From: Bacillota bacterium
Lineage (GTDB): Bacteria > Bacillota > Clostridia > Ch29
Reading direction: 5' to 3'
DNA: 64,000 bases
Assembly: GCA_028686075.1 (NCBI GenBank)
Contig: JAQUCT010000001.1
Coordinates: 9,953 to 73,952, forward strand
Part shown: positions 1 to 64,000 of the stretch, in pieces
Layout: each line of letters begins with the position of its first letter
Numbering within the stretch: position 1 is the stretch's first letter
Position numbers and translations under genes: made by a program
The notes under the pieces: generated by a model
What the model was told of the DNA's origin: nothing
The model's database searches: none
The model's input: only the letters and a program-made list of their open reading frames with translations

Positions 1-346
1 TAACCGCCAGCACTCCGAAGTTTAAGATTAGGCAAAGCAATAGCCATTTCCGCTGCTGCGATTTTACTAAAGCCCGGTAGGCCTTTCTCTCCTCCCGGGA
101 TAACCGGCCGCTGTTTGCTGCCAGAAATAAGGCCTGGTTTTTTTGAATAGCATCTATTTTAACCGCTACCATGTAAGTTGAAAGGGAGGTAAAAAATATG
201 TACAGCAGGTTTTCCGGCCCCGAAAAGTAATAGAACAGATAGCTGGCCCCAAGGAGCAACTTCCACTGGTGCCTCCTGGGAATCAGATAGTAAACAACAA
301 ACAATACAGTAATAAATAGTATGAATCCGTACGATGCAAAAAGCAT
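1..346 (-). CDS. dltB: MBOAT-family membrane O-acyltransferase (DltB-like), N-terminal portion; gene continues beyond the left edge of the window
   Basis: Reverse-strand translation from ATG (complement of 344..346) gives MLFASYGFILFITVLFVVYYLIPRRHQWKLLLGASYLFYYFSGPENLLYIF... with no stop before position 1. This hydrophobic N-terminus is typical of DltB/AlgI MBOAT proteins. It lies immediately downstream of dltA-like and dltC-like genes. It is absent from the ORF track because it is truncated by the window edge. Confidence 0.7.
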   Translation of the reverse strand, partial: MLFASYGFILFITVLFVVYYLIPRRHQWKLLLGASYLFYYFSGPENLLYIFFTSLSTYMVAVKIDAIQKNQALFLAANSGRLSREERKAYRALVKSQQRKWLLLCLILNFGVLAV

Positions 347-361
347 ATGCTCCCCCTGTTA

Positions 362-595
362 TCATTCGTCGGATAAGCGTTTAATCAAAGCGTACAAGGC
401 TTTGGCGGAATTGAAGTTCTCCGGCACTATTTCCTCCGCCGGTATGTTTACATCATACTCGCTGCTTATCTCAGCTATTATGGTAATTATATCGAAGGAA
501 TCCAGTACGTTGTCATCTATCAGGGTGTCACAGTTTTCAAAGTCCACTTCGGGATGCAGTTCCTTCAGTATTTCCAGCAGGGTTTCCATGTTCAT
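362..595 (-). CDS. dltC: D-alanyl carrier protein (acyl-carrier-like, DltC-type)
   Basis: 77 aa with carrier-protein fold and phosphopantetheine-attachment motif (LDSFD). RBS AAGGAGA is upstream of ATG at 595. The start overlaps the upstream adenylase stop as ATGA (translational coupling). Confidence 0.8.
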   Translation of the reverse strand: MNMETLLEILKELHPEVDFENCDTLIDDNVLDSFDIITIIAEISSEYDVNIPAEEIVPENFNSAKALYALIKRLSDE

Positions 596-2115
596 TTCTC
601 CTTCTTTTTGGCATTTATTTGTTCCTTCAAAGATTTACGGTCAATCTTGCCGTTGGTGGTTAATGGCATAACCTCCAGTACCTCAATTCTGTTTGGCAGC
701 ATATACCTGGGTAGCCTCTCCCTTAAGGTGGCGGCCACTTCCTTTTCGCTTGCCTCGCCCACAAAAAAGAGTACAATCTTTTTGCCTTCCTCGTCGTAAA
801 CGCAGCACGCGCTCTTAATGCCCTCTATCATGTTAACATTAACTTCAATCTCCCCCAGCTCCACGCGGTGACCCATATGCTTTATCTGGTGGTCCTTGCG
901 GGAGACAAATACCAGTTCTCCCCTGTCATTGTACCTGCCAAGGTCTCCGGTCCTGTAAATGTTCTCCGGGTAGGCATTGTTTAAGGGGTTTTGTACAAAA
1001 ACTTCGTACGTCTTGTCAAAGGCCTTGTAATAGCCCAGCGTAAGGGACGTACCCCTTACACAGATCTCTCCTAATTCGCCCCGGGCCGGGACCCTGTTGT
1101 TTTGGTCCAGAAGTATTATTTCGGTATTCTTAAAGGGCCTTCCTATAGGCAGCACCTCACCCTCCTCAAAGGGGCGGTCCACCTTAAAATAACAGCACAT
1201 TCCCGTTGCTTCGGTTGGCCCGTACAAATTTATAAACTGTGCATCCGGCAGTGCCCTTCGCCAGAGGTTGAACTGTTTTATCGGGAACACTTCGCTGCCA
1301 AAGGCTATGGTGCGTAAGCACTCCGGCTTTGTTTTGTCAAGGGTCCCCAAAGCGGATATCATGGTAAGGGCGGGCACCACCCAGCACACCGTATTTATTT
1401 GGTACCGGTTCAAAAACTCCACCAGCTTAACCGGGAACATGAAAAGGTTTTTGGGAATTATGTATGTCGTTGCTCCCGCCTTTATCGTCGAATACAGTTC
1501 TTTAAGGCTTGCATCAAAACAAAAGGGAGTCTGGTTACCAAATACGGTATTTTGGTCAACGCCTAGGACCTCCGACAGACTCTCTATGTAATCAATAACC
1601 GAACGGTGGCATGCCACCACGCCCTTAGGTATCCCAGTAGACCCGGATGTGTATATTACGTATATGGGGTCGGTGTCTATGGCAGTTTCCCGGATACGGC
1701 CAAGGGCATCCTCATCGATGCTTGTTACGACCATTTCGTCGTAAATATAAACCTCACCACCAAAATGGAAGGTATCCATAACTTTTTTTGACGCCTGGTC
1801 ACAGATAATCGCTCTGGGGTTTAGATTATTCAGTATAAGCTGTATACGGAAACGGGGCATCTCCTCTTCGATGGGCACGTAAAAGTCCCCCCCGTACACC
1901 ACTCCAAAAAACGCCGCCACAGCCTCGGGGCACTTGTTCATGAACACCACCACCGGCTGTTTGTATACACCCTTTTTGCTCAAAAAAGTGCCAATCGCCC
2001 TTGCCTGATTATAAACCTCTCTGAAGGTTATACCCGTGCTTTCGTTAGCGTAGGCAATTTTATCGGGAAACTCTTGAACCGTCCGTTCCAGGTATTCCAA
2101 TACGTTGTACTGCAT
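592..2115 (-). CDS. dltA: D-alanine--D-alanyl carrier protein ligase (AMP-binding adenylation enzyme, DltA-like)
   Basis: AMP-binding core motif YTSGSTGIPKGV plus TGD and K motifs; about 507 aa from ATG at 2115 (MQYNVLEYLERT...) preceded by GGAGG. The ORF-track N-terminal extension to 2292 lacks an RBS and is probably not translated. Confidence 0.85.
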   Translation of the reverse strand: MQYNVLEYLERTVQEFPDKIAYANESTGITFREVYNQARAIGTFLSKKGVYKQPVVVFMNKCPEAVAAFFGVVYGGDFYVPIEEEMPRFRIQLILNNLNPRAIICDQASKKVMDTFHFGGEVYIYDEMVVTSIDEDALGRIRETAIDTDPIYVIYTSGSTGIPKGVVACHRSVIDYIESLSEVLGVDQNTVFGNQTPFCFDASLKELYSTIKAGATTYIIPKNLFMFPVKLVEFLNRYQINTVCWVVPALTMISALGTLDKTKPECLRTIAFGSEVFPIKQFNLWRRALPDAQFINLYGPTEATGMCCYFKVDRPFEEGEVLPIGRPFKNTEIILLDQNNRVPARGELGEICVRGTSLTLGYYKAFDKTYEVFVQNPLNNAYPENIYRTGDLGRYNDRGELVFVSRKDHQIKHMGHRVELGEIEVNVNMIEGIKSACCVYDEEGKKIVLFFVGEASEKEVAATLRERLPRYMLPNRIEVLEVMPLTTNGKIDRKSLKEQINAKKKEK

Positions 2116-2206
2116 AGCTACCTCCTTGCTCCAGGGTTTATGGTACTGCGCGGGTACGGCCCATGCCGTCCGGCTTATCACGGCTTGCTTGTATTGCCTG
2201 GCATCC

Positions 2207-3451
2207 CTACTCGGTTGGCGTTGCCGGGTATTTTGTCCTGTCCCACACATGACTGTTGTTATGTTTTTCGGAGTATTTCTCCAGCTCAACATCGGTTAGC
2301 ATGAAGAAATCGCCGCCGCCCCTTCTGGGGGTTGTATCAAAATGGTACCATCCGTCGCCTAAGTTTACCAGGTTCCAGTAATGGCCTCCCCCGGTCTTTG
2401 CAATGCGCTGGTTTTCAATATCTGCCCTTGTAAGCAGTGCCTGGGCCGTTGAATAGTATATAAAGCAGTCTCCCCTCCGGTTCTTAATGCCCTGGTAAGC
2501 TGCGCTCACCCAGTCGCCCATGTCCGGATAGTTAACATAGCCTATCTGGTGTTTGGTCCAGTTGTATATCGCCCTGGCCTTTTCGAGTTGGGTCATGTCT
2601 TCGGATATTATGTCTTTAAGAACCTCATCCAGAAGTGGGTTCAATTCTTCTTTGTCCACGTAATCCTCTGTCTTTTGCGCCACCGTGAACGTAACGGTTT
2701 TGACCGTCGTGTTTCCGGACACATCCGCAGCGGTGTATATGACAGGATAGGAACCTTCTTTTTTTAGGTTTACGGCACTGCTGATAATGTCGAGCTTTAC
2801 ATGCTCGTCCATGTTGTCGGTAACCGAAACGTCCCGCCTGTAGGAAACCCTGTCGCCTATGTAAACGGTCTGGTCATGGGCACCTATTATCCTGGGCGGT
2901 TCATTATCCTCCAGAACCGTGAGCAGAGCATTTTGTTCGGTAATATTGCCGCCTTGGTCCTCCAAAAGCACCGCTATCTCCTGGATGCCTATCCTTTTAA
3001 AATCCGGCTCATTGGCAAAGGATACCGAGACCTCCGTTGAGTCAACAATATCGGTTACAAAGTCCCCGGCCTTGAGAACCCTTCCGGAGGGAACTGTCCT
3101 GTCTACGGGTCGGGCCAAAGGTGCGATGGTATCCGTAATCTCCAGTGTGGATTTATAGGTTCTGCCACCTACCCGCACTTCAATATTATAAACCCCGGGA
3201 ACATTCATATCAACCGTATTCGGGTCGGTAACGAAGTCGCCGGTAATATTTTCATCCCTAATAAACCGGGAAACGTCTGGTATGGGCTCTCCCGCCTCTA
3301 TTGTAACAGTATCATGCAATTTGTTAAGGGAAACCATCCCTGCCAAAACCCCTACCGCCACAAAGACAGCAAACAGTATCATAAGGTGTGCTAATTTAAC
3401 CCCATCCGCCCTTTCCTGCATACGGATTGCGCCCCCTTTTTCAAACCCCAT
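2207..3451 (-). CDS. Membrane-anchored transglutaminase-like cysteine protease domain protein with Ig-like repeats
   Basis: N-terminal TM helix (LMILFAVFVAVGVLAGMV), repeated beta-rich segments, and a C-terminal transglutaminase-like core (GDCF ... H ... D). Alternative start at 3421 (MQERADG). Confidence 0.65.
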   Translation of the reverse strand: MGFEKGGAIRMQERADGVKLAHLMILFAVFVAVGVLAGMVSLNKLHDTVTIEAGEPIPDVSRFIRDENITGDFVTDPNTVDMNVPGVYNIEVRVGGRTYKSTLEITDTIAPLARPVDRTVPSGRVLKAGDFVTDIVDSTEVSVSFANEPDFKRIGIQEIAVLLEDQGGNITEQNALLTVLEDNEPPRIIGAHDQTVYIGDRVSYRRDVSVTDNMDEHVKLDIISSAVNLKKEGSYPVIYTAADVSGNTTVKTVTFTVAQKTEDYVDKEELNPLLDEVLKDIISEDMTQLEKARAIYNWTKHQIGYVNYPDMGDWVSAAYQGIKNRRGDCFIYYSTAQALLTRADIENQRIAKTGGGHYWNLVNLGDGWYHFDTTPRRGGGDFFMLTDVELEKYSEKHNNSHVWDRTKYPATPTE

Positions 3452-3750
3452 GGTCGAAAAATAAGCTGCATGTCTTTGCAGCGTTTTAGACCTTTTTATG
3501 GAAACATTATTTATTACATATTAATACCAATAATAATTAATGTCAAGAGGTGCTTAGTCTGACAATACAATTAACGAATAGAACCATGAAACTCTGGCTG
3601 AAAAGGCTTTTGCATATCTTTTAATTTTTATGCAAAAATGGTGGAGTAAATAGGATAAAATAATTTACATCATAACAACTTATAGTAAAAAGGTGTTTTT
3701 ATACAGGTATCATTAATGCATTTGTTAGGCAAGACGACTTGCTGTACAGC

Positions 3751-4998
3751 TTACTTGTCCATATTCTTTGCGACATACAGCAATCGGTATGGGGGTGTTC
3801 CAGAAACCTTAATAGCACTTGTTCTGCTTGTCTCCCATACATCCCGTATCTTAAATGCATTTAACACATGATAGCCTAAACTGCTGAGTCTCTTTGTGAA
3901 TAAACCGGGATTAAAATATTCGATTGATTTGCTGGATACGTTAGGATGGATCTCTCTCAATGCATTTACATAAGTCTGGTTAGGCATGATTATTACTATC
4001 CCGTGGACACGGGCATTACTATTTAAATATGGTTTAATAAGTTCGGGTAAAAACGAATCCTCTGTTTCATTATGCTCGTTTGAATCTATGTAATCAACCC
4101 ATAAATCAATACTTTTTTTCTTGATAGGGTATTTGTCAGGCTTACACACAAGGAAAAGTGCTTTATGATTAAGGCCCTTTTTTTCGATTTGGGATTTATA
4201 AAACCTAATGACCTCCGGATATCTTTCCGCAATAATAAAATGGTTGTCCTCGTTAAAATATTCTATGTTTTTTAACAAGAAAAACCAGCGCTTAATATTA
4301 GTCTCAAGTATTACTTTATTATGATATTCTTTCTCGGACAGAAGATTTGATAATAGCTGTTTTTCATCTTGTTTCAATACGGTTATCGTCTTTGCATCAT
4401 ATTCTTCAAGAAGCGTATTAGATATATCGAATAATGTTGTATCGTAAATATGGGAAACCGGATCCACAAAAAGAATACCGTCTTGTATCTCAAGCCTATT
4501 CCCACAATTACATAATAATTCACCTGAAATAATCTCTCCGTTTTTAATTGTAGCACCTTTTATAACAAAATCACATTCACAGACAGGACAATTTAAAAGC
4601 TTCAAAAAAGTCAGGGGAATACCAGAAATATCTGTTGGATTACTACTAATATGCTTTGTTTCCAATATTATTTTCTTCAATCGGTCTATTGCTGTATCTA
4701 TACTGTTGCGCTGGGATACAAGGCTATTATATTTATTGCTCAGTAGTTTTACTACCTTTTTCGTTTCTCGCGGCATATTGCTGTACGAAACCCTTTCCAC
4801 TGATAAAATATCATGAATTTCCTTCAGACTAAAATACATATCTTTATAGCTTAATATCAATTTAAGCTCCTCAACATCTTTATCCGTAAAGTGATGGTGA
4901 TAGTTTTTTCGTTCAGGAACTAGAAGTCCTATCTCTATATAGTACCGAATAGTTGCAACAGAAAGACCCAGCAATTTTGAAACTTCACCTATTTTCAC
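3751..4998 (-). CDS. MerR-family HTH transcriptional regulator fused to a Cys4 zinc ribbon and an uncharacterised C-terminal domain
   Basis: N-terminal MerR HTH (KIGEVSKLLGLSVATIRYYIEIGLL), a coiled-coil segment, then CPVCEC...CNCGN zinc ribbon and about 250 aa of unknown domain. Probable start is GTG at 4998 (MKIGEV..., RBS GGTGA); the ORF track extends to 5019. The gene is very AT-rich. Confidence 0.6.
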   Translation of the reverse strand: MKIGEVSKLLGLSVATIRYYIEIGLLVPERKNYHHHFTDKDVEELKLILSYKDMYFSLKEIHDILSVERVSYSNMPRETKKVVKLLSNKYNSLVSQRNSIDTAIDRLKKIILETKHISSNPTDISGIPLTFLKLLNCPVCECDFVIKGATIKNGEIISGELLCNCGNRLEIQDGILFVDPVSHIYDTTLFDISNTLLEEYDAKTITVLKQDEKQLLSNLLSEKEYHNKVILETNIKRWFFLLKNIEYFNEDNHFIIAERYPEVIRFYKSQIEKKGLNHKALFLVCKPDKYPIKKKSIDLWVDYIDSNEHNETEDSFLPELIKPYLNSNARVHGIVIIMPNQTYVNALREIHPNVSSKSIEYFNPGLFTKRLSSLGYHVLNAFKIRDVWETSRTSAIKVSGTPPYRLLYVAKNMDK

Positions 4999-5393
4999 TA
5001 TATACTTCACCCCTTGCACAATTAATGTACGCTCTTGCCAACTTAGAGAGTTTCATAATAAATAAATATAGCCTGGGGTTAACATCTCAACCTTTTATGA
5101 TACCCTCTCACGCTTTCGCTTGCTGCATTCGCAACTCGCGATATGTATTATTATATCATAAAAATGAGCTCAATCCCAGCATTTATAAGGGTTTTGCCCC
5201 TGTTCAGCAAGCCCCTGCTTATAATACAAAACATTTCATGAAAAAGTAAAGTTAACTTGAGTTAAGTGGTAAGGATACCAATTTTACAGTATTGATCTCA
5301 AGCTGAGTTGTAAGTATATAATTCTAAGTAGGAGTAGTAGCAATTATCAATGTATAAGGTCAAAAATTATATTATGAGAGGAGACTAAGAATT

Positions 5394-6818
5394 ATGGGAA
5401 CTTTCTCGTCCGAGGCACTTTTGTTGATAATGTTAAGTACAGTTGTTGTTATCACAATCGGTGGTTTCATTGCAGTTTACTTTAAAAAAAAGACTGTGTC
5501 AAGTGAAGATTGGGCTATTGGTGGGAGAAAACTTCCGCCTTATGTAATCGTTTTTACACAGTTTGCAACTTTGGTTGGCGGAGGCGTACTCGTAGGTCAT
5601 GTTGGAATTGGGTATAATTTTGGACTTGCACCTATTATGTACGGTATATGTGGAGCTGCCGGGTGTTTTTTTATGGCGATCATAGCAAAATGGCTAAGGG
5701 AAAATGAATTTACTACTATTCCTGATATTTTGAAAAAGATTTATGGAGAAGATAACTTTTTATTGGTTTTTGCAGCTTTAATGGCAATGGTGGTTCCTTT
5801 TGGATGGATAGCCTCACAAATAACAGCATTTGGTAAATTGTATTCTTCAATAACCGGAATTGGTATGAATATTATTATTGTTGCTGTGGCATTAATATGT
5901 GTGTTGTTTACATTACCGTCAGGCTTTAACTCAGTTGCCTGGTCAGATTTTGTGTTTGGAGTTGTAATGTTAGGATTATGCGGCATAACAGCTTTCCAAG
6001 CAGTCCATATGGGAGGGGGATGGACTGATATAGTCAGTAACATACAGGACAAAACAATTATATCCTTTCCCGAAGGCCTTTTGTCTGCAGGCTTAACTAC
6101 AACGCTCCTCTGGTTTATTGCAGCAACTCCCGGAATGATGACAAACCAAATGACCCTGCAAAGAGTTTGTGCTGCAGACACAGTCAAAAATGCCCGAAGA
6201 ACATTAATAATCAGCGGAATTCTCATTGCCGCACTGGAAATTTGGGTTGTAGTTATGGGTGTATCTATCCGATCGTTAAATCCTGACTTGACAGGAGAGA
6301 TGGCGATGGGATGGTTTTTAACAACAATCCCTAAATGGACAGTCGCATTATTTGCAGGGTTTATTTCCACAACAATCATTACTACAGCCGATAGTGCTTT
6401 ACAGTCTGTTGCAGTGAATTTCACTCAAGATATCTATAAAAAACACATTAATGTGGGGGCATCAGACAAAAAATTGATGAGCGTTTCTCGAAAGGCAACG
6501 GTTATTGTAGCCATCTTGGCAATAATGTTGGCTATCGCCTTCCCAAGAGTGATGGACTTAATAATTGCCTCATATGCATATTCTGCGTCCGCATTACTTG
6601 TTCCCATTTATGCCGGCTATGCTTACAGCAAAAGAAGAACTCTTACGACAAAGGTGGGGAAGAACAGTATGATCGCGGGCCTTGTTGGATGTTTTATTGC
6701 TCAGATGCTGCACACTAGAATACCATATGCTATATATGGAATCCTAGTATCATATGTTGTTATGATAATAACAATAAAAGCTAATGAAAGTAAAAAACTC
6801 AGTACTGGAGGAAAATAA
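5394..6818 (+). CDS. Sodium:solute symporter (SSS family, PutP/PanF-like) transporter
   Basis: 474 aa, about 13 predicted TM helices, with the conserved SSS N-terminal region (DWAIGGRKLPPYV..., GGGVLVG). RBS GAGGAGA precedes ATG 5394. Confidence 0.8.
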   Translation: MGTFSSEALLLIMLSTVVVITIGGFIAVYFKKKTVSSEDWAIGGRKLPPYVIVFTQFATLVGGGVLVGHVGIGYNFGLAPIMYGICGAAGCFFMAIIAKWLRENEFTTIPDILKKIYGEDNFLLVFAALMAMVVPFGWIASQITAFGKLYSSITGIGMNIIIVAVALICVLFTLPSGFNSVAWSDFVFGVVMLGLCGITAFQAVHMGGGWTDIVSNIQDKTIISFPEGLLSAGLTTTLLWFIAATPGMMTNQMTLQRVCAADTVKNARRTLIISGILIAALEIWVVVMGVSIRSLNPDLTGEMAMGWFLTTIPKWTVALFAGFISTTIITTADSALQSVAVNFTQDIYKKHINVGASDKKLMSVSRKATVIVAILAIMLAIAFPRVMDLIIASYAYSASALLVPIYAGYAYSKRRTLTTKVGKNSMIAGLVGCFIAQMLHTRIPYAIYGILVSYVVMIITIKANESKKLSTGGK

Positions 6819-6819
6819 A

Positions 6820-7827
6820 ATGAAGACCATTCTATTGAGTGAAAAAGATATTAAAAAACTAATTACCATGCGAGAGGCTATTGATATTACCAACAAAACC
6901 TTTGCTGATTTGGGGAAAGGTAATACTCTCAACCCGACTAAGCTTAATCTTAATTTAGGTGACAGTGAACCTACTAAACTTCCCTATAAAGCGTCATTAA
7001 ACGCGATGCCTGCTTATATTGGATGGCAGGATATTGCAGGGATGAAATGGGCAGGGGGTTTCGGCAAAGGAAGGAAAGAAATTAATATGCCGTTTATCAA
7101 TGCCCTTATTTTGCTTGTCGAACCTAACTATGGTGACTTTCTTGCAGTAATGGACGGTACTTGGATAACTAAAGTGCGTACCGGAGCCCAGTCAGCGGCA
7201 ATACTCAGGTATTTATTAAAAGACAAGAAAAAAGCAACCTTTGGTATGTACGGTGCTGGGGTACAAGCCCGTACTCAGACCATGGCACTTACAAGTGAGT
7301 TCTATGTTGAAAAGCTGATTGTCTATGATCCAGTTTTAGAAGCAGCAAATAAGTTTAAGGAAGATATGAATAGTTATGTGCAAGGAGAGATAGTGATTGT
7401 GAATGAACCCAAAGATGTAGTGGAAAGTGATGCTTTCATATCCATAACTCCGGCTGACGATGCTTTTATTAAAGGAGAATGGTTATACAAGGGAAGTATT
7501 TATCTTGCCATGGGTTCGTACCAAGAATGTGATGATGTATGTATTTTAGATTCCGACATTATTATAGTTGACCACATCGGCCAGTGTCTGCATCGGGGGA
7601 ATCTCAAGAAACTCGCTGATCAAGGCAAGATTACAGAAAAAGACATATACTGCACGATCGGCGAACTTGCTGCAGGTTTAAAATCTGTCCAAAACTTAAA
7701 TGACAAAAAAACATTAATAGTCCCAATCGGTATGGGATGCCTAGATGTTGCAGTTGCGGCAGTTGCATATAGAAAAGCGTTGTCTTTAGGCGTGGGCAAT
7801 ACTTTTATGTTTGACCAAGTTGACTAG
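6820..7827 (+). CDS. Ornithine cyclodeaminase / mu-crystallin family NAD(P)-dependent enzyme
   Basis: OCD family signatures (TKVRTGA, Rossmann GMYGAGVQA); about 335 aa from ATG 6820 preceded by GGAGG. The ORF-track start at 6784 overlaps the transporter stop and is unlikely. Confidence 0.8.
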   Translation: MKTILLSEKDIKKLITMREAIDITNKTFADLGKGNTLNPTKLNLNLGDSEPTKLPYKASLNAMPAYIGWQDIAGMKWAGGFGKGRKEINMPFINALILLVEPNYGDFLAVMDGTWITKVRTGAQSAAILRYLLKDKKKATFGMYGAGVQARTQTMALTSEFYVEKLIVYDPVLEAANKFKEDMNSYVQGEIVIVNEPKDVVESDAFISITPADDAFIKGEWLYKGSIYLAMGSYQECDDVCILDSDIIIVDHIGQCLHRGNLKKLADQGKITEKDIYCTIGELAAGLKSVQNLNDKKTLIVPIGMGCLDVAVAAVAYRKALSLGVGNTFMFDQVD

Positions 7828-8098
7828 GAATAAGTTTTTTAATAGTCAGTTAGCCTTGTTAAGCTATGAAGGGTAATGACAAGCCCAGTTGCGGTTATTT
7901 AGAAATAAAGACCATACAGTAATGTGCTTTAAAGGGAGGCCCTAAGACGGAGAAAGATTTTACGCATTCGCTATAGTTGCGATGATTAAACTAGATGCGC
8001 AAAGTACTCAGAATCATTAAATCTTATATAAGGGCCATCCCTTTAAATGCACTGGCTTATGCCTTGTATGAATTCTAAAGGGAGTGGAGTGAATCTTT

Positions 8099-9172
8099 GT
8101 GGGTAAAATGATTTCAATTATTGGAGCAGGTAACGGCGGTCAAGCTTTTGCCGGATATTTGTCTTTGCAAGACTGGAAGGTTAAACTATATGACATATCA
8201 CAAGAAACAGTAGATATATTAAATAAAAAAGGCGGAATTCATATCGAAGGAAGTGCTAATGTAGAAGGTTTTGGAGAAATACTGCTTGCCAGCACCGATA
8301 TTGGTGAAGTAATTAACGGGACAAAAATAATTTTAGTTACTTTACCTTCTATATATCACAAAGAAATTGCCAGAAAAATAGCTCCATATCTAGTTGATGG
8401 GCAATTTATCATGCTCAATCCTTGTACTGCCCTCGGTGCCGTTGAATTTCGCAAAGAATTGAATGATTGTACTTGCACTGCTGATATACTTCTTGGGTGT
8501 ACATCTACTCTGTTGTTTGCCTGTCGTGCAATAGAAATAGGCCGTGTTATAGTTGCCGGGCAGAAAGCAAGCATTACTGCATCAACCTATCCTTCCTGCA
8601 ATAATGCTATTGCAGCTAAAATATTCAAAGATATAATTCCTCAGGCACAGTTTTGTGGTGACATAATACAAATTGGCCTTGATAATATTGGGGCATTGGT
8701 ACACCCCGGCCCAACCATTCTAAACACGGGCAGAATCGAATCGGGAACCGAGTTTGAATATTATTTGGATATTACTCCAACTCAAGGCTTGCTGGTTGAC
8801 AGATTGGATGAAGAACGAATGGCGATTGCCCGGGCATTTGGATTGACTGTAAAATCTTTGGTGGATATATATGAGGCATTATATCAAATTAAAGGAAAAA
8901 ATGTTTATGAAGTACTTACCGGCTGTGATGCATATAATGGTATCAAAGGGCCCACAACACTTCGTACACGTTATCTTCTGGAAGATGTGCCTTATGGTCT
9001 TTGCGCGTTTCAGACTTTGGGAATTATTGCAGGTGTACCAACTCCATGCATTGATGCATTAATTACACTGGCGAGAAAAATAATACCTGAAATGGAGGAA
9101 GGTAGAACCCCAGAAAATCTTGGACTGGAAGGCGTATCAAAAGAAGAGTTCATTAAATCATGCCGTTCCTAA
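8099..9172 (+). CDS. Opine dehydrogenase (NAD/NADP octopine/nopaline dehydrogenase family; N-(1-D-carboxyethyl)-L-norvaline dehydrogenase homologue)
   Basis: Collinear similarity to Arthrobacter opine dehydrogenase over the whole length (IIGAGNGGQAFAGYL, LNPCTALGAVEFRK, HPGPTILNTGRIESGTEFEYYLDITP, DEERMAIARAFGL, GIKGPTTLRTRYLLEDVPYGL, GVPTPCIDALI). GTG start at 8099 with GGAGTGGAG RBS; an alternative ATG lies at 8108. Confidence 0.85.
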   Translation: MGKMISIIGAGNGGQAFAGYLSLQDWKVKLYDISQETVDILNKKGGIHIEGSANVEGFGEILLASTDIGEVINGTKIILVTLPSIYHKEIARKIAPYLVDGQFIMLNPCTALGAVEFRKELNDCTCTADILLGCTSTLLFACRAIEIGRVIVAGQKASITASTYPSCNNAIAAKIFKDIIPQAQFCGDIIQIGLDNIGALVHPGPTILNTGRIESGTEFEYYLDITPTQGLLVDRLDEERMAIARAFGLTVKSLVDIYEALYQIKGKNVYEVLTGCDAYNGIKGPTTLRTRYLLEDVPYGLCAFQTLGIIAGVPTPCIDALITLARKIIPEMEEGRTPENLGLEGVSKEEFIKSCRS

Positions 9173-9368
9173 GAATGTGAAAACAATTTTTGGTGCACCT
9201 TAACGCAGGCCGGATGGAGCTGGCGAGGTGTAGTCCAATACTGGAATGGCAATTATTTCTGCAGATGGTTTTGTGAGATGCGTTAAGGGGTGACCGGTTT
9301 AAACCACCGGCAGACCTGTTCCAGAAGGATTAAATGCATTAAGATTCCCTTCCCCGCCGCCTGTGTCC

Positions 9369-10490
9369 TTAAAAACCCTCCGGCCTTAAGGTAAGAGCCA
9401 CTTTCTTATTTATTACCCTGCCGTCCCTTTTTAGAGATATATCGACCTTCCCTGGCCGGTCAATGCCAAACAGTATGCTCCTCATCTTTACCATTGAATC
9501 AACTGGCTGGCCGTCCAGTTCCAATATAATGTCCCCTTCCCTTATCCCGGCATCGCCAGCGGGAGTATTTTTGTGTACCTTAACTACGTATATTCCTTTT
9601 TGTATGTCAATATCGGTATTATAATAACCGGCTATTTCCCTGTCGTATCCGTCTATGCCCAGGTACATGGGACGGAAAAACCCCTTGTCCACAACCTGTT
9701 TTATTATAGGCTTTGCAATGTTTATGGGCACCGCAAAACCTATGCCCTCAGCGTCCGATGCCTTAGCTGAGTTTATACCAATAACCTGGCCCCTGGCGTT
9801 TAGCAGTGGCCCGCCGCTGTTGCCGGGGTTAATGGAAGCATCGGTCTGAAGCAAGTCCTCCATTATAACCTCCTGGGCTTCCGAGCCAACCGTAAGCGAC
9901 CTGTTCAGGGCACTAACCACGCCGGAGGTTACCGTCCTCTGGAACCTAAGCCCTAAGGGGCTGCCTATGGCTATCGCGATATCCCCGATAGCCACCTCGT
10001 CGGAATCCCCCAGCTCCGCTTTGGGCAACCCAACGGCGTCCACCCTTATTATAGCCAGGTCCAGGGCTGCGTCCTGCCACAGCACCACCGCAGACATTTC
10101 CTGCCCGTTTTCGAAGAGTACGTTAATCTCCCTTGCTTTGTTACCCACAACATGGTCGTTTGTAAGTATGTACCCGTCGGATTGGACAATAACCCCCGAA
10201 CCAATACCCCTTACCTCAGTGGGGTTGAATATCTCGTCTCTTTTTATCTCTACTGTAACGATTGAAACTACCGTTTCAATGTTCTTTTCCGCCACCGCCC
10301 TTACAATACCCGGGCTCTCTCCCTTCGGGTACACGATCCTGTCCGATTGCTGGCCGTCCCCCTGCCTCTCATACTGGATTGGCCTTTGCTGTACCCTTCC
10401 ACTCGTCCCTCCTATGGTCCCGCCCACAGCACCAGCTATCAACGCCACAATTATGTAGGGATATAACCTTGCATTCCATGCCTTTGACAT
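9369..10490 (-). CDS. htrA: HtrA/DegP-family trypsin-like serine protease with PDZ domain (YyxA-like)
   Basis: N-terminal TM, catalytic triad context (TNDHVV, D, GNSGGPLLN) and a C-terminal PDZ domain. The start overlaps the yycJ stop (TGATG). Confidence 0.85.
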   Translation of the reverse strand: MSKAWNARLYPYIIVALIAGAVGGTIGGTSGRVQQRPIQYERQGDGQQSDRIVYPKGESPGIVRAVAEKNIETVVSIVTVEIKRDEIFNPTEVRGIGSGVIVQSDGYILTNDHVVGNKAREINVLFENGQEMSAVVLWQDAALDLAIIRVDAVGLPKAELGDSDEVAIGDIAIAIGSPLGLRFQRTVTSGVVSALNRSLTVGSEAQEVIMEDLLQTDASINPGNSGGPLLNARGQVIGINSAKASDAEGIGFAVPINIAKPIIKQVVDKGFFRPMYLGIDGYDREIAGYYNTDIDIQKGIYVVKVHKNTPAGDAGIREGDIILELDGQPVDSMVKMRSILFGIDRPGKVDISLKRDGRVINKKVALTLRPEGF

Positions 10491-11302
10491 CAGTATACCT
10501 CCTGGTCGGTTATGGTATATATCCTACTTATTTTATCCCTGAAGGACAGGTCAATATTCATTTCCCTCCCCACCTCTATTCCCTGCTGCATCAATATGCC
10601 CTTCACCGTCTCAAGAGCCAGCAGGGGATAATTGTTTTCCTTGCTGAGGTGCCCCAAAAGCACCGCCTTTGTGTTTTGGCCCGCAAGCCTTAATAGGGCG
10701 GCCCCTGCGTCCTCGTTTGAAAGGTGCCCCCTTTCTCCCGCTATCCTCCTTTTGAGATACCATGGATAGGACCCCACCATCAGCATTTCGGTATCGTGGT
10801 TTGATTCTAGCATTATGAAACTACTGCCCTTAAACTCCTTTTCCACAGCAGGGGTTACGCAGCCAAGGTCGTTTGCCACCGCTATCTTTACCCTGCCTGC
10901 ACAAAAAGTAAAACCCACAGGGTCGGCCGCATCGTGGGAAACGGGATAGGGTTTAACACACAAATCAGCTATATTAAACTCCTCGTCGGTATTGAATTCT
11001 CTAATATTTTTCGGGGAAATCTTCCCGATACCCTCCGCCATTGCCTGCCAGGTAAGGGAATTTGCATAGATGGGTATGTCAAACCGGCGGCTTAACACCC
11101 CCACACCGCTTGTATGATCGATATGGTCATGGGTCACAAGAATGGCCGTCACCGACCGGGGCGACTCTTCTATCTGCCCCATTAGCTTTTCTACTCTTTT
11201 GCCACTAAGACCCGCATCCACCAGCACCGATGTTTTCCCCGTCGCCAAAAACAGGCAGTTGCCGCTGCTGCCGCTGGATAATGCGCAAAATTTTATAGTC
11301 AT
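10490..11302 (-). CDS. yycJ: MBL-fold metallo-hydrolase (YycJ/WalJ-like)
   Basis: Metallo-beta-lactamase motif HDHIDHTSG; lies in the wal operon immediately upstream of htrA, as in other Firmicutes. Confidence 0.8.
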   Translation of the reverse strand: MTIKFCALSSGSSGNCLFLATGKTSVLVDAGLSGKRVEKLMGQIEESPRSVTAILVTHDHIDHTSGVGVLSRRFDIPIYANSLTWQAMAEGIGKISPKNIREFNTDEEFNIADLCVKPYPVSHDAADPVGFTFCAGRVKIAVANDLGCVTPAVEKEFKGSSFIMLESNHDTEMLMVGSYPWYLKRRIAGERGHLSNEDAGAALLRLAGQNTKAVLLGHLSKENNYPLLALETVKGILMQQGIEVGREMNIDLSFRDKISRIYTITDQEVY

Positions 11303-11332
11303 AAAAACCCCCAGAATAGCTTTTAAGCCCGG

Positions 11333-12592
11333 TTAATACTTAATCCTTTTTATTTCCGCTCCAAGGGAAGCGAGCTTCCCCTCCAGGTTCTCATAGCCCC
11401 GGTCTATATGGAACAGGTTATTTATTTCCGTCTGCCCCTTAGCCATAAGCCCCGCAATAACTAAAGCTGCGCCGGCCCTCAAATCGGTTGCACTTACATT
11501 GGAGCCGCTTAGGTCCCTAATGCCCTCTATTACCGCGACCCGGCCCTCAACCTTTATATCGGCACCCATCCTCTTTAACTCGTCCACATGCCTGAAGCGG
11601 CCCTCCCAGATGCTCTCGGTAATCATGCTGGTGCCCTCCGCCTGAGTGAGCATGGACGTTATGGGCTGCTGAAGGTCGGTGGGGAACCCCGGATAGGGAA
11701 GGGTCTTTATATCCACGCATTTTGGTCTTCCTTTGCTTATCACCCTTACGGAATCTCCGTTAAACTGCACCTCAACCCCCATTTCAGTCAACTTGGCCGC
11801 AATGGAATCCAGGTGCTTGGGTATTACGTTCTCTATAACTACATCTCCCCCCGGTATGGCCGCTGCTGCTATCATATAAGTTCCGGCCTCAATCTGGTCG
11901 GGTATTACCATATAGGTACTCCCGTGCATACTTTCCACGCCTCTTATTTTGATTACATCGGTACCCGCTCCTTTAACGTCGGCACCCATTGAATTAAGAA
12001 AGTTTGCCACGTCCACCACATGGGGTTCCTTGGCCACGTTTTCCAGTACCGTTGTGCCCTCCGCCATGGTGGCGGCTATCATAAGATTTATGGTGGCCCC
12101 TACACTTACAACGTCTAGGAATATATGGCTGCCGACAAGCCTGTCCGCCTTAAGGTTTATCATTCCATGTTCTATCTCCACCTCCGCCCCCAGGGCCCTA
12201 AAACCTTTTACGTGCTGGTCTATGGGTCGCAAGCCTATATCACAGCCGCCGGGGTACGCCATGGAAACCTCCTTAAAACGAGCAAGAAGTGCCCCCAACA
12301 GGTAATAGGATGCTCTCAGTTCCTTCACCTTGCCGTTGGTGATATGGAGGTGGTTCAAATCAGAGGAATCAATTTCCAGGGTACCGTTCTCGTCCTCCCG
12401 TACCTTGGCACCCATCTGCTCTAGTATCTCCATTAAGACCTTTACATCTCTTATTAAGGGCAGATTCTCCAAAACGCATCTATCATTCGCAAGCAGGGCT
12501 GCCGGTATAAGTGCCACAGTCGCATTTTTTGCTCCACTCACCGACACATGTCCTACCAACGGTTTGCCACCATTAATCAAAAGCTTCTCCAC
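11333..12592 (-). CDS. murA: UDP-N-acetylglucosamine 1-carboxyvinyltransferase MurA
   Basis: Full-length similarity to MurA including the active-site loop PGGCDIG (Cys present). GTG start at 12592 with GGGAG RBS. Confidence 0.9.
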
Positions 12593-12730
12593 ACCGCCGT
12601 AACTCCCTTCTGATTGTCCTGAAATATATTATATCATAAATGCCATGTTAACCAATGAAAATATAGTATTCAACAAATAACAATAAATTCCTGCCAATAT
12701 CATAAAATAGCCTAATTACTAAAATACATA

Positions 12731-12932
12731 AGGCTTCATGAAACGGAAGCGCATGCTCAAAATGGTTTAGCAAGGAAACTCGCTGAAGCTTCGCAGAAAA
12801 ACCGTAGGCCTGGCAGAACGCCAGGCCAGGCTTTTGCGCCATGGAGGGCGCATAAAATGCGTTAGGTTTTTCAAGAAGCAAGGCTAAAGTTTCCTCTAAA
12901 GCATTTTTGCAAAAGCGGGTATTCATGAAGCC
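12731..12932. repeat. Intergenic repeat family 2, long copy (about 200 bp) with 11-bp terminal inverted repeats GGCTTCATGAA / TTCATGAAGCC and an internal hairpin-rich insert
   Basis: The sequence aggcttcatgaaacg-aagcgca-gct-aaaatggtttagcaagg ... ttccctctaaagcatttttgca-aa-cgggtattcatgaagcct is shared with 46357..46451. This copy carries about 105 extra bp containing three short hairpins (gaagcttc, cctggcagaacgccaggcc, gcgccatggagggcgc). Confidence 0.8.
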
Positions 12933-12980
12933 TAATTGCATTTGTCTGCAATATGAAACCTGTTTTTGTAAATAGGCTCC

Positions 12981-13832
12981 TTATTTGCTTATTTGCCCTG
13001 AGAGTGCATTTACATAATACGCTTCCCCGTCGACGCATATACGCCACGCCGGGAACGCCTCCCCTTCCCGGGCTGTCTTCCAATCGAAATAATGCACCAG
13101 CCTTATGCTGTCTATCTCCACCGGCACCCTTTTCAGTATCTCTTTTTGTCCCGCCACCTTTATCAGCGCATCAACGGCGTGGGATATCTTTTTCCTGCTC
13201 CTTTCCGCCTTAACCGGATCAAGCCACAGCATATGCATGGAATTCACGCCACCGGAAGTGACCTCCATTTCCACAACGCTTACCTCCAGCAGTTTGTCCT
13301 TATACTTCTGCAGGAAGGACAGCAAATACCCGTCCCCGTTGGGAACAACGCTGTCAATGGTCATTGTGGGTTTGTATAAGCCGTTCTCCCTAAGATAGTT
13401 CTCGGCTATGTCAACCGCCTGCTCCTCAGTCAGATTCCCCTTAGGCTGATTCCGAAGACTAAGATTATTATAGAATACTTCCCGGTTGTTTTTTATCTCC
13501 AACACTATTCCGTCTTCCGAGTATCTGATCGAATCCCCCTTAGCCCCGGGAAAAACGTCTTTTCCCTGATAGACTGTCTTAATTAACTCTGCCGCGTCTA
13601 TTTCGGTGTACCTAGCGGTGAGTATTTCATCTGTATATATGTCCCTGGGTATAGGGGTATTAACTTGTATGCCTCTTTGTCCGAGTATTTCCACCACTTC
13701 TCTTATGCTGTCGTCGCTTATCCTTTCGTTGCGGTGGCCGTAATACTTAGCCTCCCAGACGTTATACGCCAAAAATATGTTTGTAATTATGAAGGCCACT
13801 ATCAATATGGTCTTTGCCCTGCCCCAGTCCAT
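12981..13832 (-). CDS. yycI: WalK-regulatory membrane protein YycI-like
   Basis: 283 aa, single N-terminal TM (ILIVAFIITNIFLAYNVW), size and position downstream of yycH as in the walRK-yycHIJ operon. Confidence 0.65.
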   Translation of the reverse strand: MDWGRAKTILIVAFIITNIFLAYNVWEAKYYGHRNERISDDSIREVVEILGQRGIQVNTPIPRDIYTDEILTARYTEIDAAELIKTVYQGKDVFPGAKGDSIRYSEDGIVLEIKNNREVFYNNLSLRNQPKGNLTEEQAVDIAENYLRENGLYKPTMTIDSVVPNGDGYLLSFLQKYKDKLLEVSVVEMEVTSGGVNSMHMLWLDPVKAERSRKKISHAVDALIKVAGQKEILKRVPVEIDSIRLVHYFDWKTAREGEAFPAWRICVDGEAYYVNALSGQISK

Positions 13833-13850
13833 AACCTAAACCCCCAGATT

Positions 13851-15254
13851 CTATTCTACCAGTCTTCCCTCATAGGCGTCCACTATAAACGCCCTGTCTT
13901 CGGTCTTAATGTGCCAAACAGGGAACGCCCGGTACTCTTTGGTTCCTTCGGTATCAATACAATATCCCAGGTACATATCCAGAATAACAGGAAGGCTTTT
14001 CGTCTCACTAGCTCCGCCTATGGCCCCCGCCACCACGTCGGCGGCCTCCACGGGGTACAAAAGTGGTTTCTGGACTATCCTTGCCTTGGTTATATGATGG
14101 ATGTTCCGGGTATACTTAACCACTTTCCCTTCCACCACCGTAACCTCAATGGCACTGGTTTCAAGGTCACCCCTGCGGAAAAATGGTAGTCCGTTATAGG
14201 CATAATTAAACTTTAATAGGTGGCCGCGGTAATCGTTTTCAATCACCTCCCGTATTTCCTCCAGGTATGACTGTTCAGGCATGCCACCGTGAACGTTTAT
14301 AAATTTAAGGGCTGCGTCTATGGCACTGTTTATATCCGTACGGTTTTTGTCTCCGCCGGCATAGCTATAAACCATATATTCCATGAATCCGGAGCTGTCT
14401 ATCCTAAGCAGCGCACTCTGGCTGTCGGTATAAATGAAGGAGCCGCTCATTTCGGTTATCTTCCTCACCATGGACATGTCGCTGAAAAAACCGGAGGCCT
14501 GGGCATCCAGAATAGCCTGGGCATCGGTATCCAGTTCCTTCACCGCGGTACCCACCGGCAGATTGAATGAGGACATGTCCAGGGGTACATAAAAGCTGCT
14601 GTCCTCGCTGTAGCCTATTTCCCTCAGACTCCAGTATTTTACCGGGTCCCGCTCCTCAAGCCGGTCGGCCAGCCGATTCAGCGAGGCATTAACGTAGGGC
14701 CGTTCCGATTTGTAAACCGCTCCTTTTACCCCGTCGTAAATATAAACTGCCCCGTCACGGCCCAACGATACTATAAGGCCTTTTATACCGGCAATGGGGA
14801 TGCCTTCCCGGGCCTTTCCCCTGCCGAATACTTCCCTGAATATGGATAAATCAAACGCCCATCGATAATCCACCTCAATGGATTTACTCTCTCTGGCTGC
14901 GATCCATTCCTCCAACTGTACCTGCGAAAAAGCTATATCCTGTTCGCTTGTGAAAATGTGTTCCAGTATTTTGGATACTTCCTGATATATTTCAATAAAA
15001 ACCCTTCCGTTTGAAGAATCGTTTATCAGCTTGGTATGCGACTGGCCGCCAAAGTTAACCACTATGTATTGGGGTAAAACAAAACTAGACAGGTCATAGT
15101 CTTCTTTACTATCCTGTCCAGAAAAGGCTTGCTCTTCAGGAATTATCTTATCAATTGGAACGCTGAGCCATAGCTGTGTAGTTAAACCGAAACTGAGAAG
15201 CACAAGCCCTATCAAAATCCAGTTTTTTACCTTCTCTTTGTTCATTAAGACCAA
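13851..15254 (-). CDS. yycH: WalK-regulatory membrane protein YycH-like
   Basis: 467 aa, N-terminal TM (WILIGLVLLSFGLTTQLWL) followed by a large extracytoplasmic domain; sits between walK and yycI. Confidence 0.65.
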   Translation of the reverse strand: MVLMNKEKVKNWILIGLVLLSFGLTTQLWLSVPIDKIIPEEQAFSGQDSKEDYDLSSFVLPQYIVVNFGGQSHTKLINDSSNGRVFIEIYQEVSKILEHIFTSEQDIAFSQVQLEEWIAARESKSIEVDYRWAFDLSIFREVFGRGKAREGIPIAGIKGLIVSLGRDGAVYIYDGVKGAVYKSERPYVNASLNRLADRLEERDPVKYWSLREIGYSEDSSFYVPLDMSSFNLPVGTAVKELDTDAQAILDAQASGFFSDMSMVRKITEMSGSFIYTDSQSALLRIDSSGFMEYMVYSYAGGDKNRTDINSAIDAALKFINVHGGMPEQSYLEEIREVIENDYRGHLLKFNYAYNGLPFFRRGDLETSAIEVTVVEGKVVKYTRNIHHITKARIVQKPLLYPVEAADVVAGAIGGASETKSLPVILDMYLGYCIDTEGTKEYRAFPVWHIKTEDRAFIVDAYEGRLVE

Positions 15255-15281
15255 CTCCGAACCGAGATGGGGACTAACCTT

Positions 15282-15758
15282 TTATTTTATTATCTCTTTT
15301 ATTATATCAAGGAAATTAAAGTTAAGTAGGTTCTGCACCGCTTCCCTTACCTCTTCTTTGCTGGACAGCGTAACCATTCCCTCTATAATCTCCTCTTCAT
15401 CTTCCGGGTTAACCGCCTTTATTACAACCTTGTTGGTACCGTTCTTAAGCTCCACTTCCCGTGCAAAAAAGCCGGTGGGTCCAACCACCAGCCCGGCCTC
15501 CTTACCCGGCTGTATGTATTCCTCCCAATTGTAAACCTCTTCCCCTTCAACCTTTTGCGACACTCTGCTGTAAACCCTCACTTCAATGGAGGTGTCAGCC
15601 TCGGCCCAGCCGGATATTATAATGTTTTTGTTTACCGTCTTAATATCGGTAATAGGCTTAATAAGCTCTACTATGCCGGGGGCTGCCAACACCGGTGTAA
15701 GCATGTTTAATACAAGTATTAAGCTGAGAATAATAACTGGATATACCTTCCTAATCAT
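15282..15758 (-). CDS. Small secreted protein of unknown function embedded in the wal operon
   Basis: 158 aa with a signal peptide (MIRKVYPVIILSLILVLNMLTPVLAAPG) and an acidic C-terminal half; lies in the walK-yycH intergenic gap on the same strand. Confidence 0.5.
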   Translation of the reverse strand: MIRKVYPVIILSLILVLNMLTPVLAAPGIVELIKPITDIKTVNKNIIISGWAEADTSIEVRVYSRVSQKVEGEEVYNWEEYIQPGKEAGLVVGPTGFFAREVELKNGTNKVVIKAVNPEDEEEIIEGMVTLSSKEEVREAVQNLLNFNFLDIIKEIIK

Positions 15759-15885
15759 AGGTCATCCTCCCGGATTGTTGTAACAGGGTAAGTATTTCGA
15801 TACAATACCTCTTGTAAAATTATATCCTAAGTATATTACAGCCGTGTTACAGAAAAATTAAGATATCCTTACAAAAACAGGGCAT

Positions 15886-17664
15886 TTAAGCGGGCAACAG
15901 TATTGTAACCGTTGTACCTTCGCCATGCCGACTGCTTATGCTTATTTCTCCCCCATGGGCCTCTATTATCTGTCGGGCTATCGAAAGCCCCAAGCCGGTG
16001 CCCCCAAGCTCCCTCGCCCTTGACTTGTCTACCCTGTAAAACCTCTCAAAGACTCTGATCATATCGGTCTCGGGAATACCTATTCCGTTATCCCGGACGG
16101 CTATACTTGCCTTTCCGTCGGAATACCCGGTAATTACTTCTATCCTTCCGTTGTCCTTAGTGTATTTAATTGCATTGCTCAGTATATTTAGTACAACCTG
16201 TTCTATTTTATCCTTATCCCCTTCAAAGGGTGGCAGAGGAGCCGTCTTTTTAACGGCAAGGGTATGTCCTTTCTGTTTGATTGGTATGTCCAGCTTTCTA
16301 ACCGTCTCGTCTATTACCTTTTCCAGGTCAAACCAGGTCTTGTTCCACTGGGTCTGCTGATAGTCAAGCTTGGACAAAAGCAGGAGGTCTTTTACCAGCC
16401 GTGTCATGCGCTCTGTCTCGCTGTTAACCACTGACAGAAATTCGGTGGCCAGTTCCCTTTGGTCGATAACCCCCTCCAGCAGTGTCTCCACATAGCTACG
16501 TATGGTGGTAAGGGGAGTCCGGAGTTCGTGGGAAACGTTGGCTACGTACTCCCTCCTCATTGTCTCCAGCCTATGCTGCTCGGTTATGTCCTGGAACACC
16601 AAAATATAGCCCAGGGTTTTCCTTTGCTCGCTCTTGAACGCGGCAGTCTCCATCCTCAGTATTGTGTCCTTTTGGGGAATAATGCTTTCCTGATTGGGCG
16701 GACGTTCTTTAATCCGCTTTATATCCAGGTCTATACCCATCCCGGCAAACATTTTCTCAAGCTTTGTTCCCTGGATATTGCCCTTAATACCCAAAAGTCT
16801 CATAGCGGCAGGATTTATGTGGATTATTTCTCCGTCCACGTTCACCGCTATTACGCCGTCGGTCATATAGGAAAGGATGGATTCCATCTTTCCTTTTTCG
16901 TTTGCTATCTCCCCGAGAGTTATTTTCAGTTTCTGGGTAAGGTAATTGAACATCTGGGTGAGCTGCCCTATTTCATCGGTGGATTTTACCTCCAGCCTGT
17001 GGTCAAAGTCCCCTTCCGCCATCTTTTCCGCCTTCGAGGTAACCTCCTTTATTGGCCCGGTAATGCTCCTTGCCAACAGCGATCCCAGTATAACAGTTAT
17101 AATAAGTGCCAATAGAGTCGCCGATGTCAGAATATTTTTAGCCTTGTCAAGGGTGGCAACCACCCCTGCCATTCCGGCCCTCATATATATTATTTTTTCC
17201 ACCTGTTCCGAATTGTTCTTGACCGGGAAGGCATAATCCATAATATACATCTGCCCGCCTTCGTTTCTTAAAACCTCCGTCTCCTTCCTTCCGGTCAGCG
17301 ACGAATGCAGAACGGTGGGCGGGTCTGTTCCCAAAATATCCGCTATTAAACTTCCGTTTGTCCCCTGGACGTTACTTCCTATAACCAGTCTTTCAGTATT
17401 AAGTACATAGACCTCCCTTATATGGGGGGAAAGGCTTACCTCGTACCATCTTTCTATAATCCTCTGTATGTCCGGAGCACCCACAACGCTTATGCCCCTT
17501 ATCTGAACCGAAAGAATTTGTGCCTCCTTGTCCAGGGTTTCAACAAGGTTTTCCTGGAGGTACTGCTCCATCTGCGTTATTATAATAGCTCCAACTATAA
17601 CCATAGCCAGAAAGACAAGCAGAAAATATATTATTACTATCTTCCATTGAATGCTCTTGAACAT
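15886..17664 (-). CDS. walK: Cell-wall homeostasis sensor histidine kinase WalK (VicK/YycG-like)
   Basis: Two TM helices flanking an extracytoplasmic domain of about 145 aa, then HAMP, PAS, HisKA (SHELRTPLT) and HATPase_c (DNGIGIP, GGTGLGLSI). Lies directly downstream of walR. Confidence 0.85.
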   Translation of the reverse strand: MFKSIQWKIVIIYFLLVFLAMVIVGAIIITQMEQYLQENLVETLDKEAQILSVQIRGISVVGAPDIQRIIERWYEVSLSPHIREVYVLNTERLVIGSNVQGTNGSLIADILGTDPPTVLHSSLTGRKETEVLRNEGGQMYIMDYAFPVKNNSEQVEKIIYMRAGMAGVVATLDKAKNILTSATLLALIITVILGSLLARSITGPIKEVTSKAEKMAEGDFDHRLEVKSTDEIGQLTQMFNYLTQKLKITLGEIANEKGKMESILSYMTDGVIAVNVDGEIIHINPAAMRLLGIKGNIQGTKLEKMFAGMGIDLDIKRIKERPPNQESIIPQKDTILRMETAAFKSEQRKTLGYILVFQDITEQHRLETMRREYVANVSHELRTPLTTIRSYVETLLEGVIDQRELATEFLSVVNSETERMTRLVKDLLLLSKLDYQQTQWNKTWFDLEKVIDETVRKLDIPIKQKGHTLAVKKTAPLPPFEGDKDKIEQVVLNILSNAIKYTKDNGRIEVITGYSDGKASIAVRDNGIGIPETDMIRVFERFYRVDKSRARELGGTGLGLSIARQIIEAHGGEISISSRHGEGTTVTILLPA

Positions 17665-17668
17665 TCAG

Positions 17669-18364
17669 CTAAACCCTCCTGAAATAGTAACCTACACCAC
17701 GCTTTGTAATGATGTATTTGGGATTGCTGGAATCGTCCTCAATCTTTTCCCTGAGGCGGCGTATGGTGACGTCCACCGTCCTTACATCTCCATAATACTC
17801 GTAGCCCCATACGTCCTCAAGCAGGGTTTCCCGTGTGAAAACCTGCTCGGTCTGAGAGGCCAGGTATTTTATCAGTTCAAACTCCCTCAGCGTAAGCTCT
17901 ACGGACTTCCCTTCCTTCCTCACTTCATATTTCGCAAAGTCTATAATAAGATTACCGGATTTGATGCAGTTGTCCAAACCGGGCTCGCTGCCCACGGGTA
18001 TCTCCGCCCTTCTTAAGTTAGCCTTCACCCGCGCCAGAAGTTCCCTGATCCCGAAGGGTTTTGTTATATAGTCATCGGCACCTAACTCCAGGCCCAGGAC
18101 CTTGTCCACTTCCTCTTCCTTTGCCGTAAGCATAATAATTGGCGTCTGAATGCTCTGCCTTATCTTCTTGCATACCGAAAACCCGTCAATTTTAGGCAGC
18201 ATAATGTCCAAAAGAATCAAATCGGGGTTTTCCCTCTGGGTCTTCTCGATGGCCTCCTGGCCATCGTAGGCCAATTCAACCGTATAACCCTCCTTTTCAA
18301 GGTTGAACTTCAGAATGTCGGCTATTGGCTTTTCATCGTCCACAACCAGTATTTTTTTATTCAT
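17669..18364 (-). CDS. walR: OmpR-family response regulator WalR (VicR/YycF-like)
   Basis: Receiver domain (VVDDE...D...LDIMLP...K) and a winged-helix OmpR/PhoB C-terminal domain; first gene of the wal operon. Confidence 0.85.
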
Positions 18365-18654
18365 AATAGCATCACCTCAAAAGGTTATTATTTAGTAATT
18401 ATACCTGCAAAGCCTTTTTCCTCCCTGTTCGGACTAATTATAACAGAATCGGGAGGTTTGTCCCATGCTTTTTAGGACGTGTGCCCCGATAAAAATAAAC
18501 CGCAATTCCTATAGACTTTTGTCACATTTTGGTTAAAATAGTAGCTAGATGAGGCCATTTGTTGGCTGACATCGAACAGTGCAAGTGGAATCAGTAAGAT
18601 CCCCCAATCAATCCCCAATTTTGATATGCACGGGTCCCCCAACCCTTGCATACT

Positions 18655-19485
18655 TCATTTTTCGGGTAACTGACCGGCAAAGCCGTAAAGGTCCTCAGGC
18701 AAATAACCAAACACCTTTCTAAAGGCCTCATCAAAGGGCGTGTTTTCCTTGAGGGCTTGGAACAATTCCAGGGTTTTATCCCTACCCTCCCTCTCAACCA
18801 GCGTTTTTACCAGCAAAAAAGACTGTTTGTACGCCAGGTACTGGTCCAAACCGGCGAAGTTGTCGGTTAGCTCGTCTAGAGAATAGGGCATCCGCCGGAA
18901 AATGTATTCCTTGCCCCATTCAAAACCTGTATTTAAGTACTCTTGGTATAAAGCCATACCTTCGGTGAACCACATCGGATAATTGCCACCGGCCATATCC
19001 GCCATAATAAGATGGGTAAGCTCATGTATATACAGGCCCTCCTCCGCTTCGTCCCCCTCGTCTCCCCATACGTTTGGCGATAAAACGCTTATTGTGCCGG
19101 CGTAATAAGCTCCTAGCGTGGTGCCCCGACAGGGAAGTCTCAACCCTTTTTGCAAATAGTCCCTGTCATGGTACACAGTCAAATAAATCTTTTTCCCCGG
19201 TTTATATCCAAAATATTCGGATACCTGATTGAGCTGTCTTTTTGCCTGGTCCTCCACCCTGCCAACCACCCCGACATCCCCGGCAGAAAACCGAATAACA
19301 AAGTCCTCGGTCTCCTTTACGGTGTAGCCGGTTGTCAGCCTTTGAAGCCTCATCCTTTCAGCCCCTTCAACCAACACGGTTACGGTGGGTTTAATGGCCT
19401 CAATTCCAAAAAGTATCAACATTAAGGCCAGCACCGCCAAAACAGCTGACAGACCCCTTTTAAACCCCCTCATAACAGGCATCAC
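18655..19485 (-). CDS. Membrane-anchored zinc metallopeptidase-like protein (peptidase MA clan, HExxH)
   Basis: N-terminal TM helix and HELTH zinc-binding motif with a downstream Glu (FTEGMALYQEY). Confidence 0.55.
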   Translation of the reverse strand: MMPVMRGFKRGLSAVLAVLALMLILFGIEAIKPTVTVLVEGAERMRLQRLTTGYTVKETEDFVIRFSAGDVGVVGRVEDQAKRQLNQVSEYFGYKPGKKIYLTVYHDRDYLQKGLRLPCRGTTLGAYYAGTISVLSPNVWGDEGDEAEEGLYIHELTHLIMADMAGGNYPMWFTEGMALYQEYLNTGFEWGKEYIFRRMPYSLDELTDNFAGLDQYLAYKQSFLLVKTLVEREGRDKTLELFQALKENTPFDEAFRKVFGYLPEDLYGFAGQLPEK

Positions 19486-19535
19486 CTCTAATTGATTATA
19501 CCAAAACCCAATATAAACTTCATAGGTAATATATC

Positions 19536-20648
19536 CTATATTCCTCTAAGTACCGTCCCTTGTTCCTCCCTCTGGGCCGACGTGCCCAGGGCCTCGCTTA
19601 GCTTTTCGATTCTGTTAAGTATTGTTTCTTTTTTCGAATCGTCGGGTATCCTGGGCTGGTGCTTGTCGTGTATTTGTATGGGATAGACCGCCACTTCGAT
19701 TATTTCTCCATCCTTAAGTTCTATATCAAGAATAATGCTCTGGTTGTTGTTATCGCCGTTTTGGTCGAAAATAAAATTCCCGAGACTGTATACTATCAGT
19801 TTGTCATTGTAGAACTCGATTCCCTGCAGAACATGGGGATGATGCCCGAGGACTATATCGGCACCCCAGTCTATTATTTTATGCCCAAGCTGTTGCTGCG
19901 CCGGGGTTATTCGGTTGCTGTTCTCTATACCCCAATGAAGCGACACCACCACCACATCGCATAAGTCTTTTAGCTTCTCTACGTCTTCCCTTATAAGCTC
20001 TTCCTTCATTGGCGCGGTACCTGCCATATCTTCGGTGGCCTCAAAGGTTCTTCTGTAGGAATAGCTCCAGAAATAATTGTAAAACTCGTTATAGGCCAGA
20101 AAGCCCACCCTCACTCCGTTCTTCACCACCACAAGAGGTCTTCTTGCCTGCTCAAGATTTTCCCCCGCACCCACATAACCAATACCCGCCTGTTGGAGGT
20201 TTTGTACGGTTTCTATAAGGGCCGGGGTATCGTAGTCCAGGGTATGGTTATTGGCCAGGGACAAAACGTCGAATCCTGCCTCCTTCAAGCCCTCGGTAAC
20301 CTCCGGTGCCGCCCTGAACCATATACCCTTTCCCGGAAGCTGTGTGCCGCTAGTTGCAATGGTGGTCTCAAGGTTTCCAAACACTATGTCTCCTGTTTCA
20401 AGTATATGTCTTACCCCGTCAAAGGGAGCATGTACCGAGCTTCTTCTAATCCTTGCTCCCACTCCCCGTGTAAGCATCATATCCCCGACCGCTATAAGCC
20501 TAAACTTTTGCGGTTGGGGCTGTGCAACCGCTTCCTCCGATGGCTCTTCTTCGATTGGGGCGGGCACTTCCGATCGGTCAGCGGCGACTCCGGCACACCC
20601 TGCCAGTAGCAGTATTATCAAACCGATTATCCCTGCATTCTTAAACAT
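19536..20648 (-). CDS. CapA/PgsA-family metallophosphatase-like lipoprotein (poly-gamma-glutamate/capsule biosynthesis family)
   Basis: Lipobox LLAGC, CapA motifs (FRLIAVGDMMLTRGV, GNLETTIA, SLANNHTLDYD, HPH). Confidence 0.75.
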   Translation of the reverse strand: MFKNAGIIGLIILLLAGCAGVAADRSEVPAPIEEEPSEEAVAQPQPQKFRLIAVGDMMLTRGVGARIRRSSVHAPFDGVRHILETGDIVFGNLETTIATSGTQLPGKGIWFRAAPEVTEGLKEAGFDVLSLANNHTLDYDTPALIETVQNLQQAGIGYVGAGENLEQARRPLVVVKNGVRVGFLAYNEFYNYFWSYSYRRTFEATEDMAGTAPMKEELIREDVEKLKDLCDVVVVSLHWGIENSNRITPAQQQLGHKIIDWGADIVLGHHPHVLQGIEFYNDKLIVYSLGNFIFDQNGDNNNQSIILDIELKDGEIIEVAVYPIQIHDKHQPRIPDDSKKETILNRIEKLSEALGTSAQREEQGTVLRGI

Positions 20649-20774
20649 TTTATAATCCCTTTCTTAAAATGTGATTATCTTAATTTAACAACAAACTAAC
20701 TGTCATGTCAATTAACCATTTGGGGTGCTGCTGCATAGAATGTATATATGGGTTAATTATCCGGGAGTGATTTT

Positions 20775-22022
20775 ATGGGTTCTGTCAATCATCCATTAAA
20801 CAAAACACTGTTTAAACATCGGCTGGACCCGGCCTTAAAGAACATGGCTTCCGCAAAAAAAACGCGGTGGCTTTCAGTCATAGTCCAGTCGGTGAACGGT
20901 ATTGACGAAAGGATTAAAAAACATATAAAAAAACACAGTGGCAGGATAACGAAGGATTATCCATTTATAAAAGCATGCAATGTTTTGCTACCGCCCTCCG
21001 CGATTAAACCGCTGGAGACTTTGAGCCAGGTTCACTACCTGTCTTTTAACCGTCCGGTTGCCGCCCATCTTAACAACCTCAAAACTGTTATGGCATCGGG
21101 CACCGCCCATAACCAGGGCCTTTCCGGGAGAGACATAAATGTAGCACTGTTGGACACAGGTACATACCCACACCCGGACCTAATCCGGCCGGCAAACCGT
21201 ATCCTTTGTTTCAAGGACTTCGTTAACGATCGTGAATTTGCCTACGACGACAACGGCCACGGAACATTTATCGCGGGTATTATTGCGGGAAACGGTTCCA
21301 TGTCAAAGGGGGAGTACGCCGGCACCGCTCTCGGGGCAGGGCTCATAAGCCTTAAGGTTTTAAACCAAAGCGGAAACGGCTGGACGTCCACCGTCCTGTC
21401 CGGAATGCAGTGGGTATACGACAACCGGGAAAAGTATAGAATAAAGCTGGCCTGCCTGCCCCTTGGCTGCTCCGGTTCCCTGGCCGCCGAAAACGACCCG
21501 CTGTCAAGGGCTGCCCAGGCCCTGTGGGATTTAGGTGTCGTCGTTTGTACTTCTGCAGGCAATAACGGGCCGGAGGTCTCCTGGATATCCTCGCCGGGCA
21601 TTAACCCAAACATTATAACCGTAGGTGCCCTTCAGAGTTTCGGAGGAACCGTTTCCCGCGACAATCCCCTTGCCCTCTTTTCCAGCAGGGGGTATACCGC
21701 CGACGGAAACCCGGGACCGGATTTCGTCGCCCCCGGCACAGCGATAACGTCCCTAAACTCGGACCCGTGTTTTATGCCCAAGTCTCCTCTTTCCCACAGG
21801 AGTACACGGCTGGATAATTATTATTGCCAGGGCACCGGCACTTCCGCAGCCTGTGCTGCCGTCGCCGGTACCATCTGCCTTTTGCTTGAAAAGCACAGGG
21901 ACCTTACCCCCGACGAAGTAAAGTCCCTTTTAAAACACAGCTGCAAAAGTTTAAACCTGCTTAAGGAGCAGCAGGGCTACGGCCTGCCGGACATAAACAA
22001 ATTATTATATATAACGCATTAA
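20775..22022 (+). CDS. Subtilisin-like serine protease (peptidase S8)
   Basis: Catalytic triad contexts LLDTGT (Asp), HGTFIAGIIAG (His), GTSAACAAVAG (Ser). The last 6 codons and stop lie in the head of repeat family 1. Confidence 0.8.
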   Translation: MGSVNHPLNKTLFKHRLDPALKNMASAKKTRWLSVIVQSVNGIDERIKKHIKKHSGRITKDYPFIKACNVLLPPSAIKPLETLSQVHYLSFNRPVAAHLNNLKTVMASGTAHNQGLSGRDINVALLDTGTYPHPDLIRPANRILCFKDFVNDREFAYDDNGHGTFIAGIIAGNGSMSKGEYAGTALGAGLISLKVLNQSGNGWTSTVLSGMQWVYDNREKYRIKLACLPLGCSGSLAAENDPLSRAAQALWDLGVVVCTSAGNNGPEVSWISSPGINPNIITVGALQSFGGTVSRDNPLALFSSRGYTADGNPGPDFVAPGTAITSLNSDPCFMPKSPLSHRSTRLDNYYCQGTGTSAACAAVAGTICLLLEKHRDLTPDEVKSLLKHSCKSLNLLKEQQGYGLPDINKLLYITH

Positions 22023-22209
22023 TAATATTACATTCCTTTATCTGTCATTCCGAAGAAGCGAAGCCCGAATAATCCAACTCTGTCGCTTAAGAGGGCGAAG
22101 CCTGAAGAATCTTGCTTAGGGGTAGACCCTTCACTATTGCAAGATCCTTCGCTACCGCTCAGGATGACAACCATTACGCTCAGGATGACACGTTATAAGA
22201 TGTAAAGTC
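22004..22209. repeat. Intergenic repeat family 1, copy 1: mosaic of inverted sub-repeats (module gtcattcYgaRGRGcgaagcccgaaRaatc and its complement tccttcgctNcgctcaggatgaca)
   Basis: Shares head (ttatatataaYgcattaataRtattacatt), internal modules and tail (gatgacaNgNtagaagatgtaaagtc) with 29269..29456 and 29791..29959. The tail module cgctcaggatgaca is tandemly duplicated. Confidence 0.85.
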
Positions 22210-22234
22210 TTAAGCACATTATTTATAGAATTAA

Positions 22235-22258
22235 AAAGGGCCGCTAAGCCCTTTTTTA
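22235..22258. terminator. Bidirectional Rho-independent terminator between convergent subtilisin and LysM-M23 genes
   Basis: aaaAAGGGCcgctaaGCCCTTttttat: 6-bp GC-rich stem flanked by an A-run and a T-run. Confidence 0.7.
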
Positions 22259-23680
22259 TCACTTCAGATAGTTTGTGGGATTGACCGGTGCGCCGAATTT
22301 CCTTACCTCAAAGTGCAGGTGGGGCCCGGTACTCCTGCCGGTGTTCCCAGACATTGCTATTGTCTGTCCTTTGTGTACCTTATCTCCCTTGGACACCAGA
22401 TTTTGCGAATTATGTCCGTAGTAGGTGGTAAATCCTTCCCCATGGTCTATTATAACCAGGTTACCATAGGTGCCCATCCTACCGGAGAATTGCACCGTGC
22501 CTCCATCCGCCGCCTTAACCGGGGTACCTATGGGGATTCCTATATCTATGCCGTTGTGCATTCGTCCCCCCCTCCGTCCGAAACCGGAGGTTATTTTCCC
22601 CCTTGCCGGATACGCAAAGGTTCCGGTACCCTGCCTTGGGGGCGGCGGCTTCGTGCCTACGGCAACCATCCTTGTAACCGGGTCCTTTATAACCTTTTCG
22701 TCCAATATTTCCCGGCCGGCCTCTGTGCCGTTTTCCCTTATTATCCTGGCGGTAATTTTCCTCTCGCCGTACCTTCCAGATATTTTTACTATCGATTCTC
22801 CCTTGTAGAACTCACTACTTTCCCTGTACTCGGTATCATAGGGTATATTCTCCTTGAGGGTGACTATTTCCTCGGTAACCACCGTTACAAAGGGTTTGGG
22901 TACAATCATGCTGAGCTGCTGCCCAATCTGCAGCTTTTTGGGGTCCACCTCGGGGTTCGCTTTTTCCAGGTCCTCTACAGTAATGTTGTGGTTTCGGGAT
23001 ATTCCCCAAAGGCTGTCCCCCCTGGAAACGGTATACACTTTACTCTCGATGGTACCGTTTAACAGGTATTTATAGGCATCCTCCGGGTCCATTATATCCT
23101 CAGGTTCTACCGGGCTGTCAACAAGCTCCACCCTTTCCTTTATGTCTATACCACAGAGGTCCACATCCTGCTCCTTCTGAGCAAAGACCTCCTTTACCCT
23201 TTCAAGAAGGTTCTGGGCCTTATCCATACCTACAACCGATAATACGGGTCTTCCGTCAATACAGAGGGTGATTGCTTTTTTTCTCAATTCAATATTTCTT
23301 TCAAGTTCTTTTTTTAGGCTTTCCTCATCCAATATGTTGTCTAACCTTTTATCTATTTTAATCTTTTTCACATTAAGTTCTGCAGTCAATACAAGGCCAT
23401 CGTCCCCCGCCAGAATTTCATCGTCCAGACGGTCCAGCACTTCCATGGCCATTTCTTGCTCCTTCACAATTCCTATGGGGGTACCGTTTAAGGATACCAT
23501 ATACCCGGTGCGGGATATCTCCGTATAAGCGTATACTGCTGCCAGCAGTACCACAATACAAACAACGGTTACAACAGCTTTTTTCTTCCCATGACCCGTC
23601 TTTTCTAAAAATCGTGCAACAAACTCCCTTACATGGTTTTCGTTAGACGGTTTATCCATTGTTCGTCCCCTTTCCTCCAT
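22259..23680 (-). CDS. Membrane-anchored LysM-domain M23 family peptidoglycan metalloendopeptidase
   Basis: N-terminal TM, LysM (YTVSRGDSLWGISRNHNITVEDLEKANP) and M23 core (HNGIDIG...GNLVIIDHGEGFTTYYGHNS...GPHLHFEV). Alternative start at 23659. Confidence 0.8.
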   Translation of the reverse strand: MEERGRTMDKPSNENHVREFVARFLEKTGHGKKKAVVTVVCIVVLLAAVYAYTEISRTGYMVSLNGTPIGIVKEQEMAMEVLDRLDDEILAGDDGLVLTAELNVKKIKIDKRLDNILDEESLKKELERNIELRKKAITLCIDGRPVLSVVGMDKAQNLLERVKEVFAQKEQDVDLCGIDIKERVELVDSPVEPEDIMDPEDAYKYLLNGTIESKVYTVSRGDSLWGISRNHNITVEDLEKANPEVDPKKLQIGQQLSMIVPKPFVTVVTEEIVTLKENIPYDTEYRESSEFYKGESIVKISGRYGERKITARIIRENGTEAGREILDEKVIKDPVTRMVAVGTKPPPPRQGTGTFAYPARGKITSGFGRRGGRMHNGIDIGIPIGTPVKAADGGTVQFSGRMGTYGNLVIIDHGEGFTTYYGHNSQNLVSKGDKVHKGQTIAMSGNTGRSTGPHLHFEVRKFGAPVNPTNYLK

Positions 23681-23793
23681 TACTTTAAATCAGTTTTTCC
23701 GTAATGTGGGAGGCGTTCCTTCTTATGTACATTTGTAATCATAACATAGTTATCTGCTTATAAATGTTTTTTATGCATTTTTCCAAAAAAGGC

Positions 23794-25278
23794 TTAAAAC
23801 CCCATCACAAGCCATTCCCGAATCCGTTCACCCAGGCTATTATCGCCCATGTTCTCAATGATTCGGATAAAGTCTTCCGCTGTCGCGTTCTGGAAGGCAT
23901 AGTTCCTGTAATAGACTTCCAAAACCCTGAAGAATTTCTCGTCCCCCATTATATCCCTTAAGTTCTGGAATATCAAAGCCCCTCCGCAATATACAAGGGT
24001 ATGGTACTGCTCCGAATCCCGGTATTCCTCAAGGGTGCCCTGTATATTTGCGCCGGGCCCTTCCTCTGCCGCCGCCACATATTCATAATACCTTTTTTTG
24101 ATAAGGTTCTCAAACAGCCCCTTAGCGGTATCGGGTCCATACTTCTTTTCAAAATAGAGTATCGTGGAATACTCGGTCAGGCCTTCGTCCAACCATGCCT
24201 CCCCGACTTGGTTGCTACCAACTATGCCGTACCACCATTGGTGCGCCGTTTCATGTACAGTTATATATTCCAGCGTAAACAACCTTTCAATATTATATAA
24301 CTCTTTGCTAATTAAAACAAGATTTGGATACTCCATTCCCCCCACAAAAAAATCTGCCGCAACCACCGAATAATTTTTGTAGGGGTATTTACCAAAGCAT
24401 TCGTTAAATATGGAAACCGCATCAACAGCGTATTCAAGGGCCTTTTTGCCAGTCCCCTTGTCAAAATAATAGGACCTTACCGTTGTACCGTCGGTCTTTT
24501 TACTGCCCACCGAAAAGTCCTCTGCGGCGATCCACGCAAAGTCCCTTACCTTTTCTGCCTGCATGGTCCATTCCCTGTTTTCTCCATAGTGCCTGCGGTT
24601 CTTTAAGACCTCCCCCGTTGACGCCACCGTATAACCCTTTGGCAGAACAAGGCTCACCCTATAGTCCGCAACATCGCTGTAGAAGGGGTCTCCTATTTCG
24701 TGGTAAGGGTCAAGGTTCCATCCGTTATGGTCAAACACCGCCGCAATGGGATACCAGTTGGCGGCCTTTACGGTGTTTTCCCCGTATCCGAACCGCCCGA
24801 AGCAGTGAGGAAACTTTACTGTGAAGCATATATCAACCTCAACGGATTCTCCCGGTCCTATGGGATCAGACAACCTTATTATTAATACCTCCCTGTCACT
24901 GCTTTTATATTCCCAGTCCCCTCGCTGCCCCTCTACCCGGACATTGTCTATATTGATAAACCCGGTATTAAACCCCTCCGGATATGCGCTGCCCTGCTCA
25001 AAGGGTTCGAAGGGTGCTGCGTCTTCCTTTTCAAAGGCGTTGGGATAAAGATGCATATATAAGTCTTCTAGGATGGTCTCCTCATTGTTATAGTATGTAA
25101 GATGCTGATAACCCTTGAGCAGTTTTTCTACTTGGTCAAAATAGCAGCTAATATTGTACCGGTTAACCCTTATCTCCTCCGCTGGGAATCCCGATGTAGG
25201 AGAATATTCCTCCCGGAAATGGCTGCAGGATATCATAAGAACTACAGCCAGAATTATTATTATAACAACCCTTTTCAT
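23794..25278 (-). CDS. Peptidase M1 family (aminopeptidase N-like) lipoprotein
   Basis: HEXXH-E gluzincin signature (HETAHQWWYG ... WLDEGLTEYS), lipobox LMISCS. ATG at 25278 is preceded by the strong RBS GGGGAGGG; the ORF-track start at 25296 lacks an RBS. Confidence 0.75.
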   Translation of the reverse strand: MKRVVIIIILAVVLMISCSHFREEYSPTSGFPAEEIRVNRYNISCYFDQVEKLLKGYQHLTYYNNEETILEDLYMHLYPNAFEKEDAAPFEPFEQGSAYPEGFNTGFINIDNVRVEGQRGDWEYKSSDREVLIIRLSDPIGPGESVEVDICFTVKFPHCFGRFGYGENTVKAANWYPIAAVFDHNGWNLDPYHEIGDPFYSDVADYRVSLVLPKGYTVASTGEVLKNRRHYGENREWTMQAEKVRDFAWIAAEDFSVGSKKTDGTTVRSYYFDKGTGKKALEYAVDAVSIFNECFGKYPYKNYSVVAADFFVGGMEYPNLVLISKELYNIERLFTLEYITVHETAHQWWYGIVGSNQVGEAWLDEGLTEYSTILYFEKKYGPDTAKGLFENLIKKRYYEYVAAAEEGPGANIQGTLEEYRDSEQYHTLVYCGGALIFQNLRDIMGDEKFFRVLEVYYRNYAFQNATAEDFIRIIENMGDNSLGERIREWLVMGF

Positions 25279-25420
25279 GCCCGACCCTCCCCGCAAACAA
25301 ATGAGGCATTCAGTAGGAGTACCCCTATCCTATATAATATTTTTATGCCCCGCTAGGAAGGGTAATAACTAATATGTTATAATGTAGAAAAGGGTACAGA
25401 ATATTCTTTGGAGTGATAAT

Positions 25421-26449
25421 ATGCAATTCATTAAGGGGAAACCTGGAATAGATATTGAGGATACACCTGTTGAAAACATATTTATTGATGCTTTTATGCC
25501 CTCCGCAGAGGGTAACTTCGTTAAGGTATACCTGCTTGGGTATAAGTACGCCTGCAGTCCGGGCCACTCCTCGGTTTTTTCCAACGAAACCATTAGCCGG
25601 GCGTTGGATATACCGATATCGACTGTTTTAAAGGCATGGGACTACTGGGAGCAAAGGGGCATAATTAAAAAGCACTGTACAAGGGACGGAAAATCAAACT
25701 TTTCCGTGGAGTTTTTAAGCCTTAAACAACTGTACATAGACAACTACCGCAGCGTACCCGGCAATTCCCCCGAAGAAGCGGGGAGGGCCTATACCCCTTC
25801 GGACCTGATGCAAGCCATGGGTGATACAAGGATTAGGGATATGTTCAACAAAATACAAAAAATTATATGCCGGCCCCTAACCCCAAGCGAGAGCCTGCAG
25901 TGCTTGGAATGGCTGTACGATTTAAAAATGGTGCCGGAGATTATAGAGGAAGCCTTCCGGTATTCCGTCGAAAAAAGAGGGGTCAAAAATATAAGATACA
26001 TAAATACAATTATAAATAACTGGTACGATAATAATATAAACACCCTGGAGAAACTTTCCGAGCACCTGGAAGTCACCGACGCCAGGTACACCCGGTACAA
26101 TAGGGTGATGAGGGCCCTGGGAAGGCCCAAGAACCCGACAAAAATTGAGAAGCAGTATATGGATAAATGGCTGGATGAATACAGCATGCCCGTAGAAGTA
26201 ATCCTTAAGGCCTGTGATACGGCCGTTATACAGACGCCAAGCCCCTCCCTCAATTATGTGGACGGAATAATAATAAAATGGTACAAGGACGGGGTGAAAA
26301 CTCTTGCCGATATACCGGCCGGCAAAAAGGAACCCAAACCCCAAAGGCGCAAAAGCGCAAAAGGTAAATTTCACAGCTTTGAACAATCAGCCCTTAAACT
26401 GACAAATGAACAGCTTAAGGAAATACTAAATAAACATAAGGATGCATAA
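25421..26449 (+). CDS. DnaD-domain replication initiation/membrane attachment protein (DnaD/DnaB-like primosomal protein)
   Basis: Two DnaD-like (DDBH2) repeats with the conserved YxxxIxxxW signature (IRYINTIINNWYDN and LNYVDGIIIKWYKDG); lies immediately upstream of dnaI as in the Bacillus dnaB-dnaI operon. Confidence 0.7.
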   Translation: MQFIKGKPGIDIEDTPVENIFIDAFMPSAEGNFVKVYLLGYKYACSPGHSSVFSNETISRALDIPISTVLKAWDYWEQRGIIKKHCTRDGKSNFSVEFLSLKQLYIDNYRSVPGNSPEEAGRAYTPSDLMQAMGDTRIRDMFNKIQKIICRPLTPSESLQCLEWLYDLKMVPEIIEEAFRYSVEKRGVKNIRYINTIINNWYDNNINTLEKLSEHLEVTDARYTRYNRVMRALGRPKNPTKIEKQYMDKWLDEYSMPVEVILKACDTAVIQTPSPSLNYVDGIIIKWYKDGVKTLADIPAGKKEPKPQRRKSAKGKFHSFEQSALKLTNEQLKEILNKHKDA

Positions 26450-26460
26450 TTTGCGGGAGA

Positions 26461-27444
26461 GTGTTATATATGGATAAAAAGGTACGCGATATATTAAAGG
26501 AATATGAGGCTTTGCAGTCCCGGGCGGACAAGGAAAGGAAGGAAAGGGTAGGGGAAATCCATCGAAGGATACCGCGGATAAGGGATATTGACGACACCAT
26601 AAGCAGGCTTGGGCTGGAATGCGCCTCCTATTCAATAGGTCTTAAACCTTCTGAACAAAAGGAATACCTGGAGGCCTTTGCCGGGAAAGTGGAAAAGCTT
26701 AAGGGGGAAAAACTTGCCCTTCTTAAAGAGCACGGTTATCCACCGGACTATACGGAAATAAAACACAAATGCAGTAACTGTAATGATACCGGATACGTAG
26801 GGCAAAAAAAATGCTCCTGCTTCCGGCAAAAGCTTATTGACAGGGCATATAGTCAATCAAACCTCAGCGGTATTCTATCGAGGGAAAACTTTAGTACCTT
26901 TGATATTAATCTTTTTTCCGCCAAAAAGTTGCAGGGCTATTCAAAGACGCCCAGGCAAAACATGCTGGATATACTAAGCCGCTGCGAAAGCTTTGTGCAT
27001 AACTTCGAAAACAATGAAGAAAAGAACCTGCTTTTTTACGGCGGAACAGGACTGGGAAAAACCTTTATGTGCAACTGCATCGCAAAAAAACTGCTGGACA
27101 AGGGAAAACCGGTGCTGTACCTTACCGCCTTCAAGCTATTTAAAATACTGGAGGAATACCGTTTCCGGCCAAAGGATACAGCGCCGGACCAAGATACGCT
27201 GGATTTTATTCTAACCTGCGACCTTTTGATAATAGACGACCTGGGCACGGAGCTTACAAACAGCTTTACTAAATCTGAGCTGTTTAACATTATAAATACA
27301 CGGCTTCTGGAAAGGAAAAAAACCATTATTTCCACAAACTTTCAACCGGATGAGCTTTTAGAAACCTATGGTCAACGGGTATTCTCAAGGCTGTCAGAGC
27401 CGTACAGAGCACTGGAATTCTACGGCCATGACCTCAGGATGTAA
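26461..27444 (+). CDS. dnaI: Primosomal helicase loader DnaI (AAA+)
   Basis: N-terminal Cys4 zinc module (CSNCNDTGY...CSC), Walker A GGTGLGKT and Walker B LLIIDDLG. Alternative start at 26470 (MDKKVRD). Confidence 0.85.
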   Translation: MLYMDKKVRDILKEYEALQSRADKERKERVGEIHRRIPRIRDIDDTISRLGLECASYSIGLKPSEQKEYLEAFAGKVEKLKGEKLALLKEHGYPPDYTEIKHKCSNCNDTGYVGQKKCSCFRQKLIDRAYSQSNLSGILSRENFSTFDINLFSAKKLQGYSKTPRQNMLDILSRCESFVHNFENNEEKNLLFYGGTGLGKTFMCNCIAKKLLDKGKPVLYLTAFKLFKILEEYRFRPKDTAPDQDTLDFILTCDLLIIDDLGTELTNSFTKSELFNIINTRLLERKKTIISTNFQPDELLETYGQRVFSRLSEPYRALEFYGHDLRM

Positions 27445-27458
27445 GAGGAATAATATTT

Positions 27459-27486
27459 AAAAAAACACTGCTTTAAATGCAGTGTT
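27459..27486. terminator. Rho-independent terminator downstream of tRNA-Lys (also usable for dnaI on the opposite strand)
   Basis: aaaaaaACACTGCtttaaaTGCAGTGTttgaattt; on the minus strand the hairpin is followed by a run of seven T. Confidence 0.65.
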
Positions 27487-27501
27487 TGAATTTAATGGAG
27501 C

Positions 27502-27577
27502 TGGTGACCCATCAGGGACTCGAACCCTGGACACCCTGATTAAGAGTCAGGTGCTCTACCGACTGAGCTAATGGGTC
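27502..27577 (-). tRNA. tRNA-Lys (anticodon CTT)
   Basis: 76-nt cloverleaf on the minus strand: GACCCAT-TA-GCTC-AGTCGGTAG-AGC-A-CCTGA-CTCTTAA-TCAGG-GTGTC-CAGGG-TTCGAGT-CCCTG-ATGGGTC-A-CCA, with an encoded CCA end and the conserved TTCGA T-loop. Confidence 0.9.
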
Positions 27578-27594
27578 ATGCGTTACTAGAATAT

Positions 27595-27623
27595 ATTAAA
27601 CCAAAACCGATCCTTTGTCAATA
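27595..27623 (-). promoter_or_regulatory. Putative sigma-A promoter for tRNA-Lys
   Basis: On the minus strand: TTGACA - 17 nt - TAATAT, positioned about 20 nt upstream of the tRNA 5' end. Confidence 0.5.
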
Positions 27624-27851
27624 TACCTATTCAGGGAACCGACCGGTAATTTATCCAAAAAGGCTTAGTTTCTGCCTTTACCCGATGAATAACCGCCATT
27701 AAGTCTCCCGATTCTAACTTTGCACTGGTATTTCTTTTCTTCTTCCACTGGCACCACACCCCGCGGTTCCGGATAAAAATCCGGCCATATGAATTATCCG
27801 ATTATTGTCGCCTATAATGCCTCCATCCCTTCGGCCGGCAGAAAATAAGGC

Positions 27852-29252
27852 TCAGCCGGCTATTTCCCTTGCCACTATTATTCCGGTCACCGATGCCTGC
27901 ATAAGGCCCCTTGTTATTCCCGCTCCGTCGCCTATGGTATACAAACCTTTAACAGCAGTCTGAAATCTGTTGTCAACCTCAACCTTGCTGCTGTAAAATT
28001 TGACTTCGCATCCGTAGAGCAGAGTGTTCCTCGAATAAAGATTGGGTGCCAACTTGTCAAAGGCCCGTAGTGCCTCCACGATGGATGTTAGATGCCGGTC
28101 TGGAAGTACAAAGCTTAAGTCCCCCGGAACGGCACTTTTTAGCGTAGGTACGGTGGTAGACTTCTTCAACCTGTCCGGGCTTGTTCTCCTGCCCTTTAGC
28201 AGGTCCCCCAGCCTTTGGACCATAATACCTCCGCCCGTCAACATGTTTGCAAGCTTTGCTATATATTTCCCGTATTCTATCGGCTGATTGAAGGGTTCGG
28301 TGAAGGTGGTGGATATAAGCAGAGCAAAGTTTGTATTGCCCGTCCGTAAACCTGGGTCTGAATAGCTGTGGCCGTTTACCACCACAAGCCCCTCCTCGTA
28401 ATGTTCCTCCGATACCATTCCGCCGGGATTCATACAAAATGTCCTGGCCTTGTTCTCAAAGGTGTCGGAATAGTAAATAAGCTTTGCCTCATAGAGGTCC
28501 CGGGTAAGATGGTCCATAACCGAATTGGGAACCTCCACCCTGACGCCTATATCCACGGCGTTGTTCCTTATGCCTATACCCAGCCTGACAGCCTGTTCCG
28601 AAAGCCAGAGAGATCCTCCTCTGCCCGGGGCCACCACCACATGGTTTGCCCCTATTTCCGTAACTTCGCCGTTTTTGTACCTTGCCCTTACCCCGGTTGC
28701 CTCACCGTCCGAAACAAGGACTTCCTCCACGGTTGTAAGGCCCCTAAACTCCACTCCCTTGTCTATCAGGTATTCATACATGGCCTTAAGCACATGGAAG
28801 GCTCTGTCGGTGCCAAGATGCCGAACCGGGCAGGGAACCAGTTTAATCCCATACCTTGACGCCTCATACACCAATTCCTCTATCCTTCTTTCATTAAGCC
28901 CGTATACCTCCGGCCCGGCACCAAACTTAAGATAAATATCATCGGCATATCCTATCAGTTCCTCCGCCTCCTCAGCGGATATATAATCGGTTATATTGCC
29001 GCCGACTTCCGGGCTCAGCGAAAGCTTACCGTCGCTGAAAGCTCCCGCCCCCGCCCAGCCGGTTATTATTGAGCAGGGGTCGCAGTTTACACATTTCCCT
29101 TCCCGGGCGGGACACTTTCTGCTGCTTATCTTCCTGCCCTTATCCAGCATAAGTATATCACAGTTCCCGTGCCCCGTAAGCTCCAAGGCGGTAAATATGC
29201 CGGCAGGCCCGGAACCTACAATTATTACATCATATTTATCCTTAAGTGCCAT
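27852..29252 (-). CDS. FAD-dependent oxidoreductase (uncharacterised FAD-dependent dehydrogenase family, COG2509-like)
   Basis: N-terminal dinucleotide-binding motif DVIIVGSGPAGIFTALEL, 466 aa, second GxGxxG-like region near the C-terminus (TIGDGAGITRG). Confidence 0.7.
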   Translation of the reverse strand: MALKDKYDVIIVGSGPAGIFTALELTGHGNCDILMLDKGRKISSRKCPAREGKCVNCDPCSIITGWAGAGAFSDGKLSLSPEVGGNITDYISAEEAEELIGYADDIYLKFGAGPEVYGLNERRIEELVYEASRYGIKLVPCPVRHLGTDRAFHVLKAMYEYLIDKGVEFRGLTTVEEVLVSDGEATGVRARYKNGEVTEIGANHVVVAPGRGGSLWLSEQAVRLGIGIRNNAVDIGVRVEVPNSVMDHLTRDLYEAKLIYYSDTFENKARTFCMNPGGMVSEEHYEEGLVVVNGHSYSDPGLRTGNTNFALLISTTFTEPFNQPIEYGKYIAKLANMLTGGGIMVQRLGDLLKGRRTSPDRLKKSTTVPTLKSAVPGDLSFVLPDRHLTSIVEALRAFDKLAPNLYSRNTLLYGCEVKFYSSKVEVDNRFQTAVKGLYTIGDGAGITRGLMQASVTGIIVAREIAG

Positions 29253-29268
29253 AGTAGCCCTCCTTACC

Positions 29269-29456
29269 TATATATAACGCATTAATAGTATTACATTCCC
29301 TTATATGTCATTCTGAGGGCGAAACCCAAAGAATCCTACTTTGTCGTTCTGAAGAAGCGAAGCCCGAAGAATCTTTCTTGAAATTTACATAAGGTCCTTC
29401 GCTTCGCTCAGCATGACAAAAAGGTCGCTCAGCATGACACGCAAGACGATATAAAG
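29269..29456. repeat. Intergenic repeat family 1, copy 2
   Basis: tatatataacgcattaatagtattacattcc...tgtcattctgagggcgaaacccaaagaatc...tgtcgttctgaagaagcgaagcccgaagaatc...tccttcgcttcgctcagcatgaca(x2)...gatataaag; same orientation as copies 1 and 3. Confidence 0.85.
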
Positions 29457-29560
29457 CCATAAATACGTTATATATATCATAATCCTAAGATATAGTACCA
29501 GAGTATATCCTTTCAGTCAAATTGTGAATGACGGTAAAATAAAACAGCCCTGAGGCTGTC

Positions 29561-29767
29561 CTATTTCTTTTCGAAGTATTCGTTTAGGTCCCGCAAAAGG
29601 TCGTCGGCGTTTATTCCGTGGACCGCACTGGCCTCCTCTATACTTTCCCCCGAAGAGGCAGGGCATCCGATACAGTGCATACCGTGCTTCATGAATATTG
29701 AAGCGGTACTCCTGTCCATCATAAGCACCTGGGCAATGGTCATATCATTGGTAACTTTTTTCGACAT
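29561..29767 (-). CDS. DUF1858 domain protein (hybrid-cluster-protein-associated redox disulfide family)
   Basis: 68 aa with CIGCPAS motif; RBS AAGGGAGGG upstream of ATG 29767; bracketed by two copies of repeat family 1. Confidence 0.7.
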   Translation of the reverse strand: MSKKVTNDMTIAQVLMMDRSTASIFMKHGMHCIGCPASSGESIEEASAVHGINADDLLRDLNEYFEKK

Positions 29768-29790
29768 TTTAGGTTCCCTCCCTTTAGTTA

Positions 29791-29959
29791 TTATATATAA
29801 TGCATTAATAATATTACATTACTTGTCATTATGACTTTTGTCTGTCATTCTGAGGGCGAAGCCCGAAGAATCCGACTTTGTCGTTCTGAACGTAGTGAAG
29901 AATCTTCTTGGATAGATCCTTCGCTTCGCTCAGGATGACATGCTAGAAGATGTAAAGTC
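29791..29959. repeat. Intergenic repeat family 1, copy 3
   Basis: ttatatataatgcattaataatattacatt...tgtcattctgagggcgaagcccgaagaatc...tgtcgttctgaacgtagtgaagaatc...tccttcgcttcgctcaggatgaca...tagaagatgtaaagtc. Confidence 0.85.
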
Positions 29960-30135
29960 TTTATCATGTTATATATAGCATTACCAATATTGTTAATATT
30001 AATATCCCTCAAAACCCTTTACAAACAAAAACCGACCATATATCACGGACTTTTGTTATCAACAGTAGGTGTATAGATATCCACATTTATCCACACTATC
30101 CACAGAGATATACACAAACACACATTCTTATTTCG

Positions 30136-31470
30136 CTATTCTTCCTTAAATTTCGCCATGTCCGCAAACTTTGTAAACTTGTCCAGCCATACCAGCTCCA
30201 CCATACCGGTAGGGCCGTTCCTCTGTTTTGCCAGCAATATTTCGGCGATACCTTTTTTTTCTGTATCGGGATTATAGTATTCATCTCTGTACAGGAACAT
30301 CACCACATCGGCGTCCTGCTCTATTGCCCCGGATTCCCTTAAGTCGGACAGCATTGGACGGTGCTCCGATCGCATTTCCGGTGCCCTGCTAAGCTGTGAC
30401 ATGGCCAGAACAGGGCAGTCCATCTCCCTGGCCAGGGCTTTAAGCGACCTGGATATTTCGGATATTTCCTGCTGTCTGCTTTCAGACCTACCGCTTCCCT
30501 GCATAAGCTGAAGGTAATCGATAAGCACCAGCTCCAGACCTCTCTCAAGCTTGAGCCTTCTGCACTTGGAACGCATCTCCGCCACCGTTATCCCCGGCGT
30601 ATCATCTATATAGATATTTGCCTCCGAAAGCCTGCTCACTGCAGCAGCAAGCTTGGGCCAGTCGTCGTCCCCGAGATTTCCCGTACGAAGCTTATGGCTG
30701 TCTATATTAGCCTCGGCACAAATCATACGGTTTACCAGCTGCTCCTTTGACATCTCAAGACTGAATATGGCCACCGAAACCTTGGCTTTCAGGGCTGCGT
30801 ACTGGGCAATATTAAGTGCAAAGGCGGTCTTTCCCATGGAAGGCCTTGCGGCCACCAGTACCAAATCACTTCTTTGCAACCCGGAGGTCTTACTGTCAAT
30901 GTCCATGAAACCGGTAGGAACCCCGGTGAGCCTGCCCTTGGTATTGTACAGTTCCTCTATCCTGTTAAAGCTGGAAACAAGTATATCCTTAAGTAGAATA
31001 AACCCCTTGGAGGTCCTCCTCTGGGAAATATCAAATATCCCCTTTTCTGCAAACTCTATTATATCCGCCGCTTCCTTCGCCGCTTCAAAACTCATATCGG
31101 ATATTTCTCCACAGGCTCTAATAAGCCTTCTCAATAAAGCCTTTTCCTGGATAATCCTGGCGTAATGGTCTACATTGGCTATGGTGGGGACGCTAGAGGA
31201 CAGATCGGTCAAAAAAGCCACACCTCCGACGGCTTCAAGGGTATCCCTCTGTCTAAGCTGCTCCGAAAGAGTTACAAGGTCAACCGGCTCACCCTTTTCA
31301 AAGAGCTCCACCACCGCCTCAAAGACTTCCCTGTGGCTGTCCTTGTAAAAATCCTCCGGCTTTATATGCTCGGAAACGGTTATTATTGCATCCCTGTCAA
31401 GCAGCATAGCACCTAAAACTGACTGCTCTGCTTCTATGCTGTGGGGAGGTATTTTTCCTATGGCCTTCAT
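30136..31470 (-). CDS. dnaB: Replicative DNA helicase DnaB (DnaC in Bacillus nomenclature)
   Basis: N-terminal domain (SIEAEQSVLGAMLLD), Walker A ARPSMGKT, RecA-like C-domain. ATG at 31470 (MKAIGK) is preceded by AGGTGGTGG; the ORF-track GTG start at 31482 lies inside that RBS. Confidence 0.9.
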   Translation of the reverse strand: MKAIGKIPPHSIEAEQSVLGAMLLDRDAIITVSEHIKPEDFYKDSHREVFEAVVELFEKGEPVDLVTLSEQLRQRDTLEAVGGVAFLTDLSSSVPTIANVDHYARIIQEKALLRRLIRACGEISDMSFEAAKEAADIIEFAEKGIFDISQRRTSKGFILLKDILVSSFNRIEELYNTKGRLTGVPTGFMDIDSKTSGLQRSDLVLVAARPSMGKTAFALNIAQYAALKAKVSVAIFSLEMSKEQLVNRMICAEANIDSHKLRTGNLGDDDWPKLAAAVSRLSEANIYIDDTPGITVAEMRSKCRRLKLERGLELVLIDYLQLMQGSGRSESRQQEISEISRSLKALAREMDCPVLAMSQLSRAPEMRSEHRPMLSDLRESGAIEQDADVVMFLYRDEYYNPDTEKKGIAEILLAKQRNGPTGMVELVWLDKFTKFADMAKFKEE

Positions 31471-31482
31471 ATTATCCACCAC

Positions 31483-33393
31483 CTAATTATCCGAAAAGAG
31501 TATTTCTAGCACCTCTTCCGCCCTTTTCACTGCATAAACCTCTATACCCGACAGGTCAGCAGGCACTTCTTTTGAGTTCTTAGCAGGAATTATTACCGCT
31601 GACATATCGTTTTGTTTTGCTCCATATATCTTTTCGATTATTCCCCCTACCGGTTTTACCTCTCCCTGTATGGAAATCTCTCCCGTCACCGCTATGTCCT
31701 GCCTTACGGGCCTTTGGGTAATGGCACTGGCAAGGGCGGTAAGAATCGCTATTCCTGCCGAGGGCCCGTCAACCCTTCCCCCTCCTATGCAGTTTACATG
31801 GACGTCATAATCGCTAACAAATTCACCGGATATTTTTCTTATTACCGCCGCCGCATTAAACACCGAATCCTTTGTCATGGAACCGGCGGTATCGTTAATC
31901 CTTATGGTTCCCTCTCCCTTTTTGAGTGCCGGAAAGGCTATCGCTTCTATCTCCAAGACCGAACCGATATATCCTGCCACTCCCAAGGCCAGTACCCTGC
32001 CGATTCTTGAGTGAATCTTATCGGTAAGCCTGACACAGGGAGCAAGCCGGCTGTTCTGTATAACGGTGTATACGTCACTGCAACTTATACGCACCTCTTC
32101 AGGGGCACAATCCGCACTTGTAATTGCTATATTATACGCATCCGCCAAAATATTGACAGCTTTCCGCCCTTCTATTGTATACTGACTTATAATCTCTGCG
32201 CAACCCTTTTCAATTTGTACCCCCAGTTTATCAATTGCATTATTTATTATTATTACAATATCCGCAGGGGTTAAAGGGTCGAAGAATACCTCGGTACATC
32301 TTGAGCGGAACGCCGGGTTTATACTTTCCGGCTGTCGGGTGGTGGCCCCTATCAGTATGAAATCCGCCGGTGCTCCCTCTTCAAAGAGCTTTTGTATATA
32401 AAGGGGAATATTTTTGTTGGAATCATCGTAGTATATGGATTCGAAACTAATCCTTTTGTCCTCCAACACCTTCAGAAGTTTGTTCTGCAGTACCGGGTCC
32501 ATCTCACCTATTTCGTCTATAAACAGTATCCCTCCGTGGGCCTGGGTCACAAGCCCTGTCTTAGGCTCGGGAATACCCGTCTCGGACAGCTCCTTGTTGC
32601 TTCCCTGGTATATGGGGTCGTGTACTGACCCAAGAAGGGGATTTGCTATTTCCCTTGTATCCCACCTCAGAGTGGTTCCGTCCACCTCGATAAAGCTGGA
32701 ATCCCCGGTAAAGGGGGAATGCTTCTTGGTCTTTGCCACCTTCAGCGCCAGCCGTGCTACGGAGGTCTTCCCCACTCCCGGGGGGCCATAGAGCAGTACA
32801 TGCTGGGGATAGGGAGAACCAATCTTTGCCATAAGTGCCTTTATGGCCCTCTGCTGGCCAACTATCTCGTCAACGGTCGAAGGCCTGAGCACCTCCATTA
32901 TGGACTTGCCCAGGCTTCTTCGCTCCAGTTCCTGCAGACTGGCGTATTTTTTGAGCGTGGTTGGATTCTCCGGCCCCGAGTGTTTTTTCAGAATGGCCAG
33001 TTTAAGTTCCTGCATGTATTGGTCCTGTCGCTGCTGAATCCTGTCCTGGAGTTCCTTGTTTATCCTTTCCTTTACCACCCTTTGGGCCAGCATATCGATA
33101 ATTCTGGTACGCAACTCCTTAACCGCAACAAGACAGTCCTCCGGCTGGGGAGGTTTAGCTTCCGGGCCAAGGGCAATTCTCTGTAAAGCATGTATTTTCA
33201 GAACCACATCGTTCCCCTGTAATGTCTCCTCAAGCCTGAATTCCCTGACTTTTTCGTTGTAGGCCTTTACCCCCATACTGTCAATAAGCATTTCTCCAAG
33301 GACCGATACCTGTCTTTCCAGCATCCTTTTATCCGGTTTATGCTCAGAACCGACTGACTTGGCTATGTATTTTTCTGCGTTTCCCTCCAACAT
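31483..33393 (-). CDS. Lon-family ATP-dependent protease (AAA+ plus S16 protease domain; LonB/LonC-like)
   Basis: Walker A GPPGVGKTS, and a C-terminal Lon proteolytic domain with catalytic Ser context DGPSAGIA and a downstream Lys (KQND). Confidence 0.75.
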   Translation of the reverse strand: MLEGNAEKYIAKSVGSEHKPDKRMLERQVSVLGEMLIDSMGVKAYNEKVREFRLEETLQGNDVVLKIHALQRIALGPEAKPPQPEDCLVAVKELRTRIIDMLAQRVVKERINKELQDRIQQRQDQYMQELKLAILKKHSGPENPTTLKKYASLQELERRSLGKSIMEVLRPSTVDEIVGQQRAIKALMAKIGSPYPQHVLLYGPPGVGKTSVARLALKVAKTKKHSPFTGDSSFIEVDGTTLRWDTREIANPLLGSVHDPIYQGSNKELSETGIPEPKTGLVTQAHGGILFIDEIGEMDPVLQNKLLKVLEDKRISFESIYYDDSNKNIPLYIQKLFEEGAPADFILIGATTRQPESINPAFRSRCTEVFFDPLTPADIVIIINNAIDKLGVQIEKGCAEIISQYTIEGRKAVNILADAYNIAITSADCAPEEVRISCSDVYTVIQNSRLAPCVRLTDKIHSRIGRVLALGVAGYIGSVLEIEAIAFPALKKGEGTIRINDTAGSMTKDSVFNAAAVIRKISGEFVSDYDVHVNCIGGGRVDGPSAGIAILTALASAITQRPVRQDIAVTGEISIQGEVKPVGGIIEKIYGAKQNDMSAVIIPAKNSKEVPADLSGIEVYAVKRAEEVLEILFSDN

Positions 33394-33406
33394 GAACTCC
33401 CCTTTT

Positions 33407-33856
33407 CTATTCTTGCGCTATTATAACTTCCAGCATAGCTGATATCTCTGGATATACCTTTATTTCTACTTTGAATTCACCGGTGTTTTTAATGGGCTCA
33501 GGCAGTACAACTTTTTTCTTGTCCACCTTTATACCGTGCTGGGCTTTAAGCCCCTCAGCTATATCCTTCCCGGTCACCGAGCCGAAGAGCTTACCGTTTT
33601 CGCCGGCTTTGACCATAAGCTCCACCTTAAGGGACGATATCTTTTCCGCCCGTTCTTTAGCCATCGCCTCTTCGGTCTGCATTTTCTTACGCATCATTGC
33701 ATTTTGCTCACTTATCTTTTTTTTACCCTTTTCGGTGGCCATAACTGCGTATCCCTTAGGCAGCAGGAAGTTCCTGGCATACCCGTTGCTTACCTTTATC
33801 ACCTCCCCCTTTTTGCCCTGTCCCTTTACATCCTTAAGGAGTATAACTTCCATCAT
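33407..33856 (-). CDS. rplI: 50S ribosomal protein L9
   Basis: [32 protein letters not shown] is the canonical L9 N-domain. The start ATG overlaps the gdpP stop as ATGA. Confidence 0.9.
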
Positions 33857-35853
33857 ACATCACCTTCCTCTATATATTGGTTAAGAGCTTCCTCCAGCAT
33901 TACCCGGGCCTCTTCCACCTCCACCCCTGTAAGTTGAACCCCCGCCACCGTCATATGTCCTCCTCCGCCGAGGCTTTCCATAATAAGCTGAACGTTTATT
34001 TCTCCCAACGACCTGCCGCTTATAAATATGTTCTGGTTATATTTACAAAGTACAAAAGCGGCCTTTACACCCCGTATATCCAAAAGGGAATTGGCTGCCT
34101 GGGCGGTAACAAGAAGCGGACTTTCAATACCCTCGGGACATACGGATATGGCTATGGACCCGTGTACCATCCGTGCGTTTTTTACCGTTTCAGCCCTGGC
34201 CACAAAGGTATCCATATCATCCTGGAAGAGCTGTTTGACAGCTGTTGTGTCTGCCCCCATACGCCGCAGGAATGAGGCTGCCTCAAAGGTTTTTACCCCG
34301 GTTTTGTATGTAAAGTTTTTCGTGTCTATAATAATCCCGGCCAAAAGGGCTTCAGCCTCGATGGGTCGTATTCTTATTCCCTCGCTAATGTATTGAAGTA
34401 TCTCGGTGACCAACTCGCAGGTAGAGGAGGCATAGGTCTCCTGGTATACCAGGGCCGCATCCTCAATAAAGTCGGGGCTTCTCCTATGATGGTCAATCAC
34501 CACAACGTTGCCCGCCCTTGGCAACACCTCCGGGCACTCAGAAAATCCCGGCCTGTGGGTATCAACAATAATCAAAAGGGTCTCCCCATTCACAATGCTC
34601 TGGGCTTCCCTGCAGCCTATGAACAGGGACGAGTATTCTTCGTCCTCCATAATCCGGGAATATATTGTTTTTATTGACGGGTTAGTCCCGTTCATTATAA
34701 TCTTTGCATTTTTACCAAGGGATTTTATCCCCCTGTACATTCCTACCGCGGCACCGAGAGTATCGGGGTCCGCAAACCGGTGGGTCATAATGAGTACGCT
34801 GCCGCTCTGGAGTATTAGATGACGAAGGGCATGGGCAATTACCCGGGACTTAAGCTTTGTTTTCTTTTCCACTTCCCTGGTCTTACCACCGTAAAAATAC
34901 AGCCTGTCCTCCACCTTAACCACCGCCTGGTCGCCGCCCCTTCCCTGTGCCAAATCCATAGCAGCATTAGCAAACTGTATCAGCCGGGCCGGGTCTCCGC
35001 CATTGGTCCCTATCCCGATGCTTAAGGTCGGGGGTATAGGATTTCCAAGATTTATGTCCCTTATTTCATCCAGTATGGCAAATTTCTTCTGCTGCTGCCT
35101 TGTAAGCCATTCCTTCTCAAACACCAGTATGTATTTGCCGTCGTCATACTTTTGTATGGCTCCCTTTATATCCTCCGCCCATCTGTACAATCTCTTGTCT
35201 ATCTCCGACTCCAGCGACGAGATAATATCGGCGTCGATACCCGATATTATCTCGTCAAGGCTGTCCACCTGTATAAGGGCAATCACGGTACTCCTGCTTT
35301 TCATCTCTTGCTGGGCTTTCACACAATCGGTTATGTCCACAAAGTATATCATGCCGGTCTTCCTTTTGCGTCCTTTAACTCCTGATGTCTCTACTATATT
35401 ATAGATAACCCTGTAATGTCTATCTGCATTTGTTACCTGTATTTCCATGTCCTTTTTATGCTGCATTATCAAGTTAATATCAATATCCTTTATATGCTCT
35501 TTGATGCTGCTGCCCAGCAAGTCCTCTGCCTGTACCATTTCGGCAAACCGTGAATTATACCAGTTGATGCTGCCCTTTTCGTCCACCATTGCCATGGGTA
35601 GGGGCAGCCCTATAAGAGTACTGCTTATGGCGTTGTCTATGTCAAAGGACAGGTTTTCCACGTATTCGGTCAACTGCTCCTTTTGGCTGTGCATTACCGA
35701 GCGGCTGTAATAAACAAGATAAACCAACAGTAGGGCTCCTATAAATCCAAGGTATGCATTATAATAAGCCAAAGGAAGGACCAGCACAAGAACGCTCCAC
35801 AGGTATATGGCAGTATTCGGTTTTACCAGTTTAATAAAACTGATGCTTTTCAT
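33853..35853 (-). CDS. gdpP: Cyclic-di-AMP phosphodiesterase GdpP (YybT): 2 TM, PAS, degenerate GGDEF, DHH/DHHA1
   Basis: Two N-terminal TM helices, PAS-like region, degenerate GGDEF region, DHH motif (VVIDHHRRS) and DHHA1 with the GGGH motif ([11 protein letters not shown]). Confidence 0.85.
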
Positions 35854-35885
35854 CCTTTTACTCCTTAACCAGCCGCGGCCCGTAC

Positions 35886-36842
35886 TTAACTGCCGCCTTT
35901 TTGGGTAAATCTTTTCCTAAAATCAAACAAAACATCCAGAATCCCGGCGAACATAGCCGCCAGTGCCAGGGGCTGGTTGAACAGTATTAGTACTATAAGC
36001 AGTATCCTAAGAATTTTGTTTACACCCCGGCGCAGCAAAAAAAAGTATGCCACCGAAACGCCCTGGACCAGAAAAACCATTTGAAACAAAAGCAGTATAT
36101 TGCCCATTATCACGTCGATGTTTCCCAATCCGAGATAGCCGCCTGCTATGGACAGCACCATAAGCAGCAGGAACCCTACCGTCAGGTTGCCGGGAGCCCT
36201 CCATTCCGCAAAGGGCGGGAGCGCATCCAGTGTAAGGCCCAGCCTCTTAAGCACAATCCGGGCCACCGTATAGTTAAGATAGGAGTCCATTATCGCAACT
36301 ATTATCAGAAGAGCCGGCAGCGTAATCTTCAGCAGCTCAAAGGATGAAAACAGTGCCTCCCTCATTTCCTCCGGCACATCAAGGCCCATTCTGCCGTAAA
36401 AACCCATGGAAAGCTCCAACCCCTTCTCCATGGATTCAATCTGCACCTCCAGGGGGTTTACTCCCATAATCCGGGTTACGGCGTACATTAAAAGCAGCTT
36501 GGACAACAGTGATACAACTGAAGTTATGGTTAGTATCCTGCCCGCCCTGTAGTCTTTGTGTACACCGTAGCCTATGGATAGCCCCAGGGCACCATAGGAG
36601 AGTATTACGTAAGCTGCATATATGGGCTCCGAAATCATGCCGACAATAAGGCCGGAGGCTATTGTGGAATAGACCCCGTACCGTAGCCCGTACCTTTTGA
36701 CTATTACTATTACCGGGACCGGCCAAAGCAGTGAAGCAAGGGCCAAAACCGGAACAAACAAACCTACAATTGCTATTATTACCGCCAACGCCGTTGCCAA
36801 TGCGGTATTCGCCAGTGCCTTTACATTGCTATCCCTGTCCAT
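35886..36842 (-). CDS. yybS: YybS-like polytopic membrane protein (DUF2232)
   Basis: 318 aa, multiple TM helices; conserved position immediately upstream of gdpP. Confidence 0.7.
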
Positions 36843-36845
36843 CCG

Positions 36846-37178
36846 TCATACCTGCCTTCTGTTTCTATTCAAATAACCCGCCAACTCTGACAGGTCTTTG
36901 TACCTTTTCTCCACTTCGTGGTCCTCGGTGATTCCCAGTTTAATCTTGTTTTGTATCTTCAGGTCGATCGCGGCATAGGTCATTCCCAGTCTCCGTGCAA
37001 GCAGGTAAGCCACCAGTATTATATTGGCTATAACATCCGATACGGCCTCCTGATTCTCCCTGCCATCCCTGTGCATAAGCTGGTAAAAGGACGCCACCCC
37101 CGACAGCATTTCACATTTCAGCCACTCAACCAACCCCATGTCCCTGATTACTTCCATCTTATCCTCAGTAGACGCCAT
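36846..37178 (-). CDS. MazG-like nucleotide pyrophosphohydrolase domain protein
   Basis: About 110 aa from ATG 37178 (MASTEDKMEV..., strong RBS GGGGGAG) with an EExxE-type MazG helix (LVEWLKCEM...); the ORF-track GTG start at 37232 lacks an RBS. Confidence 0.5.
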   Translation of the reverse strand: MASTEDKMEVIRDMGLVEWLKCEMLSGVASFYQLMHRDGRENQEAVSDVIANIILVAYLLARRLGMTYAAIDLKIQNKIKLGITEDHEVEKRYKDLSELAGYLNRNRRQV

Positions 37179-37327
37179 CCCCTGCTCCCCCCTTAAACTC
37201 CATTGCGACGAAAACATTTTTAGTCCTACCACAATATTATAACTCTTTTTAACTAAACAATTTGTAAAAATATAGTCTCAATTCCATTTGTTTAGTCAGA
37301 GTAATAAAAAGAGAGCATATAGCTCTC

Positions 37328-37555
37328 TTAGTCGGCCGTAAAGGGCAGGAGCGCAATGTTCCTGGCTCTTTTTATTGCTATAGTAAGCTGCCTTTGGTGT
37401 CTGGCACAGTTCCCGCTTATCCTCCTGGGAATTATCTTTCCCCTTTCGGTAATGTACTTTCGGAGCTTACTTACATCTTTATAATCAATTTTGTCGATGC
37501 CGTCAATACAAAAATTGCACACCCGCTTTTTGCCTTTTCGGGTTTTGCGTTTCAC
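37328..37555 (-). CDS. rpsR: 30S ribosomal protein S18
   Basis: 75 aa, conserved S18 motif ([36 protein letters not shown]). Confidence 0.92.
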
Positions 37556-37572
37556 TAATATCCCTCCCTTTG

Positions 37573-37998
37573 CTAGAACGGCAGGTCCGAATCCTCTTCT
37601 ATAGGATAGAAGTCATCGTCGGAACCGTCCTTATCCCTATTGTATTCCTTGGATTCTCCGGCTCCACCGGTACCGGGCGCTTTATCGAGGAAAACAACCT
37701 CGTCCGCCACCACTTCGGTAATGGACCTTCTTTGACCACTGTCGTCCTCCCAGCTTCTTGTCTGTATCCTGCCCGTTACCCCTGCCAGTCTGCCCTTTCC
37801 GAGGTAAGTAGCGCACAACTCGGCCAGCTTTCTCCAGGTAACGATACGAATAAAATCCGTTTCCCTCTCGCCCTGCCTATTTTTATAGTTCCTACCCACG
37901 GCCAGCGTGAAGGTTGCTACCTGGGTACCGGTCCCCGGTGTAACACGCAATTCAGGGTCCCTTGTGAGTCTTCCCACAAGACATACTTTGTTCATCAT
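37573..37998 (-). CDS. ssb: Single-stranded DNA-binding protein
   Basis: OB-fold N-terminus [19 protein letters not shown], acidic C-terminal tail [15 protein letters not shown]; ATG 37998 with RBS AGGGTGGTGA. Confidence 0.92.
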
Positions 37999-38016
37999 TT
38001 TATTCACCACCCTGAT

Positions 38017-38301
38017 TTATTCATCCTCATTAACAATAAGATGTCTTATAACGCTCTCGGTAATCCTGAAAACCCTGGTAAGCTCTCTGGGAATTTCGTT
38101 CCCAGCCGTAAAGTTCATCTTTACGTAATAGCCTTCATTTTTCTTGTTGATTTCATAGGCAAGCTTCCTGGTACCCCATTCGTCAACAGCCTCTATTTCG
38201 CCGTCCTGCTGAACAATACCCTTAATCCTTTCGATAAAGGATTTCCTTGTCTCCTCTTCAAGCTCCGGGTCAAGAATGAAAAGCAATTCATATTTACTCA
38301 T
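38017..38301 (-). CDS. rpsF: 30S ribosomal protein S6
   Basis: MSKYELLFILDPELEEE... is the canonical S6 N-terminus; rpsF-ssb-rpsR operon order. Confidence 0.92.
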   Translation of the reverse strand: MSKYELLFILDPELEEETRKSFIERIKGIVQQDGEIEAVDEWGTRKLAYEINKKNEGYYVKMNFTAGNEIPRELTRVFRITESVIRHLIVNEDE

Positions 38302-38396
38302 CTGTTCACCTCCTTTTGGACTAACGGCCCTACAAACGGTAGAGCAAGGATGTACTATAGTATTCTACCACAGCGCATTTTTCAATGCAACAATAT

Positions 38397-38597
38397 TTAC
38401 CTTTCATCGGTGTCGGCTTTCAAGACCCTTTTGACCCTTTTTTCAAAAATCTCCCGGGGCATTAGAACCTGTCTTCCGCATTTTTGACATTTAATCCTTA
38501 TATCCATCCCGGTTCTTACCACCTCCCACAGGTCGTTCCCGCAGGGGTGCTTCTTTTTCATTTGGGCAACGTCTCCCAGTTCAATCCTAAGAGGCAT
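38397..38597 (-). CDS. DUF951 family small protein (YyzM-like)
   Basis: 66 aa with a CxxxxxW...CxxCGR zinc-ribbon-like pattern; conserved neighbour of rpsF in Firmicutes. Confidence 0.6.
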   Translation of the reverse strand: MPLRIELGDVAQMKKKHPCGNDLWEVVRTGMDIRIKCQKCGRQVLMPREIFEKRVKRVLKADTDER

Positions 38598-38611
38598 AGG
38601 TCCTCTCCCTC

Positions 38612-39448
38612 CTATTTGTTTAGTATTACCCTTCTGGGATATGGTATTTCTATGCCCTCTTTGTCAAGGGTTTCCTTTATTCCCTTTTTGAGTTCCCTTT
38701 CTACCCTCCACTGCTCCATAGCCTTTGTTTTTGCCCAAATTTTAAGCACCACCGAGGAATCCCCCAGGTCTGAAACCCCCAGCACTTTTGGTCCCTGCGT
38801 TAACTGGGGTTCGTTCTTCCTATACTCCCCAAAATACCCCTCTATGGCCTTAATGGCTTTGTCTATATCCTCCTCGTAGGCAACGCTTACGTCGAACAGC
38901 ACCCTCATATCGCCCCTGCTGTGGTTGGTTACATAGGACACGTTTCCATTGGGCACTATATGCAGGTCCCCGTTAAAACCCCTTATTTGGGTAATTCTTA
39001 TGCCTATATCCTCCACCACGCCTGAGTGCTTGTCCAGCGAAATATAGTCCCCTACGGCATATTGGTCCTCAAAGAGTATAAAAAATCCGGTTATTACATC
39101 TCGCACCAGGTTTTGCGCTCCAAACCCGATAGCAAGGCCTCCAATCCCGGCGGTAGCAAGGATGGAAGAAGCCGGTATCCCCATAATCGTAATTATCATT
39201 GTAAGCCCAATAAAATATAGGGTATAGGTAATTATGCTCCTTGTAAGGGCACTCATTGTCTTTATTTTCTTTATATCGTCAGCGAAACGGCTTTCTGCCT
39301 GTTTTTGATAAAATTTGTCCGAAAAAGCCCCTAAAATCCTAATGGAAGCTTTTACGGCAAATACCACGAGTATTATTTTTATTATATTCTGTCCAATGGC
39401 AATGAAAGAGACCCCATCAAAGTTTATGCTCTGTAAAAACTCAGACAT
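38612..39448 (-). CDS. Small-conductance mechanosensitive channel (MscS family)
   Basis: Three TM helices followed by an MscS beta-domain (VGDYISLDKHSGVVEDIGIRITQIR). Confidence 0.8.
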   Translation of the reverse strand: MSEFLQSINFDGVSFIAIGQNIIKIILVVFAVKASIRILGAFSDKFYQKQAESRFADDIKKIKTMSALTRSIITYTLYFIGLTMIITIMGIPASSILATAGIGGLAIGFGAQNLVRDVITGFFILFEDQYAVGDYISLDKHSGVVEDIGIRITQIRGFNGDLHIVPNGNVSYVTNHSRGDMRVLFDVSVAYEEDIDKAIKAIEGYFGEYRKNEPQLTQGPKVLGVSDLGDSSVVLKIWAKTKAMEQWRVERELKKGIKETLDKEGIEIPYPRRVILNK

Positions 39449-39465
39449 TTTCTTTTACTCCCCCT

Positions 39466-39732
39466 TTACAGCTCCTGCTCGATATAAACAGCCTTTCCCC
39501 CGACGCCGTCCACCCTGTACAGCCTTACCCTGTTTTTGGAAGAATCCACCAGGTCCCTAACCAGTTCAAGATTGCGTTCCAAGAACCTTATGGACAGCCC
39601 GCAGCTTGCATCTATATCCCTGGGGGTTGGGACCATCTCTCCCCCCAGTTCCCTTTGTTTCAACTGTTCCTCGACCCTTATGGCATGGTGCGTGGAATCA
39701 AACGCCAGAATATAGTATCCGTTTGTTTTCAT
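39466..39732 (-). CDS. DUF3343 family protein (putative Se/S carrier partner of YedF)
   Basis: 88 aa, conserved DUF3343 core (YYILAFDSTHHAIRVEEQL...PTPRDIDASCGLSIRF) with the invariant Cys. Confidence 0.7.
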   Translation of the reverse strand: MKTNGYYILAFDSTHHAIRVEEQLKQRELGGEMVPTPRDIDASCGLSIRFLERNLELVRDLVDSSKNRVRLYRVDGVGGKAVYIEQEL

Positions 39733-39744
39733 ATATACGCCTTT

Positions 39745-40374
39745 CTACAAAGCTATTGTATTTACTCCGTTGTTTAGTTTTTCGGCTATAGTATACATAT
39801 TGGAGACCTGGCCTACCGCAAGCCTTTCCTTTATACTGTAATAGTCAAGACAGGTCCCGCAGGATAATATTTCAACTCCCATTTTTTCCAATTCGAGAAG
39901 CGGTTTTAGGGCTTCGGAGCCTTCTATCGACAGGTTTACACCGCTGTTTATTAGTATTATTGTTTCGGGCAGCGGGCACACCTCTACCAACGTTTTAATA
40001 TACGCATTCATCAGTATCCGGCCCAGGGTTTTATCCCCCGTTCCAAGAATATCGCTGCCTATAAGGACTATAAGCCCATTTTTGCCCGCTACGTTTTCAA
40101 ACTGCGGGCCTTCAAGACCCTTCTCCTTTAATATGCTTATATGGTATTCGCCGCCGACCTCCTGCACGTCCACGCTGCAGGTCATGCTGGCCGCCAGTTT
40201 TTTTATGTTCTCCCGGGCGGTCTCGGAATTCACTATGGTTGTCACCCGTCCCTCCTCAATCTCGTCAAGGGCTTTTTTAGTAAGTATTACCGGCTGCGGA
40301 CAGTTTAATCCCCTTGCGTCTATCTGTTTTTCCAAAAGAAAACACCTCCTTATTTTTACGTTGACTATGGGCAA
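39745..40374 (-). CDS. yedF: Selenium-metabolism protein YedF (TusA-like domain fused to DsrE/YchN-like domain)
   Basis: TusA CPxP motif (RGLNCPQPVILTKKAL) followed by a DsrE-like domain. Confidence 0.7.
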   Translation of the reverse strand: MPIVNVKIRRCFLLEKQIDARGLNCPQPVILTKKALDEIEEGRVTTIVNSETARENIKKLAASMTCSVDVQEVGGEYHISILKEKGLEGPQFENVAGKNGLIVLIGSDILGTGDKTLGRILMNAYIKTLVEVCPLPETIILINSGVNLSIEGSEALKPLLELEKMGVEILSCGTCLDYYSIKERLAVGQVSNMYTIAEKLNNGVNTIAL

Positions 40375-41052
40375 CTATATATAGATTATCCTTGATACTA
40401 TTTCCATTGCCCATGGTACAATAAAATTATACCTGTAGAATAATACCGCTGTGGCCGATCCTTCTATGCCCTTCAAAAGCCATTGGGCGGGGAAAACAGC
40501 CGTTACCGGAATTATTAGTGCAAAGGTCAGCATCAGCCCCAGGACGCCCTTTAAAAAGCCCACCATAATACCTCCCAGCTTGTTGAACTGTTTCAACACC
40601 GGCAGAGCGGTTATGGAGTTCAAAAAGGCTATAATCAATATGAATGCCAGTCTTACGGCTAAGAATATTAATATAATGCTTAAAAGGGAGATTATTATGC
40701 CGCTTATTGCCTGAGCGATGCCCGCCATCACCGCATCACCTGTAACCGGTGCTGCATTGATAAACGGAAAAAGCTCTCCCAACTCCACGGGCAGTTCCCA
40801 ACCACCGGAACCGGTGTCCCGCAGCATGGGACTGCTCCCCTCCAGTCCTTTTAAAACGGCAATGTATATCCTTTCATACAGCACGGTACTGTCCCTCAGG
40901 TAACCGGCGAGGTCAACAAAATACAGCCGGGCAGCAATAATAGCCGTAACCAGCCCTACTATGTTCATAAGCGACAGTACAAACCCCTCCGAATATCCCC
41001 TTACAGTGGACACTATAAGAATCGCTATAATTACGCCATCTACCCAATTCAT
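40375..41052 (-). CDS. cvpA: CvpA-family membrane protein
   Basis: Multiple TM helices with the CvpA N-terminus (MNWVDGVIIAILIVSTVRGYSEG). ATG at 41052 follows RBS GGGGGGTG; the ORF-track start at 41070 reads through the RBS. Confidence 0.7.
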   Translation of the reverse strand: MNWVDGVIIAILIVSTVRGYSEGFVLSLMNIVGLVTAIIAARLYFVDLAGYLRDSTVLYERIYIAVLKGLEGSSPMLRDTGSGGWELPVELGELFPFINAAPVTGDAVMAGIAQAISGIIISLLSIILIFLAVRLAFILIIAFLNSITALPVLKQFNKLGGIMVGFLKGVLGLMLTFALIIPVTAVFPAQWLLKGIEGSATAVLFYRYNFIVPWAMEIVSRIIYI

Positions 41053-41066
41053 GCCTGCACCCCCCA

Positions 41067-42197
41067 TCATAACACGGATTCAAAGTATAATTTATCCGCC
41101 GAAATGTATGCAATAAAATTGTTCTCCAATAAATATACCGCCATCAGGTCACCGTCAAACTCTTTATCCGATGCTTCCCTGCCGTCTAAGGGCACTTTCT
41201 TAAGCCGCCTGCCCGAATAAATACCTATGCAGTACTGACCCTCCGTAAGTCCTGTAATCCTTTCATTGTGCCGGAACCGTCCCAATTGGTTACCTTCTCT
41301 GTCATACAGCACCGTTTCATCGGTACCACTCCCGGGTACACCGTTTCGGTAGTCATCGCTTAAATTAATCGCCGTTACGCCCTTATCGGTTAACAGAAGC
41401 CTTGTTATATACCCCTCAATCTCCCTCTGCCAGCGTATGTCCCCCCCTGTACTCAAACTCATAAGTGTTTCTTCCGTAAGAATAATAAGAGAATGCTCAT
41501 CGGCAAACCCTATTCCCATAACCAGACTGTCCCTGTAGCTTTTCGCCCATAGTATGGCACCGTCACTGTTATACAGAATAACGCTGCCGGTTATGCTTCC
41601 ATCCTTTACGCTGGCAGTAGACACCGCTGTAAAGGCCCCTTCGCGGGATACCGAAACCCCCGTCAATTCCGCGCCGTCTATTTGAAGATATGATATTTTA
41701 ATACCGCTTTGGTTAAAAACCTCCACTACCGCCTGTTCCCGCTGTCGTGATATTACCCATATATGCCTGCCGTCGGTGCCCATCCTTATAATACCGCTTG
41801 CCGGCGCAGTCTGCCACAAGTCTTGGCCCTGACCGTCAATTCCGTAAATAATCCCCTTTTCCATATCCGCTACTGCAATTATATCCTCAAGGGCCGCAAT
41901 AAAGGGCTCCTTTATGTCCATCCGCCTTTCCCATAACGTATCGCCGTCTCCGGCCTGGAGCTTAAGGGTTGTTCCCTGAAAACTCGCCAGTTTGCCGGAA
42001 AACACCGCAAACCCTTCCCGGGTTTCCCCGTTCGACTTGAAATCCGAAACCCTTATTAGATTGTTCGGGTTGAATTCCTTTTTTAACAAGGCCGAGTAGA
42101 AAAAGGGATAAGCCAAACATGTTATGACCACCGCTGCCAGTATAAGGAGAGCCAAGTATCCTCCTTTTTTTTCTCCCTTAAACCTTTTATATCTCAT
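41067..42197 (-). CDS. Membrane-anchored protein of unknown function with repeated beta-propeller-like segments
   Basis: N-terminal TM (YLALLILAAVVITCLAYPFF) then repeated D-G...LW/IW segments; start at 42197 (MRYKRFKG) has RBS AAAGGGG. No recognisable catalytic motif. Confidence 0.5.
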   Translation of the reverse strand: MRYKRFKGEKKGGYLALLILAAVVITCLAYPFFYSALLKKEFNPNNLIRVSDFKSNGETREGFAVFSGKLASFQGTTLKLQAGDGDTLWERRMDIKEPFIAALEDIIAVADMEKGIIYGIDGQGQDLWQTAPASGIIRMGTDGRHIWVISRQREQAVVEVFNQSGIKISYLQIDGAELTGVSVSREGAFTAVSTASVKDGSITGSVILYNSDGAILWAKSYRDSLVMGIGFADEHSLIILTEETLMSLSTGGDIRWQREIEGYITRLLLTDKGVTAINLSDDYRNGVPGSGTDETVLYDREGNQLGRFRHNERITGLTEGQYCIGIYSGRRLKKVPLDGREASDKEFDGDLMAVYLLENNFIAYISADKLYFESVL

Positions 42198-42398
42198 AAG
42201 GAAAAACCCCTTTAGTTCTTTCCTCATTTATTCTTTAACACCGCTGGAATTCCTTCCCCCTAAGGCAAATAGTACATAAATTTATATAGAGAATATTACC
42301 ATGTATTATTAACCTGCCTGCGGAAAAACTGTAGACTGTAATATTGCCGACCACTGCTAAATAAACTGTTATTAACAAAACTGACGGAGGATTAAACC

Positions 42399-43016
42399 AT
42401 GGCATTTCCCCCCCGAACTTACTATGCAACCGTTGATATAAGCACCGCCCTCCCCCTGTCCCGGTTCTCGGAGACCTTTTCCGACTGCTTCGGTTTGTGC
42501 TATAAAAGTGACAGGGACCCCGTTATTGTACTGTGTATCGGAACGGACAGGTCTACCGGCGACTGCCTTGGTCCCCTTGTAGGACATAAGCTTTCAGCGA
42601 TGCACAACAATAACCGTTTCCTTGTTTACGGAACCCTGGACAACCCGGTACACGCCAAGAACCTTAAGGAAACCCTTGCAGAAATCCGGGACCTTTATAC
42701 TAATCCCTTTACCATCGCTGTTGACGCGAGCCTAGGAACAATGGAAAGAATAGGACATATCACTATAGCTGAGGGCCCTTTAAGACCCGGTGCAGGAGTA
42801 AAAAAAACACTCCCCAGCGTTGGGGATATGCATGTAAGCGGAATTGTTAACTTTGGAGGTTTTATGGAATACCTTATTCTGCAGAACACACGATTAAGCC
42901 TTGTTATGAAAATGGCAAATATCATTTCTTCCGGTATACACTACAGCTTCCGGAAAACAACAAGCGGGTCCTCACCGGCCCGGTTTGTGCCGCAGGACAG
43001 ATGCGGCAGGGTATAA
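42399..43016 (+). CDS. yyaC: Sporulation protein YyaC (germination-protease-like)
   Basis: GPR/YyaC-type motif (LCIGTDRSTGDCLGPLVG); conserved location next to spo0J-soj in Bacillus. Confidence 0.7.
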   Translation: MAFPPRTYYATVDISTALPLSRFSETFSDCFGLCYKSDRDPVIVLCIGTDRSTGDCLGPLVGHKLSAMHNNNRFLVYGTLDNPVHAKNLKETLAEIRDLYTNPFTIAVDASLGTMERIGHITIAEGPLRPGAGVKKTLPSVGDMHVSGIVNFGGFMEYLILQNTRLSLVMKMANIISSGIHYSFRKTTSGSSPARFVPQDRCGRV

Positions 43017-43033
43017 ACTCAATCCGCCGTCCC

Positions 43034-43657
43034 TTATCTGTTAAACAGTTCCATAACTTCCTTGTCGGAGGTTTGATGAAAGTCCTCATAAAACATGCCG
43101 ACCGCATAAAAGGGATAGGGGCTTTCAAGGCATACAACACTGTCCACTATCTCCAGCAGTCCCTCCACGACATCGTCTGGGGCCACCGGTACCGCGATAA
43201 TTATCTCCGAGGCTCCCGATTTCTGAATAGATTTAATGGCCGCCTTTATTGTAAAACCTGTGGCTATACCGTCGTCCACCAGTATAACCCTTTTACCCTT
43301 TATTGATACCGGGGACCTGTCTCCCATATAAAGTTTCATTCTTCTTTTTATTTCGTTTATCTGGGCTTTCTTCTCCCTCTCTATGTATTCCTTGCTGACG
43401 TTAAGGTACATAACCATCTCCTCGTCCAGCAGCAGAGTTCCGTCCTGGGTAACCGCACCAATGGCAATCTCTCTATTAAAGGGAGCACCTAGTTTTTTTG
43501 GTATTATCAAATCCCACTCGCACTTTAATTCTTCCCTTATCGCATTGGCAACCAGTGCCCCTCCCCTTGGTACCGCCAGTATTACCACGCCTTCTCCCCG
43601 GTACTCTTTAAGGAAACCGGCCAGTTTAAGGCCTGCCGTCCTTCGGTTTTTAAACAT
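43034..43657 (-). CDS. Phosphoribosyltransferase family protein
   Basis: PRPP-binding motif VILVDDGIATGFT, 207 aa. Confidence 0.7.
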   Translation of the reverse strand: MFKNRRTAGLKLAGFLKEYRGEGVVILAVPRGGALVANAIREELKCEWDLIIPKKLGAPFNREIAIGAVTQDGTLLLDEEMVMYLNVSKEYIEREKKAQINEIKRRMKLYMGDRSPVSIKGKRVILVDDGIATGFTIKAAIKSIQKSGASEIIIAVPVAPDDVVEGLLEIVDSVVCLESPYPFYAVGMFYEDFHQTSDKEVMELFNR

Positions 43658-43667
43658 TATATACCCC

Positions 43668-43922
43668 CTAAAAAAGAGAACTGTAAACTCCCCTTTGTAA
43701 TATAGCTTCTATGTCTTCAACCGTCCTGCCCTTCCCGTCTATCATAAGCACTGCGGTATTATCGGAAAAATCCGCGTTGTGAAAGTCCCTGATACCGGTG
43801 TAGTATATACAAGCACTCACTCCGGTATGCGGCCTATAAAGGTCCACAACCTCATACCCTCTTTCCCTAAGACCCTCTATAAGGCTTTGAAACCTGCCGT
43901 CCACTGCAATGGTCTTTGCCAT
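43668..43922 (-). CDS. YkuS-like small protein (UPF0180)
   Basis: 84 aa, resembles YkuS family (…LRERGYEVVDL…). Confidence 0.5.
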   Translation of the reverse strand: MAKTIAVDGRFQSLIEGLRERGYEVVDLYRPHTGVSACIYYTGIRDFHNADFSDNTAVLMIDGKGRTVEDIEAILQRGVYSSLF

Positions 43923-43969
43923 AGCGACACCTCCAGGAGTATTTTCCTCCTGATGCGCCGCTTTTATTC

Positions 43970-44839
43970 TTAGGGTACTATAACAACTAGGCCTCCGGCT
44001 TGCAGTACCATATCCGCCGGACAGGGACCAATAATTTCTCCGTCAGAGTTTATATATCCACCCAGACATTCTATCCGTATTCTGGTTGTTCTGAAGTATT
44101 TCACCTCTGGCCGCAAAAGGTGCCTGCCCGAGTATATAATGGGGAAGAGTCTTAGTATCCTCAGCCTTCGCATGTCCTCCACCAGGCATACGTCAAACAG
44201 CCCGTCGTCCACCACGGCCCTGGGGGCTATTTTCATACCACCGCCGTAAAACATGCCGTTAGCCACCGCCACCAGTGCCGCCCGTTTCCTTATTATATTG
44301 TCCTTGGTCTCCAGCTCTATATCAAAGGCTTTATAACCGGTCAAAGCCTTAAAAACACCAAGGACATAGGCCAGGGGTCCCGGTATCCTTTTTTTAATTC
44401 TATTGGTTTCCATAACTACCTGAGTATCAAATCCGATACTGGCCACATTAACAAAGCGTTTTCCGTTCACTGTGCCGACATCCACCGTCCTGGTCCTGCC
44501 CTTAAGTATACAGTCCAGGGCCCCTTCAAAGTCCTGCGGTATCCGCAGAGTCCTAGAAAAGTCATTCCCCGAACCCGCCGGAATCACGCCCATAACAACG
44601 CTGATGCCGTCTAAACCGTTAACCACTTCATTGACTGTCCCGTCCCCTCCAACAGCTACCACAACATCACAGCCCTCCCGGACTGCCTCGGCGGTCTTTT
44701 CTACAGCGTCTCCCGGTCTATCGGTTATGTATATGGCGGCCTCATAACCCATGTCCTTTGTAGTCTGCTCTATCCGGGGAACATGTCTGGCGGCATTCTT
44801 TTTGCCCGCTACAGGATTTACAATATACCCAATCTTCAT
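43970..44839 (-). CDS. Diacylglycerol kinase catalytic-domain lipid kinase (YegS/DagK family)
   Basis: GGDGTVNEVVNGL and IPAGSGNDF motifs; ATG at 44839 (MKIGYIVNP) with a GGGG RBS. The ORF-track N-terminal extension is basic and low-complexity. Confidence 0.75.
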   Translation of the reverse strand: MKIGYIVNPVAGKKNAARHVPRIEQTTKDMGYEAAIYITDRPGDAVEKTAEAVREGCDVVVAVGGDGTVNEVVNGLDGISVVMGVIPAGSGNDFSRTLRIPQDFEGALDCILKGRTRTVDVGTVNGKRFVNVASIGFDTQVVMETNRIKKRIPGPLAYVLGVFKALTGYKAFDIELETKDNIIRKRAALVAVANGMFYGGGMKIAPRAVVDDGLFDVCLVEDMRRLRILRLFPIIYSGRHLLRPEVKYFRTTRIRIECLGGYINSDGEIIGPCPADMVLQAGGLVVIVP

Positions 44840-45255
44840 TAAGATACCCCCTACTGAATAGTTTTTTCCCCGCTTCCTCCTCTTCCTGCGGAGGGGGATA
44901 TCGGTTTTGGCCATTTTGTTTTTACGACATTAAGGCCGAACAAAAAAATAAGGCTACTATCCCGACGGCGCAAAGGACTATAATGGGAAGTGATTTGTCT
45001 GTATACATATTCTACACCGATAGACAATTTCCTTCTAACCTTCACCGGGTGGCCGCCAAAAATTATCCGCACTATTCATCCTCGTATTACCCGAAACCAT
45101 CTCCGGCACTTCATCAATTAGGAATATATAAGGGGTTTCGGCTGGAAATTGCGTATGCCTGGTATATACTTTGCCATATTATTATGCTAAACTATTATTA
45201 ATTACAGTAAATCGAACCATAATTGATATATAAAGTTCAACAAGGAGGGTGGATT

Positions 45256-46332
45256 GTGCAGCAGTACCAGAAATATACTGTATACTTTTTCAAGACCCTA
45301 TTCGTAATCGGAATAATACTTATTATATACCTGCTCATTAAAGAGCTGTTTGCCTATATTTTACCCTTTATAATAGCCTGGATAGTTGCTATGCTGATAA
45401 ACCCGGCTGTGGACCTCCTTAAAAAAAAGGCAAAGCTACCCCGGGGTTTTATTTCCATATGCTTTGTGCTTTTGTTTTACGCCCTTTTTACGCTTCTTGT
45501 TATTGTCGGAACCACGCGGCTTATTGTGGAGCTAAGCAATATGCTTGAACGTCTCCCGCAGTACGCCCTCACCCTAAGAGCTGCTGCTGAGGATATGATT
45601 TCCTACGGACAAAATATTTATATAAACCTACCACCGGAGACCACCGAACTGGTTAAATCCGGTATCATAAACCTGATAAATTCGTTAACGTCGGCAATTA
45701 GCGTGACAATTGGCAGGTCAATGAGCCTGCTGGCTATTTTCCCAAAAACTTTTCTGTTTGTAATAGTAATGATAATCTCTTCGTATATGATGAGCAAAGA
45801 CATGTATGAAATACGCGAGTTTTTTGTTTCACAGATTCCGGAGCCTGTATTAAACAGAATAAAAAGTGTCTATGACGACCTTTTGAAGGCACTGGGAGGG
45901 TTTATCCGGGCTCAGCTCACCATTATGGGCATAACATTCTTGATAACGATAACCGGCCTTCATCTCATAGGCGTTAACTACGCCCTAACAATGGCAATAT
46001 TCATCGGTGTGGTAGACGCTCTGCCCATTTTAGGCACGGGGTCTGTAATAATACCCTGGGCGATTATAAACATGTTCATGAACAACTACCCCATGACAAT
46101 TGCGCTACTGATACTCTACGGCGTTATAGTAGTAACAAGACAGATAATAGAGCCAAAAATAATGGGCAAAAACATAGGACTGCATCCGCTGGCAACGCTT
46201 ATATCACTGTATCTTGGAATGCGGATATTTGGCGTAATAGGACTGCTGCTAGGGCCACTCACTCTTATAATAATAAAGGCCCTACAGAAGACTATGATAC
46301 TCCCGAGGTGGAAAGAAAAAAAACAGTCCTAA
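45256..46332 (+). CDS. AI-2E family transporter (sporulation integral membrane protein YtvI-like)
   Basis: Eight TM helices with the AI-2E/PF01594 topology; GTG start at 45256 follows RBS AAGGAGGG. Confidence 0.7.
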   Translation: MQQYQKYTVYFFKTLFVIGIILIIYLLIKELFAYILPFIIAWIVAMLINPAVDLLKKKAKLPRGFISICFVLLFYALFTLLVIVGTTRLIVELSNMLERLPQYALTLRAAAEDMISYGQNIYINLPPETTELVKSGIINLINSLTSAISVTIGRSMSLLAIFPKTFLFVIVMIISSYMMSKDMYEIREFFVSQIPEPVLNRIKSVYDDLLKALGGFIRAQLTIMGITFLITITGLHLIGVNYALTMAIFIGVVDALPILGTGSVIIPWAIINMFMNNYPMTIALLILYGVIVVTRQIIEPKIMGKNIGLHPLATLISLYLGMRIFGVIGLLLGPLTLIIIKALQKTMILPRWKEKKQS

Positions 46333-46356
46333 TAGGCTTTGGTAAAAACCATCATC

Positions 46357-46451
46357 AGGCTTCATGAAACGAAAGCGCAAGCTTAAAATGGTTTAGCAAG
46401 GCACAAGTTCCCTCTAAAGCATTTTTGCATAAACGGGTATTCATGAAGCCT
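46357..46451. repeat. Intergenic repeat family 2, short copy (about 95 bp) between convergent genes
   Basis: aggcttcatgaaacgaaagcgcaagcttaaaatggtttagcaaggcacaagttccctctaaagcatttttgcataaacgggtattcatgaagcct; the terminal inverted repeats are identical to those of 12731..12932. Confidence 0.8.
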
Positions 46452-46461
46452 AATCTAAAAA

Positions 46462-47607
46462 TCACCTTAATTCCGAAGCAATCTCCTCCACTGCCTTAAT
46501 AGCGGCTTCAATATCCTCCCTGGTATTAAAAACCCCTACGCTAAACCTTATAGTTCCCTGTTCAAAAGTCCCTATCGTTCTGTGGGCAAGGGGAGCGCAG
46601 TGCAGCCCTGCACGGGTTGCAATATCGTAGGATTTGTCCAGTATATAACTTATCTCTCCAGAATCCCCGTCCAAAATATTTATAGAAACCACCCCGGCCT
46701 TAAGTTTTGAGTTTTTTGGCCCATATATTTTAACTCCGTCAATTTCCCCAAAACCCTCCAGCAGCATACCCGTCAGTTTCTCTTCGTGTTCTCTAACCGC
46801 GGCCGTCCCCCTGTCCAGTATAAAACCGACGCCTTCCCCAAGACCGACTATACCCGGCGTATTTGGCGTACCGCTTTCATACCTGTCCGGTGCTATGGCC
46901 GGCTGCACCAAATTTTCAGAATTGCTTCCGGTGCCACCTTCCTTCATCTGCATTACATCCAGCTCTTCGCTTATATACAGCCCCCCTGTTCCCTGGGGTC
47001 CCAATAGCCCTTTATGCCCGGGGAAGGCAAGCATATCTATATTCATTTCCTTCACGTCTAAATCATACACCCCCGCCGTTTGGGCAACATCCACCATAAA
47101 GGGTATTCCTTTTTTTTTGGCAACGGCTCCTATGTCCTTAATGGGCATAAGAGTCCCTGTTACATTGGAAGCATGAGTTACAACAATTAGGGCCGTGTTC
47201 TTTTTTATGGTCTTCTCAATATCCTCCGGGTCCAGTATCCCCCGAAAATCGCACCGAATGAAGGTGGTGTCTATTCCCTTTTCCTTAAGTGCCGTCAGAG
47301 GCCTTGCCACCGAGTTGTGCTCCATTGAACTGGTTATAACGTGGTCCCCGTACTTAAGCAGCCCCTTTATACCGAGGTTTAGGGATTCGGTGGCGTTGGA
47401 GGTAAACACTATCTGCATGGGATTGTCTATATTGAAAAGCATGCACAACCTCTCTCTGGTTCGGTAAAGGGCTCTTCCCGCCTCGAGGGCGAGCCTGTGT
47501 CCCGACCTGCCGGGATTGGCTCCGTACTGTCTCATGCACTTGTCCATTTCCACATAAACTCTTTCGGGTTTCGGGAAGCTAGTAGCTGCGTTATCAAGAT
47601 ATATCAT
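46462..47607 (-). CDS. Cysteine desulfurase family protein (aminotransferase class V, PLP-dependent)
   Basis: MIYLDNAATSFPKP N-terminus, PLP-lysine region (SAHKLGAP / FPGHKGLLGPQG), 381 aa from ATG 47607 with RBS AAGGAGAA. Confidence 0.8.
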   Translation of the reverse strand: MIYLDNAATSFPKPERVYVEMDKCMRQYGANPGRSGHRLALEAGRALYRTRERLCMLFNIDNPMQIVFTSNATESLNLGIKGLLKYGDHVITSSMEHNSVARPLTALKEKGIDTTFIRCDFRGILDPEDIEKTIKKNTALIVVTHASNVTGTLMPIKDIGAVAKKKGIPFMVDVAQTAGVYDLDVKEMNIDMLAFPGHKGLLGPQGTGGLYISEELDVMQMKEGGTGSNSENLVQPAIAPDRYESGTPNTPGIVGLGEGVGFILDRGTAAVREHEEKLTGMLLEGFGEIDGVKIYGPKNSKLKAGVVSINILDGDSGEISYILDKSYDIATRAGLHCAPLAHRTIGTFEQGTIRFSVGVFNTREDIEAAIKAVEEIASELR

Positions 47608-47889
47608 ATTTCGTTCTCCTTTCAGCGTTTCCCGGGGGAGTGTTTTGCATAAAACACTCCCCCAGTTTTCACATTGACACAATATATATTATGTCGCAGG
47701 CGAATAAATATCAACCCTCGCGTCGAACCCTTTGGTTGAGTTTTGCGGGCAATTCATACTGGCACATCCTTTGTGCATATTATAGATGCTTTACCCCCTA
47801 CCCTGATGCCCTCCGGCCCTATCCTTACATACACCGCCGAGGGCCTTCCCATACCAAACCCCTGTTCGTACGCAACCTCTCCCCTTTAA

Positions 47890-47905
47890 TGTTTCACGTG
47901 AAACA
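47890..47905. promoter_or_regulatory. parS centromere-like site (perfect palindrome TGTTTCACGTGAAACA)
   Basis: Exact 16-bp match to the Firmicutes parS consensus TGTTNCACGTGAAACA, located 1 bp downstream of the spo0J/parB stop codon. Confidence 0.85.
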
Positions 47906-48742
47906 TTATCCTTTTAACAGCTCCAGAATTCTTTCCAGGTCCTCGGCATTATAGTACTCAATTTCTATCTTTCCCTTTTTCTTTCCCTGGACTATTTGAA
48001 CCTTTGTGCCTAGAAATTCTCCCATAATCCCTTCCATTTCCATAACCCAGGGGTTTTTGGCTTTAGCTTCTGTTTTGCTCCGTTTTTCTTTTGCCATACT
48101 GCTAATAACTTTTTCGGTTTCCCGTACGCTTAAGTCCTCTTTTAATATCCTTTCAATCACTTCTTTTTGTTTATTCCCTTCAAGGGTAATCAGAGCTCTG
48201 GCGTGGCCGGCGGTTAGCAGGTTATCCCTAACCATCCTTTGAATATCGGCAGAAAGGCTTAAAAGCCTCAAAGTATTGGCTATTGCCGGTCTGCTCTTCC
48301 CAACAGCCGCCGATATGTCGTCCTGGGTCAGCTCAAATTCCTCCATAAGAGTTTTATAGGCCTCCGCCTCTTCTATGGGATTTAGATCTTCCCTCTGCAG
48401 GTTCTCCACTAAAGCTATCTCCACAATCTGCCTTTCATCCAGTTCCATAACAACGGCGGGTACTGTTTTTAACCCCGCCATCCTGGCGGCCCTCCACCTT
48501 CTTTCCCCGGCCACTATTTCAAACCCCTGGTCTATTTTTCTTACTGCAATAGGCTGAACAACCCCATGTTTTGAAATGGATTCAGCAAGTCCTTCCATTT
48601 TTTCCGCATCAAACTGCTGCCTTGGCTGGTTTCTGTTAGGTGCTATGTCGTTAACCGGCACCTCCTGTATTCCTTGGTCTTCTATCTGCGGCAGTTCCGG
48701 GATTAGCGCGTTAAGCCCCTTACCCAGTCTTTTTTTTGCCAT
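47906..48742 (-). CDS. spo0J: Chromosome partitioning protein ParB/Spo0J
   Basis: ParB N-terminal box (GLNALIPE, VPVNDIAPNRNQPR), HTH, 278 aa. Confidence 0.9.
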   Translation of the reverse strand: MAKKRLGKGLNALIPELPQIEDQGIQEVPVNDIAPNRNQPRQQFDAEKMEGLAESISKHGVVQPIAVRKIDQGFEIVAGERRWRAARMAGLKTVPAVVMELDERQIVEIALVENLQREDLNPIEEAEAYKTLMEEFELTQDDISAAVGKSRPAIANTLRLLSLSADIQRMVRDNLLTAGHARALITLEGNKQKEVIERILKEDLSVRETEKVISSMAKEKRSKTEAKAKNPWVMEMEGIMGEFLGTKVQIVQGKKKGKIEIEYYNAEDLERILELLKG

Positions 48743-48747
48743 CTATT

Positions 48748-49518
48748 CTATTCCTCCTTACTGTATTCTATAAACTCCTCCGCCAATTCCACATAGGCCT
48801 CGGCCCCCTTTGATTTGGGGTCGTACATAAGTATAGGCACACCGTAGCTAGGGGCCTCCGCCAACCTTATGTTTCTCGGTATTATTGTTGTATAAACCTT
48901 GCTCTTGAAATATTTCTTTACTTCGTCCACAACCTGTATGGATAGGTTTGTGCGCCCGTCAAACATGCTCAGCACTACACCCTCAACCTTCAGGTCAGGA
49001 TTTAGTCCCCTTTGAACCAGCCATATGGTATTCATCAGCTGGCTTACGCCCTCAAGTGCATAGTATTCGCATTGAATGGGTATCAATACACTATCCGCCG
49101 CCGTCAGGGCATTTATTGTAAGCAATCCCAGGGAAGGAGGACAGTCTATAAAGACATAGTCGTAATTGTCCCTTACCTCCTTAAGAGCTTTCTTCAGCAT
49201 CTTTTCCCTTGCCTCAAACTCGGTCAACTCTATTTCCGCCCCCGCCAGTTGTACGCTTGAAGGCATTATGTACAGGTTTTCCACCGCTGTTTTAAAAATC
49301 ACCTGCTCCGCTTTGATATCGCCAATCAATACTTCGTATATGGTTTTTTTCAATGCCTTTTTATCTATGCCCAACCCGCTGGTGGTGTTGCCCTGAGGGT
49401 CTATATCAACCACCAACACCTTTTTGCCCCTAACAGCTATACATGAACTTAAGTTTACATTGGTGGTGGTCTTCCCTACACCACCTTTCTGGTTAAATAC
49501 CGCAATAACTCTGGACAC
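48748..49518 (-). CDS. soj: Chromosome partitioning ATPase ParA/Soj
   Basis: Deviant Walker A (FNQKGGVGKTTT). GTG at 49518 (MSRVIAVFNQ) is preceded by AGAGGTGA; the ORF-track start at 49527 is also GTG but without an RBS. Confidence 0.9.
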   Translation of the reverse strand: MSRVIAVFNQKGGVGKTTTNVNLSSCIAVRGKKVLVVDIDPQGNTTSGLGIDKKALKKTIYEVLIGDIKAEQVIFKTAVENLYIMPSSVQLAGAEIELTEFEAREKMLKKALKEVRDNYDYVFIDCPPSLGLLTINALTAADSVLIPIQCEYYALEGVSQLMNTIWLVQRGLNPDLKVEGVVLSMFDGRTNLSIQVVDEVKKYFKSKVYTTIIPRNIRLAEAPSYGVPILMYDPKSKGAEAYVELAEEFIEYSKEE

Positions 49519-49590
49519 CCAATTCACCTCTTAAACTATTTATTCTCCTACTGTTAATTTCTTTATTGTAACATAAGTTCCTTCTTATAA

Positions 49591-49619
49591 AAGAAAAAAT
49601 CTGCCGAAGGAGGCAGATT
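49591..49619 (-). terminator. Rho-independent terminator after noc
   Basis: On the minus strand: GGCAGAT...ATCTGCC 7-bp stem followed by TTTTTCTTTT. Confidence 0.65.
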
Positions 49620-49749
49620 CGTCTTTTAAAATTACTTGTATGGATTTTTGGCAATAGGCTTTCTGTTATCTGTGACCTATCACCCATAAACATCACCCTG
49701 ACGCCTAGTACCTAGCACCCAGTAGCTAGTACCTGTAATCTAATTTACA

Positions 49750-50577
49750 TCAACCTGAGGAAACGGCCCTGGATTTGGGTATCTTAACCACCACTTCAAC
49801 GTATTCCCCCGAATCCTTCTGGCTGAATTCGGCCTGTATTCCCGACTGTATTATAGCCCTGTATGCATTCCTGATCGTATTAACGTATATTCTATAATTT
49901 ATGGCTCCCCGAATGTTTTTGTTTACTTCCTCCCTGGCCGTATCTACCTTGTCGGCAGTGAGCTTGTCCAATATCCTTTCCACCAACTCTTCGGTTTCCT
50001 TTACCCGCAGATTTTTCTCAGCAATCCTGCTCAATAGGTTCATTTGAATTTCCTGTTCCGGTATCTTTAAAAGTGCTCTGGCATGCCTTTCGGTAAGTCC
50101 GTTCTGTATGATGTAATCCTTTACCTCCTTTGGCAGCCTTAAAAGCCGTATCTTATTGGCTACGGTGGATTGGTTCTTTCCGACCTTTTTAGCCACCTGC
50201 TCCTGCGTAAGCCCGTAATCATTCATTAGCGAAGCATACCCTTCTGCCTCTTCAAAAAAATTCAGGTCCTCCCTCTGCAGGTTCTCTATAAGGGCAATAA
50301 CTGCGGAATCCTCATCAAGAATCTCCATAACTATCGCCGGAATAGTTGTTAGCCCGGCCAACTTTGCAGCCTTCACCCTTCTTTCACCTGCAATCAATTC
50401 AAAATACCCGTCGTTCATCCTTTTAACCGCTATGGGCTGCAACACTCCGTACTCTTTAATGGATAAAGCTAATTCTTCTATAGTTATCTTATTAAACTTT
50501 TTTCTGGGTTGATACGGATTGGGTCTAATCCTTTCTATTTCTATCTGTCCTATTACTGTCCCGAACCCTTCTGTCAT
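49750..50577 (-). CDS. noc: ParB-like nucleoid occlusion protein Noc
   Basis: ParB-family N-domain (RIRPNPYQPRKKF) and HTH; second ParB paralogue next to rsmG as in Bacillus. Start taken at ATG 50577 (MTEGFG); the ORF-track extension to 50850 overlaps the rsmG 3' end by 139 nt in another frame. Confidence 0.8.
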   Translation of the reverse strand: MTEGFGTVIGQIEIERIRPNPYQPRKKFNKITIEELALSIKEYGVLQPIAVKRMNDGYFELIAGERRVKAAKLAGLTTIPAIVMEILDEDSAVIALIENLQREDLNFFEEAEGYASLMNDYGLTQEQVAKKVGKNQSTVANKIRLLRLPKEVKDYIIQNGLTERHARALLKIPEQEIQMNLLSRIAEKNLRVKETEELVERILDKLTADKVDTAREEVNKNIRGAINYRIYVNTIRNAYRAIIQSGIQAEFSQKDSGEYVEVVVKIPKSRAVSSG

Positions 50578-50711
50578 ATCAGCCACCCCTTTATCCGAAA
50601 CTATTTGCGCCAAACATCCCCTGTTTTGCCTTTTCCTATCTATTTCTTTGCCCAACCCTTTGTTCCTTCTGTCCTTTTCAAGAATCGTTCTACACTTACC
50701 GCTACGTTTCT

Positions 50712-51434
50712 TCAGCTTAAAGGCTTTTTCGCTGGTCTTCCTGCTTTTCTTGGGTATTCCGACCCGGTGGCTGTTAACTTTTCTATTATTATTATATAAT
50801 GGGTAATATCTGTAAAGGGCAGGCGGAAGTCCCGGACCTGGGACATACACCCCCCTAAAATGCCTATTGCCCTATCGGCTTGGTCTATCTCTTCAATATA
50901 TCCTGGCCCTTTCATCGCAAGAAAAACTCCCCCTGTTTCAACGAAGGGCAGACAGTATTCCGATACCACCGACATATGAGCCACCGCCCTGGAAAAGCAC
51001 AGCTGATACTTTTCCCTGTGCGCTACATCCCTTGCTAATTCCTCAGCCCTTCCGTGGATGGGAACAGCACCCTTTAGTCCTAGCCTCGCAATCACACACT
51101 CCAGGAACACTACCCTTTTTTTAAGAGAATCCAGTAGCGTAATTTCCAGGTCGGGATACATTATTTTTAAAGGAATTCCGGGAAACCCGGCCCCCGTTCC
51201 CACATCAATAGCTTTAAGTCCATCGTTCACATATCCTGTTGCGGCACAGGTAATGGAATCAAGAAAGTGCTTTATAATAACGTCCCGATCTTCGGTAATT
51301 GCGGTAAGGTTCATTCTTTTGTTCCAATCGGTCAGCATCCTCATATATTCCATCAGTTGGTCAACCTGTTCTCCTGTAACTGTAACCCCCAGTCCGTGTG
51401 CCCCTTTTTTTAAAAGCTCCACACCCACTTTCAT
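50712..51434 (-). CDS. rsmG: 16S rRNA (guanine527-N7)-methyltransferase RsmG (GidB)
   Basis: SAM-binding motif ([16 protein letters not shown]), 240 aa, position downstream of mnmG. Confidence 0.9.
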
Positions 51435-53320
51435 TTCCTTTCCGCCCTTCTTCTCTGTTCGAGGTATACCATAAGTACCGATATATCCGCCGGCGAAACC
51501 CCTGTTATCCTTGAAGCATGGCCTATTGAATCCGGTTTAATCCCGTCTAGTTTCTCCTGGGCCTCCCGCCTCAATCCCTTTATTCCGAAATAATTGATAT
51601 CCGGGTTAAGCTTTTTACCCTCCATCCTTTTAAATTGCTCCACCTGGATAAGCTGTTTTTTGATATAGCCTTCATATTTAATTTCCGTTTCCACCTGTTT
51701 ACCTATGGCCCTCGGCAGGGTCGGCCTTTCCTTATCCAGCACCCCAAGGCTTTCATAGTCGATTTCTGGACGCTTTAAAAGCTCGTACAAGCTTATCCCT
51801 GATTTTATCTCCGAGCTTTCCCTTTCCCTCAAAAAAGCGTTTATTTCCTCTAAAGGGGATACAACCATACTTTTAAGCCTTTTTATTTCCCGTCGGAGTT
51901 TTTGCTGTTTATCTATGAATTTTGCGTACCTTTCTTCGGTAACCAGTCCTATATCATAACCTTTTTGGGTTAACCGGCCATCGGCATTGTCCTGCCTTAG
52001 TATAAGCCTGTATTCCGCCCTCGAGGTCATTATCCTATAGGGCTCCCGGGTTCCCTTTGTAACCAGATCATCTATCAGCACGCCTATATAGGCCTCAGAC
52101 CGGTCAAGTATTACCGGCTTTTGTCCCCTTATTTTTCTAACCGCATTGATTCCCGCCATTATACCCTGGGCCGCCGCCTCCTCGTATCCTGAGCTGCCGT
52201 TTATCTGACCGGCACAGAACAGTCCGTTTATCCCCTTGCACTCCAGCGACAAATTAAGTTGCGTTGGGTCAATACAGTCATATTCTATTGCATAGGCGGT
52301 CCTCATTATATTTACCTTTTCCAACCCCTTTATTGACCGGTAAAACTTCACCTGGACGTCCTCCGGAAGGCTGGTGGACATGCCCTGTACATACATCTCT
52401 TTTGTATCCCTTCCTTCCGGCTCGATAAAAAGCTGGTGTGACTGCTTGTCCGGGAAAACGGTGAGTTTGCTCTCTATCGAAGGACAGTACCTTACCCCAA
52501 CGCCTGTTATTTCCCCTCCGTACAGTGCTGACCTTTCTATATTTTCCATCACTATCCTGTGGGTATCCTCGTTGGTATACCCCAGCCAACAGGAAATCTG
52601 TTCCCGATCCAGGTTTTCGAACTCGTTCAGAAAGGAAAAGGGAACAATATCCCGATCTCCCCTTTGCTCGATCAAAACTGAATAATCAATAGAATCCCTG
52701 TGTACTCTGGCCGGTGTCCCCGTTTTAAACCTCATAAGCTTAAGCCCCGCCTTTTCCAGGTTTCCGGAGAGTTCATTCGCGGCAAAAAGGCCGTAAGGAC
52801 CACCTTCATAGCTAATTTTCCCTATGTGGATTTTGCCCTTTAGATACACTCCTGTGGTAAGTATAACGGCTTTTGCCCTGAAGATCGCCCCGTTCTTGGT
52901 TTTTATACCTCTGCATTCGTCCTGCTCAACAATTATGTCAGTTACCTCGTCCTGCTTAATATCCAGATTGGGCTGGCTTTCTAGGGTCCTTTTCATTTCG
53001 GACTGGTAGTCTGTTTTATCAGCCTGGGCTCTCAGCGAATGAACTGCCGGACCCTTTCCGGTGTTTAGCATTTTTATCTGTATGAAGGTCTTATCTATCA
53101 GTACCCCCATTTCCCCTCCCAGAGCGTCTATCTCCCTCACCAAATGTCCCTTGCCAGTACCCCCTATGGCTGGATTACAGGCCATGAGTGCTATACTATC
53201 AAGATTAAGGGTAACCACCAGGGTCTTGCAGCCCAGCCTTGCGGCGGCAAGGCTCGCTTCACACCCCGCATGCCCGGCACCCACCACTATTACATCATAG
53301 TCTCCTGCGTAATACTCCAT
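51431..53320 (-). CDS. mnmG: tRNA uridine 5-carboxymethylaminomethyl modification enzyme MnmG (GidA)
   Basis: FAD-binding N-terminus [14 protein letters not shown], 629 aa, overlaps rsmG start by 4 nt. Confidence 0.92.
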
Positions 53321-53330
53321 TATACCCCTC

Positions 53331-54722
53331 CTACTTGCCTATGCAGAAGTCCTCAAATATCCTGTCCACAATGTCCTCGGTTATATTGTCCCCGGTTATT
53401 TCCCCCAAGGCTTCCAGGGCTGCCTTTATATCTATCGAAACAAGGTCTATCGGCAGGCCGTTTCCCATTGCCTTTATTGCATCCTCAAGGCTCCTTTTGG
53501 CCCTCCTAAGACAGTCCGCGTGCCTTACCCTGGTAACCATAACTGCATCCCCGCTTGTTATGCCGTCCGAAAATACCAAATTATATATGGTATCCTCAAG
53601 GACATCTAGTCCCATATCCTTTATAAGGGACATGTGTATCACCGGCCATTCATGGTATTTTTTAGTAATTTCCTCTACGTTTAGCTTTATTTCCAGGTCG
53701 GTTTTGTTTATTAACACTATGGCCCTTTTATCCTTAATTATATCCAGTATTTTCCTGTCATCCTGTGAAAGGGGCCTTGCGGCGTCCAGCATTAGCAGCA
53801 CCAAGTCGGCATTTTCCATATATTCCCTAGTTTTTTCAACTCCTATACTTTCCACCAGGTCGTCGGTTTCCCTGATACCCGCCGTATCCATTAACCTTAG
53901 CGGAATACCTTTTAAGTTTATGTACTCCTCTATTACATCCCTGGTGGTCCCCGGTACTTCGGTAACTATCGCCCTGTTCTCCCTAAGCAGCGCATTAAGA
54001 AGGGAGGACTTGCCCACGTTAGGCTTTCCTATAATTGCCGTTTTAAGACCCTCCCGTACTATCCTGCCTCCGGAGGACGTTGACAAAAGCCTTTCCACCA
54101 TATCCTCCGCCTGCCGGGTATCCATAAGCAGTACCTCCCTGGTCTGTTCCTCTATGTCATGTTCGGGGAAATCTATCGAAGCTTCCACTCCGGCCATTAC
54201 CGACAAAAGTTTATCTTTTATTTCATCCAAATACCGGGACAGTCTTCCCTCAAGCTGGCTTACAGCAGTCTTTAAGCCCATCTCAGATTTCGAATGAATA
54301 ATATCCATAACCGCCTCTGCCTGGGACAGGTCAAGTCTTCCGTTTATGAAGGCCCTTTTGGTAAACTCCCCCGGCTCCGCCACCCTTGCTCCAAGGTCTA
54401 CAATTATCTCCAGTATCTTTCTCACCGCCGCGTTTCCACCATGACAGTGAATTTCGACAACGTCTTCCCTCGTATACGTATGCGGTGCTTTCATTGTAGC
54501 CACCAAAACCTCATCAATTATTTCCCCGCTATCGGGATTATATATATGGCCATAGTTCATCCTTCTGCCCGGCAGCTCCTCCAGAGGCTTGCCGGATACC
54601 GCCCTGAAGGCCCTGGCCGCAATCCTTTTCGCCTCGGGACCGCTTATACGCACTATCCCAATGCCGCTTTCCCCCGGGGCAGTGGCTATTGCGGTAATTG
54701 TATCCCCTTCCCTTATTATCAT
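53331..54722 (-). CDS. mnmE: tRNA modification GTPase MnmE (TrmE)
   Basis: N-terminal TIAAIATAPG motif, G-domain ([12 protein letters not shown]), C-terminal CIGK. ATG at 54722 has RBS GAGGTGGTG; the ORF-track N-terminal extension is unsupported. Confidence 0.92.
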
Positions 54723-54839
54723 AGCGCACCACCTCAAATGTATTATACCACTTTCATTATTACCATTGACTGTTTCAATTACTCTTTTAAATGGACTGAA
54801 AAATTTAAAGCAGGTGCATAGCACCTGCTGACAGTTGGT

Positions 54840-55472
54840 CTATCTTAAGCTTACTATTACCTTTCTGTACGGTTCTTCACCTTCACTGTGAGTTGCAACC
54901 CTGTCATCGCCTTGCAATGCGGAATGTATTACCCTTCTTTCATAGGGGTTCATGGGTTCTAAAGCTATATCCTTTCCTATCCTTACCGCCTTATATGCAA
55001 TGTTCTTTGCCAGCTGTATCAGAGTTTCCTCTCTTTTCTTTCTGTAATTCTCGGTGTCCACAATAACACGGTAATAATGCTCAGGATATTTCCTGTTAAC
55101 CACAAGACCCGTTATATACTGTATGGAATCTAAGGTCTGGCCCCTTCTTCCTATCAAAACTCCCATATTGGGCCCCTTAAATTCCGCCCGTATAACGCTG
55201 CCCTCTTCCGGTTTAACCATCACCCTACCCTCAACGCCCATTACATCAAGCAGTTTTTCTAGGAATTCCTTTGCCACATCGGCAGGCGTTACTTTAAGTG
55301 TAACCATAACCTTTCCCGGTTTATTATTAATAAGCCCCAGTAGGCCCTTTTCCGGCTCTTCAAGTATGTCAATCTTGACATCGTTTAAGTCAACACCAAG
55401 TTCTTCTATAGCCAGTTGAACCGCTTCCTGAATCGTCTTGCCCGTTTTTACAACAGTTTTTCCAGTCGTCAA
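54840..55472 (-). CDS. jag: Jag (SpoIIIJ-associated KH/R3H RNA-binding protein)
   Basis: KH and R3H domains (...IHSALQGDDRVATHSEGEEPYRKVIV), 4-nt overlap with yidC. Confidence 0.85.
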   Translation of the reverse strand: MTTGKTVVKTGKTIQEAVQLAIEELGVDLNDVKIDILEEPEKGLLGLINNKPGKVMVTLKVTPADVAKEFLEKLLDVMGVEGRVMVKPEEGSVIRAEFKGPNMGVLIGRRGQTLDSIQYITGLVVNRKYPEHYYRVIVDTENYRKKREETLIQLAKNIAYKAVRIGKDIALEPMNPYERRVIHSALQGDDRVATHSEGEEPYRKVIVSLR

Positions 55473-56161
55473 TTGGATTCCTCCTTAACCGTCCCTCCCC
55501 GGCCCAAACCAAAATACTGCTGCACTATCTGGAATGTATTACTCAGCACCCAATACAGAGTAACTCCGGCGGGAAAACTGAAACTAAAGTACCCAATCAT
55601 GAGGGGCATTATTGTGTTCATGGTGTTCTGAGTGCCCTCAACGTTTTTGGGCGTCACCATCTTTGACTGATAATAAGTGGTACCGGCTGCTAGTATCGGC
55701 AATATCCACTTAATTGGATCTTTATAGTCCTTTAATAAACTTCCTGTTGCCGACAGGTCTTTTATCCATAAAAAACTCTTTCCAACGGCATCATAGGTCT
55801 CGGGAGTAAATACATATGTTTCAGGTAGCCTTAAAACCTGGAATAATGCAAACAGTATAGGAAGCTGTAGTAACAGGGGCAGACAACCGCTGGTAAAAGG
55901 GTTCGCGTTGTGCTGCCTGTACAGCTCCATTGTCTTTTCATTGAGCTTTTGTTTATCGTGGCCATACTTCTTCTGCAGTGCCTTAATCTTCGGATTAAGC
56001 TCCTGCATCTGTTTCATGGACTTTGTCTGTTTAATAGTAAGTGGCATGAGAATGAGTTTTACCAATATTGTAAATATTACTATGGAAAGCCCATAACTGT
56101 TGACCAGGCTATATATATAAAATAGCAGCTTTCCCAAAGGTACAGCAATTGCGTTAAACAT
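55469..56161 (-). CDS. yidC: Membrane protein insertase YidC/OxaA (SpoIIIJ-type)
   Basis: Five TM helices, conserved YidC core, 230 aa. Confidence 0.88.
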   Translation of the reverse strand: MFNAIAVPLGKLLFYIYSLVNSYGLSIVIFTILVKLILMPLTIKQTKSMKQMQELNPKIKALQKKYGHDKQKLNEKTMELYRQHNANPFTSGCLPLLLQLPILFALFQVLRLPETYVFTPETYDAVGKSFLWIKDLSATGSLLKDYKDPIKWILPILAAGTTYYQSKMVTPKNVEGTQNTMNTIMPLMIGYFSFSFPAGVTLYWVLSNTFQIVQQYFGLGRGGTVKEESN

Positions 56162-56182
56162 TTTTCTCCCCCTAATCTGTGG

Positions 56183-56392
56183 TTATTTTACGGGGTCATA
56201 CCCTCCCGGATGGAACGGATGACACTTCAGTATCCTTTTACCAGCCATGAACGTCCCCTTTATTGCTCCATACTTGTCTATGGCTTGAATTGCATATTCT
56301 GAACAGGTCGGATAGAACCTGCACTTTCCTGTCTTAATGGGTGAAATAAACGTTCTATATAAATTTATAATAAAAATGAATACCCTTTTCAT
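56183..56392 (-). CDS. yidD: Membrane protein insertion efficiency factor YidD
   Basis: 69 aa, conserved FYPTCSEYA motif. Confidence 0.85.
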
Positions 56393-56739
56393 TTCAACCC
56401 TTCTTTTTCTGCGAGTTTATGCCTTATTAGTAAATCCGCCATCCACTTTTCTATGTCTTTATATCCCGCCTCTTTTGCCTGTACCCGGGCTATAAATACC
56501 AGGTCATAGCCCTTTGTAATCCTCCCGGAATACCTCCTGTATGTTTCCTTAATAAGTCTTTTAATTCTGTTTCTTACAACGCTCTTTCCGACTTTTCTGC
56601 TAACACTTACGCCGATTCTGTTATACTCTTTCCCGTTTTGAATCACATACATTACCAATACGGGATTGGCCTTACTGCTGCCTCTATTATAGACTTTTGA
56701 GAATTCTTTGCTTTTTCTTATAGAAATTAAATCCGCCAT
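56389..56739 (-). CDS. rnpA: Ribonuclease P protein component RnpA
   Basis: RNR motif ([12 protein letters not shown]); start ATG 56739 (MADLISIRK); an alternative upstream ATG at 56769 has no RBS. Confidence 0.88.
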
Positions 56740-56911
56740 AGGAACCCTTCTTTTGAACTGTTCCCGCATTCAAAATAGGTCTATATAGGTCTATTATTGA
56801 TTCATTATTCCTATAGAACGCACATAGAACAGTATAAATACTTAATCCGTGTTCTGACAGCTATTTTTCCCTCCCCGAAAAAATGTATAAAAAGGCCCCC
56901 TGATAGCGGCC

Positions 56912-57046
56912 TTATGCTGTCAACCTCTTTCTTCCCTTTCTTCTTCTTCTTTTTAACACCCTTCTTCCGGTGCTTGTTTTCATCCTCTTCCTGAAACCAT
57001 GTTCCTTCTTTCTCTGCCTTTTTTTAGGCTGATAAGTCATTTTCAT
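56912..57046 (-). CDS. rpmH: 50S ribosomal protein L34
   Basis: Minus-strand translation [44 protein letters not shown] (44 aa); not in the ORF track because it is under 60 aa. Confidence 0.92.
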
Positions 57047-57139
57047 AGGTCACACCCCCTCTTCCTTGTTTGGGCTTTTAGAGCATATCCCCCCGAATTA
57101 TATATAGATTATAGCCCTATTGAATATTTGTGTCAAGAA

Positions 57140-57410
57140 AATGAAATTGTGGATAATGCAAAAATCGGTGTTATTTTTTGTGGATATGTTGCCGATAATT
57201 ATTGATAACACCGGAATAATTTGTTATCATAAAATAGCATCTTCAGATGCCCGGGGCGATATCCGTAATTATACTAAAATCCTTTATCTGTAGCAATATA
57301 AGGATTACAACCGATAGCTCCGGTACATATAGAAACGGTTCTTATCTTTGTTTATTAATTACCCGGGGGATGAAAAATATTCCTAATCAATGTGGATATT
57401 TGTGGGGACA
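57140..57410. other. oriC upstream module: DnaA-box cluster between rpmH and dnaA
   Basis: TGTGGATAA (57148..57156, perfect), TGTGGATAT (57179..57187), TGTGGATAT (57391..57399), TGTGGGGAC (57401..57409), plus weaker TTATCTGTA/TTATCTTTG boxes, all in an AT-rich spacer. Confidence 0.75.
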
Positions 57411-57432
57411 ACCTATATAAGGAGGCAATACA

Positions 57433-58776
57433 ATGCAGAACGATACGACATCCGTTTGGGAGGATACTCTAAGGCTTATAAAGGACGAGCTGGCGGAGGT
57501 AAGTTTCAATACCTGGTTTAAGGTTACCCAGTTGGTTGAGATTGCCGACGAGAACATAATACTATGTGCCCCTAACGAATTTATAAAGAATATTCTCGAA
57601 ACCCGTTACATAACGCTTATATTCAACGCCTTGGAACAGGTGACTTCCAGGCAGTACGACATACGAATTATTCTACAGGAGGAAAGTAATTCCAAAACCC
57701 ATGACCGCAACAGTAAAAAACAAAGCGGTGAGAGAGATACTCTTAATTCCGATTTGGGTATATTAAATCCGAAATATACATTTGATACCTTTGTAATAGG
57801 AAACAGCAACCGGTTTGCCCATGCCGCCTCGCTGGCGGTTTCCGAGGCACCCGCGAAGTCCTATAACCCACTTTTTATATACGGCGGGGTGGGCCTTGGC
57901 AAAACTCACCTTATGCATGCCATAGGACACTATATACTGAGAAATAATCCAAGAACCCGGGTCGTTTATAGCACCTCGGAGAAATTTACAAACGACCTTA
58001 TTAACTCGATTAGGGATGATAAAAACGTAGAATTCAGAAATCGGTACAGGACCACCGACGTCCTGCTTGTGGACGATATACAGTTTATCGCTGATAAAGA
58101 AAGGACTCAGGAGGAATTTTTCCATACCTTTAATTCGCTGTACGAGTCCAGCAAGCAGATAATTATATCCAGCGACCGGCCTCCGAAGGAAATACCTACC
58201 CTCGAGGACAGGCTCAGGTCAAGGTTTGAGTGGGGCCTTATATGCGATATTCAGCCCCCGGATTTTGAGACCCGTATAGCCATACTCAAGAAAAAAGCAA
58301 ATCTTGAGAATATATCCACTCCCGACGAGGTACTTGTATTTATTGCAAAAAAAATAGAATCAAACATCCGGGAGCTAGAGGGAGCCCTTATTAGGGTCGT
58401 TGCCTATTCATCGCTCACGAACAGGGATATAAATATGGACCTTACCCGGGAAGCCCTTAAGGATTTCTTTTCAAATTCCAAGCCCAAGCCGGTTACGGTG
58501 GATTTGATAAAGCGGGTTATATCCGAATACTATTCTATTAAAATAGAGGACTTTACCTCTAAAAAACGCACCCGGGCAATCGCTTTCCCGCGGCAAGTGG
58601 CTATGTACCTGACCAGGGAACTGACCGACCTTTCACTGCCAAAGATAGGGGATGAATTCGGCGGAAGGGACCATACGACCGTACTGCACGCCTACGATAA
58701 GATTTCCACGGAGCTAAAAAGTGATGAATCCCTTAAAATTGCCATGGGTGAAATACAAAGAAAGCTTAATGGTTAA
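57433..58776 (+). CDS. dnaA: Chromosomal replication initiator protein DnaA
   Basis: AAA+ Walker [11 protein letters not shown], sensor and domain IV HTH (…[12 protein letters not shown]…), 447 aa, RBS AGGAGG. Confidence 0.95.
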
Positions 58777-58797
58777 AACCCCTTTTCTTGGGGATAT

Positions 58798-59012
58798 CCG
58801 GTTGATAACCGGTTGATAACCTGTTAAGTAATCTATATGGAATAAATAACCATAGGCATAATGTGTATAGTGTGGAAAAGGATACACCGATTAATAACAA
58901 TCGGTCAACAGATGAATGCGTTTGTCCCGCTGCAGTCCGGACACTTTTCCACATATCAACACCCCCTACTACTATTACTACTATATATTTATATATTTAT
59001 ATATAAAAAACT
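58798..59012. other. oriC downstream module with DnaA boxes and AT-rich DNA unwinding element
   Basis: Tandem ccggTTGATAACC repeat (58798..58822), inverted pair TGTGGAAAA (58871..58879) / TTTTCCACA (58945..58953), then the 100 percent AT tract atatatttatatatttatatataaaaaa (58983..59010) immediately upstream of dnaN. Confidence 0.7.
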
Positions 59013-59032
59013 TGGTTTTGGAGGTTATTCAC

Positions 59033-60136
59033 ATGAAACTTATTTGTACCAGAGATGAATTACTGGAAGGAATACTTATAGCTCAAAAAGCGGTACCCAC
59101 AAGGACCACCCTTCCAATACTTCAGGGTATACTGCTGGACTGCAGGGACGAATCCCTGAATTTGCGGGCTACAGACCTTGAGATAGGAATAGAGTGCAGT
59201 GTTAATGCCGAGATAGTGGACAGGGGCTGGCTTGTGCTTGATTCAAGGCTTTTGGGGGAGATTGTAAGGAAACTTCCTCCCGAGGACGTTGAAATATCCG
59301 TGGCCGAGGGCAATATAACCGAGATTAAGTGTGCAAACTCTTTTTTTCGTCTGCAGGGACAAAGCGGTGAAGAGTTTCCGCAGCTGCCGCAGGTGGACGG
59401 TGAAAGAAGCCTTACTATGCCCCAGGACCTGCTAAAGAGTGTAATAAGACAGGTGGTTTTTGCCTGCGCTGTGGAGGAAACAAGGCCAATACTGACGGGT
59501 GCGCTGGTGGAATGCAGATCGGAAGATATGGTCATGGCCGCCCTTGACGGATTCAGGCTTGCGGTAAGAAACGTAAAGCTCGAAGGTGTCCGGGAGGATA
59601 TCTGTGCGGTTGTACCTGCCAAGGCCTTAAATGAGATACAAAGGATTTTGAAGGATACTCAGGAGGAGGTTCACATCAAGCTGGCCGGTAACCATATTCT
59701 GTTTGGCATGGAAAGGACAAGGGTCATTTCAAGGCTTTTGGAGGGCGATTTTATAAACTATAAGCAGATTATTCCGGAGGAATACGGTACCCGTATACGG
59801 CTTAAAAATGAAGAACTGCTTGAGAGCTGTGAAAGGGCTTCTTTGCTGGCCAGGGAAGGCAGTAATAATCTTATTAAGTTAAACATAACAAAGAATCAGC
59901 TGGAGATTACTTCAAACGCTGAAATTGGGGATGTGCGGGAGGAAATTTTATCAGAAACCGAGGGACAGGATTTAGAGATTGCATTTAATTCCAAGTACCT
60001 TACCGATGTTTTGAAGGTAATAGAGGATGAATATTTACGGATTGAATTTACAACCAGTATAAGCCCATGCATAATTAAACCTGAGGGCAGTGAAGACTAT
60101 ACCTATCTGTTGCTGCCGGTAAGGGTTATATCCTAA
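59033..60136 (+). CDS. dnaN: DNA polymerase III beta sliding clamp DnaN
   Basis: MKLICTRDELLEGIL... three-domain clamp; ATG 59033 follows GGAGG. The ORF-track extension back to 58916 reads through the DUE. Confidence 0.93.
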   Translation: MKLICTRDELLEGILIAQKAVPTRTTLPILQGILLDCRDESLNLRATDLEIGIECSVNAEIVDRGWLVLDSRLLGEIVRKLPPEDVEISVAEGNITEIKCANSFFRLQGQSGEEFPQLPQVDGERSLTMPQDLLKSVIRQVVFACAVEETRPILTGALVECRSEDMVMAALDGFRLAVRNVKLEGVREDICAVVPAKALNEIQRILKDTQEEVHIKLAGNHILFGMERTRVISRLLEGDFINYKQIIPEEYGTRIRLKNEELLESCERASLLAREGSNNLIKLNITKNQLEITSNAEIGDVREEILSETEGQDLEIAFNSKYLTDVLKVIEDEYLRIEFTTSISPCIIKPEGSEDYTYLLLPVRVIS

Positions 60137-60178
60137 AATAAGCGACAGTGAAATGGATGGTATGCGGGAGATGGTGAT

Positions 60179-60397
60179 GTGGAAAAACTACTTATAAAAG
60201 GGGACTATATAACCCTCGGCCAACTTCTCAAACTGTCTGGTATCGTCCAAACGGGCGGCCAGGCAAAATTTATGATTGCGGACGGAAGGGTTAGGATAAA
60301 TGGCCGTCTAGTCCTTCAAAGGGGTAAAAAGGTTTACCCCGGGGATATAGTGGGTTTAGACGGTAGCGACGTCATGGAAGTGAAGTCCGGGGAGTAG
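60179..60397 (+). CDS. yaaA: S4-domain RNA-binding protein YaaA
   Basis: 72 aa S4 fold (…GQLLKLSGIVQTGGQAKFMIADGRVRINGR…), GTG start with GGGAG RBS; conserved between dnaN and recF. Confidence 0.8.
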   Translation: MEKLLIKGDYITLGQLLKLSGIVQTGGQAKFMIADGRVRINGRLVLQRGKKVYPGDIVGLDGSDVMEVKSGE

Positions 60398-60436
60398 GGG
60401 TAAAAAACCGATGATTGCCTGATTGGAGTGGATGGG

Positions 60437-61549
60437 TTGTACCTTAGGGAACTCAAGTTAAAAAATTTCAGAAATTATAAGGAACAGGCCCTTAATCCTT
60501 CACGGGGATTTAATCTTCTTTTGGGCAACAACGCCCAGGGCAAAACAAACCTTATTGAAGCTATATACCTGCTTTCGTCGGGAAGGTCCTACAGAACACC
60601 AGTAGACAGCGAACTTTTAAGATGGGGTGCCGATACCCTTTATATAAAGGGTGCTGTGGTGGAAGAGGGCGGAGAAAAGTCCATAGAGATAGGCATAAGG
60701 GGGAGCAATAAGAGAGTAAAAGTTAATGGTGTTCAGCTTAGCAAAAGGGGTGAACTTTTCGGGAAGCTTACGACGGTTATTTTTTCCCCCGATGAACTCA
60801 AACTGGTCAAAGAAGGGCCAAACTACAGAAGGAAGTTTATGGACCAGGAAATTATTCAGATAAAACCTGCTTACTACTATGTTTTGACCGGTTACAACAA
60901 GGTATTGTCCCAGAGAAATTCACTGCTTAAGGATTCCATGAAGGGAAGAGCTAATATCGATACTCTTGAGGTATGGGACAAACAATTGACCGAATATGGT
61001 GTACGGCTTATCTATGACAGACAAAGATTTATAAAAAGGCTTTCGGGGTTTGCCAAACAAATGCACAGCAAGATAACCAACGGTCAAGAGGACCTTGAGG
61101 TAACATACCAGTGTTGTGTAGGACCCAAGGAAGAGGAAAGCCTTTCGGACATCAGATCCCGGTTCGGGAAAAGGCTCCAAAGCTTTAGGGGCAGGGACTT
61201 TAAAACGGGAGTAACTAATTTTGGTCCCCACAGAGAGGACCTGAGCGTCAATGTAAACGGTATTGATGTCAGAAAATACGGGTCCCAGGGGCAACAGAGA
61301 ACGGCAGCCTTGTCCATGAAACTTTCAGAGATAGAACTCGTTAAGTCGGAGACCGGCGAATATCCCGTGCTGCTTTTGGACGACGTTATGTCTGAACTTG
61401 ACCTTTTAAGGCAAGAATACATACTGGGAAACCTGGCCCGGGTGCAGACTTTCATCACTTGTACTCACCTTACCGGGGTCATGAAAAAAAGGTGTGACAA
61501 AGGTAAGGTTTTTAATGTGAATAGTGGTATAATAACTACGGAGGGCTAG
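60437..61549 (+). CDS. recF: DNA replication and repair protein RecF
   Basis: Walker A GNNAQGKTNL, signature motif (GSQGQQRT), Walker B (LLLDDV). TTG start at 60437 (MYLRELKLKNFRNY, matching the conserved RecF N-terminus) has a GGAG RBS; the ORF-track GTG at 60428 has none. Confidence 0.9.
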   Translation: MYLRELKLKNFRNYKEQALNPSRGFNLLLGNNAQGKTNLIEAIYLLSSGRSYRTPVDSELLRWGADTLYIKGAVVEEGGEKSIEIGIRGSNKRVKVNGVQLSKRGELFGKLTTVIFSPDELKLVKEGPNYRRKFMDQEIIQIKPAYYYVLTGYNKVLSQRNSLLKDSMKGRANIDTLEVWDKQLTEYGVRLIYDRQRFIKRLSGFAKQMHSKITNGQEDLEVTYQCCVGPKEEESLSDIRSRFGKRLQSFRGRDFKTGVTNFGPHREDLSVNVNGIDVRKYGSQGQQRTAALSMKLSEIELVKSETGEYPVLLLDDVMSELDLLRQEYILGNLARVQTFITCTHLTGVMKKRCDKGKVFNVNSGIITTEG

Positions 61550-61576
61550 CCGGCCCGTTGTCAGGAGGAGATAAAA

Positions 61577-61834
61577 ATGTTTTTACACTTGGGTAAAAAT
61601 GTTATAATACACCTCGGGGATGTAATAGCGGTAATAGACCTATGCTCAGTATCCGAAGCAAAGGATACCGGCGAGTTTATAAGAATAGCCGATGAGGAAG
61701 GTTTTGTAAGGAGAATAGGCAAAGACAAGCCCAAGTCGATGGTTATTTGCGAAAAGGCTGTTTATTTTTCCCCCATATCTTCATCAACTTTGAGCAGGAG
61801 AGCGAGCTTTATGCATAATATTTCTATGTTATAG
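61577..61834 (+). CDS. DUF370 family protein (YaaB/RemB-like)
   Basis: 85 aa; conserved position between recF and gyrB in Firmicutes. Confidence 0.7.
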   Translation: MFLHLGKNVIIHLGDVIAVIDLCSVSEAKDTGEFIRIADEEGFVRRIGKDKPKSMVICEKAVYFSPISSSTLSRRASFMHNISML

Positions 61835-61904
61835 CATTCATAAGTGCCGGCTCTGGGGATTCCTAGAGCCTTTTTTTAAAAAAAGAACTATACAATATAA
61901 TTAA

Positions 61905-63827
<1,923 letters not shown>

Positions 63828-63839
63828 GGGGGAAAGAAC

Positions 63840-64000
63840 ATGACAGAGGTAAAGGACAATATTGTCACGGTAGATATTCAGCAGGAAATGAAAAAATCCT
63901 ATATAGATTATGCCATGAGCGTTATAGTCAGCAGGGCACTTCCCGATGTAAGGGACGGTTTAAAGCCGGTGCACAGGAGGATACTGTATGCTATGAACGA
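63840..64000 (+). CDS. gyrA: DNA gyrase subunit A, N-terminal part (continues beyond the window)
   Basis: [53 protein letters not shown] is the canonical GyrA N-terminus; RBS AAGGGGGAAAG. Confidence 0.9.

Follow-up and report, generated by a model that had tools for sequence, protein, structure and literature searches.

The window analysed here, a 64 kb stretch of DNA from the Bacillota, contains three copies of an intergenic mosaic repeat, and the question is what kind of element this is and what its internal hairpins might do. The first-pass annotation likened it to miniature mobile mosaics of the REP/BIME or RUP/BOX type and left its modules without a family name. In the explanation that we consider probable, the copies are MITE-like elements inserting at TA that carry tagged hairpins of the kind nicked by Ssn nucleases, the nuclease itself being encoded elsewhere in the genome.

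The three non-coding copies, designated A, B, and C, are 182-218 bp long, lie in the same orientation, and share a head, hairpin modules in two orientations, and a tail; all four shared features originally described are found in the sequence. The head TATATATAAYGCATTAATARTATTACATT occurs exactly in 3/3 copies (starts at 22006, 29269, and 29792, all on the + strand; shuffled sequences give an expectation of 0), and over its full 29 nt it is identical in all three except for two transitions. The inner mosaic of each copy consists of one or two forward modules and one to one-and-a-half reverse modules, each 25-31 nt long. Forward modules start at 22044, 22082, 29307, 29343, 29844, and 29880, and reverse-complement modules end at 22168, 29417, and 29939. 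The tail is kept in 3/3 copies, and its sub-module CGCTCAGNATGAC is duplicated with a 21-nt period in A and B, just as the reported tandem expansion in two copies had it. The mean column identity of the copy alignment is 74%, and no fourth copy was found within the 64 kb window. Note that three copies would lie on the same strand by chance in 1 of 4 cases and that the element is near-palindromic; therefore, we conclude nothing from the shared orientation.

The interval first given for copy A, 22004-22209, is real but too short: conservation extends ~18 nt beyond 22209, up to ...CACATTATTTATA, and the head and the tail are inverted repeats of each other (inverted pair I1; 49-nt arms, 73% complementary). 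The element is thus bounded by imperfect terminal inverted repeats (TIRs) of ~50 nt, ending in TATATAACG/CGTTATATA; in copy B the terminal TATATAACG/CGTTATATA is perfect. When the flanking TA is counted as a target duplication, the copies, all on the + strand, span 22008-22225 (A, 218 nt; TA at 22006-22007 and 22226-22227), 29271-29474 (B, 204 nt; TA at 29269-29270 and 29475-29476), and 29794-29975 (C, 182 nt; TA at 29792-29793 and 29976-29977). These limits are drawn from the copy alignment and the empty sites in relatives (L218/L219 for A), together with inverted pair I1 in the case of B.

Copy A is situated between the converging genes of an S8 peptidase (+) and an M23/LysM peptidase (-), upstream of their shared terminator. 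Copy B is in the leader of a - strand gene for a FAD-dependent oxidoreductase (27852-29252), where it separates the predicted native promoter from the ribosome binding site (RBS), and copy C is directly upstream of the RBS of a DUF1858 gene (29561-29767, - strand) and downstream of a dnaB-type helicase gene. The origin of replication is near 56-57 kb of the window. The claim that all copies lie at gene ends is to be qualified: A separates two 3' ends, and B and C directly precede start codons with the element ends 2-11 nt from the RBSs. Similarly, the claimed lack of coding capacity needs one exception: the S8 peptidase gene takes its last four codons (YITH) and its stop (22020-22022) from the head of A (TATATATAACGCATTAATAATATTACATT, 22006-22034, + strand), which is the left TIR of that copy. 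This is the only coding overlap of the elements.

Evidence that the copies are insertions comes from related genomes, in which all three are absent from the corresponding sites and the neighbouring proteins are 72-89% identical. Each empty site has a single TA, corresponding to the TA found on both sides of the insert in A, B, and C. The A site is empty in L218 and L219, where the spacer is 23 nt and 21 nt, respectively, as against 236 nt in the host. There the native ttacTAgatt corresponds to ttatTA[...]TAgaat in the host, and the S8 peptidase ends in INRLLD* in the relative but in INKLLYITH* in the host. The C site is empty in L206, L208, and L210 (ggtaatgcTAataatt versus ggtaatgcTA[...]TAataact), and the B site in L208 and L210. 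At the B site, L206, the closest relative, whose neighbouring protein is 89% identical to that of the host, has a decayed and heavily eroded copy. Copies A and C occur in the host lineage alone and are thus newer insertions.

These observations also bear on two other possible origins, a segmental duplication of larger extent and derivation from an rRNA or tRNA gene. No more than 523 nt separates the like-oriented copies B and C, as a duplication might leave them, but the similarity between copies stops at the TA-flanked termini, the surrounding genes are unrelated, and each copy has its own empty site, which already refutes a duplication and upholds the independent insertion presumed at first. 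An RNA-gene origin fares no better, for neither the whole window at gathering thresholds nor the region 21.9-30.1 kb at E<=10 gave an Rfam match to the element, whether to an rRNA, a tRNA, or any other family; a tRNA at 27505-27577, distinct from the element, is all that Rfam matched there. We regard the probability of either origin as negligible.

The window matches JGI contig Ga0265294_10001385 and ENA ERZ27247361 k141_440161, and further copies show that the element is not peculiar to it. On other contigs of the same metagenome populations there are at least six further copies and one solo head, which makes about ten sites in all, and among these copies the termini are the same and the number of modules varies. 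A metagenome scan with the head sequence found 7 contigs, all from the same few samples, although it missed a contig known to carry three copies. The repeat is short and non-coding, has TIRs, and is polymorphic for insertion, with the TA being either a target duplication or the outermost base pair of the TIR; we classify it as a MITE-like family of non-autonomous insertion elements belonging to an uncultured lineage of Bacillota/Clostridia. In this respect the comparison with miniature mobile elements was apt, supported as it is by the TIRs, the empty orthologous sites, and the TA flanks.

Among known MITEs, RUP of Streptococcus pneumoniae and Correia/NEMIS of Neisseria are closest in organization. 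They also are non-coding elements of 100-220 bp with TIRs that insert at TA with an apparent TA duplication, lie adjacent to genes, are co-transcribed with them, and vary in size through internal modules. However, they have no sequence similarity to the present element, whose interior consists of hairpins of quite another type, described below. RUP is attributed to IS630-Spn1. TIRs and TA flanks are a signature of cut-and-paste transposition, and, as proposed for RUP, a transposase of the IS630/Tc1-mariner type that targets TA may mobilize the present elements in trans. Neither the window nor ~60 kb of other scanned contigs from the same metagenome populations contains a transposase gene, no related autonomous IS with matching ends was found in the window or the scanned host contigs, and plasmid and phage sequences gave no BLAST match to copy B or C.

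We now turn to the modules. The inner module that folds on itself reads TGTC-ATTCT-GA-GC(GAA)GC-GA-AGAAT-C, and the consensus TGTC-ATTCY-GA-G(0-2)GC-GAA-GC-C(0-2)-GA-RGAAT-C describes a tagged hairpin with a stem of 5 bp, tandem G.A pairs, and 2-4 bp, closed by a GAA loop. The first-pass annotation had proposed that forward and reverse modules pair with each other, so that the whole element forms a long imperfect hairpin. Folding does predict such structures for B and C (z -4.2 to -6.1), but the fold of A is weak (z -1.4 to -2.4). Covariation allows a choice between the two kinds of pairing. At the two free stem positions, 212 distinct occurrences elsewhere comprise 210 Watson-Crick pairs, 2 G.T pairs, and 0 mismatches, where the marginals predict ~42%. 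Where bases are inserted around GCGAAGC, they are complementary in 12/17 cases (G/C in 11, GG/CC in 1), the other 5 being a single extra C. Moreover, neighbouring inverted modules often differ at the variable pair, so the pairing must be within the module. The selected structure is therefore the hairpin inside each module rather than pairing of arm against arm. An inverted partner within 150 nt is a recurrent arrangement, found for 42% of modules in the wider family and again in the window. Iteration of the 5' half-module occurs on the upstream side alone; its modal period in the wider family is 21 nt, the same as in copies A and B.

In the window, the TGTC tag is present in 11/11 full or half modules and is followed by AT in 8/11; the other 3 (A2, B2, and C2) have GC or GT. 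Intact modules fold as ...(((((..((((...))))..)))))., and A3, B1, C1, and C3 leave the tag unpaired. In copy A, the forward modules A1 (GTCATTCCGAAGAAGCGAAGCCCGAATAATC, 22044-22074, +), which does not fold on its own, and A2 (GTCGCTTAAGAGGGCGAAGCCTGAAGAATC, 22082-22111, +; repeat family D5) are decayed. The hairpin of the reverse module A3 (GTCATCCTGAGCGGTAGCGAAGGATC, 22143-22168, -) is intact, folding as ...(((((..((....))..))))). with z -2.1, and the half-module A4 (GTCATCCTGAGCG, 22177-22189, -) starts 21 nt 5' of it on the - strand. Copy B has an intact forward module B1 (GTCATTCTGAGGGCGAAACCCAAAGAATC, 29307-29335, +; z -2.9), a decayed one, B2 (GTCGTTCTGAAGAAGCGAAGCCCGAAGAATC, 29343-29373, +; repeat family D6), a reverse module B3 with a decayed outer stem (GTCATGCTGAGCGAAGCGAAGGACC, 29393-29417, -), and, again starting 21 nt 5' on the - strand, the half-module B4 (GTCATGCTGAGCG, 29426-29438, -). 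In copy C, C1 (GTCATTCTGAGGGCGAAGCCCGAAGAATC, 29844-29872, +; -5.5 kcal/mol, z -2.7) is a perfect hairpin of 5 bp, tandem G.A, 4 bp, and a GAA loop, C2 (GTCGTTCTGAACGTAGTGAAGAATC) occupies 29880-29904 (+), and C3 (GTCATCCTGAGCGAAGCGAAGGATC, 29915-29939, -) is an exact 25-mer that occurs across bacterial groups.

The modules thus range from perfect to decayed, and they might all be inert relics of dead MITEs that lack a cognate Ssn in the host and persist by descent, any effect on untranslated regions (UTRs) being incidental. In favor of this are the 5/9 full-length window modules that have decayed and no longer fold on themselves, by which many copies are probably relics already, the mere ~74% likeness of the copies, and the age of copy B, which is shared with L206 in the eroded form mentioned above. 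In addition, ~120 kb of host-population sequence, made up of the 64 kb window and ~60 kb on other contigs, yielded no Ssn-type gene, although that search covered a small fraction of the genome. Against it, C1 and C3 are perfect, the near-identical 29-nt heads point to recent activity or constraint, and A and C were inserted in the host lineage itself. We therefore judge complete inertness to be unlikely, though it is the most serious of the alternatives.

As to the identity of the hairpins, the module is a variant of the TGTC/CGTC-tagged REPs, that is, of the Neisseria dRS3/NTS repeats and 'Ssn-related motifs' (SRMs), and the modules that the first-pass annotation left unnamed can be placed there (PMC3733652; PMC11893778). 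It shows the directional hairpin layout that characterizes them, with a 5' (Y)GTC tag, a self-complementary stem, a short loop, and a 3' C. In comparison with NTS, written CGTC-ATTCCCGC-GMAV-GCGGGAAT-C, the module here is TGTC-ATTCTGAGC-GAA-GCGAAGAAT-C. Both have the stem ATTC...GAAT and a purine-rich loop, the intact window modules fold in the NTS layout with the tag likewise unpaired, and both kinds of repeat are directional and intergenic, occur frequently as inverted pairs and clusters, and flank small single-domain GIY-YIG genes on both sides. On the other hand, the module here has tandem G.A pairs interrupting the stem and a 3-nt loop, and it sits inside a TIR-bearing, TA-inserting element. 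Furthermore, NTS-type SRMs are described as co-varying with their nuclease (PMC11893778), whereas the present module is near-invariant across about 20 major bacterial groups. For these groups we judged from record titles.

CGTC-tagged REPs in general, for which the tag is accepted as CGTC, TGTC, or CCTC and of which dRS3 is family CGTC-1 (Di Nocera et al. 2013, PMC3733652), agree with the module in a stem that opens with complementary A/T then T/A, in a short unpaired tail, in frequent inverted dimers, and in having no known dedicated transposase. They have uninterrupted stems of 8-9 bp and loops of 4-5 nt, however, and the module departs from both. They were reported from 5 phyla, mostly from Alphaproteobacteria, and the terms Firmicutes and Clostridi- have 0 occurrences in that paper (PMC3733652). 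The published SRM motif, HGTCWYN(0-2)YYVSBRHN(0-5)WNVSBRGN(0-2)RNCYNB, likewise matches neither the window nor GTCATYCTGAGCGAAGCGAAGRATC, while the same expression detects the NTS controls and 9 sites around a gonococcal GIY-YIG gene. In the genome-wide survey of SsnA flanks, ~29% of ssn loci had no SRM (PMC11893778). A hammerhead ribozyme was considered separately, in view of the CUGA-stem-GAA arrangement of the module, and rejected; the core residues N7-G8-A9 are lacking, and there is no Rfam match at E<=10.

The 25-nt core of the module is nearly unchanged in 68 stretches of viral contigs and at least 120 stretches of genomes, where chance would give ~0.6 matches in 596 Gb. Full-text literature searches for the core on both strands returned nothing relevant, and Rfam at gathering thresholds did not match the modules in 17 module-bearing loci from other bacteria. 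Across all scans, Rfam matched only a tRNA and an unrelated riboswitch.

What links the module to Ssn nucleases is its neighbourhood in other genomes. At 7/7 loci with a small GIY-YIG gene (92-109 aa), modules lie no more than 130 nt away from it, on both sides in 5; three of these loci come from a set of 188 module loci and four were fetched independently, and all are directly flanked. By direct comparison, P0150, a protein encoded in a Clostridia MAG, and the protein of L069 are 48-49% identical to a gonococcal GIY-YIG protein of 94 aa, and the L087 protein is 40% identical to it by tblastn. The gonococcal gene itself lies among 9 canonical NTS repeats within 3.3 kb. At L212, in a Clostridia MAG, the module beside an Ssn-type gene (GTCATTCTGAACGCAGTGAAGAATC) departs from the window module C2 at 2/25 positions. 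Searches of NCBIfam and the PDB with the GIY-YIG proteins gave no named family and no solved relative. A general test for enriched neighbour genes, in which the 2807 ORFs lying up to 1.5 kb from modules were compared all-against-all by BLAST, found no family in more than 11 of the 188 loci; note that short GIY-YIG genes are missed by this method.

The same neighbourhoods allow us to assess whether the modules are REPs that owe their mobility and maintenance to a RAYT (a Y1 HUH transposase from the IS200/IS605 superfamily). Such REP/BIME systems, known from E. coli and Pseudomonas, resemble the present elements, as do the Neisseria intergenic mosaic elements (NIMEs), in being intergenic mosaics in which short hairpins with a tag are clustered in alternating orientation and variable number, and at one locus, from the Acidobacteriota (L137), an IS200-like Y1 transposase gene does lie 220-600 nt from modules. 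Yet no second Y1 gene occurs in the 1.49 Mb that the module-bearing loci comprise, this one lacks directly flanking modules, unlike all seven GIY-YIG genes, and no neighbouring gene family is enriched among the 188 loci. The REP tag is GTAG and not TGTC, CGTC REPs had no dedicated transposase in the published survey (PMC3733652), and the TIRs and TA flanks of the composite, which REPs lack, are not produced by Y1 transposition. NIMEs differ in being arrays bounded by dRS3 repeats rather than discrete TA-flanked units. A RAYT-driven system is thus very improbable.

For the Ssn-type reading, Neisseria and Wolbachia provide the biochemical model: small GIY-YIG Ssn nucleases bind hairpins in single-stranded DNA, on one strand only, and cut just 5' of the motif (PMC11893778), and both the biochemistry of SsnA and an NTS-ssnA-NTS arrangement have been described (Chenal et al. 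2025, PMC11893778). Since the window contains neither an Ssn gene nor a transposase gene, we infer the role that the copies would play in this host. Modules on either strand would form hairpins when the DNA becomes single-stranded in replication, transformation, or conjugation; they would be bound and nicked by a cognate Ssn whose gene lies elsewhere in the genome, and the nicks would affect recombination or uptake of the flanking DNA. The element ends themselves are unlikely to be cut by Ssn, because the Neisseria enzyme cuts a few nucleotides 5' of the motif and the termini here are ~36-50 nt from the nearest module.

The description of these nucleases and of the hairpins they recognize dates only from 2025 and rests mostly on Gram-negative bacteria (PMC11893778). 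The present variant is near-identical over a wide range of bacteria and yet was missed by the published search pattern, and the three dated insertions with clean empty sites indicate that such hairpins can travel a Gram-positive-type genome in a discrete, TA-inserting, transposon-like unit. Modules C1 and C3 offer concrete test substrates, with P0150, the Clostridia Ssn homologue, as the candidate enzyme. A broader proposal, which we put forward tentatively and do not think the likelier outcome, is that the tandem-G.A module GTCATYCTGAGCGAAGCGAAGRATC represents a class of Ssn-associated hairpins that is very widespread but so far unreported and that rides lineage-specific TA-inserting MITEs in Bacillota. 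If this were true, transposons would carry Ssn target sites through genomes as passengers, which would point to a single Ssn specificity, highly conserved or often transferred, rather than to many co-evolving nuclease-motif pairs.

Finally, the positions of the copies suggest effects on RNA. All three are in regions likely to be transcribed. Copy B would be transcribed within a 5' UTR if the predicted sigma-70-type promoter of the FAD oxidoreductase gene upstream of it (29492-29520, - strand; TTGACT-17-TACTAT with TG) is used; its sequence is conserved at the empty site of L208. As a side effect, the elements would add stable RNA structure to the 3' end of the S8 peptidase transcript and to the leaders of the FAD oxidoreductase and DUF1858 genes. 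Since RNA-level roles in UTRs have been shown for Correia/NEMIS and REP elements, one could suppose that this is their actual function, as cis-acting structures for mRNA stability, RNase III targeting, or translation, perhaps with outward promoters in the AT-rich ends. The strong RNA folds of the whole elements B and C (-53 to -74 kcal/mol, z -4.6 to -6.1) and the closeness of the RBSs fit such a function, as do a solo head directly upstream of an RBS in L202/L203 and the situation in L206, where the native promoter is lost and only the element precedes the gene. But the host transcript reads A from head to tail, and B and C would be read from tail to head, so that no single RNA strand is preferred, and the insertions are recent and absent from relatives whose genes work without them. 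Moreover, Neisseria SsnA neither binds nor cuts RNA (PMC11893778), Rfam has no match to the element, and a consensus scan found no sigma-70-like promoter inside the head or tail, which leaves an outward promoter in the head as a minor possibility. We thus consider a primary function at the RNA level improbable and retain the DNA-level reading, with Ssn-type hairpins carried by TA-inserting elements. For annotation, these elements account for a class of spurious small ORFs and contig breaks, and they flag UTR insertions that may alter the expression of neighbouring genes. The GC-rich hairpin between A and T runs at 22233-22260 (aaaaagggccgctaagcccttttttat, no strand assigned), read from the sequence next to copy A, is the shared terminator of the converging genes; it lies outside the element and is also present at the empty sites.

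The three elements, which lie in the same orientation at 22008-22225 (copy A), 29271-29474 (copy B) and 29794-29975 (copy C) on the forward strand, are real and as the first-pass annotation described them, and its interpretation was sound. The 29-nt head TATATATAAYGCATTAATARTATTACATT has three plus-strand matches with 0 mismatches in the 64-kb window and 0 matches in shuffled sequences, the mean column identity across the three regions is 74% (MAFFT), and all ten matches to the 5' half of the module found by scanning the window fall within the elements. The end reported earlier for copy A (22209) was too short: conservation extends ~18 nt further, up to ...CAYRTTATATATA. Head and tail pair as imperfect inverted repeats, which in copy B cover 49 nt and are 73% complementary (repeat finder pair I1). 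Each copy carries three internal modules, 1 and 2 forward and 3 reverse; the forward module is TGTC-ATTCT-GA-GGGC-GAA-GCCC-GA-AGAAT-C, and in copy C the module on the reverse strand reads GTCATCCTGAGCGAAGCGAAGGATC. On other contigs, drawn from the same small set of metagenomes, there are at least six more copies, which share these termini and vary in module number, and one solo head. This 33-nt solo head (L202 4134-4159, L203 61-86), which is without modules, precedes a gene that follows an HD-domain gene, ~10 nt 5' of the RBS and ~25 nt from the start codon. Two readings fit it: a truncated copy, or a promoter/operator-like sequence that has been reused.

To compare the insertion sites, the orthologous loci of relatives were retrieved through homologues of the flanking proteins, and their spacers were examined. 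In the reading direction of both its neighbours, copy C follows the replicative helicase gene (30136-31482, -) and immediately precedes a DUF1858 gene (29561-29767, -). Its site reads ggtaatgc-TA-[TATATAACATG...GCATTATATA]-TA-ataactaaaggg in the host and ggtaatgc-TA-ataattaaaaggagg in the relative L206, and the insert is missing in all three relatives (L206, L208 and L210). Copy B, directly upstream of a gene for an FAD-dependent oxidoreductase (27852-29252, -), is a 204-nt insertion at a TA between TTGACT-17-TACTAT and the RBS; L208 passes from TTGACT-17-TACTAT to the RBS without the insert, and L210 likewise lacks it. Copy A separates two genes that converge with their 3' ends, one for an S8 peptidase (20775-22022, +) and one for an M23/LysM/G5 peptidase (22259-23680, -; all five assignments by Pfam). 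These genes are 236 nt apart in the host (...ttatTA[...]TAgaattaaaaaggg), and 23 and 21 nt apart in the relatives L218 and L219 (...ttacTAgattaataaaaggg); the S8 peptidase C-terminus is INRLLD* in a relative and INKLLYITH* in the host, where copy A is present.

Thus, all three copies have clean empty sites, and each was inserted at a single TA that is now present on both sides. This demonstrates past mobility of the element and excludes segmental duplication as the origin of the three copies, which the first-pass annotation had named as the alternative to independent insertion. The composite is a discrete unit that was inserted three times at TA. The symmetric reading, which we infer, is that the TA was duplicated at insertion; the other is that TA forms the terminal pair of the inverted repeat itself. 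The closest relative, L206, in which a neighbouring protein is 89% identical, has an eroded copy B at the same place (5745-6000). There, the distal inverted repeat and the native predicted promoter TTGACT-17-TACTAT are deleted and element sequence alone precedes the FAD oxidoreductase gene, an arrangement hinting that the head may have promoter activity.

The search for the module used a pattern in which 22 bases are fixed, GTCATNCTGA-N(0-2)-GCGAAGC-N(0-2)-GAAGNATC, for which ~0.6 matches are expected by chance in 596 Gb. It occurs in at least 120 stretches of species-representative genomes and in 68 stretches of viral contigs, and is not lineage-specific: by record title, the genomes listed include Acidobacteriota, Nitrospirota, Planctomycetota, Patescibacteria, Bacteroidota, Chloroflexota, Bacillota, Verrucomicrobiota, Gemmatimonadota, Omnitrophota, Cyanobacteriota, Campylobacterota, several Pseudomonadota classes and others. 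In this wider family, an inverted partner lies no more than 150 nt away from 42% of the modules, and the 5' half-module is iterated upstream in 12 of 194 cases and downstream in none, with a modal period of 21 nt. The same period is found in copies A and B, where the iterated half-module corresponds to what had been described as a tandemly duplicated tail sub-module. Both traits, inverted partners and upstream iteration, connect the copies in the window with the family at large. In loci from across the bacteria, such as L101, L107, L111, L115, L124 and L036, the half-module GTCATYCTGAGC recurs in two to four successive copies, always upstream, with a period of ~19-21 nt, as it does in the window at 22177-22189 and 29426-29438; no known mechanism explains this one-sided repetition.

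The module folds on itself into a tagged hairpin. The two positions left free by the pattern are occupied by T-A (111), C-G (77), G-C (17), A-T (5) and G.T (2) with no mismatch, whereas the marginals predict ~42% pairing. Of 17 inserts around GCGAAGC, 12 are complementary (G/C in 11, GG/CC in 1), and the other five have a single extra C. Since neighbouring inverted modules often differ in the variable pair (C-G beside T-A in L014 and in copy C), this covariation indicates that pairing is intramolecular rather than arm-to-arm. In DNA folding, the intact modules A3, B1, C1 and C3 give ...(((((..((((...))))..)))))., with the tag unpaired; the five others in the window are decayed, and none folds alone. 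Folded as whole elements, copies B and C nevertheless give strong structures (z -4.2 to -6.1), and copy A gives a weak one.

The Rfam scan proposed in the first-pass annotation gave zero family matches for the elements or the module, and a full-text search found no match to the core sequence in published text. A comparable system is known from Neisseria, in which NTS repeats (CGTCATTCCCGCGMAVGCGGGAATCYRG, extended dRS3) and "Ssn-related motifs" flank ssnA (Chenal et al. 2025, PMC11893778). Its product, a 94-aa single-domain GIY-YIG protein that modulates natural transformation, binds the hairpin exclusively in single-stranded DNA and in just one of the two strands, and cleaves immediately 5' of it (PMC11893778). 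In the CGTC-tagged REPs, which are tagged hairpin repeats described before the Ssn-related motifs, the tag may be TGTC and the stem starts with AT, both as in the module, and dRS3 is counted as family CGTC-1, which "lacks a dedicated transposase" (PMC3733652). However, the module fails the published search motif for Ssn-related motifs, and differs from both groups in its tandem G.A pairs within the stem and its 3-nt loop.

An unbiased test of neighbour genes at 188 module-bearing loci revealed no enriched gene family, and a targeted scan of these loci found three small GIY-YIG genes, all within 125 nt of a module. At four additional homologues obtained via a protein database (two Clostridia MAGs, one Thermodesulfovibrio and one Chloroflexota), GTCAT-type modules adjoin the gene in every case, on both sides in three; the module GTCATTCTGAACGCAGTGAAGAATC at one Clostridia locus (L212) differs from window module C2 at 2 of 25 positions. 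By tblastn, a gonococcal chromosome encodes a 94-aa GIY-YIG homologue amid nine canonical NTS repeats in 3.3 kb. Because direct comparison of this protein, along its whole length, with two module-flanked GIY-YIG proteins gives 48-49% identity, the genes beside the widespread module belong to the Ssn family of small single-strand-specific nucleases. These data show that the modules belong to a family of hairpins that is under selection for intramolecular pairing and is associated with Ssn genes. Note that the gonococcal record (NZ_CP119140.1) is a 2.17-Mb Neisseria gonorrhoeae chromosome filed as a "plasmid", with 12 annotated features in all. Many of the matching Ssn-family proteins are on contigs of only 0.5-2 kb, which fits assemblies breaking at flanking repeats, and some gene calls run into modules (e.g., the L087 C-terminus ...DSSLRSE). 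An IS200-like Y1 transposase gene with modules 220-600 nt away on both sides (L137 4560-5054, Acidobacteriota MAG) is the only one of its kind across the 1.49 Mb of module-bearing loci.

The element is best classified as a MITE, a non-autonomous terminal-inverted-repeat element, whose payload is a previously unlisted, very widespread Ssn-type (TGTC-tagged) hairpin variant. The composite would have been moved by a DDE transposase that targets TA and recognizes the inverted repeats. Ssn is unlikely to be the excising enzyme, because the distance from an element end inward to the nearest module is ~36-50 nt and Neisseria SsnA cleaves within a few nucleotides of its motif (PMC11893778). In the host, the modules as single-stranded DNA would serve as Ssn nuclease substrates, and the copies would be transcribed within UTRs, adding RNA structure. 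In the 64-kb window and ~60 kb of other host contigs scanned, neither a transposase gene nor an Ssn gene was found. The main rival explanation is that the copies are now inert relics.

The host belongs among uncultured Bacillota/Clostridia, judging by the gene order (S6-SSB-S18, L9, Lon-like, DnaB, DnaD/DnaI-like) and by how its closest protein matches are named. A tRNA gene (27505-27577, -; Rfam, 73 bits) lies between the DnaI-like and FAD oxidoreductase genes. The window includes the origin region (51431-63827), with mnmG (51431-53320, -), dnaA (57433-58776, +) and dnaN (58916-60136, +), and, after these, ORFs whose sizes resemble those of recF and gyrB; genes switch strand at ~56-57 kb, and copies A, B and C are all in the left replichore. 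Three tandem DnaA boxes, ATATCCACA, TTATCCACA and CTATCCACA, are located at 30077-30104 between the helicase gene and copy C, ~27 kb from dnaA, and are kept in L206, L208 and L210; they look like a secondary cluster rather than the origin. A second intergenic repeat family, unrelated to copies A, B and C and without an Rfam match, occurs at 12727-12941 and 46353-46458. It has 12-nt inverted ends, AGGCTTCATGAA...TTCATGAAGCCT, and its shared parts are ~92% identical, the 12.7-kb copy containing an extra GC-rich insert of ~110 nt.
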